A stretch of DNA of 59,038 nucleotides, from IMG/VR virus record IMGVR_UViG_3300025659_000001, positions 1-59,038 of that record. The stretch is one strand, 5' to 3'. The notes beneath the pieces are model-generated. The model was not told the origin of the DNA and searched no databases. It saw only the letters and a list, made by a program, of their open reading frames with translations. Source of the stretch: a virus (taxonomy: Duplodnaviria; Caudoviricetes). Positions 1-59,038 of the stretch are shown here, one piece after another. How positions within the stretch are numbered: the first letter of the stretch is position 1; each line of letters starts with the position of its first letter. Position numbers and translations under genes: made by a program.

Positions 1-127
1 ATGCTAAAGCAACATTATCCCAACTAGAAGCCTTGACACCCATCATCTCTAATGTTTTCATGGTGTGAACAAATTCCTGAGAGTTAGCTCTAGTCTTTGT
101 TGCAGCATACCATTGAGGCATTGGGTC
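1..127. repeat. Terminal direct repeat, copy 1 (circular assembly overlap)
   Basis: Identical to 58912-59038. A length of 127 nt is typical of an assembler k-mer overlap, and it lies inside a CDS. Confidence 0.95.
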
Positions 128-1702
128 TTTACCTGCGAATCTATGCCCTCTCTTAGCCCAGAGCATCCCTATCCATTGGTCATAGATGAGTTTATCAATA
201 GGATAGTCCTCAGTGCCAAGTATACCCTGCTTGTAAGCTTCATAGTATCCAGAGCCATTCATAATGGTAGCCCCAACCATTGCCCTAGTAAAAGACTTCA
301 TACCATCTTCAGCAATCTCTTTCATCATTACTGGTACTAGCTTTGGTAACTCAGCACGCATACCCTTCCATATCTGCCTAAATGCCTTGGTTGCTATGGC
401 TTGGTCTGCCTTACTCATTGTAACCCAAGCATTTGTTAGCATGTCATCAGTCAACTCTGGAGCTGAAGACCTCAAGGTAGCCATAACTGACGCATCAATC
501 TTGCTACCACTAGAAAACATTGTCCTTAATGCTGTTTGCATATTCTTAGGGTTCAGAGATGCAGCAGGTTTCATTCTGTAATATAGTGCTGATAGAATAG
601 CTTTCCCATCTGCGACCATACCTGACTTGCCAAACTGTACTGCCTTGCCTCCGGGTAAGAACCTTGCTGGGCCTAAAAGCCCACCGACAACTACTCCATG
701 CAATGCATTAGAATACCAATCTTTAAATTCATAATCTTCTTCACCTAGGTCGAGATAATCTGCTGTAAGGTTTCGTACTTCCCCACCTATTGTGTCATAC
801 ATACCTAGGAGTGTAGCTTCGTATAGTGCTGCTCCCGCAACCTGCGCTGCTTTACCGTTGCCCATTTTAACAGCTAGTGTCTTTGAAAGGTTGCCTAATT
901 GGTTGGTAGTAACAGCTTTCATGGTTTCTTTTAGGATGTCTTCGACGTTATCTCCCGCTAAATCACCAAGTTCGTCTGTAATTCTTTTTCTAAAATGATG
1001 TTCTACTGCTTCCTGACCTGCTTTATTACCATAAGGGCTAACCTTTGCAGCTCTACGAGCAGGAGTAAAGACAGATGTCTCCGCTTTGGCAGCCTTTTTA
1101 GCTGCATCAATACTTTTCCAGCCAGATTTAATGAAGTCATCGTTCACAAACTTGCTGACAGCATTTGTAATATCATCAGCCTGTCCAAAATGCTTTGCAA
1201 CATTCTCGATAATTTCTCCAGTAGCAGTCTTTGTCATAGCCTTAGAGCCAATTTGCAGTCCTTTTGCTGTTCCCTGAAAGCCCTTACCGAATAGTCCTAG
1301 CCCAACTAACATTGAAGCACCTGAACCGATTGAATAGCCAACCTTGCCAGCCCATGACTCTTCTCCCCAAGGGTCTGAGCCCATGCTTCTCGCAAAAGAC
1401 CCAGAATCACCTGTCATATCAGCTACACTTAAAGTTCCCATTGATAAGCCTTCAGCAGCTCCCCAAGCAAGATTACCAATGAAGTCATATAAAGCATTGT
1501 CATTGAATCCTGTATCATTAGAGTAGGGTGTTGAAACCATTTCTGGTTGTGCGGGTGCTTGAGTTTGCGTGGTGATATCTTCAGTATCTAGAAATGAGAT
1601 AATCCCTGTATTGTTCTTAGTGCTTCGTTGGCGTGGGGTAGCTTCAAATTCTTTCATATCAGCTTGTAGTTGTGCAAAGATTTGTTCTGGTGTCTTGGGC
1701 AT
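1..1702 (-). CDS. N-terminal 527 aa of the giant virion RNA polymerase/ejection protein (continues across the junction into 59032..51665)
   Basis: ATG at 1702 with AAGGAG RBS (MPKTPEQIFAQL...). No stop in the stretches translated by hand, and the ORF track shows no closed ORF here. In frame with the ATG at 59032 (=121); the junction reads ...HRFAGKDPMPQWY. Confidence 0.9.
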   Translation of the reverse strand, partial: MPKTPEQIFAQLQADMKEFEATPRQRSTKNNTGIISFLDTEDITTQTQAPAQPEMVSTPYSNDTGFNDNALYDFIGNLAWGAAEGLSMGTLSVADMTGDSGSFARSMGSDPWGEESWAGKVGYSIGSGASMLVGLGLFGKGFQGTAKGLQIGSKAMTKTATGEIIENVAKHFGQADDITNAVSKFVNDDFIKSGWKSIDAAKKAAKAETSVFTPARRAAKVSPYGNKAGQEAVEHHFRKRITDELGDLAGDNVEDILKETMKAVTTNQLGNLSKTLAVKMGNGKAAQVAGAALYEATLLGMYDTIGGEVRNLTADYLDLGEEDYEFKDWYSNALHGVVVGGLLGPARFLPGGKAVQFGKSGMVADGKAILSALYYRMKPAASLNPKNMQTALRTMFSSGSKIDASVMATLRSSAPELTDDMLTNAWVTMSKADQAIATKAFRQIWKGMRAELPKLVPVMMKEIAEDGMKSFTRAMVGATIMNGSGYYEAYKQGILGTEDYPIDKLIYDQWIGMLWAKRGHRFAGKDPMPQWYAATKTRANSQEFVHTMKTLEMMGVKASSWDNVALA

Positions 1703-1751
1703 GTTGACTCCTTGTGCTACGCGCACACCACTCAGTCAAGTGGCTTTAGGG

Positions 1752-3968
1752 TTATCGTGATAAAAATGGCGTTTTCTTGGGCTCGGATTCTGGGTCTAAT
1801 GCCCGTAAAGTTTGTATTGCTTTCATTATCTCTTGACCAGACTTTTGAAACGATCTAGCCATTATCTCGTTACTAGTATTTCCCTCAATAAGAGGAGCAT
1901 ATTCATAGTCTGGGTCATAACCTATCAATTTTGATGGTTCAGATTCCATTTGTTGATTAAAGTTTATTGGAGAGACACGATTCCCGTCACCCCAAGTGGA
2001 AGGCATCCAGTCTGGAACTGTATTATAAGTGTCGTTAGTCTGCAACTGAGCCTCTTCATTAGGGTCTAGGTCTGGTAGTAATGGCTCATTCACCGCAGTT
2101 GAATCGCCAGAATTATATGCAGGTATACCACCTTCATACATCTCTATAATATTTTCTGGTACATCATACGAAACACCATTCATTAGGTCGTCAAATATAC
2201 GTCTTGCTGTACCTATCTTAGAGGTGTCGTCTGCCCCCCAATCAAATAATGGATGCTTACCTCTTCTAACAGCATCCTTCATTAGATATCTTGCTGCTTT
2301 TTCACTGACTTCTGGATGCTCTAAGAGTCTCTGCATGCCTTCAGTATCGTCTGGAGACACTCCATAAGATTCAAATACAGCAGCATGGAATTTATTCATA
2401 GCTTCTAATGCCTGTTGACCTCCAGCCTCACCTCTATGTGCTATGATTGCTGGTAACAGTCCTCTGTCATAATGCTGTGAGTTAATCTGAGCAAGTCCAA
2501 TATCTACTGACTTAAATGCGTTGTCATGCCATACACCATCTTTATCTGTCCAACCTTTATTAACAGCCTTATTATCAAACCTTGATTCCTGTGCGAATAT
2601 GTATGGTAGGTATTCATCCATATCGAGACCTCTAGCTTCTTCAAGAGTCATCGAATCGCCACCAGTAAGTGTATCAACTGGAGCTGTCAACGAACCGTCA
2701 AAAACTGTTGGTGCGTATGCCATCTTAACATCATTGGATTTCTGCATGGCTTGTAATGCTTCTTCAGAGTATAAACCCCTGCTTGCATAGGCTTCATAAA
2801 GGTTTTGTAACCCAGTTGTATCAGTAGCAGATATTTCAGCTTGTGTCTTACTAAAACTTTTCAGCGCGTTTAGACTTCTTGCAGCCAATGAACCTTCTCT
2901 AGCTTCAGTTTCAAGAGTCCTAATCTCGCCTACATTGTTTACCATGCTGTTATAACTAACTTCAGCAGCATCACTTTGTGATATAATATCGAGGATACTG
3001 ACTCTGATACCCTTATCAACAAGTTGCCCTGTTAACATATTAGCACCTTCAATAAAATCTTCAGCAGTACTAATATTTTTTAACTTGAGTAGTTGATGTT
3101 CTAGTTCTTTTTTGTATTGCTTTTGTACAGATGGTTGCAGGCCAGTATATCCCGGCATGCCCTTCGCCATCACCTCATCAGTCACTAGGTCATCTAACCC
3201 ACCAGCAGCTTCAACTGCAAGCAACATATCACCATAAGCTGACTGAGCTCCTATCTTGTAAGGCTTAGTTGCTGCATTGGTTGCAGTTCTAATACTTGCT
3301 GCGGTAGGTGTCTTATATCCAGCTTCATAACCAGCCATTAACCATTCTTTAGTCCCTGAATCACGCAACATCTGCATGGCTTCTTCAAACTCTACTCTTT
3401 GTAGTATATTGTTTTCTCCACCATATGCATCAAAGGCTCCTGCTTCTGTTGCAGCTTTTGCAGCCTTGAGCTTGCCTAATTTACTAACTAGCTCAGCTTG
3501 ATATTTTCTTAGTGGGTTTAATAGTTCGACATTATATGCTTCGATGTCACGGTCAAATAATTGTTTTGTCATGTCAACGAGGTCAGGGTAGGCATTAGTC
3601 ATATTAATATCATTCTCAGATAGACTAAATGCCTTCAGCTCTTCAAGAGCATTAATACGAGATGTCTCTAATCGAGTACGCTCACCAAGTAACTCACTCA
3701 TTACTAGCTGAGTCTTCCTATCTTCTCTATTCAGTTCGCGCTCTTTTGCTCTTATCTTAGCAGCATCAATTCTAACCTCTTCACGGTATAGACGCGCTTC
3801 TCTCTTATCCTCAGAACGTGCTTCTTGAGCTTCTTTCTTGGCTTGTAGATTATCTTTACGTGCTCTAGCTTGTGAGGCTATCTGGACTAGATGTTGTAAG
3901 GGTCTGGCACTAGATATTTGCTGTTGCTGTTGAGTAACTTGTGCGATGATACCTGTATTGACTGCCAT
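1752..3968 (-). CDS. Internal virion/ejection protein with lytic transglycosylase (SLT-like) domain
   Basis: Coiled-coil N-terminus; IFAQESRFDNKAVN and DIGLAQIN match SLT motifs I/II; lies in the ejection cluster. Confidence 0.75.
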   Translation of the reverse strand: MAVNTGIIAQVTQQQQQISSARPLQHLVQIASQARARKDNLQAKKEAQEARSEDKREARLYREEVRIDAAKIRAKERELNREDRKTQLVMSELLGERTRLETSRINALEELKAFSLSENDINMTNAYPDLVDMTKQLFDRDIEAYNVELLNPLRKYQAELVSKLGKLKAAKAATEAGAFDAYGGENNILQRVEFEEAMQMLRDSGTKEWLMAGYEAGYKTPTAASIRTATNAATKPYKIGAQSAYGDMLLAVEAAGGLDDLVTDEVMAKGMPGYTGLQPSVQKQYKKELEHQLLKLKNISTAEDFIEGANMLTGQLVDKGIRVSILDIISQSDAAEVSYNSMVNNVGEIRTLETEAREGSLAARSLNALKSFSKTQAEISATDTTGLQNLYEAYASRGLYSEEALQAMQKSNDVKMAYAPTVFDGSLTAPVDTLTGGDSMTLEEARGLDMDEYLPYIFAQESRFDNKAVNKGWTDKDGVWHDNAFKSVDIGLAQINSQHYDRGLLPAIIAHRGEAGGQQALEAMNKFHAAVFESYGVSPDDTEGMQRLLEHPEVSEKAARYLMKDAVRRGKHPLFDWGADDTSKIGTARRIFDDLMNGVSYDVPENIIEMYEGGIPAYNSGDSTAVNEPLLPDLDPNEEAQLQTNDTYNTVPDWMPSTWGDGNRVSPINFNQQMESEPSKLIGYDPDYEYAPLIEGNTSNEIMARSFQKSGQEIMKAIQTLRALDPESEPKKTPFLSR

Positions 3969-3976
3969 ATTGTCTC

Positions 3977-4669
3977 CTAAGTGAATGGTGGGGGTTCATA
4001 GGCTGTGCCACCACCGCCATTAGGTTTGTATTCTTTACCACCACCCTTTTTCAGAAAGTTTGCCATAGCAGTAGTCTGTCCACCACCGCCACCACCAAAC
4101 ATACCATCAAGTAGGTCTGGATTAGCAGCGATTGCGCCTAAACCAAAGTCCATAGCACTGCCACCAAGAGATGAAAACATGTTACCCCAAGGTGAGATAG
4201 AGTCTGCTCCAGCCTGTGCTTCTATACTAGAGGTACGCATCTGTGAACCAGCCATATCATATTGTGACTTGGCATTGAGTCCCATGCCTTCATATTGCAT
4301 GGCAGTCTGCTCTAGTTGAGCCTGTAATGCTGGCAAGCCTTCTTGAACCTGTGCTGTTGCGCTCTTAGAACCTGATTTCTGATTCTGTAAATATTGTGAT
4401 GCGCTCATACCCCCAACTGCCCTCATATTAGAGGTGGAGTCAGCAGCGAAATTTAATTGCATCTCTGCAAGTGGGTCGAATTGGCCTCTCACATCATCAG
4501 CAAGACCTGCAAACTGTTGCTGTTGTTGAGTCCCAAGGTTACCCATCTTGACAGCCTCTTCTTGCAGCCTCCGACTCATACCGCTATATGCACCTTGTTG
4601 TCGCTTACCTTGATTATACGCAGAAAGGGCAGATATTCCAGCCCCGACACCCATCAATAAACCTACCAT
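3977..4669 (-). CDS. Small internal virion (pilot/ejection) protein
   Basis: Gly/Ala-rich hydrophobic N-terminus and Gln-rich helical core; follows the tail nozzle gene. Confidence 0.65.
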   Translation of the reverse strand: MVGLLMGVGAGISALSAYNQGKRQQGAYSGMSRRLQEEAVKMGNLGTQQQQQFAGLADDVRGQFDPLAEMQLNFAADSTSNMRAVGGMSASQYLQNQKSGSKSATAQVQEGLPALQAQLEQTAMQYEGMGLNAKSQYDMAGSQMRTSSIEAQAGADSISPWGNMFSSLGGSAMDFGLGAIAANPDLLDGMFGGGGGGQTTAMANFLKKGGGKEYKPNGGGGTAYEPPPFT

Positions 4670-4674
4670 CCTAG

Positions 4675-4944
4675 TTACTCCTTTTCAACTAATGTCAAAG
4701 CTGCCGTTTCAGCCCATCCATCCTTAGTTCTCCCTTGAATATAATATACACCTTCACGAGATGCAAGACGTATATTACCTTCAGAACCGTCTGATTCTTT
4801 TTGTTCCAATACTGTTTGTTTGAGGTTAACAGCCTCTATTAGTCTATTGATTTCATCCACTATATGCTGAATAGCACGCTCAGTGATTTTATCTTCAATA
4901 CCCCTAGTAGCAGGAGCTTTAACTTGTGAAATTTCTCTAGCCAT
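4675..4944 (-). CDS. Hypothetical virion protein
   Basis: 89-aa ORF translationally coupled to the nozzle gene. Confidence 0.6.
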   Translation of the reverse strand: MAREISQVKAPATRGIEDKITERAIQHIVDEINRLIEAVNLKQTVLEQKESDGSEGNIRLASREGVYYIQGRTKDGWAETAALTLVEKE

Positions 4945-7900
4945 TATTTAACATACCTTCTTCTAAATACGATTCCAATGCTGTCTAATTCAGCAGCAGT
5001 ATCATCACCCGCCATGTCTATGTCTATTGTGACAGCCTTGCCCTTGCGTACACCACCAGAGTCAAGCTTGAGTAGCCCAACCTCTGTATCATCTGTGGTT
5101 ACACTAGTTCCATCGACAGAAATGGTCACTGTATCATTATCAAATGGAGTAATAGAATCACCAGTAAATCGTATACGTTGCCATATCTTATCCTGAGAGT
5201 CCTGCCCTGCTGTGATATTCCCACTTGTCCATGCGAAGTCACGCTTAGTAGAACCTTGAGCATAGCCACCTACCACAGCTCCGTTCATAAATAGAACCTC
5301 TCTATCCTTGCCATAGAAGAGGCAGTCCCAAGAAGCAGGCTGTTCCCATCTATCCCAACGGATTGACTGACCCATTTGAGTGCCAGCCCATACGTTATTA
5401 GTAGCAAAACATATCACCTGTTTTTTATGTGGGTGATAGAATATGCGGTCATTAGCATCTATGTTATAATACTGCCAAGGGTAAGCATTACCATCATTCC
5501 CTATTGCGATATTATCATTGATTCTGACGGCTTCTCTACCATTGTGAAAGTAGACTCCGTTATTATCCATGAAATAAAAGCCTTTATCTGTAACAGTAAC
5601 AGTATGTTGACCTGCTGTACCGCATCCAGTATCTACATCTTCAAGAGCCATATTCTGAGTATTAATTCTCATGATATGTCCACGACTGATGGCGTACACA
5701 CGACTTCCAAAAGCTACTAGAGCATTGGGTTTGTGTGGGAGTTTTACAAAGTCTGTACTCCAGTCAAACACATCATACTGGAATGGCTTAGACTTGAATA
5801 GGTACGTTGGTACTGCTCCTAGTTCTGAGTGCCATGCATCAGCAACGATATGCTCGCTAAATAACTCACAGTTAAGCTTGTAGTGTAGGCTTGTATCGGT
5901 TATCAGTTCTGATATGCCGTTACGTGCCTCGTAGCTAGCCCCAGTTGTAAGAGTGTCTACGAAGTCGAAATCTTTTCCAGTACCATTAGTAACCCAGTTA
6001 CCATCATTCAGAGACACGGCCTTAACAAGCCTGTAATATGTATCTGATACTGATGTGCTGTCGCTTGATGCTCTATACACTAGAATATGTGAAATGCGCT
6101 TATCCAACAGGGATATATCTGCTATATCAACACTAATGTCCTTGTGCTCAACAGATTGGGCTGGTACTACTGATGAGGTCGTCAGAGGGGTTTCCTGCTG
6201 ATATTCATATAGAATTGAATACTTATAGTGGTAATACTTAGCAGCGTCAAAGTCTGAGCCTGTACCTGCATTTGCCACACCGATGCTAATATTGCTACCA
6301 GAAATCTTATCTGTCCAAGTAGTCGTTAATGTGCTATCATCATGCTCTGCTACCCCGTAAGGCCCTGACGCTTGCATCCTATAAATCTTAGTAGTAGAAG
6401 ATGTGGGAATCTTGACAGCACTATCATGGGCTACCTCTGTTAAGGTTCCAAGAGAATAGTTTGTACCGCCAGTAGTAATTAAGCTACAATCATAACTTAG
6501 GTGAGCGTTCATCGCTGAACCCTTGTTATCAGTATAGTATAAGAGTCCCGGCCCAGTAGCTACATGCATTGAGCTAAGACCATCCTTTACAAAATCATTT
6601 TGCAGTTCCTGACCACTAGTTACAGTAGCTGGGTCAAAGTATGAACTCTCAGGGTTTCTGAGTTTAGCTTGAGGACAAATGCTAGACGGAGTATAGGTTG
6701 TGCCTACTATATACAGTATCTGTGAGCGATACTCCCAATTAGTCCCATCTATATTGTATTGATAGCTTTCAAATAGTTCTCTAGCAGCACCATAATCATC
6801 GAACTTAACCTTTTGGTTTTGATGCCTTGCTATAAAAGCTACCTTCGTACTGGCTGATTTAACCTTTGATAATGCTAGCCTTGTTACATATTGGATAGGG
6901 TTAGATGCTGATGTCATCTCTGTACCCGTTGTCGGTACCCTGTATGCATCAAAATAAGTATTAGCCTTTACCCATCCACCATTAGAGGTGGAGCCACTTT
7001 GTCTGGGAGTCCTGTCTGTCAAAACCACCACTCCAGAGGCATAGGTTCCCGTATCAAAGGTTTGTAGCCATTTATATGTTGTGCTGCCTGTAAATTCTTC
7101 ACTTGTATACCCTGACACCCATACAGTTGTTCCTGTATACATAATATCAGCATACTCTATACCATCAGGCCCAGTGTAATCTGGGAGAGTCCATGTGGTA
7201 ACGATTGTTTCTAGGTCTGCAATAGCTATCTTCTTTAAGAAATATGAGCCATCAGCCTCCACTAACACAAGGATGTGTGATGCATCGTACTGACAAATAG
7301 CCCTAGTATTCGCAAGGATACTCACCCCTTCATTCGTAGTGTCTCCAGTAGATAGGTTCATCTTATAGACCCCATTACCGCTTAATGCTATCCCATACAT
7401 GAATGTTGCACCAATCTTCACAGCATCATGGATATAGGGAACGCTGTCTGGGAATGTTAATTTAGCGTCTGCTATAAAAGTTGTCTCGTATGATTCCCCG
7501 AATTGTTTAACGTCTGTCTTGCCAACCCATCGTGGCACTGTATCTTCTGTGTTCCCCATAGCAATGCGTAATGCTCTATTCTCAAATACACTAGAGAAGT
7601 TTGAGCTTGTCCATGCTGCCTCATTAGATACCCCAAGAATACGTGGCTCCCCCTCATCATTGTAGATGTTAGGGTGTAATAGAAATCGGTTAATAGCTGA
7701 TGAGTACATCAAAGACGCATCACCATTATCAAGATTTAATCGTCTAACCCAATTAGCAGTATGGGTAGTTCTGAGTTTGGCAGTATCCCCTGCGTCCATG
7801 TAGTTCGCACCTACGTTAACCCCGCTTAGTCGCTTGAGTATGTCACTCTTGCTTGAGTAGGTGTAGAGTCGAAACACTCCTTCAGTTTTAACTGAGAATG

Positions 7901-8171
7901 TACCAGAAGAAGGCCATCCAGTAATAGAGTTCGTCATAAAGACTACTGTATCACTTGGAGCAACTGCTTGGTCTACAACATTTGACTCACCAACGACAAT
8001 ACTAGAATGTCCCTCTGATGAATCTTGAGCTATGCCACGCAACCGTCCAAACTCAGCTAAAGGGTCTACGTTGAGCGAGTTGGTCGCTGCTTCCAAAGGG
8101 ACATCGGTGAGTGAGGCGTTTGTAATCGTCCCTATGTTAAACTTCTTTAGTTCTATCAAGTCACGTGGCAT
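4944..8171 (-). CDS. Tail nozzle/stabilisation protein (P22 gp10/T7 gp12/crAss muzzle-like beta-propeller)
   Basis: 1075 aa, beta-rich; NVD motif near the N-terminus, propeller-like C-terminal blades, and FAWTSG...QDKIWQRIRF ending; located upstream of the ejection genes. Confidence 0.65.
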   Translation of the reverse strand: MPRDLIELKKFNIGTITNASLTDVPLEAATNSLNVDPLAEFGRLRGIAQDSSEGHSSIVVGESNVVDQAVAPSDTVVFMTNSITGWPSSGTFSVKTEGVFRLYTYSSKSDILKRLSGVNVGANYMDAGDTAKLRTTHTANWVRRLNLDNGDASLMYSSAINRFLLHPNIYNDEGEPRILGVSNEAAWTSSNFSSVFENRALRIAMGNTEDTVPRWVGKTDVKQFGESYETTFIADAKLTFPDSVPYIHDAVKIGATFMYGIALSGNGVYKMNLSTGDTTNEGVSILANTRAICQYDASHILVLVEADGSYFLKKIAIADLETIVTTWTLPDYTGPDGIEYADIMYTGTTVWVSGYTSEEFTGSTTYKWLQTFDTGTYASGVVVLTDRTPRQSGSTSNGGWVKANTYFDAYRVPTTGTEMTSASNPIQYVTRLALSKVKSASTKVAFIARHQNQKVKFDDYGAARELFESYQYNIDGTNWEYRSQILYIVGTTYTPSSICPQAKLRNPESSYFDPATVTSGQELQNDFVKDGLSSMHVATGPGLLYYTDNKGSAMNAHLSYDCSLITTGGTNYSLGTLTEVAHDSAVKIPTSSTTKIYRMQASGPYGVAEHDDSTLTTTWTDKISGSNISIGVANAGTGSDFDAAKYYHYKYSILYEYQQETPLTTSSVVPAQSVEHKDISVDIADISLLDKRISHILVYRASSDSTSVSDTYYRLVKAVSLNDGNWVTNGTGKDFDFVDTLTTGASYEARNGISELITDTSLHYKLNCELFSEHIVADAWHSELGAVPTYLFKSKPFQYDVFDWSTDFVKLPHKPNALVAFGSRVYAISRGHIMRINTQNMALEDVDTGCGTAGQHTVTVTDKGFYFMDNNGVYFHNGREAVRINDNIAIGNDGNAYPWQYYNIDANDRIFYHPHKKQVICFATNNVWAGTQMGQSIRWDRWEQPASWDCLFYGKDREVLFMNGAVVGGYAQGSTKRDFAWTSGNITAGQDSQDKIWQRIRFTGDSITPFDNDTVTISVDGTSVTTDDTEVGLLKLDSGGVRKGKAVTIDIDMAGDDTAAELDSIGIVFRRRYVK

Positions 8172-8182
8172 AATTTATCTCC

Positions 8183-9121
8183 TTATCGTGGTACTGGCGA
8201 GAGAAGCATCTTCTTTTCTACTTTTGTGAGTGCCGAAGTTCTCTTCCGTCCATGTGCTCCACAATGTTGACACTGGCAAGCATCATACTTAGCAGCGTTA
8301 GTGTAATAGTAACCTTTCCATAATAATGTATCCTTTTCACAGCATACAGTACAGGCGTTACCAGTAATATCCATATACAAGGCCATGTTGGGGTGTGGAT
8401 TTTCCCATCCACGTAACATGACATATACCTCTTCAAGTACGCGTACATCATATTCGTTATAGTTGAGCATAGTAGCAAATGCGTCCATGTCTCCCTCATA
8501 ACATCTATCCCATAATGGTCTGCCTGCATCGAGCTTGCGTGTTAGGCCAAGTTCTCTTGATATGTTATCCATAGCATTAGATGCAAATGCAAAGTGCTTT
8601 TTAGCTATAAGCAGAGTATCAATGACACGATACAACGAGGGCTGTTTCCCGCCATTGGTCTTGTTCTTCAAGAAGCGTGTATTCATTCTCTTAACATCAA
8701 AGCCACGAGCATTATGAGCTATAACAAAGTCAGCTTGGTCTACAAGCCAGTATAGTGACTCAGTGATACGTTTATCATCATGAGCTACTGCTTCATCGTG
8801 GGTCTGTGCATCTGAAATCATTTCACTATCAAATAACCACTTAGCTGCCCATGTGTGAAGATGCCAATCAGTTACTACTTCATTGTGGCGAAGGAACTGT
8901 GGGCGTTTACTATCAAATGTTCGGTATGTCGTTAACGACGTTTCTAGGTCAAGGATTAATACCTTTGGCATTTTCTTTCCCCAATTACCTTGAGCTGACC
9001 CTGCGATACGCAGATAACGTTCAACGGAGTCTATGGAGACTCCTAATTCTTCTGATGTTGCTTCAACACCTTTTTCATCAGCTATACTCTTTACGAAATA
9101 GGCTCTTTCAAGACTAATCAT
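8183..9121 (-). CDS. DEDD/RNase H-like 3'-5' exonuclease (RNase_H_2-like) with N-terminal HTH and C-terminal Zn ribbon
   Basis: ILDLETS, HNARGFD and YNEYD motifs; CTVC...CQHC. Start reassigned to the ATG at 9121, which has a GGAG RBS. Confidence 0.8.
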   Translation of the reverse strand: MISLERAYFVKSIADEKGVEATSEELGVSIDSVERYLRIAGSAQGNWGKKMPKVLILDLETSLTTYRTFDSKRPQFLRHNEVVTDWHLHTWAAKWLFDSEMISDAQTHDEAVAHDDKRITESLYWLVDQADFVIAHNARGFDVKRMNTRFLKNKTNGGKQPSLYRVIDTLLIAKKHFAFASNAMDNISRELGLTRKLDAGRPLWDRCYEGDMDAFATMLNYNEYDVRVLEEVYVMLRGWENPHPNMALYMDITGNACTVCCEKDTLLWKGYYYTNAAKYDACQCQHCGAHGRKRTSALTKVEKKMLLSPVPR

Positions 9122-9557
9122 TCTGTTCTCCTTGTTCAATCTTTTGGATTTCTGTTTTAGACAGTTCAAAATGCACAAAGTCATATGTGCCATTCCGGAA
9201 GCGTTTTGTATGATTCTTGTCTTTAACAAACCACTCCCTACGCCAGTCACGACCACAGGTTATCTCTACACCAAGCGCAAGGCCAATGCCTTGTACTAGG
9301 CCCATAAACCATGTCCATCGTTCTTCGTTCTTCCAATTAATCGGTAGGAGATACAGGTCTACTGCATATCCCTTTAAGTGTTTAGAGTGCATTGTTTTTG
9401 ATGCTCCACTTTCTACTAAGTGAGCTTGTCGGTCTTTAGAGCGCAGTCCCTCAAATACTTTGAAGTCAACGTGTTTAATCAACTCATTTACCACAAGTTG
9501 AAGTTTAGGGTGTATCGAATCTAATTCTCTTTGCGAACTTTTGCTAAAGTACGGCAT
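9114..9557 (-). CDS. Endolysin, peptidase M15 family (L-Ala-D-Glu peptidase-like)
   Basis: EGLRS..RQ, SKHLKGYAVD and DFVHFEL zinc-binding motifs. Confidence 0.9.
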   Translation of the reverse strand: MPYFSKSSQRELDSIHPKLQLVVNELIKHVDFKVFEGLRSKDRQAHLVESGASKTMHSKHLKGYAVDLYLLPINWKNEERWTWFMGLVQGIGLALGVEITCGRDWRREWFVKDKNHTKRFRNGTYDFVHFELSKTEIQKIEQGEQND

Positions 9558-9569
9558 TATTTTCCTTTC

Positions 9570-10208
9570 TTATCCATCTTTCATTAAGCCAAATCTGTTT
9601 AGAAAATCATAGTACTTGTCTCTAAAATTCATTGCAGTATTGGCATCCATTCTGTCTCCGAACTCAAAGATACGCTCTTCGTGTTCGTCTTCTAAAACAT
9701 CATACTTCTTCTCTAGGTTACGTAGCCTGCCAAATGATTCTGCTAAGCGAGCCTTGTTTCCTATAATCGAGTCATTAACACTCTCAAGGTCATACTTCTC
9801 ATTTAGTACATTAGTATATTGGTGACGTAGCCCTGCTTGTTCTTGGGTGTCGTGGTAACGATTCGTTGAGTTGTTGGGATAGTATTCAAAAAATTGTTCG
9901 GCTTCCGCATACTGTTCATCAGTATATTGCCTTTGCCCAAACATCTCTAGGTATTCCTCGTCCTCTGCGATGTAAGACTTCAAGACACCAATATTAGAAA
10001 GGTCAGTAAATGCCATGTCAGCATCAGCTCTACCTTCCTTTGTAAAAATGCCTTTAAACGCTGCTGATGCAACACTGCCACCTTTAACAGCATCCCATAA
10101 ACTCTCCAAGCCAGTTTCTTTCTGAATCTGTCTAATTTCATCGGGATAGTTAAATGCTAGGTCAGTTTTGACACTATCAACGTCTGGGATGTCTAGTCCA
10201 AAAGGCAT
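9570..10208 (-). CDS. Hypothetical acidic protein
   Basis: 212-aa ORF; start uncertain. Confidence 0.55.
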   Translation of the reverse strand: MPFGLDIPDVDSVKTDLAFNYPDEIRQIQKETGLESLWDAVKGGSVASAAFKGIFTKEGRADADMAFTDLSNIGVLKSYIAEDEEYLEMFGQRQYTDEQYAEAEQFFEYYPNNSTNRYHDTQEQAGLRHQYTNVLNEKYDLESVNDSIIGNKARLAESFGRLRNLEKKYDVLEDEHEERIFEFGDRMDANTAMNFRDKYYDFLNRFGLMKDG

Positions 10209-10241
10209 ATCTGTGTTTTTTCTCTGGTGGTTTTAGCCATG

Positions 10242-10928
10242 TTACTTCTCTCCGAATAAACTTGAGAATATGGTTTTCATATGATTTAAGTGCAGGTCAA
10301 GATAGGCATCCTTCACATCTTCATCCTCTAGCATTTCCTTAGAGCGTCTTGCTACTAGCCCGTGTTTAGCTAGATCATTTGATGCTGTGGCACTATCTAT
10401 GATTCCAGCTTCCCTGTCGTATACAGTGCTAGCTATCCTCGCTTGTATCTCTTCTGGATTATAGTAATATGAATCCCATGCATCATTCTTAGAGCGCAAT
10501 GCATCTGTCACATATCCTCCGAAGATTCTACGCAAATCTCTGTTGTTTTCATTCACTAAGTGCGATACTTCATGGGTATATGTGCTAACATCTGGGTTAT
10601 TGAAAGTGCTTGTAGTGTTAAACTTGATATCTGAATCCTGCTGGGAGCCAGCAGAATTTCTTCTTTCCGGCCCAAAGTCCTCGGCAGTAAGGTTGTCAGG
10701 AATCATTTCGCTATCAAACGTATGTCTAATATCCAAATACCTATCCCACAGGCTGGCCCCATGACCAGCAGCTAAAAGAGAGTCATTAGCCTCTTCTATA
10801 CTTAATCTCATCCTGTCAAGGTGAGCTGGGCTTTCAATTGGGGAGAAGTCTATTGGCCCAACAAAAGCAGAGTCTTTTAATTGATGCAACATAGTCCTTA
10901 ACTCTTGGATATCTGGTTCTTCAGCCAT
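10242..10928 (-). CDS. Putative zincin-like metallopeptidase
   Basis: HEVSH (HExxH) followed by YYYNPEEIQAR. Confidence 0.6.
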   Translation of the reverse strand: MAEEPDIQELRTMLHQLKDSAFVGPIDFSPIESPAHLDRMRLSIEEANDSLLAAGHGASLWDRYLDIRHTFDSEMIPDNLTAEDFGPERRNSAGSQQDSDIKFNTTSTFNNPDVSTYTHEVSHLVNENNRDLRRIFGGYVTDALRSKNDAWDSYYYNPEEIQARIASTVYDREAGIIDSATASNDLAKHGLVARRSKEMLEDEDVKDAYLDLHLNHMKTIFSSLFGEK

Positions 10929-10929
10929 A

Positions 10930-11388
10930 TTAATCTCCTATCTTATATCCTATGATAGCACTAAGACCTAATGCTGTATACGCCATCCAAGGCTGTACAA
11001 CTAAGCCATCAGGAAGGATATAAACTGACTCTTTAATCTTAATAGTATCGGGAGCTTTGCCTTGGTAATCAAACTTGAACCCTCTAGGCTCAAAGATGCG
11101 TTCCGCAAAGAATTGTGCTGAGACAAAGGTTCCATCAGTTACTTCAACAGTATCGCTTTGTACGACTTGAGATGCTAATGAGTCACCAGAGCTATCTACA
11201 TATACAGTATCCCTCAACCATCTGACAGGGCCGGGTACTATTACCCTAACTATCTCACCTTCCATAGTGTCTGTGTGTGTTACAACTTCACTTGAATCTA
11301 AGATGGGTGCTTTATAAGGACTGAACACTGACGGTAACATCAATGCTAGTAAAGCTCCTGCTAACAACCACCCAGCAATTTCTTTCAT
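10930..11388 (-). CDS. Membrane protein, possible spanin
   Basis: Hydrophobic segments at both termini with a DT-rich periplasmic-like middle; in the lysis cluster. Confidence 0.45.
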   Translation of the reverse strand: MKEIAGWLLAGALLALMLPSVFSPYKAPILDSSEVVTHTDTMEGEIVRVIVPGPVRWLRDTVYVDSSGDSLASQVVQSDTVEVTDGTFVSAQFFAERIFEPRGFKFDYQGKAPDTIKIKESVYILPDGLVVQPWMAYTALGLSAIIGYKIGD

Positions 11389-11390
11389 AG

Positions 11391-11588
11391 CTACACTTTC
11401 GGTTTTGTTTGCTGATTATATAAACCAAGAAGCAATCCTGCGGTTCCCCATACGGCGAGAAATACGGTTGTGTCCATCGGTTCCTTTAAAAAGGGACTAA
11501 CAAACATTTGAACGGAACCAGTAACTGCTCCGTAGGCTACCAGCACTTTTGTAAATGTCAATGTAATTTCATTTTTCATACTCACCAC
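11391..11588 (-). CDS. Putative holin
   Basis: 65 aa, two TM segments and a basic C-terminus. Confidence 0.55.
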   Translation of the reverse strand: MVSMKNEITLTFTKVLVAYGAVTGSVQMFVSPFLKEPMDTTVFLAVWGTAGLLLGLYNQQTKPKV

Positions 11589-11595
11589 TCCTAAT

Positions 11596-11952
11596 TTAAC
11601 CTGATACTACCATATCTGCAAGTGCATTCGATAACCTGAACGCTGTGAGCAAAAACCCTATTAAAGCTACGGTTCCTGACGCTAATGATGCTAGCAATAC
11701 TGTTTTAATCTTCCTTGTCTTGTTCACACCCTCTAGGGTAGTCACCCTACCGTTTGTAGTCTTTTGATGTGTAATCATTTCTTTTTGGAGAAGAACAATT
11801 CCCTCAAACTGTCCCTTTTGGTATTCCCATACGTCTACTTGTTTTTGGTGATGTTTCGCACCCTCTACTATATGTGCGAGGAGTTCTTTCTCAAGTTTAT
11901 CCTGCTTGTCATAGAATCTCTGCACTTCCCTTTCCGTTAATGGTGATGCCAT
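11596..11952 (-). CDS. Coiled-coil protein with C-terminal TM (holin/XhlA-like)
   Basis: NGRVTTLE coiled coil followed by a hydrophobic helix. Confidence 0.5.
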   Translation of the reverse strand: MASPLTEREVQRFYDKQDKLEKELLAHIVEGAKHHQKQVDVWEYQKGQFEGIVLLQKEMITHQKTTNGRVTTLEGVNKTRKIKTVLLASLASGTVALIGFLLTAFRLSNALADMVVSG

Positions 11953-11953
11953 T

Positions 11954-12235
11954 CTAACCTCCTTTTGTCAACTCTGCTTCCGCTTCTGCTTCGCGTACTG
12001 CTCTGTTTTTGTAGTCTTTTCTCAATAAGACTAACGCAATTAAATCAGCTTCATTTGCTGGTATGGTGTCAATAGTGGTATCTGCGAATAACTTAGGTTG
12101 CCATTCTTTCAAAAAACGTTTTGTACATTGATTGATCTTGCCAACGACTGCTTCATTAAGCCATTGCTCAATATCTAAAATATCATTTTGTAATATCTTA
12201 GCCTCTGTATCTGAAAGTGTAATTACTATATCCAT
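11954..12235 (-). CDS. Hypothetical protein, possible tail fibre chaperone
   Basis: 93 aa, immediately downstream of the tail fibre. Confidence 0.5.
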   Translation of the reverse strand: MDIVITLSDTEAKILQNDILDIEQWLNEAVVGKINQCTKRFLKEWQPKLFADTTIDTIPANEADLIALVLLRKDYKNRAVREAEAEAELTKGG

Positions 12236-12244
12236 ATATGCTCC

Positions 12245-15200
12245 TTAATCCTCGATTGCGAGAAACCCGCTAAATCTTGTCCATAGGTTAGTTTGTCCAT
12301 CAACATCACTCTGATTAGCACCGCTGACTTGGTAAACAGCAACATAAGCTGTGTCTGAGGCATCCATATCTACCAATTCAGCAATCTGAAAACTATTATA
12401 GCTTAAATCTGCTGTAAAGTTTGGGTCATATAGCCAGTAGTATGTACGATTGGAAGTAACGAATCTAATCTGGTAATTACTTGCTCCAGTATCAATATTG
12501 TCTAGCCTTAATGTGCAATTCAGTTGATATTTACCTGCTGATGGAGCTGTAAAGGTGTCTGCTGAAAAGTTACTGTTCGTATCAAAAATCTCTAGATTAA
12601 AATCAACCTTAGTTTGTATGCCGACACCAAATGTATCAGCAACCTCATTAGTAACTAAGAATGCTGGGCGGTCTTTCAGTCCATACACTGAATGGGGGTC
12701 TGATGCAGACACATGGTCATAAGCCCAGTTACTTGAGACTGGTACTGTGGTTGCACCATTCACGGGTGTATCATCTACATCTTCAGTTCCAAGGATAGAC
12801 CCTGTAACTCCGTGAGTTGATGTGTCTGAATAGTGACTTGAAACTGCTATGTTTAGCGCAGAGACATCTACACCATCAACAGTAGCTCCGCCTGCCACAA
12901 CAATGTTACCAGTCGCAAGTGTAAGGTCACTGGCTGATATCGAGAGGCCTGAACCTACTATAAGGTTTTTAGCTGTTGTTACCTGTTGACTAAATGTCGT
13001 CTGTTGTGAAGTATTGACTGATATTGCAGAACCACCACCAGTATAGACTCCCCATGTATTTGTTCCAAATGTCATGTAGGTATCTGTGTCACCATAATGA
13101 CCAATCTTATCAGCCACTTCCACTAATGCATTACTGAAGTTCCATGAGGCAGAAATGGTTTCTGCTTCATCAGACTTAACAATAGCTGAGTCTGCGGGTT
13201 CATATGTACCACTATGGTTATGGCTTGTGCCTGATACACTAGCTTCTGCTAATGTAGCATTTTGCCATGTCCCACCATTATAATACATAATCTCGCCTGC
13301 ACCAACTGCCGATATTGAAACGTCACCGTGGTCAGTTAAGTTATGTGAACCAACAGCATGTGTATGTGTCGTAATCGCTCCAGTAAGGACTGCTTCAACA
13401 CCAGCCTTGGTAAGCGTGTATTCATTAGCGTTATCTTCGATGCCATCAAGTTTTGTACCATCAGCAGCTATGTCCCTACCATCTACATTACCAACAGTAG
13501 TAACAGTGCCAAGTGTTGTGATGTTTGCAGACCCTGCCCAAGTGCTTAATGCTGTGTTCTCGACAGAGCCTAATCCTACATCGCCTGCGGTTGTTGCCCC
13601 GGCTCGTAGTGACATATAAGTTCCAGATTGTGAGAATGCAGCGACATCGCTAATGTTAGCAGATGTAATAGCTACTGTACCGCCAAGTGTTAGAGTCCCA
13701 GAAGTTGTGACTGTACCTGTAAGGGTTATACCGCTTACTGTGCCAGTTGTACCAACCGAAGTTACTGTGCCTGTATTGCTTGTATAGCCAGCCGAAGCAT
13801 GGTTGCCCCAACCGTATGCGGTGTCCCAGTTAGTATTATTGTATCCAGAGGTGAGTCCTGTTCCTCCTCGTGCAACAGCAAGAGTCCCAGATGTGATGTC
13901 AGCAGCAGACCAGTTAGTATTAACTGTTGCTATTGCTACACCAGATGACGTAGGCCCTACTTTAAAATCTACAATGCCATCATTATATCCGTAATCAAAC
14001 ACTACTGTCTTGGTTGATGATGCATTTCTGTAAAAGGTAATGTGGTCAGTAGATTCTCCAGTCGCAAAGGATGGAGTCCCATCGCCATTATAGTACATAC
14101 CACCACCATGAGTAGTGGATTGTCCAACATACATATACCCAGTACCTTGTGAAAGACCATAGGCTTCAAAACCAGTATTGTAACCATTCCCGGCGAGAGC
14201 TTTAACTGTCGTGTTTGCTGTGCGTGATGTGCTCCCAAAAGTACCGTTACCTGTGATAGTTAACGCTGCGAAAGTGGGGCTATCAGACGTTCCAATTCCA
14301 AGGTCAGCAGTATTCCCACCAGAGATTGTCAGTATCCCAGTTGAAGATGCGTAAGATAGGGTTTGGCTATCAGTTTCAGATGTGAGGTATCCAGCTGATG
14401 CATGGTTACCCCAGCCGTATGCCGTATCCCAGTTACTACTTGAAGTGTGAGTCCACGCATGAGTATGGCTAGACCCTGTGACAGCATTTGAAGTAGCCTG
14501 AGTTGTTGTAGATGGAGTCCCGAGAGTGAACGTAATCTCGTTTGTCCACGATACAGATGAGTATGCAGATGTTAATCCATTGCCATCTTTTATCTGGAAG
14601 TTTTCTCCAGATGAAATTGCATGAACTCCATCGTCAGAATCAATCATATTCCAGGATACATAATTGTCATGAGTCGGTTCGCCAGTGATTAGGCTCCATG
14701 GAATTGCTCCAGATGAAAGTGTACCAACAGTGGTGATACTGGAGGTGCCAGCCCAAGTTGAGAGTGCAGTATTCTCTACAGAACCGAGCCCGACATCACC
14801 CTTCGTTGTTGCTCCAGCTCTCAGGGACATATAAGTTCCTGATTGGCTGAAAGGTGCTACATCAGTTATATTGGATGCAGAAATAGATATTGTTCCACCA
14901 AGAGTGACTGTACCTGATGTAGTGATTGGGCCACCAGTCAATGTTAAACCACTAACAGAACCAGATGTCGCTACTGAAGTTACTGTTCCAGTATTTGCTG
15001 TGGCTCCAGATGCAACGTTAATAAATGTGCGAATAGCCCCTGCTGAACCGTGACGGATAAACCCATCATTGCCAGTTTCTACGCATACCTGCGTAACACC
15101 ACTAGTTACGGTATTTGGAGTCGTGTTAAAATAGTTAGCGTAAATATATCCACTTGAATGTCTCTGAACAACAGTGCTATTGCCTGCTGATGCACTTACA

Positions 15201-16081
15201 GTGTATGGAAATGTATAATTATTTGCACTTGTAGCTATGGTATCTAGCTTAGTGCCATCAACCGATACATCACGACCATCTACTGTCCCTGAGACTGTAA
15301 TATTATTAAAAGTCCAAGTGCTGCTTATTGTGGCTGCTTCCGCTTTACGTGGGAATGCTGTGCTATCGTAGCCGTCTAATTGGTCTGAGTCATTTGCTTG
15401 TGCGGTGAGTCCTAAATAGTCTGAGTCGTGGTTATGTGCTAGGACTGAATAAAGCCCTGCGTGGTCACCCCATCCATAGGCTGTATTGGCATTGGCAGAA
15501 GTACCACCACTCCATGCCATACCGCCAAGAACTGTTAGTGCGCCTGCACTTGTCAAGGTCATTTCTGCTGTTGTAGAGTTTACATAAAAACGAAGTGCGT
15601 CAGATGATGCCGTATTAAACTCAAGCCTTGCCATCTGAGTAGTATCAGCTTCATTATCACAAAGGCGTAATACTGCGATATCCTCATCCAAAGCCCTAAT
15701 ATCAATCATAGGATTGGCTTTGAGCATTGTCAGGTTGCCAGTCATAGTATCACCAGCTACGGCAACAGTTCTAGCATCTATTGGATGCCCTGTTGAACTC
15801 GCTGCGTGGTCATAAGCCCAGTTGGAACTGATAGATTCGGTTGTTACACCATTAACAGGAGTATCATCTACATTTCTCCACGTATTAAGGTCGGGTGGTG
15901 TAGCCCATGTACCATTGTATTGTAAGAATTGTCCCACTGACCCCGCTGCTGGCACATGTTTACTATTGCCTGTACCTGCATTATGGTCATAAGCCCAATT
16001 AGAACTTACTGGAACCGTAGAAGCCCCATTTACGGGGCTATCATCTACGTCAGTTGTCGTTAATATCTTAGTCCATGCCAC
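12245..16081 (-). CDS. Long tail fibre with internal repeats and C-terminal C1q-like domain
   Basis: T/S/G-rich with repeated modules and HxH motifs; C-terminus PAF...FTAPSAGKYQLN...FSGFLA matches the C1q fold. GTG start with GGAGG RBS. Confidence 0.85.
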   Translation of the reverse strand: MAWTKILTTTDVDDSPVNGASTVPVSSNWAYDHNAGTGNSKHVPAAGSVGQFLQYNGTWATPPDLNTWRNVDDTPVNGVTTESISSNWAYDHAASSTGHPIDARTVAVAGDTMTGNLTMLKANPMIDIRALDEDIAVLRLCDNEADTTQMARLEFNTASSDALRFYVNSTTAEMTLTSAGALTVLGGMAWSGGTSANANTAYGWGDHAGLYSVLAHNHDSDYLGLTAQANDSDQLDGYDSTAFPRKAEAATISSTWTFNNITVSGTVDGRDVSVDGTKLDTIATSANNYTFPYTVSASAGNSTVVQRHSSGYIYANYFNTTPNTVTSGVTQVCVETGNDGFIRHGSAGAIRTFINVASGATANTGTVTSVATSGSVSGLTLTGGPITTSGTVTLGGTISISASNITDVAPFSQSGTYMSLRAGATTKGDVGLGSVENTALSTWAGTSSITTVGTLSSGAIPWSLITGEPTHDNYVSWNMIDSDDGVHAISSGENFQIKDGNGLTSAYSSVSWTNEITFTLGTPSTTTQATSNAVTGSSHTHAWTHTSSSNWDTAYGWGNHASAGYLTSETDSQTLSYASSTGILTISGGNTADLGIGTSDSPTFAALTITGNGTFGSTSRTANTTVKALAGNGYNTGFEAYGLSQGTGYMYVGQSTTHGGGMYYNGDGTPSFATGESTDHITFYRNASSTKTVVFDYGYNDGIVDFKVGPTSSGVAIATVNTNWSAADITSGTLAVARGGTGLTSGYNNTNWDTAYGWGNHASAGYTSNTGTVTSVGTTGTVSGITLTGTVTTSGTLTLGGTVAITSANISDVAAFSQSGTYMSLRAGATTAGDVGLGSVENTALSTWAGSANITTLGTVTTVGNVDGRDIAADGTKLDGIEDNANEYTLTKAGVEAVLTGAITTHTHAVGSHNLTDHGDVSISAVGAGEIMYYNGGTWQNATLAEASVSGTSHNHSGTYEPADSAIVKSDEAETISASWNFSNALVEVADKIGHYGDTDTYMTFGTNTWGVYTGGGSAISVNTSQQTTFSQQVTTAKNLIVGSGLSISASDLTLATGNIVVAGGATVDGVDVSALNIAVSSHYSDTSTHGVTGSILGTEDVDDTPVNGATTVPVSSNWAYDHVSASDPHSVYGLKDRPAFLVTNEVADTFGVGIQTKVDFNLEIFDTNSNFSADTFTAPSAGKYQLNCTLRLDNIDTGASNYQIRFVTSNRTYYWLYDPNFTADLSYNSFQIAELVDMDASDTAYVAVYQVSGANQSDVDGQTNLWTRFSGFLAIED

Positions 16082-16114
16082 CGTCGTTACCTCCTAAAGT
16101 GAAGAAGTGGGTTC

Positions 16115-16336
16115 CTATGCTTGAGGAGCTTGTACTAGTGACTCATAATACGCCTTAACTGCCTCAAGTTTCTTTTGCAACGCTGTAACGGCGGGTGCAA
16201 TATTGATAGGAACGTTGATTTTATCAGAAGTTACCAATGACCACAATATTGTATAATCTCCCTCAGTAAACTCTATCTCTGGGAACTCTGGGACTGTTAC
16301 TTCTTGTTCTACTTCTTTTACTTTTGCTTTAGCCAT
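16115..16336 (-). CDS. Small hypothetical protein (tail module)
   Basis: 73-aa helical ORF with AAGGA RBS. Confidence 0.6.
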   Translation of the reverse strand: MAKAKVKEVEQEVTVPEFPEIEFTEGDYTILWSLVTSDKINVPINIAPAVTALQKKLEAVKAYYESLVQAPQA

Positions 16337-16348
16337 GTTTTATATCCT

Positions 16349-16573
16349 TTAAAGTGCGTAAACCCTATTCATTAGTTCATCATGAATAAGTTTTACTTTG
16401 GTTAGTGTATTGGAGCCTTGCTCTAGTTCCTGTCCAGCAAAGGTTTGAATCTTGCCAAACATCTTGAGTAGGAACTCCGTGTCTTTGATTGTGAAGTTAA
16501 TACCAGTCGTTGTAGGCTTTGGAGCTGCCTTATCCGACTGTACTATCCTTCCGTTTGTTGGTTGCTCTACCAT
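16349..16573 (-). CDS. Small hypothetical protein (tail module)
   Basis: 74-aa ORF with AGGAG RBS. Confidence 0.6.
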   Translation of the reverse strand: MVEQPTNGRIVQSDKAAPKPTTTGINFTIKDTEFLLKMFGKIQTFAGQELEQGSNTLTKVKLIHDELMNRVYAL

Positions 16574-16585
16574 GATTTACTCCTT

Positions 16586-17461
16586 TTAAGTGTAAATATA
16601 CCACGATGAATCGGATGTGTTATAATGCATCATACCCAAAGCTGCGGTATGTGATGCTGCTCCGGCTGAAGTTGTTGCGCCCATCAGTTTGAGGGCGGGG
16701 TTACCTGTTACGGCATCTTCACCATGTTTAAAATTCCAACCAGTACCATCAACAAAATATAATGATGTGCGGTCAGCATCGGTTGCATCATTGTCAATGA
16801 TCACTCCAGCACCATCTGTAGCTGATGTGTTATGGGCTCCATTACCCAGTGTGATCTTTATATCTTCAACGAGCAGTTCTGTAATACTTGCTTGCTGTAA
16901 CTCGCCTGTTATCAACAGGTTACCAGCTACAGTTAAATCATTTGTTGCGAAGTTCTGTCCACTAGCACCACCAATAAGAGCATAAGTTCCTGTATGGTTG
17001 TGACTTGCTGTTGCAACACCAGCCTCTGCTGGAGTCGCGGGTTGCCATGTACCACCATTATAGTACACGATGTCCCCACTAACCTTACCCGTAGCCATGT
17101 CACTATGACTGTCAAGAGTGTGTGCAACTGGCGCATATACCCCTGAGTGAGTGTGGTCACCTTCAGATACAGTCCCAGCACCAGTACCAAGAGCAAGGTT
17201 AAAACCACTTGCAGCCTGAAGACCAACCATCTCAGTTCCAGCACCATTAATAATCAATATGTCGTCAGCCTCTAATCCACCAGTTCCAATAGTCGGAATA
17301 AGACCGACTGTTAGTCCAGTATTTACCAGAGCTGCTGTTCCTGTTCCGTGTCCAGTGATACTTGTGATTTCCCCACTAAGTTTTGATGTGGCGATAGCTG
17401 CACTTGCGTTAATATCCGCATTAACAACCGCCCCACTAAGTAATATTTTTGTCCATGCCAT
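16586..17461 (-). CDS. Short tail fibre protein
   Basis: Shares the MAWTKIL N-terminus and the YYNGGTWQ..T.AEA....SHNH.GTY module with the long fibre. Confidence 0.75.
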   Translation of the reverse strand: MAWTKILLSGAVVNADINASAAIATSKLSGEITSITGHGTGTAALVNTGLTVGLIPTIGTGGLEADDILIINGAGTEMVGLQAASGFNLALGTGAGTVSEGDHTHSGVYAPVAHTLDSHSDMATGKVSGDIVYYNGGTWQPATPAEAGVATASHNHTGTYALIGGASGQNFATNDLTVAGNLLITGELQQASITELLVEDIKITLGNGAHNTSATDGAGVIIDNDATDADRTSLYFVDGTGWNFKHGEDAVTGNPALKLMGATTSAGAASHTAALGMMHYNTSDSSWYIYT

Positions 17462-17472
17462 TTTAAGCCTCC

Positions 17473-17802
17473 TTAACTCTGCCCTAAATATAAGTTATTA
17501 TCATAGAAAAGCAAGCCTCCAGTTAAAGAATTTGGCAAAGCTGATTGTTCCTTAAACTGTAAGATGCCATCAAACGTGAGTCCCAACAGGAAATCACTAT
17601 CATTGTACCATTGAAACACATTCCCACTTATTAGAGCAGGTATAGATGTAAATTTAAAATATGTAGCGTTTATATTGTCCCACTCTACCTCACCATTACC
17701 CGCACCGAGCCTACTAGCACTAATTGTCGTAGAGCTAGCACTAACCGATTGGATAGTATGAGATGGAGTTGATTCTTCCCGAATTATTTGTGATTCAGCC
17801 AT
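17473..17802 (-). CDS. Tail fibre adaptor-like hypothetical protein
   Basis: C-terminal GGLLFYDNNLYLG resembles fibre docking modules. Confidence 0.45.
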   Translation of the reverse strand: MAESQIIREESTPSHTIQSVSASSTTISASRLGAGNGEVEWDNINATYFKFTSIPALISGNVFQWYNDSDFLLGLTFDGILQFKEQSALPNSLTGGLLFYDNNLYLGQS

Positions 17803-18143
17803 TATGACCCGTTGGAAATCCCAACCCCAACCTCAACTCGCCCGACCATCAACTGAGTGTAAGTTGTGCCATTTATCTGTAAAAGGTCATAGTAGTACCT
17901 CACCCCAGCATCCATTAAGGCTGATAGAGTAGTTTTATTGAGAGATAGTATTAGTATCCCATTTGCTGCTTGAGCTGTATTAACCACAAAACTACCTATG
18001 GCTGGGTCAGCTAAAACATCCTTAAAGTCACAGTCAAAAGTATAACTTGACAAATCTTTAGGGTCACCGTTGCTATCATTGAATGTAAAACTCTCTGAAT
18101 AGTCATACCCTTCTGTTACTCGTATATCATATACTGCTGCCAT
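17802..18143 (-). CDS. BppU-N-like fibre-anchoring beta-sandwich protein
   Basis: G.DYSESFTFND.NGDPKDLSSY...GILILSL...YYYDL...G.VEV pattern. Confidence 0.6.
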   Translation of the reverse strand: MAAVYDIRVTEGYDYSESFTFNDSNGDPKDLSSYTFDCDFKDVLADPAIGSFVVNTAQAANGILILSLNKTTLSALMDAGVRYYYDLLQINGTTYTQLMVGRVEVGVGISNGS

Positions 18144-18619
18144 TATGTCACCCTCATATATTCTACTGCTATTGTGCTTGTGCTTGCTTTAATAAAAATA
18201 GCCCCAGTCTCAACATATCCTAAAAAGGGCATAATATCTCCGGGTTGTAACCTTGCTATTGTCACGTAATCTGCTTCTCCCTGACTATACACCTGTATAT
18301 CAAGTGTAGCAGAAGTAGCCACACCCAAAACGGATGAACTGACGTATTTATACCCAGTATGTCGTATATAAACAAAATCGTATGAACCTCCCCCACCACC
18401 TTCTTGAGCTACTCTCGATGTTGTAGCACTTTGGTACGCAGGAACTCCTGAAGCCCAGCCTTGAGCACTGTCCAACGACCCAAGGGCAATTTCACTTTGG
18501 GATGCGATTGGTTTATTGGTGACTGGCGAGAGTATATCTCTGGTCTTTGTCGCATCTTCCGAGCTTGCAAGCGTTTCGACAGGCGTAATAGAGATTGCCG
18601 TTCTGATTCTATCACTCAT
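18143..18619 (-). CDS. Hypothetical virion protein
   Basis: 158-aa beta-rich ORF in the tail cluster. Confidence 0.55.
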   Translation of the reverse strand: MSDRIRTAISITPVETLASSEDATKTRDILSPVTNKPIASQSEIALGSLDSAQGWASGVPAYQSATTSRVAQEGGGGGSYDFVYIRHTGYKYVSSSVLGVATSATLDIQVYSQGEADYVTIARLQPGDIMPFLGYVETGAIFIKASTSTIAVEYMRVT

Positions 18620-18627
18620 ATAATCTC

Positions 18628-19632
18628 CTATTGTTTCCTAGAGGCTACTGCAACTGAGCCAGATAGTATCTGAAATTCCTGCTGGAATTGCTGGTTAAGA
18701 GCTTGATACTCTGTCATGCCTAGTTGTATTTTCTGCATAGTAGTTTGTACTGATGCCTGATACTCTTGAACCTCTATCTGAACATCTTGAGCCCAAACCT
18801 GCACAGCAGCCTGATAGCGTCCCATTTCTAATTGATGTTCCTGTGATTCAGCTTGGATAGCAGCCGATGCCTCTTGAAACTCAGCAGTAGCTTTACCCAT
18901 TTGTGCTTGAAACTCTCCAATTTTACGGTCTATGACCTGCATCTTAGCAGCACCAAGCTCTACATCTTCCTCTGTATCTATATAAGTAGCAATAGCGGTG
19001 TGTTCTGCGCTTACATCTAGTGTAGGAGCCACGAATATCGGAGCACCACTATTAAAGGTAGTTGGCAAGGACTCACCAAGAGTAACACTAACGGTTAAGT
19101 CAGCTAATGTATCCCTTAATGCACTTACTTGTCTCAGCTTTGCTCTGACAGCCCCTCCGAGTACAACTAACTGTTCGTATTCCAAAGGAAAATTACGGAT
19201 AGATGCATCATCAAACGCCACTGTTGGGATAGGTATGTAGTACAACGCAGCAGGTTCTTCGGCTGTGGGAGCAGGAAATATCCTTACCAACCCACCTGAA
19301 ATATAATACCAAGGCTTAAAATCTGTCGCAAAGTAGATAGACCCGTCGTCTTGTATATCTTGTATACGTCTAGACTGCGCTAAAAGGCATTCATAGCCAG
19401 TTCGTGTAACAGCAATAATCTTCTTGTCATCAGCAGGTACACCATCGTCATCTACTGTTGCAATAGGTAATGGAGCTACACTTCTTAATCTTTCTTCTGG
19501 TAGAGCCTCAAATACAACTCTAGCAACCGAAGTCATCCAGTCACTAATAGCAATCTGCCAATCAAGCAATTCCATGCCTACTGGTCGAGCCCCTACGTAA
19601 TCTTCAATTCTTGTTTGAAATCTAGTAGCCAT
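18628..19632 (-). CDS. Tail ring/head-tail adaptor protein with coiled-coil extension
   Basis: PWYYI.GGLVRIFPAP...YY..IP...FP.EYEQLVV ring-protein pattern; Gln-rich C-terminal coiled coil. Confidence 0.65.
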   Translation of the reverse strand: MATRFQTRIEDYVGARPVGMELLDWQIAISDWMTSVARVVFEALPEERLRSVAPLPIATVDDDGVPADDKKIIAVTRTGYECLLAQSRRIQDIQDDGSIYFATDFKPWYYISGGLVRIFPAPTAEEPAALYYIPIPTVAFDDASIRNFPLEYEQLVVLGGAVRAKLRQVSALRDTLADLTVSVTLGESLPTTFNSGAPIFVAPTLDVSAEHTAIATYIDTEEDVELGAAKMQVIDRKIGEFQAQMGKATAEFQEASAAIQAESQEHQLEMGRYQAAVQVWAQDVQIEVQEYQASVQTTMQKIQLGMTEYQALNQQFQQEFQILSGSVAVASRKQ

Positions 19633-19635
19633 ATA

Positions 19636-20049
19636 TTACCTCGCTGGCCCAAAAGGGTATGGAGCACGTATAAAACGTATGCGTTCTGTCTTATCTTTGT
19701 TTTTAAGCTCCTGTGCGCGTCGTAGAGCCTCGTTGAACATAGTTAGGTGTATCTGGGCCTGCCTAGCGTTATGTTGAGCTTCTGAGGGGCTTGTAGCCTT
19801 CTTTATCAGATACCCACGATAGATAGCATAGAAAGACAATGCTTCCTGTACTTCTGCTGGTAGGTCAGGTTCAACAGTCAGAGCGTCAATAGCTAGTTCT
19901 GCTGGTTTGTATTCATAGGAAACTGTAATAGTTACAACTTCTTCAACACCTTCGATGATAGGCTCATACTCAGCGTCAAGGTCAAATTGCACAATCCCTA
20001 ACTCTGAATCGTCTTTAATATACCAATACTTGCCATCTGAAGTAGACAT
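19636..20049 (-). CDS. Head-tail adaptor, C-terminal-like half
   Basis: YWYI...V.YEYKPAEL...EPDLPAEVQEAL.FYA.Y pattern. Confidence 0.6.
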   Translation of the reverse strand: MSTSDGKYWYIKDDSELGIVQFDLDAEYEPIIEGVEEVVTITVSYEYKPAELAIDALTVEPDLPAEVQEALSFYAIYRGYLIKKATSPSEAQHNARQAQIHLTMFNEALRRAQELKNKDKTERIRFIRAPYPFGPAR

Positions 20050-20357
20050 TAGTAGCCCTCCACATCTTCTGGGTTAATAAGTTCGCCTATATTCTCACCA
20101 CCATAACGTACTTGTGATATATGAATCAGTTGGTCGTCACGAGTGATACTTGATAGGACTCCAGATAGGCTATCTGTCAAATCATAATATTGCTGGTCTA
20201 CCACAGTGCTGAATGTGTCATGTGCAGTCTTAGTTTGAGCACCATCATCTGCGAATCTTTCCATTGCTTGGTTAAACCACAAAATCATCTGAGTCTCACC
20301 GAGTTCAGGATGATGTTGAGATGTGAGTTCAAGCAGTTGTCTTGTAGTTAAAGCCAT
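20049..20357 (-). CDS. Head-tail adaptor, N-terminal-like half
   Basis: ILWFNQAM..FA...TVVDQQYYDL pattern; first gene after the MCP. Confidence 0.55.
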   Translation of the reverse strand: MALTTRQLLELTSQHHPELGETQMILWFNQAMERFADDGAQTKTAHDTFSTVVDQQYYDLTDSLSGVLSSITRDDQLIHISQVRYGGENIGELINPEDVEGY

Positions 20358-20369
20358 GTCTTACCCCTT

Positions 20370-20399
20370 ATGGAAGGGAAGGGGCCGAAGCCCCTCCCC
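20370..20399 (-). terminator. GC-rich UUCG hairpin after the major capsid gene (terminator/attenuator)
   Basis: GGGGAGGGGC-TTCG-GCCCCTTCCC on the minus strand; weak U tail. Confidence 0.65.
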
Positions 20400-20411
20400 A
20401 TTTGGTTTATC

Positions 20412-21956
20412 TTACGACCACATTGCGTGGGACTCAGGACATGACCATTCATATCCAGCTTCCGTGAGGATAAGGTCAACACGCTTGTCAATACCAGTGT
20501 TCTCTAGAGTCTGAACACCGACATAGATGGAAGTATCACGGTTTAACCCGTTACCCTTGAGAGGACGATATTTCACGTTCTTCAAGTTGATACCTAGCAT
20601 CTTGACAGAGCTTCCGTCAAGGTGGATATTACGCATGACATTCATATCACCATAAGGTGTGAATATCTTGGTAGTAGCCAGACCTAAGAGCTTACCACGA
20701 CCTTGAACGGTCAGGTCAGCACGGAACTGGGTGTTGATGTCCACGTTGTTACCGAAGTAACCACCAATTTTATGCAGCCAGTTATATGTGTCAGTATCAC
20801 ACATGAAGACTGTTGCACCAGCTTGGTTGTAACGTGGGTCGAAGTAACTCGACATATCTATAAGGAAATCATCAGAATCCTTGGTAGCAGTATTCAATGA
20901 GAATACGTTACCATGATTAACGATGAAGTCAACAGCACCCTGAGTAGTTCGGTATGTTCCAGACTGTGCTGAGAACAGACCCATTTCCTCTAAGTCCCAT
21001 TTATGCTCAATGAGCTTTTCTTTCCAGATACGTTCCCATTCATTCGGAGCAAGCTTCAGCACAGTTGCCCGGTCAGTATTGGTCATTGCCAGAGCAGTTT
21101 TCACTATCTGGGTCTGTCCATAACTGGTCAGGAAGGGCTGGTCGTTCCATGTCTGGGGTACGCCAGTACCTTTGCCCCACACGTTACTAATAACGTATGA
21201 ACGCATAGGCTCTAGAGATGTTGAGATTACTTTGCTATATACTGTAAAATCAGCAGCAGCACCGATTGGTACGTTGCTTGTATATGATGTGTATTCACCA
21301 CTTGCAGCTTTAACAACAGTACCAGTCAACAGCACGACAGAGCGTGTTACTGCTTGGATAGTTTTGTCGCCAGCATCTCCAACAGTATCTACACGGAAAA
21401 CCATATAGTCACTAATTGCAGTGCCACCATCAGCAGTAGCCGACAAATTCACCTTCACCAGTTGATTAGGAAGGAAGAATATTGGGGCTGTACCAGCGTC
21501 ACCGACATCAATCTTGTTGTTAGAGTTGCCATAGACGTTCTGCAAGTTACCTTCAGACTTATAATCAGTCGCAAAGTATATCTTTACAGTGTCGCCAGCA
21601 GCGATTGTTTCATTACTGCCATCATCTAAACCATTATAGTTCTGGAGTGTAGCATCATCAAAAGAATCATCATCTGTTGTAACTACGTGGCCCATTGGAT
21701 ACGCATAGCGTTTATGCCAACTGGGACGTTTTTCAATATACTTGAAAGTTGGGTCGTCAGTTGGGTCACGCCTTACCTTACTTACTAAACGAAAGAAAGG
21801 GTCTTGGGGAATATTTAGTTCTGAGATACGTTTCCCAAAGTTATATCGCCTCCGAAGGTCACCAGTATTATACGCCGAGGCATCACCACTGTCTCGGTCA
21901 TAATCGGTAAAAGTACCGATATCATTACCACTTGAATATAGTATTTCAGCAGCCAT
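20412..21956 (-). CDS. Major capsid protein (SU10/DUF5309-like HK97 fold)
   Basis: QTQIVKT, EHKWDLE and RTTQG motifs; follows portal and scaffold; downstream hairpin. Confidence 0.85.
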   Translation of the reverse strand: MAAEILYSSGNDIGTFTDYDRDSGDASAYNTGDLRRRYNFGKRISELNIPQDPFFRLVSKVRRDPTDDPTFKYIEKRPSWHKRYAYPMGHVVTTDDDSFDDATLQNYNGLDDGSNETIAAGDTVKIYFATDYKSEGNLQNVYGNSNNKIDVGDAGTAPIFFLPNQLVKVNLSATADGGTAISDYMVFRVDTVGDAGDKTIQAVTRSVVLLTGTVVKAASGEYTSYTSNVPIGAAADFTVYSKVISTSLEPMRSYVISNVWGKGTGVPQTWNDQPFLTSYGQTQIVKTALAMTNTDRATVLKLAPNEWERIWKEKLIEHKWDLEEMGLFSAQSGTYRTTQGAVDFIVNHGNVFSLNTATKDSDDFLIDMSSYFDPRYNQAGATVFMCDTDTYNWLHKIGGYFGNNVDINTQFRADLTVQGRGKLLGLATTKIFTPYGDMNVMRNIHLDGSSVKMLGINLKNVKYRPLKGNGLNRDTSIYVGVQTLENTGIDKRVDLILTEAGYEWSCPESHAMWS

Positions 21957-21982
21957 TTTTTTACTCTCCTATTATTCTCCGA

Positions 21983-22957
21983 TTAAGATATTTCAAAATC
22001 GAATATGTTGTCCAAGTTATCTTCTGTACTAAGCATTCTATCGAAGAGAACGTCGTCTTGCGAGCGACTGTCTCCTCCATCATCAGAACTTATAGCAGCA
22101 CCTTGGCTTGTTGGCAGCTTTCTAACACCCTGCATCTGCTCAAGCATTTCCTTCTTCTGAGCATTTGCGATGTTTTTAGTGGCATTTTCACGGTTTAGAA
22201 TTAAGTCAAGGTCTGGAAGCGTCATGATATGAGATTTGGCGCGTGCCATCATATCACCGAACTGTTCTTCCGTCATTCCACGCTCTTTCATAAACACCTT
22301 CGCTTCCTGCTGTTGTTTTATCTGCAACTGTGTCTGATGAGCACGAACCTTTTCCTGATTAATTAAGTCAGAAGCACGTTTTTGTACCATCTTATCCACG
22401 TATGTCGCAAGCACCTTACCAGAATCTGTATCTTGGTCGAGTGCCTCATCAGCATTAAAATGAAAATCCTCACCTAGCCCAAGCTGTTCTTGGATACTTT
22501 TCGCTGGTTTACCACCAGACGTTAAGTAATCCTCGACATAATCAACTAAGCCGGAGTCTTGTTTCATTGCCTGAAGAATAGGGGCAAAAGTTTTTAGTTC
22601 TTGCAATTCCTTATTCTCAGCAGCTAGCCGTTGAGCTTCACGGCTTGAATCAGAGTATCGGCCTTCTAAGTTAGCAAGACGTTCTTCTAATTCTGTTTGT
22701 CCACTTGAACTGGAGCCTTCCCGCCGTTTAGGTGATTTTTTGGCTGTTACACCGTCACCTCTACGACCTTCGGGGTTACCTTGGGGGACTGGCGCAGGGA
22801 ATCCTTCATTATCATCTTCTCCTGATAAATCGAACTGTGAACCATTAACTTTGAGATCGAGGGCCTCAAAGAAATCAGCGTTACCGTCGGAGCCGTCATC
22901 AACCATTGATAAGTCAATATTGGGGTTACCTACGATTCCTGTGCTTTCTTTACCCAT
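21983..22957 (-). CDS. Capsid scaffolding protein
   Basis: Acidic disordered N-terminus and RYSDSSREAQRL coiled coil; lies between portal and MCP. Confidence 0.75.
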   Translation of the reverse strand: MGKESTGIVGNPNIDLSMVDDGSDGNADFFEALDLKVNGSQFDLSGEDDNEGFPAPVPQGNPEGRRGDGVTAKKSPKRREGSSSSGQTELEERLANLEGRYSDSSREAQRLAAENKELQELKTFAPILQAMKQDSGLVDYVEDYLTSGGKPAKSIQEQLGLGEDFHFNADEALDQDTDSGKVLATYVDKMVQKRASDLINQEKVRAHQTQLQIKQQQEAKVFMKERGMTEEQFGDMMARAKSHIMTLPDLDLILNRENATKNIANAQKKEMLEQMQGVRKLPTSQGAAISSDDGGDSRSQDDVLFDRMLSTEDNLDNIFDFEIS

Positions 22958-22977
22958 TTTTACCTCCTGCGAATAAT

Positions 22978-25254
22978 CTAACTATTATTCTTGTTTTTGT
23001 CAACAGATTTCTCTTGACTTTGTTGCATTTGTGCTTTTGCACTTGTAACTTCGTTCAAGACCTTTTGTTTTGCAGCCGTGTCAGTTAGGATTTTATCGAG
23101 AGCAACTTCATAGTCTTTCTCCATTCCACCTACCTTTAGGGCAGCCTGTGTAACCTTTTCCTTGATTCCAGCCTGTACCAACTGACGCTCCAGAGTTTCG
23201 ACGGTTCCCTCTGAATCGCTCAGAGCTTCTTCCATCTGTTCTATCTTGCCTGCCATCTGTGCATACTGAGATTTTCTCTGAGCAATGCGTTCTTTATCCT
23301 TGATGTCAGTCTCTGCGAGCACAGCCAAGTCATCAACGACACCAAGCTGTAACAGTTCTTTGAGTTCAGCAAGATAAGCCCAGCGATTAACAGGCATTGT
23401 GGAACCAGATACAATTCTGACATCCATCTTACATGCTTGATAATCCATGCTCTTACCGATTGCTTCGCCCATATCACTATATAGCGGTATGTTGAACTCG
23501 ACTTCACGCTCCTCAAGTATATGAGAAGGCTGTACGATACGGAATCGCTTATTGGCGGTATAGGTTGCTTGGGTGAACTGAAGTATAATCTTCCCTAGTT
23601 GACGTAAAGAAGGTTCTATCGACTGTTTCATCCATTGCTTGATTCGTCGAGTGCCATACTCATCAAGGGCAAGCATCCCTCTAAACGTTTCATGCTGTGA
23701 ACTTGTGTCACCTTGCATACTAGCGTAAATTCCCGCTAGATACTCCATGTCATTCTTATCATTCTGTATCAGAGTGAAGAATGCGTTGGGTAACTGTGCT
23801 GGCAATACAGGTTGTGGGGCCTTTTCAGCTCCGGGCTTAACTGGTAAAAGTGCGCCGGGACTAGCTGAATATTTCTCCCAAACTCTAGCATCAATCGTTC
23901 CTTCTTCATATATCCATCGCAAGGAAGAACCCAGCGTAGCGTTATGGATAAGCAACTGGTGCATCTTATTGATTTCCATCTGTTTACCTACCAGTGGGCT
24001 TACAGCCGACATTGGGAAAGGCGTACCAGTCCATTTGTAATGGAAGGGAACAATAGGATATTCAGTCACTCTTTCATGAAGAACTTTTTCCCATAGCACA
24101 ATATCACCGACCATGACAGTCTGTCTGATTCGTGTGCCGTTGAACTTGATAGCGTCGACAATTTGCTTCGCAAATTTCGCCACGCTAGCCAATTTATCAT
24201 ACTCTTTTTGAGACACTATCTTATTCTCAATCTTAGATAGTTCAGCCTGAACCTTACTCATGTGTTCCTGCACTGCAACTTGAATCTGTTGTTCAGCCAT
24301 CTTCTGAGCCTTCTGCATTTCCAAGTCCATACGGGCTTGAAGCATTTTGCCTTCCTGCACGGCTTGCATCATCTGTTGCTGTTGTTCCATTAACTGAACT
24401 TGCATTTCCTGAGTAATCTCTTGCTGGTAAACCTTCGCAGCCTGTTGAGCCTGCTTGAGTTGTGCCTTAGTAAGAGGTTTGCGGTAAAAGACGTTCACAT
24501 AAGGAACTCTAATCTTCTCATACATTTCAAAGTATTCGATAAGTTGTTCATGTGTACCATCGGGGTTGATAACATCTGACATCCCATAATCATCATGTGG
24601 ATTGAACAGATGCTGGTCACCACCAATCTCTTTTTCGCTTGTGTCATAATAATTAGAGTCATTCCCAGTAGCCTTTTTAATCTTGGCTTGATAATTTGGG
24701 AACATTCTAATGAGATACGATTTAGGTAAAAGCTTTCTAATAAAAATATAGCCAGCATCACGAAATAACATATCTCGACTTTTGGGGTCTGGAAAGACAT
24801 CCCAAGGATGTACTGTGTCTAATACTACTTCGCCTGCTCCGTCGTCCATATCTGTGTCAACTGAACATATCATATAACCAAGACTCTTTGTTATTGAGTC
24901 ATTGATTACATTGCCATATTTGGTTTGACCATCTGACAAATGCCAGACATATTCAGAGAGACTACTGAAAACCGCAGCAACCGCAGAATCAGACCCTTCC
25001 ACACCCACAGCCCGCCAGCGAGGATTGTTCGCTGTCGCATAGAAATTGAGCATTTCCACAACTGGCAAGATGCGATTAACGGTGTGATAAGGCATTCCTT
25101 GTGCTTTTAAGTCATCAATCTGACTCTCTGTAAGTTGGACATCGTGAGCGAAGTCATTGCCACGCACATTAATCTTGCGCCACTGATGGCGGTTTTGACC
25201 ATTCGATATATTGAACAGTTGCCTAATTTGCGTAGATTTCTTCTCTCGTGCCAT
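22978..25254 (-). CDS. Portal protein (P22-like)
   Basis: 758 aa; NRILPVV, DVFPDP and YPIVPF...Q.EINK motifs; C-terminal coiled-coil barrel. Confidence 0.88.
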   Translation of the reverse strand: MAREKKSTQIRQLFNISNGQNRHQWRKINVRGNDFAHDVQLTESQIDDLKAQGMPYHTVNRILPVVEMLNFYATANNPRWRAVGVEGSDSAVAAVFSSLSEYVWHLSDGQTKYGNVINDSITKSLGYMICSVDTDMDDGAGEVVLDTVHPWDVFPDPKSRDMLFRDAGYIFIRKLLPKSYLIRMFPNYQAKIKKATGNDSNYYDTSEKEIGGDQHLFNPHDDYGMSDVINPDGTHEQLIEYFEMYEKIRVPYVNVFYRKPLTKAQLKQAQQAAKVYQQEITQEMQVQLMEQQQQMMQAVQEGKMLQARMDLEMQKAQKMAEQQIQVAVQEHMSKVQAELSKIENKIVSQKEYDKLASVAKFAKQIVDAIKFNGTRIRQTVMVGDIVLWEKVLHERVTEYPIVPFHYKWTGTPFPMSAVSPLVGKQMEINKMHQLLIHNATLGSSLRWIYEEGTIDARVWEKYSASPGALLPVKPGAEKAPQPVLPAQLPNAFFTLIQNDKNDMEYLAGIYASMQGDTSSQHETFRGMLALDEYGTRRIKQWMKQSIEPSLRQLGKIILQFTQATYTANKRFRIVQPSHILEEREVEFNIPLYSDMGEAIGKSMDYQACKMDVRIVSGSTMPVNRWAYLAELKELLQLGVVDDLAVLAETDIKDKERIAQRKSQYAQMAGKIEQMEEALSDSEGTVETLERQLVQAGIKEKVTQAALKVGGMEKDYEVALDKILTDTAAKQKVLNEVTSAKAQMQQSQEKSVDKNKNNS

Positions 25255-25263
25255 AATTTACTC

Positions 25264-26052
25264 CTAGTTTCTTACTCTACTGTCTTTAATAACTACCATT
25301 GAAAATCCACCAGCCACATGAGCACCAGAGGCAGAAGCCTTTGCATCCAAATGAATGTCTGCACGACCATCTATTCTTTTAGGTGGGTCAAATGTGTAAG
25401 GCACACTAGAGCCAGCATAGCCAGCTAATTCGTGTTTCACATTCTCAACTTCACCATAAGCATGTGCATGGATACGAGCAATTAAACCCTTTGTATCATT
25501 TGTGGTAGCATGAACAGACATGATATATGCTTTATGCCCAAAAGGTACGTGAGCATGTGTTCCCATTGACTGACCATAACCGATTGGGATACTGTAATAT
25601 ACAGTCGCTGGTACACCAGTGGTGACTGTTCCAGTTCCCGCATAGATGATTCCTGCATTTGTTCCACCACTACCAGCAGCAATAACTCTTAGCCTATAAA
25701 TACGGTAAAATAATGCTGTTGTTAATACGGTAGTCCGACCATCCATAGCTACTGTTTCCTGCACTTTGTCTCCTGCAAAGTTAAAGCCATACACAATTAC
25801 CGATGTGGCTCCTGTACTGCCGACATCATCTGCTGTTGAGGCTGACGTAATCTTCACGACTGAATCAGCAGTCCACGCAGACCAATCTACTGGTACAGCA
25901 TCTATATCCAAAAAGGAAGTCCCTACGGCAGTGTTATGACCAAACTTATGGCTCACTTCCCAACCGGGGATAAGGTTTGCAGCAATCAACATCCCTTTGG
26001 ATGCGATGACATTAAGCGCATGTTGAAAATTAAAGCGACTAATTCCTAGCAT
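25264..26052 (-). CDS. Hypothetical, probably structural, beta-rich protein
   Basis: 262 aa, Gly/Ala/Thr-rich; between terL and portal. Confidence 0.55.
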   Translation of the reverse strand: MLGISRFNFQHALNVIASKGMLIAANLIPGWEVSHKFGHNTAVGTSFLDIDAVPVDWSAWTADSVVKITSASTADDVGSTGATSVIVYGFNFAGDKVQETVAMDGRTTVLTTALFYRIYRLRVIAAGSGGTNAGIIYAGTGTVTTGVPATVYYSIPIGYGQSMGTHAHVPFGHKAYIMSVHATTNDTKGLIARIHAHAYGEVENVKHELAGYAGSSVPYTFDPPKRIDGRADIHLDAKASASGAHVAGGFSMVVIKDSRVRN

Positions 26053-26061
26053 AGTTATCTC

Positions 26062-27645
26062 CTAACTTGTAACCCAATCTCTGGGTTTTGGTTTAAATGA
26101 TACATATTCACCGCTATCTGCATCCTTCTTCGCATTCGGTGGATGTGCGAACTTGATGGCATACGCCAAGGCATCAATAGTATCATCATGTGCCATACGT
26201 GGGCCGAAGGTTAAAATTTCTCGCTGAAGGTCATAATGGTTCTTCTTGATATGAAGTTGCCCAACAGGTAGTCGGGGTTCCAGTATGCCTTGTATTCTAT
26301 CTCTCTTAGACATGTGATTACCGGGTTTCTCCGGCCTGAATGGTAGTGACCAGTTGTTACGTCTCATCATCTCTGAACGTACTGCTTGGATAACTGGTTT
26401 TGACATGCTGGTGTCCTCAATCACAAACAAATTAGGGTGGTATGTGCTTGACATATTGAACATATAGTCAACAATACCGGGTTTATCAGAGCCGGGAATA
26501 CCCAGTACTGGTAAAGACCTTTTGCGAATTGGGTCTAGCGTATATATCATATTATCTGAGTCTACTGCCACTGGTTGCATTACAGAGAAATCAGCGTCTC
26601 GTCTTATAGAATCTGTGGCAGGGTCAACGCCAACAAAGACATTAACTGGTCGCCAGTCTTCCTCAACTGCGATTCCATTACGGTCTGTGACCTTTAATAG
26701 ATTAAGCCCGGAATCGTCATCGTGCTTAAATATACCATCCCAATAACGTATATGGTCTCTTCTAAAGATTGAATCTTCTTCACTCTGAACCTCCATCATA
26801 TATTCTTGATAAAACTTTTGTGGTGTGCCTGAGTCAGCATAGAATTTCTTCTTACGCTCAAGCTCTTTATGTCCAAACCAACTGGGCCATAATGCTGTAC
26901 CATCTTCTTGAACTGCTTTATGTGTTACAACATCCCATGAATAATCTTTACCTTCTTTCATGGCTTGTTCATAACCTACAAGTATTCTCTGAATAAAAGA
27001 GTCAAAGTGAACAGGAGTACCATTTATACGTAGTCTACCTGTCTTTGGCTCCAATGCTGGGAATACAACTGCTGTTACAAGGTTGGCAATCTTAGACCTA
27101 GAGTCTGGTGTTAATGTATTGGTTTCGTCCTCAAAATCATCAAGCACTACAAGTTCGTAACGCTTATGGAGCTTGGCAGCTCCACGTATACCAGAAAGGT
27201 TTGATTTTGATACGAGTTTACAACCATTAGCTAATTCAATATCATCTTCAGTCCATTTACGACCTTTCATTGTACCAAAATAGTATTTGATACGGTCGTT
27301 ATACTCTAAGTGATATTTAACATAGTCAAGGTTGGGTATGGAGATACGACTTGAAGCAGCAACCCAGCCATAGAATAATGGGTCTTTGGGGTCTGCGAAA
27401 CAGAAGTCATGTAAAATATTTGCTTTAGTTAGTACGGTTTTGCCATGTCCACGAGGTAGAATGATAGCTTGCTGCCGAATATTCCAATCCAGCAGCTTAT
27501 CAGCTATCGTATAATGAAAAAAAGGTGTTTCTGAACGTCTAAAATCATCAGGTAAAAATAATTTACCGTAAGCAATCAGGTCATTCTTTGCTAACTGGAG
27601 TGCCTGTTCCTTCTGACTTACGTTCCCTATGTGTACTGCTGTCAT
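26062..27645 (-). CDS. terL: Terminase large subunit
   Basis: Walker A PRGHGKT, Walker B VVLDD, GTP coupling motif, nuclease motifs GVDPA and HDDTIDALAY. Confidence 0.95.
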   Translation of the reverse strand: MTAVHIGNVSQKEQALQLAKNDLIAYGKLFLPDDFRRSETPFFHYTIADKLLDWNIRQQAIILPRGHGKTVLTKANILHDFCFADPKDPLFYGWVAASSRISIPNLDYVKYHLEYNDRIKYYFGTMKGRKWTEDDIELANGCKLVSKSNLSGIRGAAKLHKRYELVVLDDFEDETNTLTPDSRSKIANLVTAVVFPALEPKTGRLRINGTPVHFDSFIQRILVGYEQAMKEGKDYSWDVVTHKAVQEDGTALWPSWFGHKELERKKKFYADSGTPQKFYQEYMMEVQSEEDSIFRRDHIRYWDGIFKHDDDSGLNLLKVTDRNGIAVEEDWRPVNVFVGVDPATDSIRRDADFSVMQPVAVDSDNMIYTLDPIRKRSLPVLGIPGSDKPGIVDYMFNMSSTYHPNLFVIEDTSMSKPVIQAVRSEMMRRNNWSLPFRPEKPGNHMSKRDRIQGILEPRLPVGQLHIKKNHYDLQREILTFGPRMAHDDTIDALAYAIKFAHPPNAKKDADSGEYVSFKPKPRDWVTS

Positions 27646-27877
27646 CTACCGTCTGCTCCTGTGCCTTGAGTTTTGCTTGCGCTTCAACTTCGGTCTTTTT
27701 CTTATCTAAAAATGCCAATACTTCATCCTCGTGTGTCTCATAATAATGCTCCACTATGATTTCTACGTCAGCTAATCGGCTGTGCAATATCTGAATTGCC
27801 TGATTAAGCTGTAAAATAGCCGATTGTACGTAACCCTTGGGCATTTGTCGTTTTCCTTTTCTAGTACTCATTCTCAT
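27581..27877 (-). CDS. Hypothetical coiled-coil protein
   Basis: ORF upstream of terL; the true start may be MPKGY. Confidence 0.5.
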   Translation of the reverse strand: MRMSTRKGKRQMPKGYVQSAILQLNQAIQILHSRLADVEIIVEHYYETHEDEVLAFLDKKKTEVEAQAKLKAQEQTVDDSSTHRERKSEGTGTPVSKE

Positions 27878-28055
27878 ATGCCTTTCGTTGCTTCATTGAT
27901 TCTTCTAATTCAAATTGGTCAAATATTGGGTCATTTGATTCAAATTCTTTGTCAAGTTTAGCGAAAAACTGACCATCAGGCAGGCGAACCATTCCGTTTG
28001 ATTGAATTGTAATGCCTTCCTTGAATACTCTTGTTGATATGTCTATGTCACTCAT
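27861..28055 (-). CDS. Hypothetical protein
   Basis: 64-aa ORF. Confidence 0.5.
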   Translation of the reverse strand: MSDIDISTRVFKEGITIQSNGMVRLPDGQFFAKLDKEFESNDPIFDQFELEESMKQRKAYENEY

Positions 28056-28123
28056 CTTCTGGTTCCTTGACGTTTTCGTGGTTTATTGGCTGCTTTTTGT
28101 TCCATATCGCTCTCCATGTGTAT

Positions 28124-28152
28124 AAATTAACTGGGTTTGTGTACTAAAACAA
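28124..28152 (-). promoter_or_regulatory. Candidate sigma70-type promoter for the packaging/structural genes
   Basis: TTGTTT-17 nt-TAATTT in the intergenic gap. Confidence 0.4.
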
Positions 28153-28155
28153 GCT

Positions 28156-28905
28156 TTATTCTTCAATTACTGCCTCTTGTATTTCATTTGGTGATGCTGC
28201 CGTATCAATTTCACTGTCTAGAAACCCAGAAAACTGTGCTGCTCCCACCTGTAATGTCTGAACTTGTGCAGTATCATCCATTGTTCGTAGCTTTTTAAAG
28301 GTATCGAGAACTTTCAGCCTATCTGCTGGTTTCGCATCTAATGCTGATAGTTCCTCTAAGTACTTCTGAAGTATAAACTCATCAGTGATACCTAGTTTTT
28401 CCATTAATGGTGCTAATTCTTTCTTCATTTCTTCTCCAACTCTGTTTGTGGCGACTAAACGAGCTCCTGCTACTTGTGCATAGCCGGGATTAGTGGTGGG
28501 AAATGACTCAAGGTACGCTTTTGAAATAGGTGTACCCGCCATAATCTTCTTGACAAAGACTATTTCATTCGGGGTACAGTTCTCACGTATCTTTAATCGC
28601 TCTTCTGGTAAGATGTTACCACCAAATGCCCATATATTTACTCGTCTTGACGTATCCATCTTGGCATTTTCACGTATTTCAAAGGTTCCCGTACAGGTTC
28701 CTATGTAATTGCGGGTTCTTACCTTCCCCTTACTCCGTTTCATCGAGCCATATCTCAAAACTTGGATGACACAACCATCATCAGCAGTAACCCAATCATG
28801 CTTCTTGCATTCACGCCAGTCAGCTATCGGGTGTATGTGTTCTGGTATCTCATCGTCTAGTTCGTAGACATGGTGTGTTGTTTTACCTATCTTATAGCTT
28901 CTCAT
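28156..28905 (-). CDS. Putative terminase small subunit
   Basis: HTH-like EIVFVKKIMAG.PISKAY...GARL followed by helical ...ADRLKVLD; lies upstream of terL. Start reassigned to MRSYK at 28905. Confidence 0.6.
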   Translation of the reverse strand: MRSYKIGKTTHHVYELDDEIPEHIHPIADWRECKKHDWVTADDGCVIQVLRYGSMKRSKGKVRTRNYIGTCTGTFEIRENAKMDTSRRVNIWAFGGNILPEERLKIRENCTPNEIVFVKKIMAGTPISKAYLESFPTTNPGYAQVAGARLVATNRVGEEMKKELAPLMEKLGITDEFILQKYLEELSALDAKPADRLKVLDTFKKLRTMDDTAQVQTLQVGAAQFSGFLDSEIDTAASPNEIQEAVIEE

Positions 28906-29212
28906 CGCTTGCAGGTACTCCATATACGAATTGCTCTGCTTGGTCTTTATGTCTGGATGAATGCCAACGATTTGCTCCAATCCATTTAACAGCACGAGCT
29001 TTGGTTAGGTGGTTAGGCATTACATAGAAATTAGTCTTCTCGCCCTTCTGGATATAACCAACATCTATCTGCCTTTGTTTACGAGTAGGTTTACCGATGC
29101 TCCCAAACAGGCTTGATTGGCCTGCAAGGGGGTTAGCAACCGTCTTTTCATATTCATAATCGGGATACCCAGTAGGGGTCTTGCCCAATAATACCATTGA
29201 ATAGATGTCCAT
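28892..29212 (-). CDS. Hypothetical protein
   Basis: 106-aa ORF coupled to its neighbours. Confidence 0.5.
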   Translation of the reverse strand: MDIYSMVLLGKTPTGYPDYEYEKTVANPLAGQSSLFGSIGKPTRKQRQIDVGYIQKGEKTNFYVMPNHLTKARAVKWIGANRWHSSRHKDQAEQFVYGVPASDEKL

Positions 29213-29598
29213 TATTTTATGAAACTCTGTGGTGGTGGGTTGTCAAGTTTCAAGTCTGTACCTATTGTACTGACAATTTTTGTTTTGACGCTTGGTTTTT
29301 CATCTTCAATACTACCCCATAGTAACATGAGGTACATAATGGCATCTTTAATTCGCCCCCTGACATCTTCCCGTTGAGATGTACGGCCTCGCAGAAAGTT
29401 GGAGATTCCATCAAGATGCTTCTTAAAGAATATCCAAAGAACTTTGCGAGGAGCGATATCAACATCGTTAGACATGCGGTTAAAATTATCAAAATGGTCA
29501 TCAGACATAGTATACTCATTTTGCCCATCTTTCCTAACAGCTCTAAGCTGCGGGAAAATGACATCTTCCATGAACTTCTCAAACTTAGCTTGCTCCAT
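29212..29598 (-). CDS. All-alpha NTP-pyrophosphatase-like protein (Nmad1/DUF1599-like)
   Basis: K..EY...D.FDNF...KHLD...EDV...IKD.I.Y..LL pattern; start MEQAKF. Confidence 0.55.
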   Translation of the reverse strand: MEQAKFEKFMEDVIFPQLRAVRKDGQNEYTMSDDHFDNFNRMSNDVDIAPRKVLWIFFKKHLDGISNFLRGRTSQREDVRGRIKDAIMYLMLLWGSIEDEKPSVKTKIVSTIGTDLKLDNPPPQSFIK

Positions 29599-29845
29599 AT
29601 AGCACCCCGTTGTCCAACTTGAACTTAATATCAAGCATAACGGGTTGGAGTGAATGAATTAATGCTGAGAATTTGAAGTATATAAACCCTTCAAAGCTTA
29701 GTTCAGGATAGTTATCTTGCCACATCTTCTGATACTTAGGTCTACTTTCAGTGTACCTAATAACTTCGTGTATCATATCATTCATATCTTCATCACTAAC
29801 AATCATTCTACTGGTGAGTATCTTACTTAAATTATCCATCGACAA
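29585..29845 (-). CDS. Hypothetical protein
   Basis: ORF in a tightly packed cluster. Confidence 0.5.
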   Translation of the reverse strand: MSMDNLSKILTSRMIVSDEDMNDMIHEVIRYTESRPKYQKMWQDNYPELSFEGFIYFKFSALIHSLQPVMLDIKFKLDNGVLYGAS

Positions 29846-30167
29846 TTACCTCTTCCTCTACTGGTTTACGTTTTGGTGTTGATGTGTCTGCTATATTACG
29901 CTCATCTTCTTTAGCTGGAGCGTCGTCGTCATAATGCACCTCCATAAGTGCGAGAGGGGAAATAGGTATATATACATCCTTTGGAGCTGTACGAGCATCA
30001 CTTACTAGGCACTTTACAATAATGAATTTCTCCATTATATCGCCTACCACTGCGTTACGGTATTCGTAGACTTTTTCTGCTGGGAGTACCTGCTGACCCA
30101 TAGCGGTGTCTACTTCTTTGGTGGTTGCTAACTTTACTACTACTCTACTCATCAATATCTCCTTCAT
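29832..30167 (-). CDS. Hypothetical protein
   Basis: ORF in a tightly packed cluster. Confidence 0.5.
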   Translation of the reverse strand: MKEILMSRVVVKLATTKEVDTAMGQQVLPAEKVYEYRNAVVGDIMEKFIIVKCLVSDARTAPKDVYIPISPLALMEVHYDDDAPAKEDERNIADTSTPKRKPVEEEVIVDG

Positions 30168-30486
30168 TGATTTCTATGGTTAGTTCTTTCTGTTTGGCTG
30201 CTGGCATTTCTGGTGCGTCGTTGTTAACGCCAAATGGGAAGTCGTCTATCCAAATATCTGGCATTATCTTGTAGTGTTCTAATAAATATGGAGCTTTAGC
30301 CTGTCGACCCGTGTAGATAACCCTATTGCACCATGATGCGAGAGCAGTATTTACAGGTTCTCTATGCTTATAACGCATTGTTACCAGTATAACATCATGA
30401 CCTCTACCTTGTGCCAATGTGCAGAATTGTCTCCACATGGCTGGGTCTTTGGTCATCGTCTCATCGTAATCCAGTGCAATTATCAT
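30145..30486 (-). CDS. HAD-superfamily phosphatase
   Basis: IIALDYDET (motif I), LVTMR (II), K (III) and WIDD (IV). Confidence 0.8.
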   Translation of the reverse strand: MIIALDYDETMTKDPAMWRQFCTLAQGRGHDVILVTMRYKHREPVNTALASWCNRVIYTGRQAKAPYLLEHYKIMPDIWIDDFPFGVNNDAPEMPAAKQKELTIEINEGDIDE

Positions 30487-30494
30487 ATCAACTC

Positions 30495-30836
30495 CTATTT
30501 GATGTCAGTTTCATCTACGTGTATTTCTTTGATTGCTGTTGATGGGTAATACCATCTATTGGTTACTCTCCCACGCCACTGTGGAAGCTCAAACTCAGAC
30601 TCCGGAAGGAAGAACTCATACTGCTGTATCTGTATCATCTCTCCATGCACTGTGACTGTACCCTCGGTATTCAGGTCTTTCTTTTGACCCACGAACTGAA
30701 TACGCAGTTTAGGCATCTGAGGTTTCTCTGGTATCTCTTCATTATATGCTGTTACTGGTTCAGGGAGCTTTGGCTCACCACCTATGATTTGTAGTTCTGG
30801 CTTGACTCCTGATAGTATTTCTTCTTTGGTTGCCAT
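30495..30836 (-). CDS. Hypothetical protein
   Basis: 113-aa ORF with GGAG RBS. Confidence 0.6.
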   Translation of the reverse strand: MATKEEILSGVKPELQIIGGEPKLPEPVTAYNEEIPEKPQMPKLRIQFVGQKKDLNTEGTVTVHGEMIQIQQYEFFLPESEFELPQWRGRVTNRWYYPSTAIKEIHVDETDIK

Positions 30837-30846
30837 ATCATTCTCC

Positions 30847-31110
30847 TTAGAACTGTACGGGTTCGTTTGTGCCTGATTCCCAGACTAAAGCAGTGCGACC
30901 TGCATATTCTGGAGCTTCATAACAATAGACTTTGCCTGATTTTGTTACAACACGATGGGTTGCGCCACCTTTACGTATAATCAAAGTCTTGGGTTCTTCT
31001 ATTGTGAACATCTCTCCACCAGACAATATCACCTGACGATACTTCTCGTCACTGATGTCAGCCTTGATATATTCACTGTTAGGTAGTTTTTGTGCTGATG
31101 CTTCGCTCAT
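30847..31110 (-). CDS. Hypothetical protein
   Basis: 87-aa beta-rich ORF with GAGG RBS. Confidence 0.6.
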   Translation of the reverse strand: MSEASAQKLPNSEYIKADISDEKYRQVILSGGEMFTIEEPKTLIIRKGGATHRVVTKSGKVYCYEAPEYAGRTALVWESGTNEPVQF

Positions 31111-31320
31111 TTAAAATTCCTCTTCTATTCTGTATTTCTCTGAAGGTAGGTATATCTTCTTCAAGAGCTTTGGTTTGTATTCAGCGTCGTCCTTCTTTTC
31201 CTTTGGTATGGGCAGGAAAGACTCAATGATGTAACGTCGCTCAGTCGTAGTGAGAACAGCATTCTGGTATATCTCTGCTGCTTCATCGGTGTTGACTGGC
31301 ATTACTAGTATTTTATTCAT
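31111..31320 (-). CDS. Hypothetical protein
   Basis: Start likely MNKILV, overlapping the upstream stop (ATGA). Confidence 0.5.
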   Translation of the reverse strand: MNKILVMPVNTDEAAEIYQNAVLTTTERRYIIESFLPIPKEKKDDAEYKPKLLKKIYLPSEKYRIEEEF

Positions 31321-31541
31321 TCCATTGCTTCCTTTATTGCATCTACCCAATTAAGGTAGCTCGCATGGTTCCTACGAATGTGTTCGTTGGTATTCCAGCG
31401 TATGCTATTGGGTTTCCTGTTATTGTATGAGTAGTCTGATAAGACTGAGCCAAAGTTGATGTACTCCGAGTGTTGAAGAGCGTTTGTCTCATCTCTCCAC
31501 TCCAAACATGCATCGAAATCTATTCCACCATCGTTATTCAT
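31317..31541 (-). CDS. Hypothetical protein (first gene of the leftward arm)
   Basis: 74-aa ORF with AAAGG RBS. Confidence 0.55.
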   Translation of the reverse strand: MNNDGGIDFDACLEWRDETNALQHSEYINFGSVLSDYSYNNRKPNSIRWNTNEHIRRNHASYLNWVDAIKEAME

Positions 31542-31839
31542 TGGTTGCCTTTCTTACTTAGCCACCGACAAGGTGGCGTTTAATCATTTGGTTAGTGTTT
31601 AACCTCAAGGCATAGCTTCGCCCTGAGAGTCGTGAACTCCTTTGAGTTTTTGTTTCCCGCCTTCCTTTCCACAGTGCCAGTACGCTATGACCCATACACT
31701 TGCTTTATAGAAAGCCGTTTCGTTGATACCGGGGACAACACTGGTAACCTATGGCGGTTACTTTATAACCCGATGTCTAAGCCTCGCAGTAGAACCATCG
31801 CAGGGGAACAGAAAGGCTGAATCTAATTGTCAACGCTCT

Positions 31840-31868
31840 AATATAACCTTTGCTACCCCCTATGTCAA
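31840..31868 (-). promoter_or_regulatory. Consensus sigma70 promoter driving the leftward arm
   Basis: TTGACA-17 nt-TATATT on the minus strand. Confidence 0.75.
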
Positions 31869-32039
31869 GGGTGTAAGTGGAACAACATCTCATTTTTTAT
31901 AGAATTTCTATATACGGTCTTATATATAAAGATACCCCCTTTATATTGGGGGTTTGCTATTGCTTTTTGGTTAATTGATTATTGATTACTTTTTGATAGT
32001 TTATTGTTTATTTAATTACTTATTGTACTAGGAGGTACT

Positions 32040-32300
32040 ATGGGTGGATTTAGTAGTCGTGACAACCGTTATGCTGCTAGCAATGCATCAAGAGGTGCTC
32101 GTCGATTTCAGGGTGAGCCAGTTGAGATGCCACCGGAAGAGCGTGAAAGACTATGGAAGTTGCATACTGCCATGATCGCTGCTGGTGAAGTTGCTGTTGC
32201 AGAGTATATCTGGGCAAAGCTTCAGAGCTCAATTAATGATGATACCGAGATACGTCTTGCACGTGTTGAGACATTATTAGCACAAAATAGCCCCTCTTAA
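32040..32300 (+). CDS. Hypothetical protein (first rightward gene)
   Basis: AGGAGG RBS; 86 aa. Confidence 0.65.
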   Translation: MGGFSSRDNRYAASNASRGARRFQGEPVEMPPEERERLWKLHTAMIAAGEVAVAEYIWAKLQSSINDDTEIRLARVETLLAQNSPS

Positions 32301-32319
32301 TTGAGGGGTTAAACCATTA

Positions 32320-32397
32320 AGTCATGATGTTACTCATTTGTTGGGTATCATCTCTTTCAATGGGATGACCTAACAAGTGGGTAGTAGTATCTGGACT
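32320..32397 (+). other. Long G-U-rich RNA hairpin (possible RNase III site)
   Basis: TACTCATTTGTTGGGT pairs with ACCTAACAAGTGGGTA, plus an inner stem. Confidence 0.55.
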
Positions 32398-32491
32398 CAT
32401 TCAATCTTATCCTTATGTATATGTACACGTGGGGGAATAATATAGTACAGTAACTTCTACCACACAGGTATCACTGAGAATCGAGGTAACC

Positions 32492-32698
32492 ATGACCATT
32501 AAAGTTAATTCACTGGTACGAAAAGCTCATGTTATGGATGGTAGTCATAGAGCTGGTCAACCTACTGGTGATATCCTTAGAGTTATAAAGATTAAAGACC
32601 ACAAGCCTATTGATGGTAGTGTTCAAACTAAGTGTATTGCTATCTTGGCTGATGATAGCTGGTCATTCACTTGGAACCTAATATTGATACAAGAATAA
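32492..32698 (+). CDS. Hypothetical protein
   Basis: GAGG RBS; 68 aa. Confidence 0.6.
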   Translation: MTIKVNSLVRKAHVMDGSHRAGQPTGDILRVIKIKDHKPIDGSVQTKCIAILADDSWSFTWNLILIQE

Positions 32699-32873
32699 AG
32701 ATACGATAACCTATCTTACCAATCTAGGGGTATTATAGGTGTAACATGGACTAGATGTAGACAACGCTCAAAGAGTGAAATTGGGGCTCGTTGAAACATG
32801 GAACTCTTCAAGGGATGATACAGAACAGTAGTCATCCCACAAATTTTAACTCATAAGTCTAGAAGGAGACATT

Positions 32874-33185
32874 ATGAACAAAAGAACAACAGCTGGTCAA
32901 ATTGTTAAATGTATCAAACCTATCATCTTTGAACGTGGAGAACTATTAGTCCACAGCATCACTGGAGCCATTATTATGGTTTGCACTGAAAACCAAAGTG
33001 GTGATACACATGTAAGAGCTGTCTGTCTCAAGAAAGGGATTGGAACTTACACTCAAGGTATGATATCAAAATACCCAATCAGGCCCTTTGCATCATTTGA
33101 GGGTCTGTTAGTGATAGAACAAAACATCACTGATTCTGAGTCTACTGAGCTACTTATCGGTATGACAATGAAAGGTATTGAATAA
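32874..33185 (+). CDS. Hypothetical protein
   Basis: AAGGAG RBS; 103 aa. Confidence 0.65.
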   Translation: MNKRTTAGQIVKCIKPIIFERGELLVHSITGAIIMVCTENQSGDTHVRAVCLKKGIGTYTQGMISKYPIRPFASFEGLLVIEQNITDSESTELLIGMTMKGIE

Positions 33186-33235
33186 GATTACTTAACAAGG
33201 AGGGTTGATTATGGGTTGAATCAATCATATACATT

Positions 33236-33267
33236 GGGGGTGAGAAACCAAATCTCACTCCCTTTTT
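33236..33267 (+). terminator. Rho-independent terminator
   Basis: GGGGGTGAGA-AACCAAA-TCTCACTCCC-TTTTT. Confidence 0.65.
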
Positions 33268-33302
33268 GCCTTAATAACCCAGAAACGTGGAAGGAACACA
33301 TT

Positions 33303-33953
33303 ATGCTTTGGAAACAACATTTCAAAGACGCTTGGCTTGGATTATGGGTCGGTACATTAGGCCTACTGCTTGGTTATATATTTATTAGTCATCTTCACTT
33401 CTTATCGGGGTTACCAATTGACTATGAATACACTTGGGTAGACCAATTTACTCAGTTTGGTATTATTCTTATACTCTTTGTGGCATCTATCATTAGTGGT
33501 GCTGTTGGTGTCTTTGGGACACTTACATTCTTAGGAGTATGGTTTTGGGATATACCATCAAGGCTTTGGCATGAATATAAGCAACGTAAAGAAGTGATGA
33601 ACTTTTGGGCTGATTGGCTTGAAGTTCGTTATGCTTGCCCTAAAGCTATTAAATGGATTAAGACACAACGTACCCCACAAGAAGCGTGGGACAACTGTAC
33701 TGACCCTACTTGGTTGTATTGGTTGTTACAGATTCAATCTATCCAAAACCCTACAAGGTATCGTGTTGATAGAGATACATTAGCAAGACAGCTTGCAGTG
33801 TGGAGTGATAGTTGTGGTTATTTGAATTTACGTGGAGACATGGTTCCGGAGATGAATTTCTGGTCTAGAGATTTTCGTAATGTTGCAAAGGAAGAGACTG
33901 TTCGCGCAATACGTAAACAGTATCCTAAAGTACCATATCGTTCAATTATTTAA
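33303..33953 (+). CDS. Membrane protein (2 N-terminal TMs plus soluble domain)
   Basis: Two hydrophobic helices. Start reassigned to the ATG at 33303, downstream of the terminator. Confidence 0.65.
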   Translation: MLWKQHFKDAWLGLWVGTLGLLLGYIFISHLHFLSGLPIDYEYTWVDQFTQFGIILILFVASIISGAVGVFGTLTFLGVWFWDIPSRLWHEYKQRKEVMNFWADWLEVRYACPKAIKWIKTQRTPQEAWDNCTDPTWLYWLLQIQSIQNPTRYRVDRDTLARQLAVWSDSCGYLNLRGDMVPEMNFWSRDFRNVAKEETVRAIRKQYPKVPYRSII

Positions 33954-33978
33954 TTCCCTGAAAACGTGGAGGTAACAC

Positions 33979-34347
33979 ATGGGACTAAGACAGCGTATAT
34001 CTAATACGTTTACAAATTTGTTTGGCAGGACTCAATATCCTGCAAAGGACGCTGATTCAGTGCCAGCCAAGCAGGTAACAAAGAAACCCGCCAAGAAGCG
34101 TGGCTACAAAGGCCGTATTCAACCGAATATTCCTTTTGACAACCATACTCAAGGCCCACCATTAACACCTAACAAGCGGAAACGCAAAGATGGTAAGGCT
34201 AACTGCCAAGTGTGTAAGAATAATAGATTCGCAACCGTGAAGAAATCATTCAAACATGACCATTGGAACGATGCCAAGCTTGTTAAGTGCAGGTTTTGTA
34301 ATACCCTTTACATTACTGTTGATGGTAAAATTGTGGGTATGCCCTAG
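33979..34347 (+). CDS. Basic zinc-ribbon protein
   Basis: CQVC...CRFC; Lys-rich. Confidence 0.65.
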   Translation: MGLRQRISNTFTNLFGRTQYPAKDADSVPAKQVTKKPAKKRGYKGRIQPNIPFDNHTQGPPLTPNKRKRKDGKANCQVCKNNRFATVKKSFKHDHWNDAKLVKCRFCNTLYITVDGKIVGMP

Positions 34348-34351
34348 GTAT

Positions 34352-34386
34352 TGGGGGAGCAATTGATAACCGTTCCCCTATTCTTT
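34352..34386 (+). terminator. Probable terminator hairpin
   Basis: TGGGGGAGC...GTTCCCCTA-TTCTTT. Confidence 0.5.
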
Positions 34387-34406
34387 AACATATCAATGGA
34401 AGGAAG

Positions 34407-34655
34407 GTGTTCATGACTGTTATGAAGCCTGAAGCTTTTCATGCTTTACCTATTACTGCTAAATTGAGTATATTACCCTCTGGTGTAGCTATTCAAAAGC
34501 AGGATACGGTTTGGGAGGTAGCTCACCCAAGATTTCGTGCAATATCAGCTACTGCCAAGACTCTAAACCAATGCTTAACGATATGGTGGTCTATCTATCA
34601 TAATCGTCAAGATAAGTTCAAGGGTTGTAAGCAGAGTAAGGCAAGGTTATCATGA
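34407..34655 (+). CDS. Hypothetical protein
   Basis: GGAAGG RBS; ATGA-coupled to the next gene. Confidence 0.55.
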   Translation: MFMTVMKPEAFHALPITAKLSILPSGVAIQKQDTVWEVAHPRFRAISATAKTLNQCLTIWWSIYHNRQDKFKGCKQSKARLS

Positions 34656-34918
34656 CAGAACCTAGCCTGTTCTTTAAAGATATTAATGATATTAAAGCCT
34701 TGAAGAATACAGCAAGACAGCTTATTGAGTCTAGCAATCTGTTAGAGAGTGCAATCAAGAATAATTTTGAGACTCTTGAGCAAGATTGGGGAGACTTCTT
34801 AGCTGATGCAACACAAATTCATGCAATGATAACACCTACTGCCATTATGGTGAAACATAAGGTGTTCTTATCACCACCTACTAAGGATGAACTTGTTCCT
34901 TTGGGGAGGCAGACATGA
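34652..34918 (+). CDS. Hypothetical protein
   Basis: ATGA-coupled ORF. Confidence 0.55.
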   Translation: MTEPSLFFKDINDIKALKNTARQLIESSNLLESAIKNNFETLEQDWGDFLADATQIHAMITPTAIMVKHKVFLSPPTKDELVPLGRQT

Positions 34919-35514
34919 GTACGCCCATGACACAGCGTAAGGCTGTGCTTGTAGACCATGTTCCTTTAGCTGGTGCTCTTGTGATTTATGCAATGATGAA
35001 AAGCTGGATGCAAACTGGTCTAGGCAGTAAACAGCAATTCTTATATCGTGCTCTTGGTGCGAATAATAATGACCAATTTCGTAGTATCTTTCACGATGAT
35101 GTGCTCAAGACCTTGATTGGTACTGATGCTGTCATTGGTGAGATAGCTACTGAGTTCTTTGATAGTATATATAAGAACTATAATGTTGGTAAAGCTGAAA
35201 AAGACATAGTTGAAGACCCATTTCAACTCATGTTAGGGATTCTTTCAGAGTTCTTCCCTGCTTCTGCTAAGAAATTAGCTAGTAAGACACAAGACCCTGC
35301 TGTCCCCGTATCATACAATTTGGATTTATATACTGATAATCCAGCGAGTAATGAGGAAAGAAAGAAATTTCAAGAGCTTGTATCAGAATTATTTAAAGAG
35401 CATATACTTGGTGATGAATTACCTAGTAATGCTTTCTTGAATTGTTCAGTACACCAGATACAAAAGCCTTTGAATCCTTTTGAACTCACTGTACCTGTTG
35501 AAGATTTATCATAA
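34915..35514 (+). CDS. Hypothetical protein
   Basis: GGAGG RBS; 199 aa. Confidence 0.65.
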   Translation: MSTPMTQRKAVLVDHVPLAGALVIYAMMKSWMQTGLGSKQQFLYRALGANNNDQFRSIFHDDVLKTLIGTDAVIGEIATEFFDSIYKNYNVGKAEKDIVEDPFQLMLGILSEFFPASAKKLASKTQDPAVPVSYNLDLYTDNPASNEERKKFQELVSELFKEHILGDELPSNAFLNCSVHQIQKPLNPFELTVPVEDLS

Positions 35515-35615
35515 TAGTCGGGTGATTATTGTGTCAATGTGCCAGTGTATCTGTGGTTAGGTACGCCACATATCCACAAACGAGGAATTATCCTCAAACT
35601 ACAAGGAGGGCTAAT

Positions 35616-35846
35616 ATGCCTGCCAAGAAACCTGCTGCTGAGATTACTATCTATCTCATGAACCTCAAACCTACGTTTTCCGAAACGACTGTTACCTCTG
35701 GTACAGTAGCTGAACTTCGCAAGGAGCTCGATTTAGGTTCTGACCAGTCTGTTAGCGTCAACTCAATCGTTGCTGCTGACGATGCATGTATCCGTGAAGG
35801 TGATCGTGTATCGGTGGTTAAGAAAAACAAGACTGGTGGTCAGTAG
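35616..35846 (+). CDS. Ubiquitin-like (beta-grasp) protein ending in GG-Q
   Basis: 76 aa from ATG 35616 (AAGGAGG RBS); TVAEL...VSVN...IREGDRVSVV beta-grasp signature; C-terminus KTGGQ. Confidence 0.88.
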   Translation: MPAKKPAAEITIYLMNLKPTFSETTVTSGTVAELRKELDLGSDQSVSVNSIVAADDACIREGDRVSVVKKNKTGGQ

Positions 35847-35866
35847 ACCTTGACTTGTTGAACATT

Positions 35867-35898
35867 ATAAGGGAGCCTTCGGGTTCCCTTATTTTTTT
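35867..35898 (+). terminator. Strong rho-independent terminator after the Ubl gene
   Basis: ATAAGGGAGCC-TTCG-GGTTCCCTTAT followed by a T-run. Confidence 0.85.
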
Positions 35899-35975
35899 GG
35901 CGTGTTCCTCTAGCATTCTCTAAGACCTAGCTGATATTGAGCTGGAAACGTGGGTACGAAATCCCACACACGCCA
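35899..35975 (+). ncRNA. Non-canonical tRNA-like RNA
   Basis: Acceptor GGCGTGT/ACACGCC+A; D-arm TCT/AGA; anticodon arm TAGCT-GATATTG-AGCTG; T-arm GTGGG-TACGAAAT-CCCAC. Lacks G18G19, U33 and TTC. Confidence 0.6.
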
Positions 35976-36018
35976 TTTTTTTGAATGATAATATTAACTA
36001 TCTTGGAAGGGAGGTCAG

Positions 36019-38484
36019 ATGCTTAACAAATCTGATTTTAAAGGAGCAATTACTTCATATATGAATGGAGGAACGCTCAACAAGGTACGTAAGTACTTTT
36101 ATGATATCACACACTATTTGAATTACTTTACAAATTGGTTGTATGATACCAATGTGCTGTATGAGGATGAATACGGTGATGCACAAGATAAACCACACCC
36201 TAATCCTCATATTGAATGGTTTCGTATAAGGGCAGAAGAATTGAATAGGATTCCACAAAAGGAATTTCCTGTCTTTAATTACCTAACACCTAAGTTCCGA
36301 TTCAATGCAAAATTTAAAGAGCTAAGTAATCATTTGATGGGTGCATTTATGTATCTAACGCATGATGGCTTGTCAAGGTTCAAACCCGGCATTAAGGCCA
36401 GAAGAATCAGTATTAGCACTCATAACCATGATGCTAGAGAGGCTATCGCAAGCTTCTATTCACTTAGCTTTAATATAGCGAGGGAATTACAAGGTGCTAT
36501 GTCGCGTGGAGAGATATTAGCAGAGCCTAGTGTCAAAGAATTTAAACAACGCACTGGTATGGCTGCCAAGGTGTTTAATAGCTATATTGGCTATCAAGCA
36601 TCTATACTCAACAAGAAGGTAAAAGTTATTCGTTCTAGTCAGATTATTAAGACTCATGGAATGCAATTCTTTAATCAACTGGTTAGACCTTCTGCTTTAA
36701 GACCCATTGATTACGTACTGTCTGTTGAAGGCAGTGTAAATGTCATTGCAAGTCAAAAGTATGAACGGTTTAGTGATGTTGAGGCTATTCTAGACTTTGA
36801 TGCTAATCTCTATGTTTTGATTGTTGAACAGCAAGATTTAGGGGGATTTGCTAATCAAAACCCTGAACATCAAGCAACTATGATACCTACTATTCAAATC
36901 ATAGCTAAGATAAGTGACCCTGAGTTATTTGAGGTTACTATGTCTGGTAATGGCCCCGGTAGACATGGTGGTGCTCATGGTGAGCATGGAACTGGAGAAC
37001 ATTTACTCCAGAATATGCCATTAGATGCGTCAATGACATTGTGGTACTATAACCTCACAGATATTTACAGGCTCTCTGAACATTATATTCCGTATCGTAA
37101 GATTATTGCTGCTAAAGGTAAGTCAATAGATAAATTTAATAAGTTGACAGACCTTTTGTACAAATCTGACACATATATACAGGGATACATGAAAGCATAC
37201 TATTACGGTGAGGAAATAGGAAGAGTACATCCTTATATCTCACCTAATACATCAGGTAGATGTACTGGTGGCTTTAATGAGATTGATGCTGCTAGTGGTA
37301 AGCTGAACCTAGTATCAGGTTTGGTATTTGTGAAACAATGGTTGTCCAAGTATATTCAAGGACATACTAACCCTCAAAACAATATTGACCACTTCATTGT
37401 TGGTATACCACCTTGGTTAACCGACAGATATACTGAAGTCAATGGTCGTATTGGGGATTGGGAAAAGTGTAAACAACGTTTCTTTGGTGATAGAGTCCAG
37501 AATTTGAATTATTCTTGGAATACACTACCATATCCAGCGTTAAGCACCCTTGAGACTTCACGGATTGACCAATACAACAAACGTCAAGTTGTAGGTTGTG
37601 ATGTAGAAGAAACTTACAAGAATCTGGACAATACGTTTTATAAATCTAGCATAGATTATACTGCTCGATTAGAAGCGTACCATTGTACTGATTGTGCGCT
37701 TGCAGAGAGTTGTCCTAAGTTTAGTCAGTTTAGACTTTCAGACAGCAATCCAGCATGGAGAAGGATGCAAGCCAGAAGAGCAGTACGTAATAAGACAGCT
37801 CTTGAGCATTTCTTAGATGATGCATTGATTGAAACAATACGTACTTATATTAATGAGTATGTATTGCCACAAAGAACTATCACTGACAATGATTTTAGAA
37901 TGCAATTAGAGCGTTTTAGAATATTACTTGATAATAGTTGGCCTCATTTGTCATTGAACGGTGCACATACACCTCATATCACTACTGTTCAGTTTCTTAC
38001 AATCTTGTATGATGCTGTGCTACCTGAAGAACATAAGCATTTTGCTAAGACTTTTGCAAGTGTTACTGAGACATTTAGACATGAATATCGTCTTTCAGGA
38101 CTCAGGCAACGTATGGGTGAGCGTATAACGTATTACAATGAGAAAAGTGATGATGGTAAAAAAGAATACCGAGAGAAAGCAGCAAAACGCCTTGCTAGAT
38201 TTTCTCAATCATTTGAACAAGCTAATAAAATACACTGGAAATTTGGTGTAGGTTATTGGTTGGGTACTATTCCACCTTTAGTTACAAATGAAGCACTATG
38301 GGAAGACCAGCAACAAGCAATGAAAGAGTTGAATGTTGTATCAATAGAAGAACCAGTTGATACTTTTCAATCTGCTTCTGAACGCATGATTGATGCTGTT
38401 CTGAATAACCCGCCTGTATTTAATGTGCAGGCCACAGATACAACATCTGTGCGTGGAGCAATTTCATTTGATAATGAATTTTAA
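36019..38484 (+). CDS. Large protein with central E2 (UBC)-like domain and Cys cluster
   Basis: HPYISPNTSGRC(415)TGG...WLSKY...NP resembles the prokaryotic E2 active-site region; HCTDC...C cluster; sits between Ubl and JAB. Confidence 0.65.
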   Translation: MLNKSDFKGAITSYMNGGTLNKVRKYFYDITHYLNYFTNWLYDTNVLYEDEYGDAQDKPHPNPHIEWFRIRAEELNRIPQKEFPVFNYLTPKFRFNAKFKELSNHLMGAFMYLTHDGLSRFKPGIKARRISISTHNHDAREAIASFYSLSFNIARELQGAMSRGEILAEPSVKEFKQRTGMAAKVFNSYIGYQASILNKKVKVIRSSQIIKTHGMQFFNQLVRPSALRPIDYVLSVEGSVNVIASQKYERFSDVEAILDFDANLYVLIVEQQDLGGFANQNPEHQATMIPTIQIIAKISDPELFEVTMSGNGPGRHGGAHGEHGTGEHLLQNMPLDASMTLWYYNLTDIYRLSEHYIPYRKIIAAKGKSIDKFNKLTDLLYKSDTYIQGYMKAYYYGEEIGRVHPYISPNTSGRCTGGFNEIDAASGKLNLVSGLVFVKQWLSKYIQGHTNPQNNIDHFIVGIPPWLTDRYTEVNGRIGDWEKCKQRFFGDRVQNLNYSWNTLPYPALSTLETSRIDQYNKRQVVGCDVEETYKNLDNTFYKSSIDYTARLEAYHCTDCALAESCPKFSQFRLSDSNPAWRRMQARRAVRNKTALEHFLDDALIETIRTYINEYVLPQRTITDNDFRMQLERFRILLDNSWPHLSLNGAHTPHITTVQFLTILYDAVLPEEHKHFAKTFASVTETFRHEYRLSGLRQRMGERITYYNEKSDDGKKEYREKAAKRLARFSQSFEQANKIHWKFGVGYWLGTIPPLVTNEALWEDQQQAMKELNVVSIEEPVDTFQSASERMIDAVLNNPPVFNVQATDTTSVRGAISFDNEF

Positions 38485-38507
38485 TTAACCTAAAAGGGAG
38501 GTGAAAT

Positions 38508-39443
38508 TTGTTTTTCATCGAGCGTAAAGATATGCGTCGTGTATTTGATTATGCACAAGAGACGTATAAGAAGTTCAAAACTGAAGTAGGCGGTATGATG
38601 GTCATCATGGAAGATAAGGATGGTGACTGGGTAGCTAGTGACCCTGTGATACTGAAACAGGAAGTAACTGGCGGTACTACTACTTTAGATGCTGATGCAC
38701 TTGCTGTGTATTATGGCAAGATGGCTGAGAAATATGGCAATAATGTCAGGTTTCTTTGGTGGCATTCGCATGGTGGTGGTAGTGTATTTTGGTCTAGTAC
38801 AGACGAGATAGCCATTAAAGAGTTCTCTGGTGGTGATTGGTCAGCTAGTTTAGTGGTCAACATTAAAGAAGAGTTCATCTTTAGGGTAGATTATTGGAGT
38901 CCATTCTATAAACGTATGGATAAGATGAAGTTATCCTATTTTGAACATGACGTTCCAAAGAAAGTCTTAACTGACATTGATAAGTTGGTGGCAGTAAAAA
39001 AGTACGAACAGAGCAATATAGCAGACAACCGCAACACGAATACTCGGAATACGGCTTCCACTCCAACGGTGAGCGAAGCGGACTTGGGGAATCGTGGCAA
39101 CGAGAGTTTGGGCCTTCTGCCCAACGAAATCTCTTCTGAGTCTGACCATACATTAGACCAAGATGCTGTTTGGCAATGGATGGATGAATTCATTGACCTG
39201 TATATTGCTGATGAGATGAGCTACAACAACTTGGAAGAGTGTGTGGGTCATATCAATACAATGTGTGATTCTCATGATACCATTCATCAGATTACACTTC
39301 CATCGAAAGACCGTATGAAGATTTACGTAGAGAAATCTGAAGTACCAAGTCGATGGGATTTCTTCACTTATCGTAAAGGTAAGGGAACAGAGGAGCAGAT
39401 GCAACTTGATGCTGATGCTGCTCAAAAGGAACTGACTACCTAG
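38508..39443 (+). CDS. JAB/MPN+ (JAMM) metalloprotease
   Basis: TEVGG glutamate and WWHSHGGGSVFWSSTD (HxH-x7-S-x2-D); TTG start with GGAGG RBS. Confidence 0.9.
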   Translation: MFFIERKDMRRVFDYAQETYKKFKTEVGGMMVIMEDKDGDWVASDPVILKQEVTGGTTTLDADALAVYYGKMAEKYGNNVRFLWWHSHGGGSVFWSSTDEIAIKEFSGGDWSASLVVNIKEEFIFRVDYWSPFYKRMDKMKLSYFEHDVPKKVLTDIDKLVAVKKYEQSNIADNRNTNTRNTASTPTVSEADLGNRGNESLGLLPNEISSESDHTLDQDAVWQWMDEFIDLYIADEMSYNNLEECVGHINTMCDSHDTIHQITLPSKDRMKIYVEKSEVPSRWDFFTYRKGKGTEEQMQLDADAAQKELTT

Positions 39444-47809: not shown

Positions 47810-47836
47810 AAGACCCTCATAAATAAGGAATAAAAC

Positions 47837-48322
47837 ATGAGTAGAGTACATTTCCTAGCAGACCCTCACTTTGGACATAGAAACATTTTGAAGTATCGTA
47901 CTCAATTTAAGAGTATAGCTGAACACGATAATTATATTGTAGAAAGATGGAATAATGCCATTGGTAAAAATGATACTGTCTACCTTCTTGGTGATGCAGC
48001 ATTCACTATGGAATCACTGGAAATCATTAGAAGTCTCAGAGGTCAAAAAATACTCATTCGTGGGAATCATGATACTCTTAATGCTGCTTATTATCTTTGG
48101 GTTTTCAAGGATGTTTTAGGCTCTATAAGCTATAAGAACACATGGCTTTCACATATACCTATTCATCCATCTGAAATGCGACGAAAGATACTAAACATAC
48201 ATGGACACACACATCATAAGATAATTGATGACCCTATGTATTTTAGTGTATGTTGCGAACAAATTGATTATCGTCCTATTGCTTGGTCAGAAATACTCAA
48301 GAGGACTGATAACGAAGTTTAG
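47837..48322 (+). CDS. Calcineurin-like metallophosphoesterase
   Basis: DPHFGH, LGD, GNHD, SH and HGHTH motifs. Confidence 0.9.
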   Translation: MSRVHFLADPHFGHRNILKYRTQFKSIAEHDNYIVERWNNAIGKNDTVYLLGDAAFTMESLEIIRSLRGQKILIRGNHDTLNAAYYLWVFKDVLGSISYKNTWLSHIPIHPSEMRRKILNIHGHTHHKIIDDPMYFSVCCEQIDYRPIAWSEILKRTDNEV

Positions 48323-48444
48323 TGGTAGAGGGTGAGAGTCGTTACAGATAAGACTTTCGATGGGAGCGAGGGGTGTAGTGTGCGTTTCGTGTTTCGTAGT
48401 CTGTACTATGAGCATGAAGTTCGATACATCGTTTATGCCACTAA
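48319..48444 (+). ncRNA. Candidate structured ncRNA
   Basis: TTAGTGGTA/TGCCACTAA closing stem, GAGTC/GACTT hairpin and a long G-U-rich hairpin at 48386-48418. Confidence 0.45.
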
Positions 48445-48449
48445 TTAAA

Positions 48450-48580
48450 TTGGAGCAAAAAAGAACACCTGCCAGATAAACGGGAAGTCACTGGTTCAAC
48501 TCCAGTTACCGCATTATAGCGATGATACCCCTAGGGGAGTAAGTTAGAAGCGGTATAGTTCAGTCAAGAGGCTGCTCCAA
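48450..48580 (+). ncRNA. Circularly permuted tRNA-like gene (GAT/Ile-like anticodon)
   Basis: The 3' part (GAAC, anticodon arm, T-arm ACTGG-TTCAACT-CCAGT, TACCGC) precedes the 5' part (GCGGTA-TA-GTTC-AGT). Enclosed by TTGGAGCA/TGCTCCAA. Confidence 0.7.
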
Positions 48581-48585
48581 AAACT

Positions 48586-48621
48586 GAAAAGGGGACATGA
48601 AATACTGTCCCCTCTTCTTTT
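48586..48621. terminator. Bidirectional terminator at the convergence of the two arms
   Basis: GAAA-AGGGGACA-loop-TGTCCCCT-CTTCTTTT. Confidence 0.75.
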
Positions 48622-48650
48622 GCACTCGTGGCAACCAACCACTAACCAAA

Positions 48651-51600
48651 TTATAAGTTTTTAAGTGATTTTAATGCTGCTTCTCTCCGCTTTACTGACA
48701 ACGAAGTACCACCTCTAGGTTTAATTTCCGGTAATCCTTTCACCTTATTATAACCCTTTTGAATACCACCCATCAATTTCTCATGTAAGTCATTGATATA
48801 CTTTGGTGGTTTGTACATTCCTGTTTCTATTCTGAAGGCTTTTTCCCATTGACCATTAGTAAGAGCTGGTATAGTATGCCATGCTGACCTAGCTGCTTGG
48901 ATATTAAATATTCTTGCAACTCGATACCACCAGTCAGGGTCATTTGTATCTTTCTCAAGACCCATTCTACTTTCAATAGACTCTGGGGTAAGATTAATAA
49001 AATCAAATAGTTCACCCGCAGTTAATACATCACTTACGAAAGGCCCTAAGTTAGCTAAAGCAGGATGTTTACCATAGTAGGTATTCCATTTCTTCTCTAG
49101 TCCTTCTTTAGTACTTTCATCTGCTGTTATCCATTCATATAGCTTACTTGCTTCAGATGCTATTGGGTTCTCCACTAGTCCGTCTGACTTTTTATCATCT
49201 CCAAACATCTCCGCTAAACCACCTACACTAAAGCCTGAAATCATTGCAAATAGTCCTGTTCCAATGGTTTGTATAGCTACACTACGCATCATTCTTGCGA
49301 TAGATGGTGATACAATAGTCTTAGAAGCGTCTAGAGGGTCTATTGCTGTCCAGTTACCGCCCTTGATATCACCTAGTCCATCTTTCATTAGATTGAACAT
49401 TAGGTCGAAGTATGCAAATTTAAAATGCTGGAACTGTGTAACTATCTTGGAAGCACCTGCCATTTTGCCCATATATCTCTGGTCGCCCCGGTTGATTCTA
49501 GATTTAGCCCAGTTATCATAATCAAAATGAAGTGTTTTCACCATTTCAATAGCGTAGTTACCAGATATATCTTCAATGTGGTCAAATAATTGTTTACGGG
49601 TAGGGACTTTACCATACCTTTTCATAAGAACTTTTTCATAATGAGCTTGTCTACCTGACTCTATATCCCATTGTGAAGCAAAGGCTATTTCAAATGTATT
49701 CTGCCTATTCTTATTCTCAGCCCATCTCATTGTAATAGCAGAAGCGTTAGCAGCCTCTCCCATCTTCCTTGAAACTTCACGTAGAGCATTGCTAGAACGG
49801 TCAATTATTAGCTCTCCTCTTTCGTTAATAGCGAATCCTTTTGGAACCATATAATAGTCAATGGAACCAGCAGTAGCAGCAGATTGTCCAGCCTCTACTG
49901 TTCGTGATGCCTTTTCAATATCTCCTGTAAGAGCATATCTTTTTAGTTGTCTATCTAACATTTCTTTATTATTACGATAAGCATCTCTGTTCTCAGTAGC
50001 GGTTGTTTCACGACTGTTATGACCTGCAAGGAAATTGTCTCTGTTCTTATACCCTTTCCCACCAAACCATACCCAGTTAAATAACCCTTGACCCCTATTT
50101 TTTAATCCACCCTTGACACTTAATCCAAGTTTAGATATATATTCAAAACCATTGATGATTTGAACCATGTAATCCATGCTGTTCATTTCACCTCTAGTCT
50201 GATTGAGTGTACTGCCACGTATTTCATTTAATACATCTAGAGTATACTCAGAGAAATTGGCTAAATCACCATTATCTTTTGCTCCTTGTGATGTATTTAC
50301 CTTACGAATATGTTTGAGAGCATCGTGGGTAGCATCCATAAAAGCATAATTTACTCTTGACTTAAAGTTATAGTTTGCAACGTCTTGAACATACTTATTG
50401 AGATAATATACTGGGTCTAGTGCTATGTACTTATCAGTATTACCTCTTGGCTTTGCAAATCCGGGTAGTATCTGGTCGGTAATCATAGACTGGATTCTCT
50501 CAGCAATCTCACTAGGCTTTTGCCCTTCAAACTTTGCTCCATGTTTCTTCATAGCTGATTGGGGGTTCTGAGCATAATCTGATAACTGCCTAACAGCATT
50601 AGTCAACTCAATAACATAGTGTGGCGAATACTTTTTAATGCCAACTGCTATTTCCTCAGTAACTACCTCCCTACCATCTACCATTCTACGCTTTGTAACC
50701 ATGATAGGTTTGGTAGTACGAGATTCGGGGTCATATATTCTCATGTCTTTAACCATGTGAGTACCAGTACCCATGTCAGGTATACGTTGGTTAGCATCTA
50801 CACTTGTTTGAAATAGCATTGAGGACATAGCTTCATCTAGCATCTTCATAGAACTCTCGATACCAGCCCTATCACTTGAATCAAATCTCATACGCTGTAA
50901 TGTTCTACGTGTGGTAAACAAGGCATTATGTAGATTACGAGCCATGTCAGTACGAAGTGTATTCCAATGCCCTACAATCTTTTCTTCCCAAGGCTTATTA
51001 GGGTCAGGTTGTTTCGTAAACTCCAATAGGTCACGAAACCTAGTAAGCATTTCAGCCCCATTTTTCTTGCCACCCTCTAGTGATGGGTCACCTATTAACT
51101 TAGTAATATCTCTCAAGACCTTACCTGCATCTTCACCGGGCTTTGCATCTAATAAGGCACGTTCAAGTTCTTGGAAGTTCTTGTATTGAGATTTATCGAA
51201 GTTCATATCTGACATCATTTTTTGCATACCCTCTAGCATACCGTTGATATGTCCAGTAGCATCTCTCAAGGTACGTTGGTTATAACTATTTGATTTCTCA
51301 AATTCACTTATCATTCTAGCACCACCGGGGAACTTAGAAGCAATAGCCTTCGGCAATTTAAACCAATGCCCAAACCAACTCTCTTTCTTCCCTAGATTAT
51401 TAACAAACTCATTGACACCACGAATGTACCTATCTGCATCCCTCTTATCTATTGGGATATTATCAGGGTCAAAAGGATTACCGGTATACTTCTTCCAGAG
51501 CCATTTGTGTGTCTCTAAGTCCTTGTCATAACCATATAGCTTAGATGCTGCATGGTTGGATAGTACTGATGCACCTTCTTCAACAACTCGTTTTAGCTGT

Positions 51601-51665
51601 CTTGCGGTTTCGTCTGAGGGAACCCTAGAATTACCTGCTGCTCCTCTACATCCTGCTACTGGCAT
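48651..51665 (-). CDS. Large internal virion/ejection protein
   Basis: 1004 aa, helical; coupled (TAATG) to the virion RNAP gene; last gene of the late arm. Confidence 0.65.
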   Translation of the reverse strand: MPVAGCRGAAGNSRVPSDETARQLKRVVEEGASVLSNHAASKLYGYDKDLETHKWLWKKYTGNPFDPDNIPIDKRDADRYIRGVNEFVNNLGKKESWFGHWFKLPKAIASKFPGGARMISEFEKSNSYNQRTLRDATGHINGMLEGMQKMMSDMNFDKSQYKNFQELERALLDAKPGEDAGKVLRDITKLIGDPSLEGGKKNGAEMLTRFRDLLEFTKQPDPNKPWEEKIVGHWNTLRTDMARNLHNALFTTRRTLQRMRFDSSDRAGIESSMKMLDEAMSSMLFQTSVDANQRIPDMGTGTHMVKDMRIYDPESRTTKPIMVTKRRMVDGREVVTEEIAVGIKKYSPHYVIELTNAVRQLSDYAQNPQSAMKKHGAKFEGQKPSEIAERIQSMITDQILPGFAKPRGNTDKYIALDPVYYLNKYVQDVANYNFKSRVNYAFMDATHDALKHIRKVNTSQGAKDNGDLANFSEYTLDVLNEIRGSTLNQTRGEMNSMDYMVQIINGFEYISKLGLSVKGGLKNRGQGLFNWVWFGGKGYKNRDNFLAGHNSRETTATENRDAYRNNKEMLDRQLKRYALTGDIEKASRTVEAGQSAATAGSIDYYMVPKGFAINERGELIIDRSSNALREVSRKMGEAANASAITMRWAENKNRQNTFEIAFASQWDIESGRQAHYEKVLMKRYGKVPTRKQLFDHIEDISGNYAIEMVKTLHFDYDNWAKSRINRGDQRYMGKMAGASKIVTQFQHFKFAYFDLMFNLMKDGLGDIKGGNWTAIDPLDASKTIVSPSIARMMRSVAIQTIGTGLFAMISGFSVGGLAEMFGDDKKSDGLVENPIASEASKLYEWITADESTKEGLEKKWNTYYGKHPALANLGPFVSDVLTAGELFDFINLTPESIESRMGLEKDTNDPDWWYRVARIFNIQAARSAWHTIPALTNGQWEKAFRIETGMYKPPKYINDLHEKLMGGIQKGYNKVKGLPEIKPRGGTSLSVKRREAALKSLKNL

Positions 51666-54600
51666 TATTCACATCCTTTTTCATATAAGTGACTATACTC
51701 TTTGGTTAGTTTGTCTTTCAGTGATACCTCTGTACCCTCACCGTATCCACCAGCATGTTTACCAGCATCTCTTACTGCTGGAGTATCTTCATGTATGGCT
51801 CTAGCAGCACTAATAGTTCTCTGCTCTTTTGAACCCCATATGGATGCTACTGATTCGGCTATCTGAGAATCACTTGGTCTTAGGTTTCTACCTCCGACAA
51901 CGTTTTCAGTCAGATGATACAGCTCTATTGGGTCGAGATGGTAAGTCCCGTTCATATAGGCTGCCATTAAGTCTGCTGCCAACTCATCTTTGATATTTTC
52001 ATGAGTCATCCAAATAGGTATTTCTTCTTTTGTTAGCTGGAATATCTTTAATGGTCTCCTCACATCCTCTAGCCTGCGTTGTGCCATTACATCACCCATT
52101 ATAGTAGGGTTATTCTGCCTTAATAACTCAACAGTCATTCTCTGTATAATATCGGAATGTAAATCACGGGCTAGGTCTGGGTGTATTAAATCAGAACCCT
52201 TGCCTGCCATCATCTTATCAAGAGTAGCAAGTACAAGTTTCTCATTATGTCTATTACTTCTATATGCTTCATGAGTAATATACTGTCCATTAGCGGGGTC
52301 ATAACCAGTAACTGCCATTTTCTTATTGTCAATCACTGGTGTTAAGAGCCTAAATAACAACTGTTTAACTCCATCTGCTCCTGCTATTTCATGTGCTCTA
52401 CCCATATGGCGAGCAAGTACATGTTGCTGTAATTCACTTACAGTTCCCCATTTATCAGAACTCATTGGAGCAAACCTATCATTAAGTAGGCTAACCTCAA
52501 ACAGTTCCTCTGGCATACGTTCTGCAATATCATTAATCCTGTCACGAGTTCCACTATATTCTAGGGATGGTAAATCACGAGCAAAGGCTTTAGCAAATGC
52601 TCTTCTTGATTTCAGTACTACATCATGTTCAACTTGTAGCTCCCTTGGGTTATAGATGACAACATCGCCCTTGTTTAACCATTCTCTTTTACCCTTGCTT
52701 ACACGCCTAAAGTTGACAACTTCATTATTCTTGATAGTGTAAATATGAGCAACCTTGTGGAATAAACGATTTTCTGACTCTGGGTTAGTAATCATAGTCC
52801 CTCTAGCCTCAACACGACCATTCAACTTTTCATTGATAATGCCAATAGCCTCTGTATGAGCTTTCATGACCTTCAGTAACCTATCATATTTAGAGGTGTT
52901 AGTCTGCTTGAAGTGACGCATCTCTTCTAATCTGTCATTGATTCTCTGTGCTTCATAGCTTATCCAGCCCATTTGAGCCCAATCTGATTCAGTACGAATG
53001 TATGTGTTCAATGCTGATGTCATTGTCTGCCTGTCATAATTGAACTCACCACTAAGCATGTTCGTAATAGTAGCATCAGTAGCAGGTTTTTTTCCATTAA
53101 TCTCTCTATTGAAATATCCAGCCAGCTCTTTCATTCCTTGAGCTAGTGGGTGATTACTGGTAGACTGTTTACCTGTTGATGTAGCTCCTAGCCACTCCAG
53201 TAGATTCTCAGCTATTCCTGCTGTGTGATTAAGCTTGGCTCCAGTATTCCTATCTGTGAAGTTAGCATGGTTCTGAACCTTACGTATCACATCATTATAA
53301 GATGATACTAGTTCTGTAACGCCCATCTTGCGTTGAGTACCATTTGCCATAGTCTCTGTCATGTTCTGAAGGTTGAAGAACTGACCTAATGGTATCATTA
53401 GCTCTGTCATTTCCTTCTGTAAAGTACGTCCAGTAGATTCTTCCCTTGCATCAATCCAACCGAGTTCTTGGTCACGCCTTTCAATCTTTAGGAAGCCATT
53501 ATCTCCAAACCATATAGCCTTACTTGCGCTAAATTCACTTGGAACTTCTGGTGTAGCCTTGTAAACATCAATAGTCGTTTTAATCAAGTTCTTCAAGTAG
53601 GCTAGTGAATTGATATACTCACCACCATCTTTAAAGGTGACCCTAAACCTATCTTTAGACCTGTTCACATGGTCATTAAACATTTCTATGCCGTCATTGA
53701 CAACAGCATGGCTTACTCCACCTTTTTCATTGACTTCATAGCTACGTGCTAGGCCGGGCTCAATACCATCTAAGCCAGCTCTAGATACTAACATATTGTA
53801 TATCATGGTAGCTGCTGAGTGTTGTCTCACAATTCCACCACGCATACCTTCAAGGTGAGCTATGTAGGCATTTTTGGTAGTCATATCACTAGAGTTGTCA
53901 GCTAAGACAGACTTCATAGCAGTATCAAATAACTTACCTGTGGCAACATCTTGATACCCAGATAGATTGTAGATGTCCCTTACAACCGCACCCGGTAAAG
54001 CGAAGAAACTCGCACTCTTATCAAGGTCAAAGTCAGCATCCTGTGGGTCTACAACGTCTAGGTAGTTCATTTCACTAACTGGGCCTCGTTTAGCACTTAA
54101 TAGTTTCTCTACCTTAGTGATAACGCGGTCTGACATTCCAGCCATAGGTGTACGCAGGTCAACATTAGCAACGTGGATTGCTTTGAATCCAGTCTTTTTA
54201 GCTGCCATTCGACCGCCGTTAGATTTATAGTCTTGTCCTTGTAGTTCTGTACCTTCCCAATATTCACCATCTAAGTGAGCTACTAGGTCAGCTATATTCA
54301 TACCTTCAAACCCCTCTAGGGCATCAGCATAAGCCTTCTTAAAAGCACCATTAATGCGAGCATCTAGCTCTCTGCCAACTGCCTGACGTTTTGCACTACC
54401 AAAGATTTTATCTCCAGCCTTTTGTCTCATAGCAGTCAAGTGAGGCCCCATTACAAAGCCATCATGAGTTACTACAATGTCGTCACCAGATTTTAATGGT
54501 TCAAAGCTCATATCTTTCTTGCTTCCGTATTCACCAAGTATAGCATTCATCTCGGCAGCCTTCTCTGGTGTAAGCGTCAGGATGAGCGATACACCCTGTT

Positions 54601-57600
54601 TGTCACCCATACCCTTGATACCACCTACAAAAGTCTCTTGATGCTCTCTGTATGCCTTTCCGGAGCCTCCAAACATGCGTTGGTATCCTTGACCTGAACC
54701 ACCTTCGATAATTCTTAGGGGCATTGACAGGTCTGTTGCTGCTGTCATGACATTGTAGCCACCATAAGGCGTTCTACTGGTCGTGAAGTTTCTATTGCCT
54801 AGATACTCAGATACAAGCATTTTATCAGCTTGAGGAATCATATATTCAAATACTGGAACACCACCAGCCTCTAGTACGCCTTCAATACCCATAGACCTAG
54901 CGAATAAATCACCTCTATTGAGTGCTGAGTTGCGTAAGGTAGCCATTGATGACCTAAAGCTCAACGGATTAGAGTGCATGTCCTTATAAGACCTTAGTAA
55001 ATCAGATACAGCTCCCAAGCTACCCGTCATATCATTCAAGGCTTTCTGCCCTTCATTAGATAAGTGATTACCGAACGCTGCTGTGAGTGTTCCATCATGG
55101 TCTGTTGAGATACTCTTGAGAAGAATAGCCTCATTAGGAATCATGGTGATTAAATCTTTACCTGCACGTGCCATAGGGTCAACCAAGTCCATCAAACCCT
55201 CTCCGGGGTTCTTAAAACTGTTGTCTGTCTCTGCTGGTGTAATCCTCAGTCTCTTGTCTAAGAACTGTTGGCCTTTTCCTGCCTTAGTTTTGTTGATCTT
55301 CATAGCAGAGCTAAACGTAATAGAATCAGTCTTATAGGTCTTTCCATCAGGATTCTTCATCATGGCATCCATCATTGGATTAAACTTAAAGGCTGTCTTA
55401 CCAACCTGTACTGATACCGAACCATCTTCTCCAAACTCAGAGTTCATCACTGTTGGTTTAATAACAGCTTGAAAGCCTGTAACCTCACCCTTTTCATTAA
55501 AGGTAAACCAATCCTTACTGCCACCTCTGGTCAACAAGAGTGCTGCCATGTGGGGTAGTGAAAGATACCATTCACCATTAACTACTGAAGCATCTGCTGT
55601 TTGGTAGTTCTGCATTTGTATTTCAAGCATAGCATCTGCATTTTCAATAGAATACCCATTGTCAATAAGCTGTTGCTTGAGCTGTGCTTTACCACGTTGA
55701 TATATGCTAAAGAACTTTTCACCTTGACCATCTTCATCTTCGATTTCAATAGTACGCATATGTTTATTCTTCACCATCTGTGACTTGAAGTGCTTTAAAA
55801 TATTCAGCATTTCCTTATCTTCACCAGCATACTTGTCCCAATATCTCTCAGTGACCTCGACTGTTGTTTTATCAAGAGCAAGACCATTACGAGCATTATC
55901 TAACTTAGCGTATTTCAATAGCTTAGCTATCTTCTCTGGTGTCGCAGTTCTCTCTATAAACATTGCCTGTACTTCATGTGGTACAGCATCAATAGCTCTA
56001 GTTAGGTACACTAGCTTTTCCAGTACCTCTAGACCATTCTTGCCATTCTTATCAAAGCCAATATTCTCAAAATATCTGTCAACTAATTCTGGACTATCTA
56101 CTAGCGCAGAAAGCTGTTTCCGTATACGTGATTCTGGGTTCTTCCAGACCTCACCAGCAGTACGTAGGCCACGAGCCGACATCACAATAGTCGTTCTGTC
56201 ATCGAGTTCTAATACTCTAAACTGTGGTTTATTGCCTTTACCATCCCCAACTAAGGTACTTTGGAGTCTCTCAAGTATTTGGGAACTCTCCACATCCATA
56301 AATTGATCTAATGGAATGTCAATACCCATACCCTTCGCGGCATTGATAGCAATCGCATCTCGTAGCCCTTTGTCTAATCCTCTTAGCTGTCTCTCACCAA
56401 TAACAGCCTGTTGTCCTAGCATCATGATAGACCCATCAAAGTCAGTTAGACCTAATTGATGTTGAAGTCTATTGATACCCCTATGCCAACGTGATGTGAC
56501 TGTCATCCCAGCATTAAAAGTACCGTTTTGACCAGTCCTATCGGGAGCGTTATAGCTCAAAGTAAGCATTTGTTTTCTATTGATTTGGTTCATAATAATC
56601 TGCATAACATCTGAATGAAAGTCAGGTCTACTATTTCCACCCATACGCCCAGCCATATCCTCAACAAATGGGAAAATAATAGATTCAACAATATCAGCAG
56701 CTTCGACATATTCTTTAGTCTTTTCGTTAAAGAACAACTGATTAGCAGCATTATCTCTATCATAAGCTACCCTGCCTTTACCGATTGCATACTGAACCTT
56801 TTCAGTTAATGATGCAAACCCTTCTGGAGTCACACCGTAATCAGAATACTTTGCTATAAAAGCACTCTCGCTGATGGTACTAGAATGTGATGACCAAGGA
56901 CGCGTGTGTATTGGTCGCCCATTAGCTCCGTAGTGGTCATCTATCCACTCAGGAACTTCATAATATTCATCTAGCCTTGTCTCTTCCATGTATTTCTCAA
57001 GTGACCCATTCATTATGAGTTCAGCTTCCATCAAAGCTTCCTTCAAAGGCTCTGCTTTTATACCTTCATAGCGACTCAATTTAGACTTTAATGCCTCTAA
57101 CTGTCCAAGCCTTGTCTCAAGGGTACGCAAACCAATAGCATCACCAGTCGCAACCATCCACTCAATAGTGTGTTGGATACGTCCAGTAACCTCTGCTAAC
57201 TCTACTAAATGATTACGCATAGTTGAAGTCGAGGCATCTTCTTTCCATTGCTTTGAAGATAGTGTAATTCTTTCAACTTCAGTACCCAAGCCACTAATGG
57301 CTTCAGCTACCTGCCCAATTCTCCGGAGCCTATTAGCATCAGTTGATTGGTTCAAACCTATAATAGTATTCATTAATTCCATTGGTTCAAGGAAGTTTGG
57401 TATCTCTCCACGAAACTCAATCATTTGAGCTCCATTACGTTGACCTTCTCTCAATGGTATTTCAATGTTGTCTCTATAAGAGTCTATTTCTTTTCTTGTC
57501 TTAGCATCAAGTGGGCCATCACGACTCACTAACTGCTCTATGGCACTAGAATCTAACATTAAGATTTTGCCATTAGAGTGAGTGACTAAGCCTCGCATCT

Positions 57601-59038
57601 CTATCATGTTCTCAGAATTGAGGATAGTAGCAAAGATATTACGCAAACCCGGTGTTGCTTTAGCAAGAGTCTCTCTCGCATACTGGTCTAAACCTGATGC
57701 CATAAACTCTTGGAAGTATCGTTCGCTACTAAAGATGTCACCAAACTCTCCCTCTAGGGATTTTTTAATGCTCTCTACGTGCTCAATACCACCTTTATCA
57801 AGAGCAACTGCTCCTCTATCTCCTTTGACATGGAAAAGCTGATAGGCTTTATTCATGCGGGCTATAAAGTCCATTGTGTCTTGGTCAACTACCTCATCAG
57901 CAGCAATCTTTAGCTTGGAAGAGTTATTGTATAGCTTCCGCAACTGTCCCAGTAGTTCAGCTTCGTTACCCTCACCCTTGCCACTCATCATTCTATAAGC
58001 ATTGCGATTTCTCACATGGAGCTTATGTGTCTGAATGGCATGCCAAATTGGTGTAGATTTCAGGATATTAAAATCATAGAACTCAGTATCTTTTTCACGG
58101 TAGCCTACAATGTTATCACGCCAGCTACTATCTTTAGTACCGAATACACGCTGATGCAATGCTTCGGTATGCTGATTGAATACGTTCTTAAAGGCTTTGT
58201 TGAACTCTGGGTCTGTAAGTATCTGACCCTCAGTCTGTGAGTCATACGCTCTACCAGTACCTCGCTTTAGAAGACCACTCTTCTCAGCAATCTTCATAGC
58301 TTCACGTAAGACCGTGGCCTCTCTGTGTGTTTCTCTACGGGCAATCATATCAGTCAGCATGCGGTACATGCTCTCTGGCATTACTAGATTCCCGCTATCG
58401 TCAACATCTACTTCCCTTCCTAGGGCTTTCAGACTGTCTTTGATATAGTTACGCATAACATCATTGATGTCTCTTGTAACCTTGCTTACCGCGTCGAACC
58501 GCGCTTCTTCGATTAAGTCTGTTACGTTTTGAGCATTAAGTTTATGGTCTTTAATACGGCTAGTGGTCAGCTCTGCTACATACTGCATAGCTTCTTCTTT
58601 TGTCATTGGCTTAATTAGCTCATGTGTAACTTGTCCTCGTGTAACAGCTCTCTCAAGTTCTGATGCCACTAAAATTTGTTCTTCAATGATGCGATTAGCT
58701 TCAGCATCAAGTGGGTGTACGCCTTGTTCATCACGCATCCATTCCATCCATGTGCGTTTTTCACCTTGGTCTGCGACACCTAATGACTTAACATATTCCT
58801 CTTTAGAGGTTAGCTTGGAGTTCACAATGTCAGATGCAGTTTTAAGCTCAGCCTGTACTGCCTCTGAGTTAATCTTCCGTCTAACCTGCTGGAATGTATC
58901 GTGTTCAGCGAATGCTAAAGCAACATTATCCCAACTAGAAGCCTTGACACCCATCATCTCTAATGTTTTCATGGTGTGAACAAATTCCTGAGAGTTAGCT
59001 CTAGTCTTTGTTGCAGCATACCATTGAGGCATTGGGTC
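51665..59038 (-). CDS. Virion RNA polymerase-like giant protein, C-terminal part (full length ~2982 aa, starting at 1702)
   Basis: DADFDLD at 54020-54040 and upstream LRTP match the double-psi-barrel RNAP catalytic motifs (crAss gp66 type DFDxD). Confidence 0.8.
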   Translation of the reverse strand, partial: DPMPQWYAATKTRANSQEFVHTMKTLEMMGVKASSWDNVALAFAEHDTFQQVRRKINSEAVQAELKTASDIVNSKLTSKEEYVKSLGVADQGEKRTWMEWMRDEQGVHPLDAEANRIIEEQILVASELERAVTRGQVTHELIKPMTKEEAMQYVAELTTSRIKDHKLNAQNVTDLIEEARFDAVSKVTRDINDVMRNYIKDSLKALGREVDVDDSGNLVMPESMYRMLTDMIARRETHREATVLREAMKIAEKSGLLKRGTGRAYDSQTEGQILTDPEFNKAFKNVFNQHTEALHQRVFGTKDSSWRDNIVGYREKDTEFYDFNILKSTPIWHAIQTHKLHVRNRNAYRMMSGKGEGNEAELLGQLRKLYNNSSKLKIAADEVVDQDTMDFIARMNKAYQLFHVKGDRGAVALDKGGIEHVESIKKSLEGEFGDIFSSERYFQEFMASGLDQYARETLAKATPGLRNIFATILNSENMIEMRGLVTHSNGKILMLDSSAIEQLVSRDGPLDAKTRKEIDSYRDNIEIPLREGQRNGAQMIEFRGEIPNFLEPMELMNTIIGLNQSTDANRLRRIGQVAEAISGLGTEVERITLSSKQWKEDASTSTMRNHLVELAEVTGRIQHTIEWMVATGDAIGLRTLETRLGQLEALKSKLSRYEGIKAEPLKEALMEAELIMNGSLEKYMEETRLDEYYEVPEWIDDHYGANGRPIHTRPWSSHSSTISESAFIAKYSDYGVTPEGFASLTEKVQYAIGKGRVAYDRDNAANQLFFNEKTKEYVEAADIVESIIFPFVEDMAGRMGGNSRPDFHSDVMQIIMNQINRKQMLTLSYNAPDRTGQNGTFNAGMTVTSRWHRGINRLQHQLGLTDFDGSIMMLGQQAVIGERQLRGLDKGLRDAIAINAAKGMGIDIPLDQFMDVESSQILERLQSTLVGDGKGNKPQFRVLELDDRTTIVMSARGLRTAGEVWKNPESRIRKQLSALVDSPELVDRYFENIGFDKNGKNGLEVLEKLVYLTRAIDAVPHEVQAMFIERTATPEKIAKLLKYAKLDNARNGLALDKTTVEVTERYWDKYAGEDKEMLNILKHFKSQMVKNKHMRTIEIEDEDGQGEKFFSIYQRGKAQLKQQLIDNGYSIENADAMLEIQMQNYQTADASVVNGEWYLSLPHMAALLLTRGGSKDWFTFNEKGEVTGFQAVIKPTVMNSEFGEDGSVSVQVGKTAFKFNPMMDAMMKNPDGKTYKTDSITFSSAMKINKTKAGKGQQFLDKRLRITPAETDNSFKNPGEGLMDLVDPMARAGKDLITMIPNEAILLKSISTDHDGTLTAAFGNHLSNEGQKALNDMTGSLGAVSDLLRSYKDMHSNPLSFRSSMATLRNSALNRGDLFARSMGIEGVLEAGGVPVFEYMIPQADKMLVSEYLGNRNFTTSRTPYGGYNVMTAATDLSMPLRIIEGGSGQGYQRMFGGSGKAYREHQETFVGGIKGMGDKQGVSLILTLTPEKAAEMNAILGEYGSKKDMSFEPLKSGDDIVVTHDGFVMGPHLTAMRQKAGDKIFGSAKRQAVGRELDARINGAFKKAYADALEGFEGMNIADLVAHLDGEYWEGTELQGQDYKSNGGRMAAKKTGFKAIHVANVDLRTPMAGMSDRVITKVEKLLSAKRGPVSEMNYLDVVDPQDADFDLDKSASFFALPGAVVRDIYNLSGYQDVATGKLFDTAMKSVLADNSSDMTTKNAYIAHLEGMRGGIVRQHSAATMIYNMLVSRAGLDGIEPGLARSYEVNEKGGVSHAVVNDGIEMFNDHVNRSKDRFRVTFKDGGEYINSLAYLKNLIKTTIDVYKATPEVPSEFSASKAIWFGDNGFLKIERRDQELGWIDAREESTGRTLQKEMTELMIPLGQFFNLQNMTETMANGTQRKMGVTELVSSYNDVIRKVQNHANFTDRNTGAKLNHTAGIAENLLEWLGATSTGKQSTSNHPLAQGMKELAGYFNREINGKKPATDATITNMLSGEFNYDRQTMTSALNTYIRTESDWAQMGWISYEAQRINDRLEEMRHFKQTNTSKYDRLLKVMKAHTEAIGIINEKLNGRVEARGTMITNPESENRLFHKVAHIYTIKNNEVVNFRRVSKGKREWLNKGDVVIYNPRELQVEHDVVLKSRRAFAKAFARDLPSLEYSGTRDRINDIAERMPEELFEVSLLNDRFAPMSSDKWGTVSELQQHVLARHMGRAHEIAGADGVKQLLFRLLTPVIDNKKMAVTGYDPANGQYITHEAYRSNRHNEKLVLATLDKMMAGKGSDLIHPDLARDLHSDIIQRMTVELLRQNNPTIMGDVMAQRRLEDVRRPLKIFQLTKEEIPIWMTHENIKDELAADLMAAYMNGTYHLDPIELYHLTENVVGGRNLRPSDSQIAESVASIWGSKEQRTISAARAIHEDTPAVRDAGKHAGGYGEGTEVSLKDKLTKEYSHLYEKGCE
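58912..59038. repeat. Terminal direct repeat, copy 2
   Basis: Identical to 1-127. Confidence 0.95.

Follow-up and report, generated by a model that had tools for sequence, protein, structure and literature searches.

Between the gene for a ubiquitin-like protein (Ubl) and the gene that follows it, this phage carries a 77-nt sequence that can be drawn as a tRNA cloverleaf, which raises the question of whether it is a tRNA gene, the remnant of one, or a structured RNA with a role of its own in the operon. The window analysed here is the whole virus record (59,038 bp, 41% G+C), which has direct terminal repeats. Structural genes, including those for the portal and large terminase (PHROGs assignments), are found on the minus strand, and the plus strand carries an early/replication block that includes a Sak4-like protein, a primase-helicase, and Gam-like and RusA-like proteins. 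The cloverleaf lies within this block.

The Ubl gene (35616..35846, plus strand) encodes a protein of 76 aa with the C-terminus KTGGQ, and shows a weak ThiS-like Pfam match (E 0.007, below the cut-off). Downstream on the same strand are an 821-aa middle protein that is possibly E2-like (36019..38484), a JAB-like protein of 311 aa (38508..39443) and an E1-like adenylating enzyme of the ThiF family (228 aa; 39443..40129). The original prediction had labelled these last three genes E2, JAB and E1. The E1 label is well founded, as the protein has a clear ThiF domain (PF00899, E 3.2e-16) and its profile matches UBA5, UBA6, MccB, ThiF and Cap2 chains. The JAB label is weaker: Prok-JAB matches at E 0.0034, below the Pfam cut-off, and the gene region matches the PADLOC E1-E2 model at E 5.9e-5. 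JAB adjoins E1 in 153 loci. The E2 label is only suggested, by a core of ~100 aa with the motif HP[YF][IV]S...C.GD that is common to the window protein and seven other middle proteins, and which we take to recall the HPN...Cys core of E2 enzymes. Outside this core the 821-aa protein is an orphan. A full HMMER search of 1.84 billion representatives returned the protein itself and two weak partial matches, a word-based search returned only itself, and a search of viral contigs returned no match. No Pfam, PHROG or PADLOC family was found in it, Pfam was likewise silent for the other middle proteins scanned (33 out of 69), and a sequence search of the PDB with the middle protein gave no match. An AF2 model of the conserved E2-like core had a pLDDT of 42.8, too low for a fold search.

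Relatives of the operon were collected through its E1. A search with the single protein located 19 viral loci. A profile built from 12 E1s identified 426 relatives among viral contigs and 395 among metagenome contigs, and 80 were retained from each collection. Many of the contig names point to ocean surveys. The highest E1 identity to the window was 56%, so these collections contain no close relative of this phage. Distant E1s were present in crAss-like phage records (29–34% identity among the 15 matches listed), and the tally of distant matches includes 29 Flavobacterium phage records. Among 185,579 species genomes the single protein matched none, and the profile matched one 3.9-kb MAG contig. 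At the DNA level, blastn of the whole operon against 50,697 phage records gave no match. Ubl relatives were found at 58 loci (tblastn, E ≤ 1e-4), and synteny in the relatives runs Ubl, variable middle protein, JAB, E1. Judged from these collections, the Ubl operon family is phage-borne.

The closest known counterpart of the operon is bacterial Bil, an anti-phage defence system described as consisting of a ubiquitin-like protein, an E1, an E2 and a deubiquitinase (10.1101/2023.09.04.556158). Bil operons and the phage operon have the same gene order (Ubl, a large middle protein whose core may be that of an E2, JAB, E1) and a Ubl with a C-terminal GG. Among the features of a Bil-like operon, the GG-Q end of the Ubl and the ThiF domain are present in the window, the JAB falls below the Pfam cut-off and the E2 is suggested by a motif. 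The two differ in their carriers, since Bil operons are bacterial whereas operons of the window type are carried by phages (the 426 viral and 395 metagenome relatives, against one short MAG contig). To our knowledge, and within the parts of this literature available, there is no mention of an intercistronic RNA in Bil systems.

The cloverleaf occupies the gap that separates the Ubl stop (35846) from the start of the following gene (36019) and shares the strand of these two genes; no ORF of at least 50 aa overlaps 35847–36018. The Ubl gene is followed by a terminator-like hairpin of 11 pairs with a loop of 4 and a T7 run (35867..35898, plus strand), found by the terminator scan and visible in the sequence. 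Its stem occupies 35867–35892 and the T7 run 35892–35898, a G+C-rich hairpin followed by a U run as expected of an intrinsic terminator. The 77-nt cloverleaf (35899..35975, plus strand) begins at the first base after this run. Its acceptor stem (35899–35905 / 35968–35974) has seven Watson-Crick pairs, five of the seven being G-C. The D region (35909–35925) has a loop without GG. In the anticodon arm (35927–35945) a stem of six pairs, including one U.G (35927–35932 / 35940–35945), closes a 7-nt loop, GATATTG (35933–35939), with TAT at 35935–35937, an A at the position of U33 and a T at 37. The T arm (35950–35967) has a stem of five pairs (35950–35954 / 35963–35967) and an 8-nt loop, TACGAAAT. 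The discriminator base is an A at 35975, and a second T7 run (35976..35982, plus strand) lies directly 3′ of it. All of the features originally described for the element (arms, altered bases and T7 runs) are present on reading the sequence; in the anticodon arm the 7-nt loop with TAT is as described, while the stem can be counted as 5 bp or, with the flanking C-G pair, as 6 bp. The remaining bases (35983..36018, plus strand) form the leader of the 821-aa gene; its ribosome-binding site, GGAAGGGAGG, is rich in purines and precedes the ATG at 36019. A hairpin in which the second U run would mask the Shine-Dalgarno sequence was considered and rejected, the fold of the leader (35983–36018) being not significant (z +0.37). 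A weak extended -10-like sequence, TGnTAATAT, can be read by eye at 35986–35994; the promoter scan did not include it.

The cloverleaf is the minimum-free-energy fold of this sequence (-27.3 kcal/mol, z -4.13), and none of 200 dinucleotide shuffles was as stable; the minus strand folds at -24.8 kcal/mol. Pair probabilities are high in the acceptor (0.87–1.0), anticodon (0.88–0.93) and T stems (1.0), and 0.26–0.64 in the D arm. The geometry was examined with a loose descriptor (7-bp acceptor, 5-bp anticodon stem with 7-nt loop, 5-bp T stem abutting the acceptor, T loop of 7 or 8 nt, G.U pairs allowed and the D arm unconstrained), which matched the window once, at the cloverleaf. In 400 block-shuffled windows it gave 123 matches, or 0.31 per genome, so the bare cloverleaf shape is not rare. 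Restricting the count to matches with at most one G.U pair, as in the real cloverleaf, left one of the 123, or ~0.0025 per genome.

These numbers bear on the simplest alternative, that an intergenic spacer has folded into this shape by chance. The frequency of the loose descriptor in shuffled genomes is in its favour, as is the rank of the element by stability: with a GC-adjusted residual of -2.55 sd it falls in the top 1.0% of 23,586 genomic 77-nt windows and outside the 25 most extreme, so that by stability alone the cloverleaf is less exceptional than by geometry. It is also a single sequence, without conservation in 177 related loci. Only one shuffle match was equally free of G.U pairs, however, and the real match occupies a non-coding gap, of which there are few, in the sense orientation, and starts precisely where a terminator ends. 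A chance fold is accordingly very unlikely. Given the clean geometry, the rare non-coding gap, the sense strand and the start right after the terminator, the cloverleaf is confirmed as a real structural element, and the initial observation of a cloverleaf at this site is upheld by the minimum-free-energy fold, its z-score and the descriptor statistics.

Whether it is a tRNA is a separate matter. ARAGORN in default mode found no tRNA genes in the window, and Rfam at gathering thresholds found no matches there. The Rfam tRNA model gave no match at E ≤ 10 in the 401 nt around the element (35700–36100); over the whole record, RF00005 at E ≤ 10 gave a single match, elsewhere, a lone T-arm at 48485–48506 (11.5 bits). 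A search of 31300–36100 against Rfam at E ≤ 1 gave no sub-threshold match. Under relaxed settings ARAGORN names the cloverleaf tRNA-Ile(TAT), first at -ps85, a setting that yields 5 calls in the window and 95 in 25 shuffled windows (~3.8 per genome); at -ps80 it yields 34 and 503, respectively. Calls at -ps85 are nearly as frequent in shuffles, so the call on the cloverleaf is at noise level, and the Infernal and relaxed ARAGORN searches originally proposed as a check give no tRNA recognition above noise. Invariant or semi-invariant features of tRNAs are U8, G18 G19, U33, a purine at 37, T54-Psi55-C56 and a 7-nt T loop. The cloverleaf has the geometry of a tRNA, with a 7-bp acceptor, an anticodon arm and a T stem stacked on the acceptor, and it keeps T8, but the invariant bases are otherwise largely missing (no G18 G19, A33, T37, A55 and an 8-nt T loop). 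The element is tRNA-shaped, yet it is not a tRNA gene.

It might still be the relic of a former phage tRNA gene, now functionless. The tRNA-like dimensions, T8, A73 and a T arm near the common GTGGGTTCGA type would fit such an origin, as would the tRNA(CAT) genes that relatives carry upstream of Ubl, set beside a window that has no tRNA anywhere, and the relaxed ARAGORN name of tRNA-Ile(TAT). That name, however, appears only at the setting where shuffles give nearly as many calls, and the Rfam tRNA model is silent at the site, both in the local search and genome-wide. Decay should also erode stems as fast as loops, yet 18 of 18 pairs are intact in the acceptor, anticodon and T stems; with all stem pairs kept and most invariant loop bases changed, selection appears to have acted on the shape, which argues against neutral decay. 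We consider a relic quite unlikely.

The element was then sought in other phages. When the window and 177 related loci (1.49 Mb in all) were searched with a covariance model of the cloverleaf, the sole match was the cloverleaf itself. With the element present in 0 of 177 loci, the covariation that the original prediction proposed to look for in homologous operons has a single sequence to draw on. An exact T-arm pattern had no matches in viral contigs, and no cloverleaf was found by descriptor at the Ubl junctions of relatives. Elsewhere in the relatives, 8 of 19 descriptor matches had at most two G.U pairs; three of these were real tRNAs, three were antisense inside E1 and two lay inside middle ORFs. 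Comparing 35850–36020 with phages by blastn yielded nothing beyond short, partial matches (no more than 27% of the query). Those listed fall in the terminator part or in the 3′ part of the T arm and acceptor, and none of the 30 lies over a tRNA feature. Absence from related operons, combined with a failure to appear as a discrete RNA, had been set out in advance as a sign that the element is simply a tRNA pseudogene. The absence from related loci is borne out, but it does not by itself make the element a pseudogene, because tRNA models are blind to the element, its stems are intact and other structured RNAs occupy the same slot in relatives.

This last point came from the junctions themselves. 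A Ubl could be detected in 77 of 178 sequences, which gave 48 unique resolved junctions between Ubl and the next ORF (17 unresolved junctions and two without a next ORF were left out). The gap is at least 60 nt in 43 of the 48. In three it is 5 nt or less, the Ubl stop overlapping the next start, in two it is 6–59 nt, in 34 it is 60–220 nt, and in nine it exceeds 220 nt, several of these (e.g., L090 and L091) with a small Cys-rich ORF. One dominant closed structure of at least 40 nt on the sense strand was found in 31 of the 34 gaps of 60–220 nt, comprising 19 rods and 12 multibranch structures (closed by at least 5 bp), the window being one of the 12. The mean fold z of the 34 junction gaps was -3.48, compared with -1.98 for 68 other plus-strand gaps of the same loci (Mann-Whitney p 4.7e-5), and z was below -2 in 76% of the junction gaps versus 47% of the others. 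The plus strand was the more stable in 29 of the 34, which indicates an RNA rather than a DNA-level element. Closed sense-strand structures are thus general in the early intergenic regions of these phages, and concentrated at the Ubl junction.

The junction structures fall into several unrelated sequence classes, among them a GAGG...GUGUA family, hairpins with conserved loops and a class-A motif, and Rfam recognised no family among them (searches of 12 loci, of 16 loci, and of 8 loci at E ≤ 0.1). In 14 pairs of loci, Ubl scores of 91–97 and middle-protein scores of 61–77 (both identity x coverage) were accompanied by junction RNAs with no detectable similarity, and no pair showed the reverse. 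From these comparisons, junction RNAs turn over faster than the genes on either side. The three junctions without a gap indicate that the slot is dispensable for the operon, and with interchangeable structures in a dispensable slot, a generic cis role fits better than a role in Ubl chemistry.

One class among these RNAs is defined by a pattern of a 7-bp stem, GAGG, 20–200 nt of variable hairpins, GUGUA and the stem partner. It matched 34 times on the plus strand and once on the minus strand, compared with five matches in shuffles of both strands. The matches reduce to 30 unique elements, in which the stem sequence takes many forms, each complementary to its partner, and they are unrecognised by Rfam 15. 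On this pattern of stem exchange and strand, the GAGG...GUGUA class is a clear RNA family. Ten of the 30 unique elements are at the Ubl junction. The rest occupy early gaps elsewhere, a single locus having as many as three, and some are immediate neighbours of tRNA(CAT) genes, with closed-stem RNAs on both sides of the tRNA. The occurrence of the closed-stem family in other early gaps and beside tRNAs fits general punctuation better than a Ubl-specific role. The window itself has no match to the pattern, and the GAGG...GUGUA model R2 gave three weak matches in it (E 0.21–0.69), all in coding sequence and none at 35899–35975.

Other RNAs of the lineage were also mapped. ARAGORN made nine calls, tRNA(CAT), in the 178 sequences, and RF00005 gave nine matches in the 16 related loci searched; the tRNA(CAT) genes of relatives lie 1.5–3 kb upstream of Ubl. 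In one related locus a GOLLD RNA (168 bits) was found downstream of the tRNA. GOLLD is phage-encoded and often near tRNA islands, and the marine env-38 example is described as lying downstream of a Met-tRNA, which the arrangement in this relative matches (10.1101/2024.12.08.627333). Phage tRNA genes and GOLLD share a phage lineage and an early-region setting with the cloverleaf, which differs in failing tRNA models and in having no similarity to GOLLD or any other Rfam family.

These findings weigh against the idea that the cloverleaf serves the Ubl/E1 system as an RNA substrate or cofactor, for instance in thiolation of the Urm1/TtuB type or in conjugation to RNA. Co-location is the observation that speaks for it, together with the existence of tRNA enzymes in the E1 superfamily and a match of the E1 profile to tRNA threonylcarbamoyladenosine dehydratase (E ~1e-9). 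A PP-loop, TtuA or Ncs6-type domain was not found in the 821-aa protein or in the 33 of 69 other middle proteins noted above, the related closed-stem family is also present at sites outside the Ubl operon, some operons are gapless, and the junction RNAs differ between near-identical operons. A substrate role appears extremely unlikely.

The reading that we prefer, tentatively and with a probability of about 40%, is that the cloverleaf is a cis-acting module of intercistronic punctuation and attenuation, and that RNase P or RNase Z may be attracted to its acceptor/T-arm helix. Transcription from upstream of Ubl would mostly stop at the hairpin-plus-U7 terminator. Any RNA that reads through would fold into the cloverleaf, and its G+C-rich closing stem and the U7 after it would form a second block and a structured barrier. 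Bacterial RNase P mainly needs a 12-bp acceptor/T stack, a U at -1, a G1-C72 pair and A73, and with all of these present the 35898/35899 junction is a plausible cleavage site, although the cloverleaf lacks the elbow contacts on which the enzyme relies (G18 G19 and a canonical T loop). At the other end, 35975/35976 is a plausible site for RNase Z or 3′ trimming. Cleavage would leave a Ubl message, short and probably highly expressed, that ends in a protective hairpin, while the message for the E2-like protein, JAB and E1 would have a separate and presumably lower fate, so that much Ubl and little enzyme would be expected. Transcription through the element, the termination efficiencies, nuclease cleavage and the effect on stoichiometry are all putative steps of this scheme. 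The weak D arm (0.26–0.64) and the fairly structured state of other intergenic regions (the 47% with z < -2) count against a cis module. Compared with the slot RNAs of relatives, the window version adds a canonical terminator in front and tRNA-like geometry. Three roles had originally been offered for the element: a processing signal separating the two messages, a nuclease decoy and an RNA substrate of the Ubl/E1 system. The first is the most plausible of these, and no support was found for the other two. The original interpretation is supported in part, for the shape and the setting of the element.

The T7 runs could also be explained by a tandem intrinsic terminator only. The closing stem and U7 would then be a branched second terminator that strengthens attenuation behind Ubl, its resemblance to a tRNA would be fortuitous, and nucleases would play no part. 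The closing stem (five of seven pairs G-C) ends one base before a T7 run, and follows a first hairpin-plus-T7. The closed-stem element after the E1 stop (40130–40235) likewise has a U-rich tail, and the weak -10-like sequence in the leader could restart transcription. The terminator scan counts simple hairpins only, and is therefore blind to branched terminators such as a cloverleaf. Against this account, the closed elements of relatives are not followed by T runs, which means that a terminator-like role cannot be transferred from them, and exact tRNA-like arm lengths are unnecessary for termination. We regard termination as the sole function as unlikely.

Two of the 12 runs that hold the phage stretch are RNA libraries. 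Their contigs (14.8 and 21.7 kb) are identical to the window and may be DNA carry-over; they run unbroken across the element with no ends, joints or variants, and as contigs are uninformative on transcription.

The closest documented analogues of a cis-acting cloverleaf are the t-elements of plant mitochondria, non-canonical cloverleaves that form part of transcripts, beside coding regions, and whose ends coincide with mRNA ends (PMC1920247). According to that report, their cleavage by RNase P and RNase Z is thought or has been shown to occur, the excised element can persist, and those of Arabidopsis were found via a conserved T-arm motif, GGTTCRANYCC. Both t-elements and the window cloverleaf are non-canonical cloverleaves that adjoin genes, and by location (next to coding regions, on their strand) the phage element is of the same kind. 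The t-elements are organellar, whereas the phage cloverleaf lacks the GGTTCRANYCC motif, having the TACGAAAT loop, and its cleavage is putative. Intercistronic hairpins that process or stabilise messages are known from phage and bacterial operons, such as the RNase III sites of T7 and the hairpins of the puf and mal operons. They resemble the present case in placing a sense-strand fold between a small, highly needed gene and downstream genes with a separate fate, but they are rods with internal loops, while the cloverleaf is a four-way junction with a 12-bp stack that is short for RNase III. Cis elements with the shape of a tRNA have been described as punctuating mRNAs in organelles and in a few long RNAs of eukaryotes, and we know of none inside a phage operon or an operon for ubiquitin-like conjugation. 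The cloverleaf would be a tRNA-like cis element in an unusual place.

An alternative with a different end point is a stand-alone, stable small RNA that is excised and acts in trans as a tRNA mimic, for instance as a decoy for tRNA-targeting host nucleases or for tRNA-binding factors, and that forms part of the rich non-coding RNA set of this lineage. The paired ends, G1-C72, A73 and the 12-bp stack would suit tRNA end-processing enzymes, relatives carry real tRNA(CAT) genes, GOLLD and closed-stem RNAs flanking tRNAs, and the exchange of junction RNAs between the 14 near-identical locus pairs would be consistent with an arms race or with cassettes being exchanged. The nucleotides of tRNA identity, on which a decoy would depend, are mostly absent, with RF00005 not reaching E 10 at the site, and neither the 177 loci nor the T-arm search of viral contigs revealed another phage with the element. 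On balance a free small RNA seems somewhat unlikely. A known RNA of this general kind is YrlA (bacterial Y RNA-like), a non-coding RNA with a tRNA-like module that is also reported from phages (PMC4201824). The Rfam search of the window found no Y RNA, and none of the window ORFs that were scanned was seen to be an Rsr gene. YrlA differs in retaining the canonical contacts of the D and T loops and in its association with Ro60/Rsr.

A broader form of the same idea takes in the whole family of operons. The Ubl/E2 junction of these phage-only operons might be a slot for fast-evolving closed small RNAs that serve as specificity or counter-defence modules beside a hypervariable E2-like protein, an interpretation that we find decidedly improbable. 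The RNAs concerned would be the GAGG...GUGUA family, hairpins with conserved loops and, in the window, a tRNA mimic; that they would be released as stable RNAs, and not serve as plain mRNA punctuation, is an equally improbable part of this proposal.

If the cloverleaf is processed as we prefer to think, phages would be reusing the tRNA-maturation enzymes of the host to adjust how much Ubl is made relative to its enzymes. Of possibly greater importance is the wider pattern: hundreds of such operons in marine phages carry a structured junction RNA and replace it more quickly than the genes on either side, and the junction-slot pattern and the GAGG...GUGUA family are more interesting than the cloverleaf itself. 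The same phage genomes carry tRNAs, GOLLD and the multi-copy, Rfam-unrecognised family, which makes them candidates for studying small-RNA function in early regions. In the window, other closed-stem elements were seen in plus-strand gaps at 40130–40235, right after E1 and followed by the U-rich tail, at 46236–46450 and at 48450–48580.

A strand-specific, multi-copy RNA family was recovered by a pattern scan of the related phage loci (L numbers) that carry relatives of the Ubl operon. Its members begin with a 7 bp closing stem, followed by GAGG, variable hairpins, GUGUA and the partner of the closing stem. There were 34 matches on the plus strand, compared with one on the minus strand and five in shuffled sequences. 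The elements lie in Ubl junctions (the gap between the Ubl gene and the next, middle gene), in other early gaps and on the flanks of tRNA genes, and examples are found at L054 3439–3521, with a second in the same locus at 1869–1952, L080 987–1066, L063 3117–3215 and L041 1391–1479. Rfam searches of the related loci matched the family to none of the Rfam 15 families.

A tRNA gene with anticodon CAT occurs 1.5–3 kb upstream of Ubl in nine loci (L054, L066, L085, L108, L110, L121, L131, L148 and L165). Structured elements closed by a terminal helix adjoin this tRNA in several loci (e.g., L066, L085, L108 and L110), and in L066 and L110 they flank it on both sides. On the downstream side of the L066 tRNA, the element has conserved flanks in common with the junction elements of L003, L056, L087, L092 and L106. 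The L038 phage carries a tRNA (154–226) with a GOLLD RNA (RF02032) downstream of it at 574–954 (168.4 bits, E = 3.8e-45), and its Ubl operon lies about 2.3 kb beyond the GOLLD RNA.

The Ubl junction has other contents elsewhere. Five loci (L024, L036, L026, L117 and L123) have a long hairpin there, upstream of the middle ORF, that retains a G-rich (AGGGGCAT-like) motif in its loop on stems that differ and covary; the middle proteins of these operons are long (717–835 aa). In L035, L041, L048, L089, L115, L141 and L145, the two genes overlap, with the start of the middle gene at the Ubl stop codon, and the Ubl GG codons contain the ribosome-binding site; a junction RNA is therefore optional. 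The place of the folded RNA is occupied in L178, L172, L175, L147, L174, L171, L122 and L091 by coding-looking sequence with Cys-rich features, directly 5′ of the middle gene, which is suggestive of a small zinc-ribbon ORF.

In the window, a closed multibranch element (48450–48580) is located in the 333 nt gap between the plus- and minus-strand gene blocks. It contains the only match of the genome to the Rfam tRNA model RF00005, a T-arm-like hairpin of canonical appearance at 48485–48506 (11.5 bits, E = 0.86), and the fold of the region 48323–48585 was not significant (z = −1.57). The minus strand at 48651–59032 carries two giant ORFs (1004 and 2455 aa), neither of which has a PHROG family; they may be large virion-associated proteins like those of crAss-like or N4-like phages.

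Directly 3′ of the E1 stop codon is a closed-stem element (40130–40235) whose tail is U-rich and which may mark the end of the operon. When stability is adjusted for GC content, the genome's three most stable 77 nt windows are all on the plus strand (32321–32397, 41811–41887 and 39471–39547). Intergenic gaps of the early block, the plus-strand genes that include the Ubl operon, contain all or most of two of them, and the third falls within E1, in its 5′ portion. In L084, L126 and L132, the loose tRNA-shape descriptor matched cleanly at the same place on the E1 antisense strand, with one or two G.U pairs and an 8 nt T loop; this recurrence probably arises as a side effect of conserved coding sequence.
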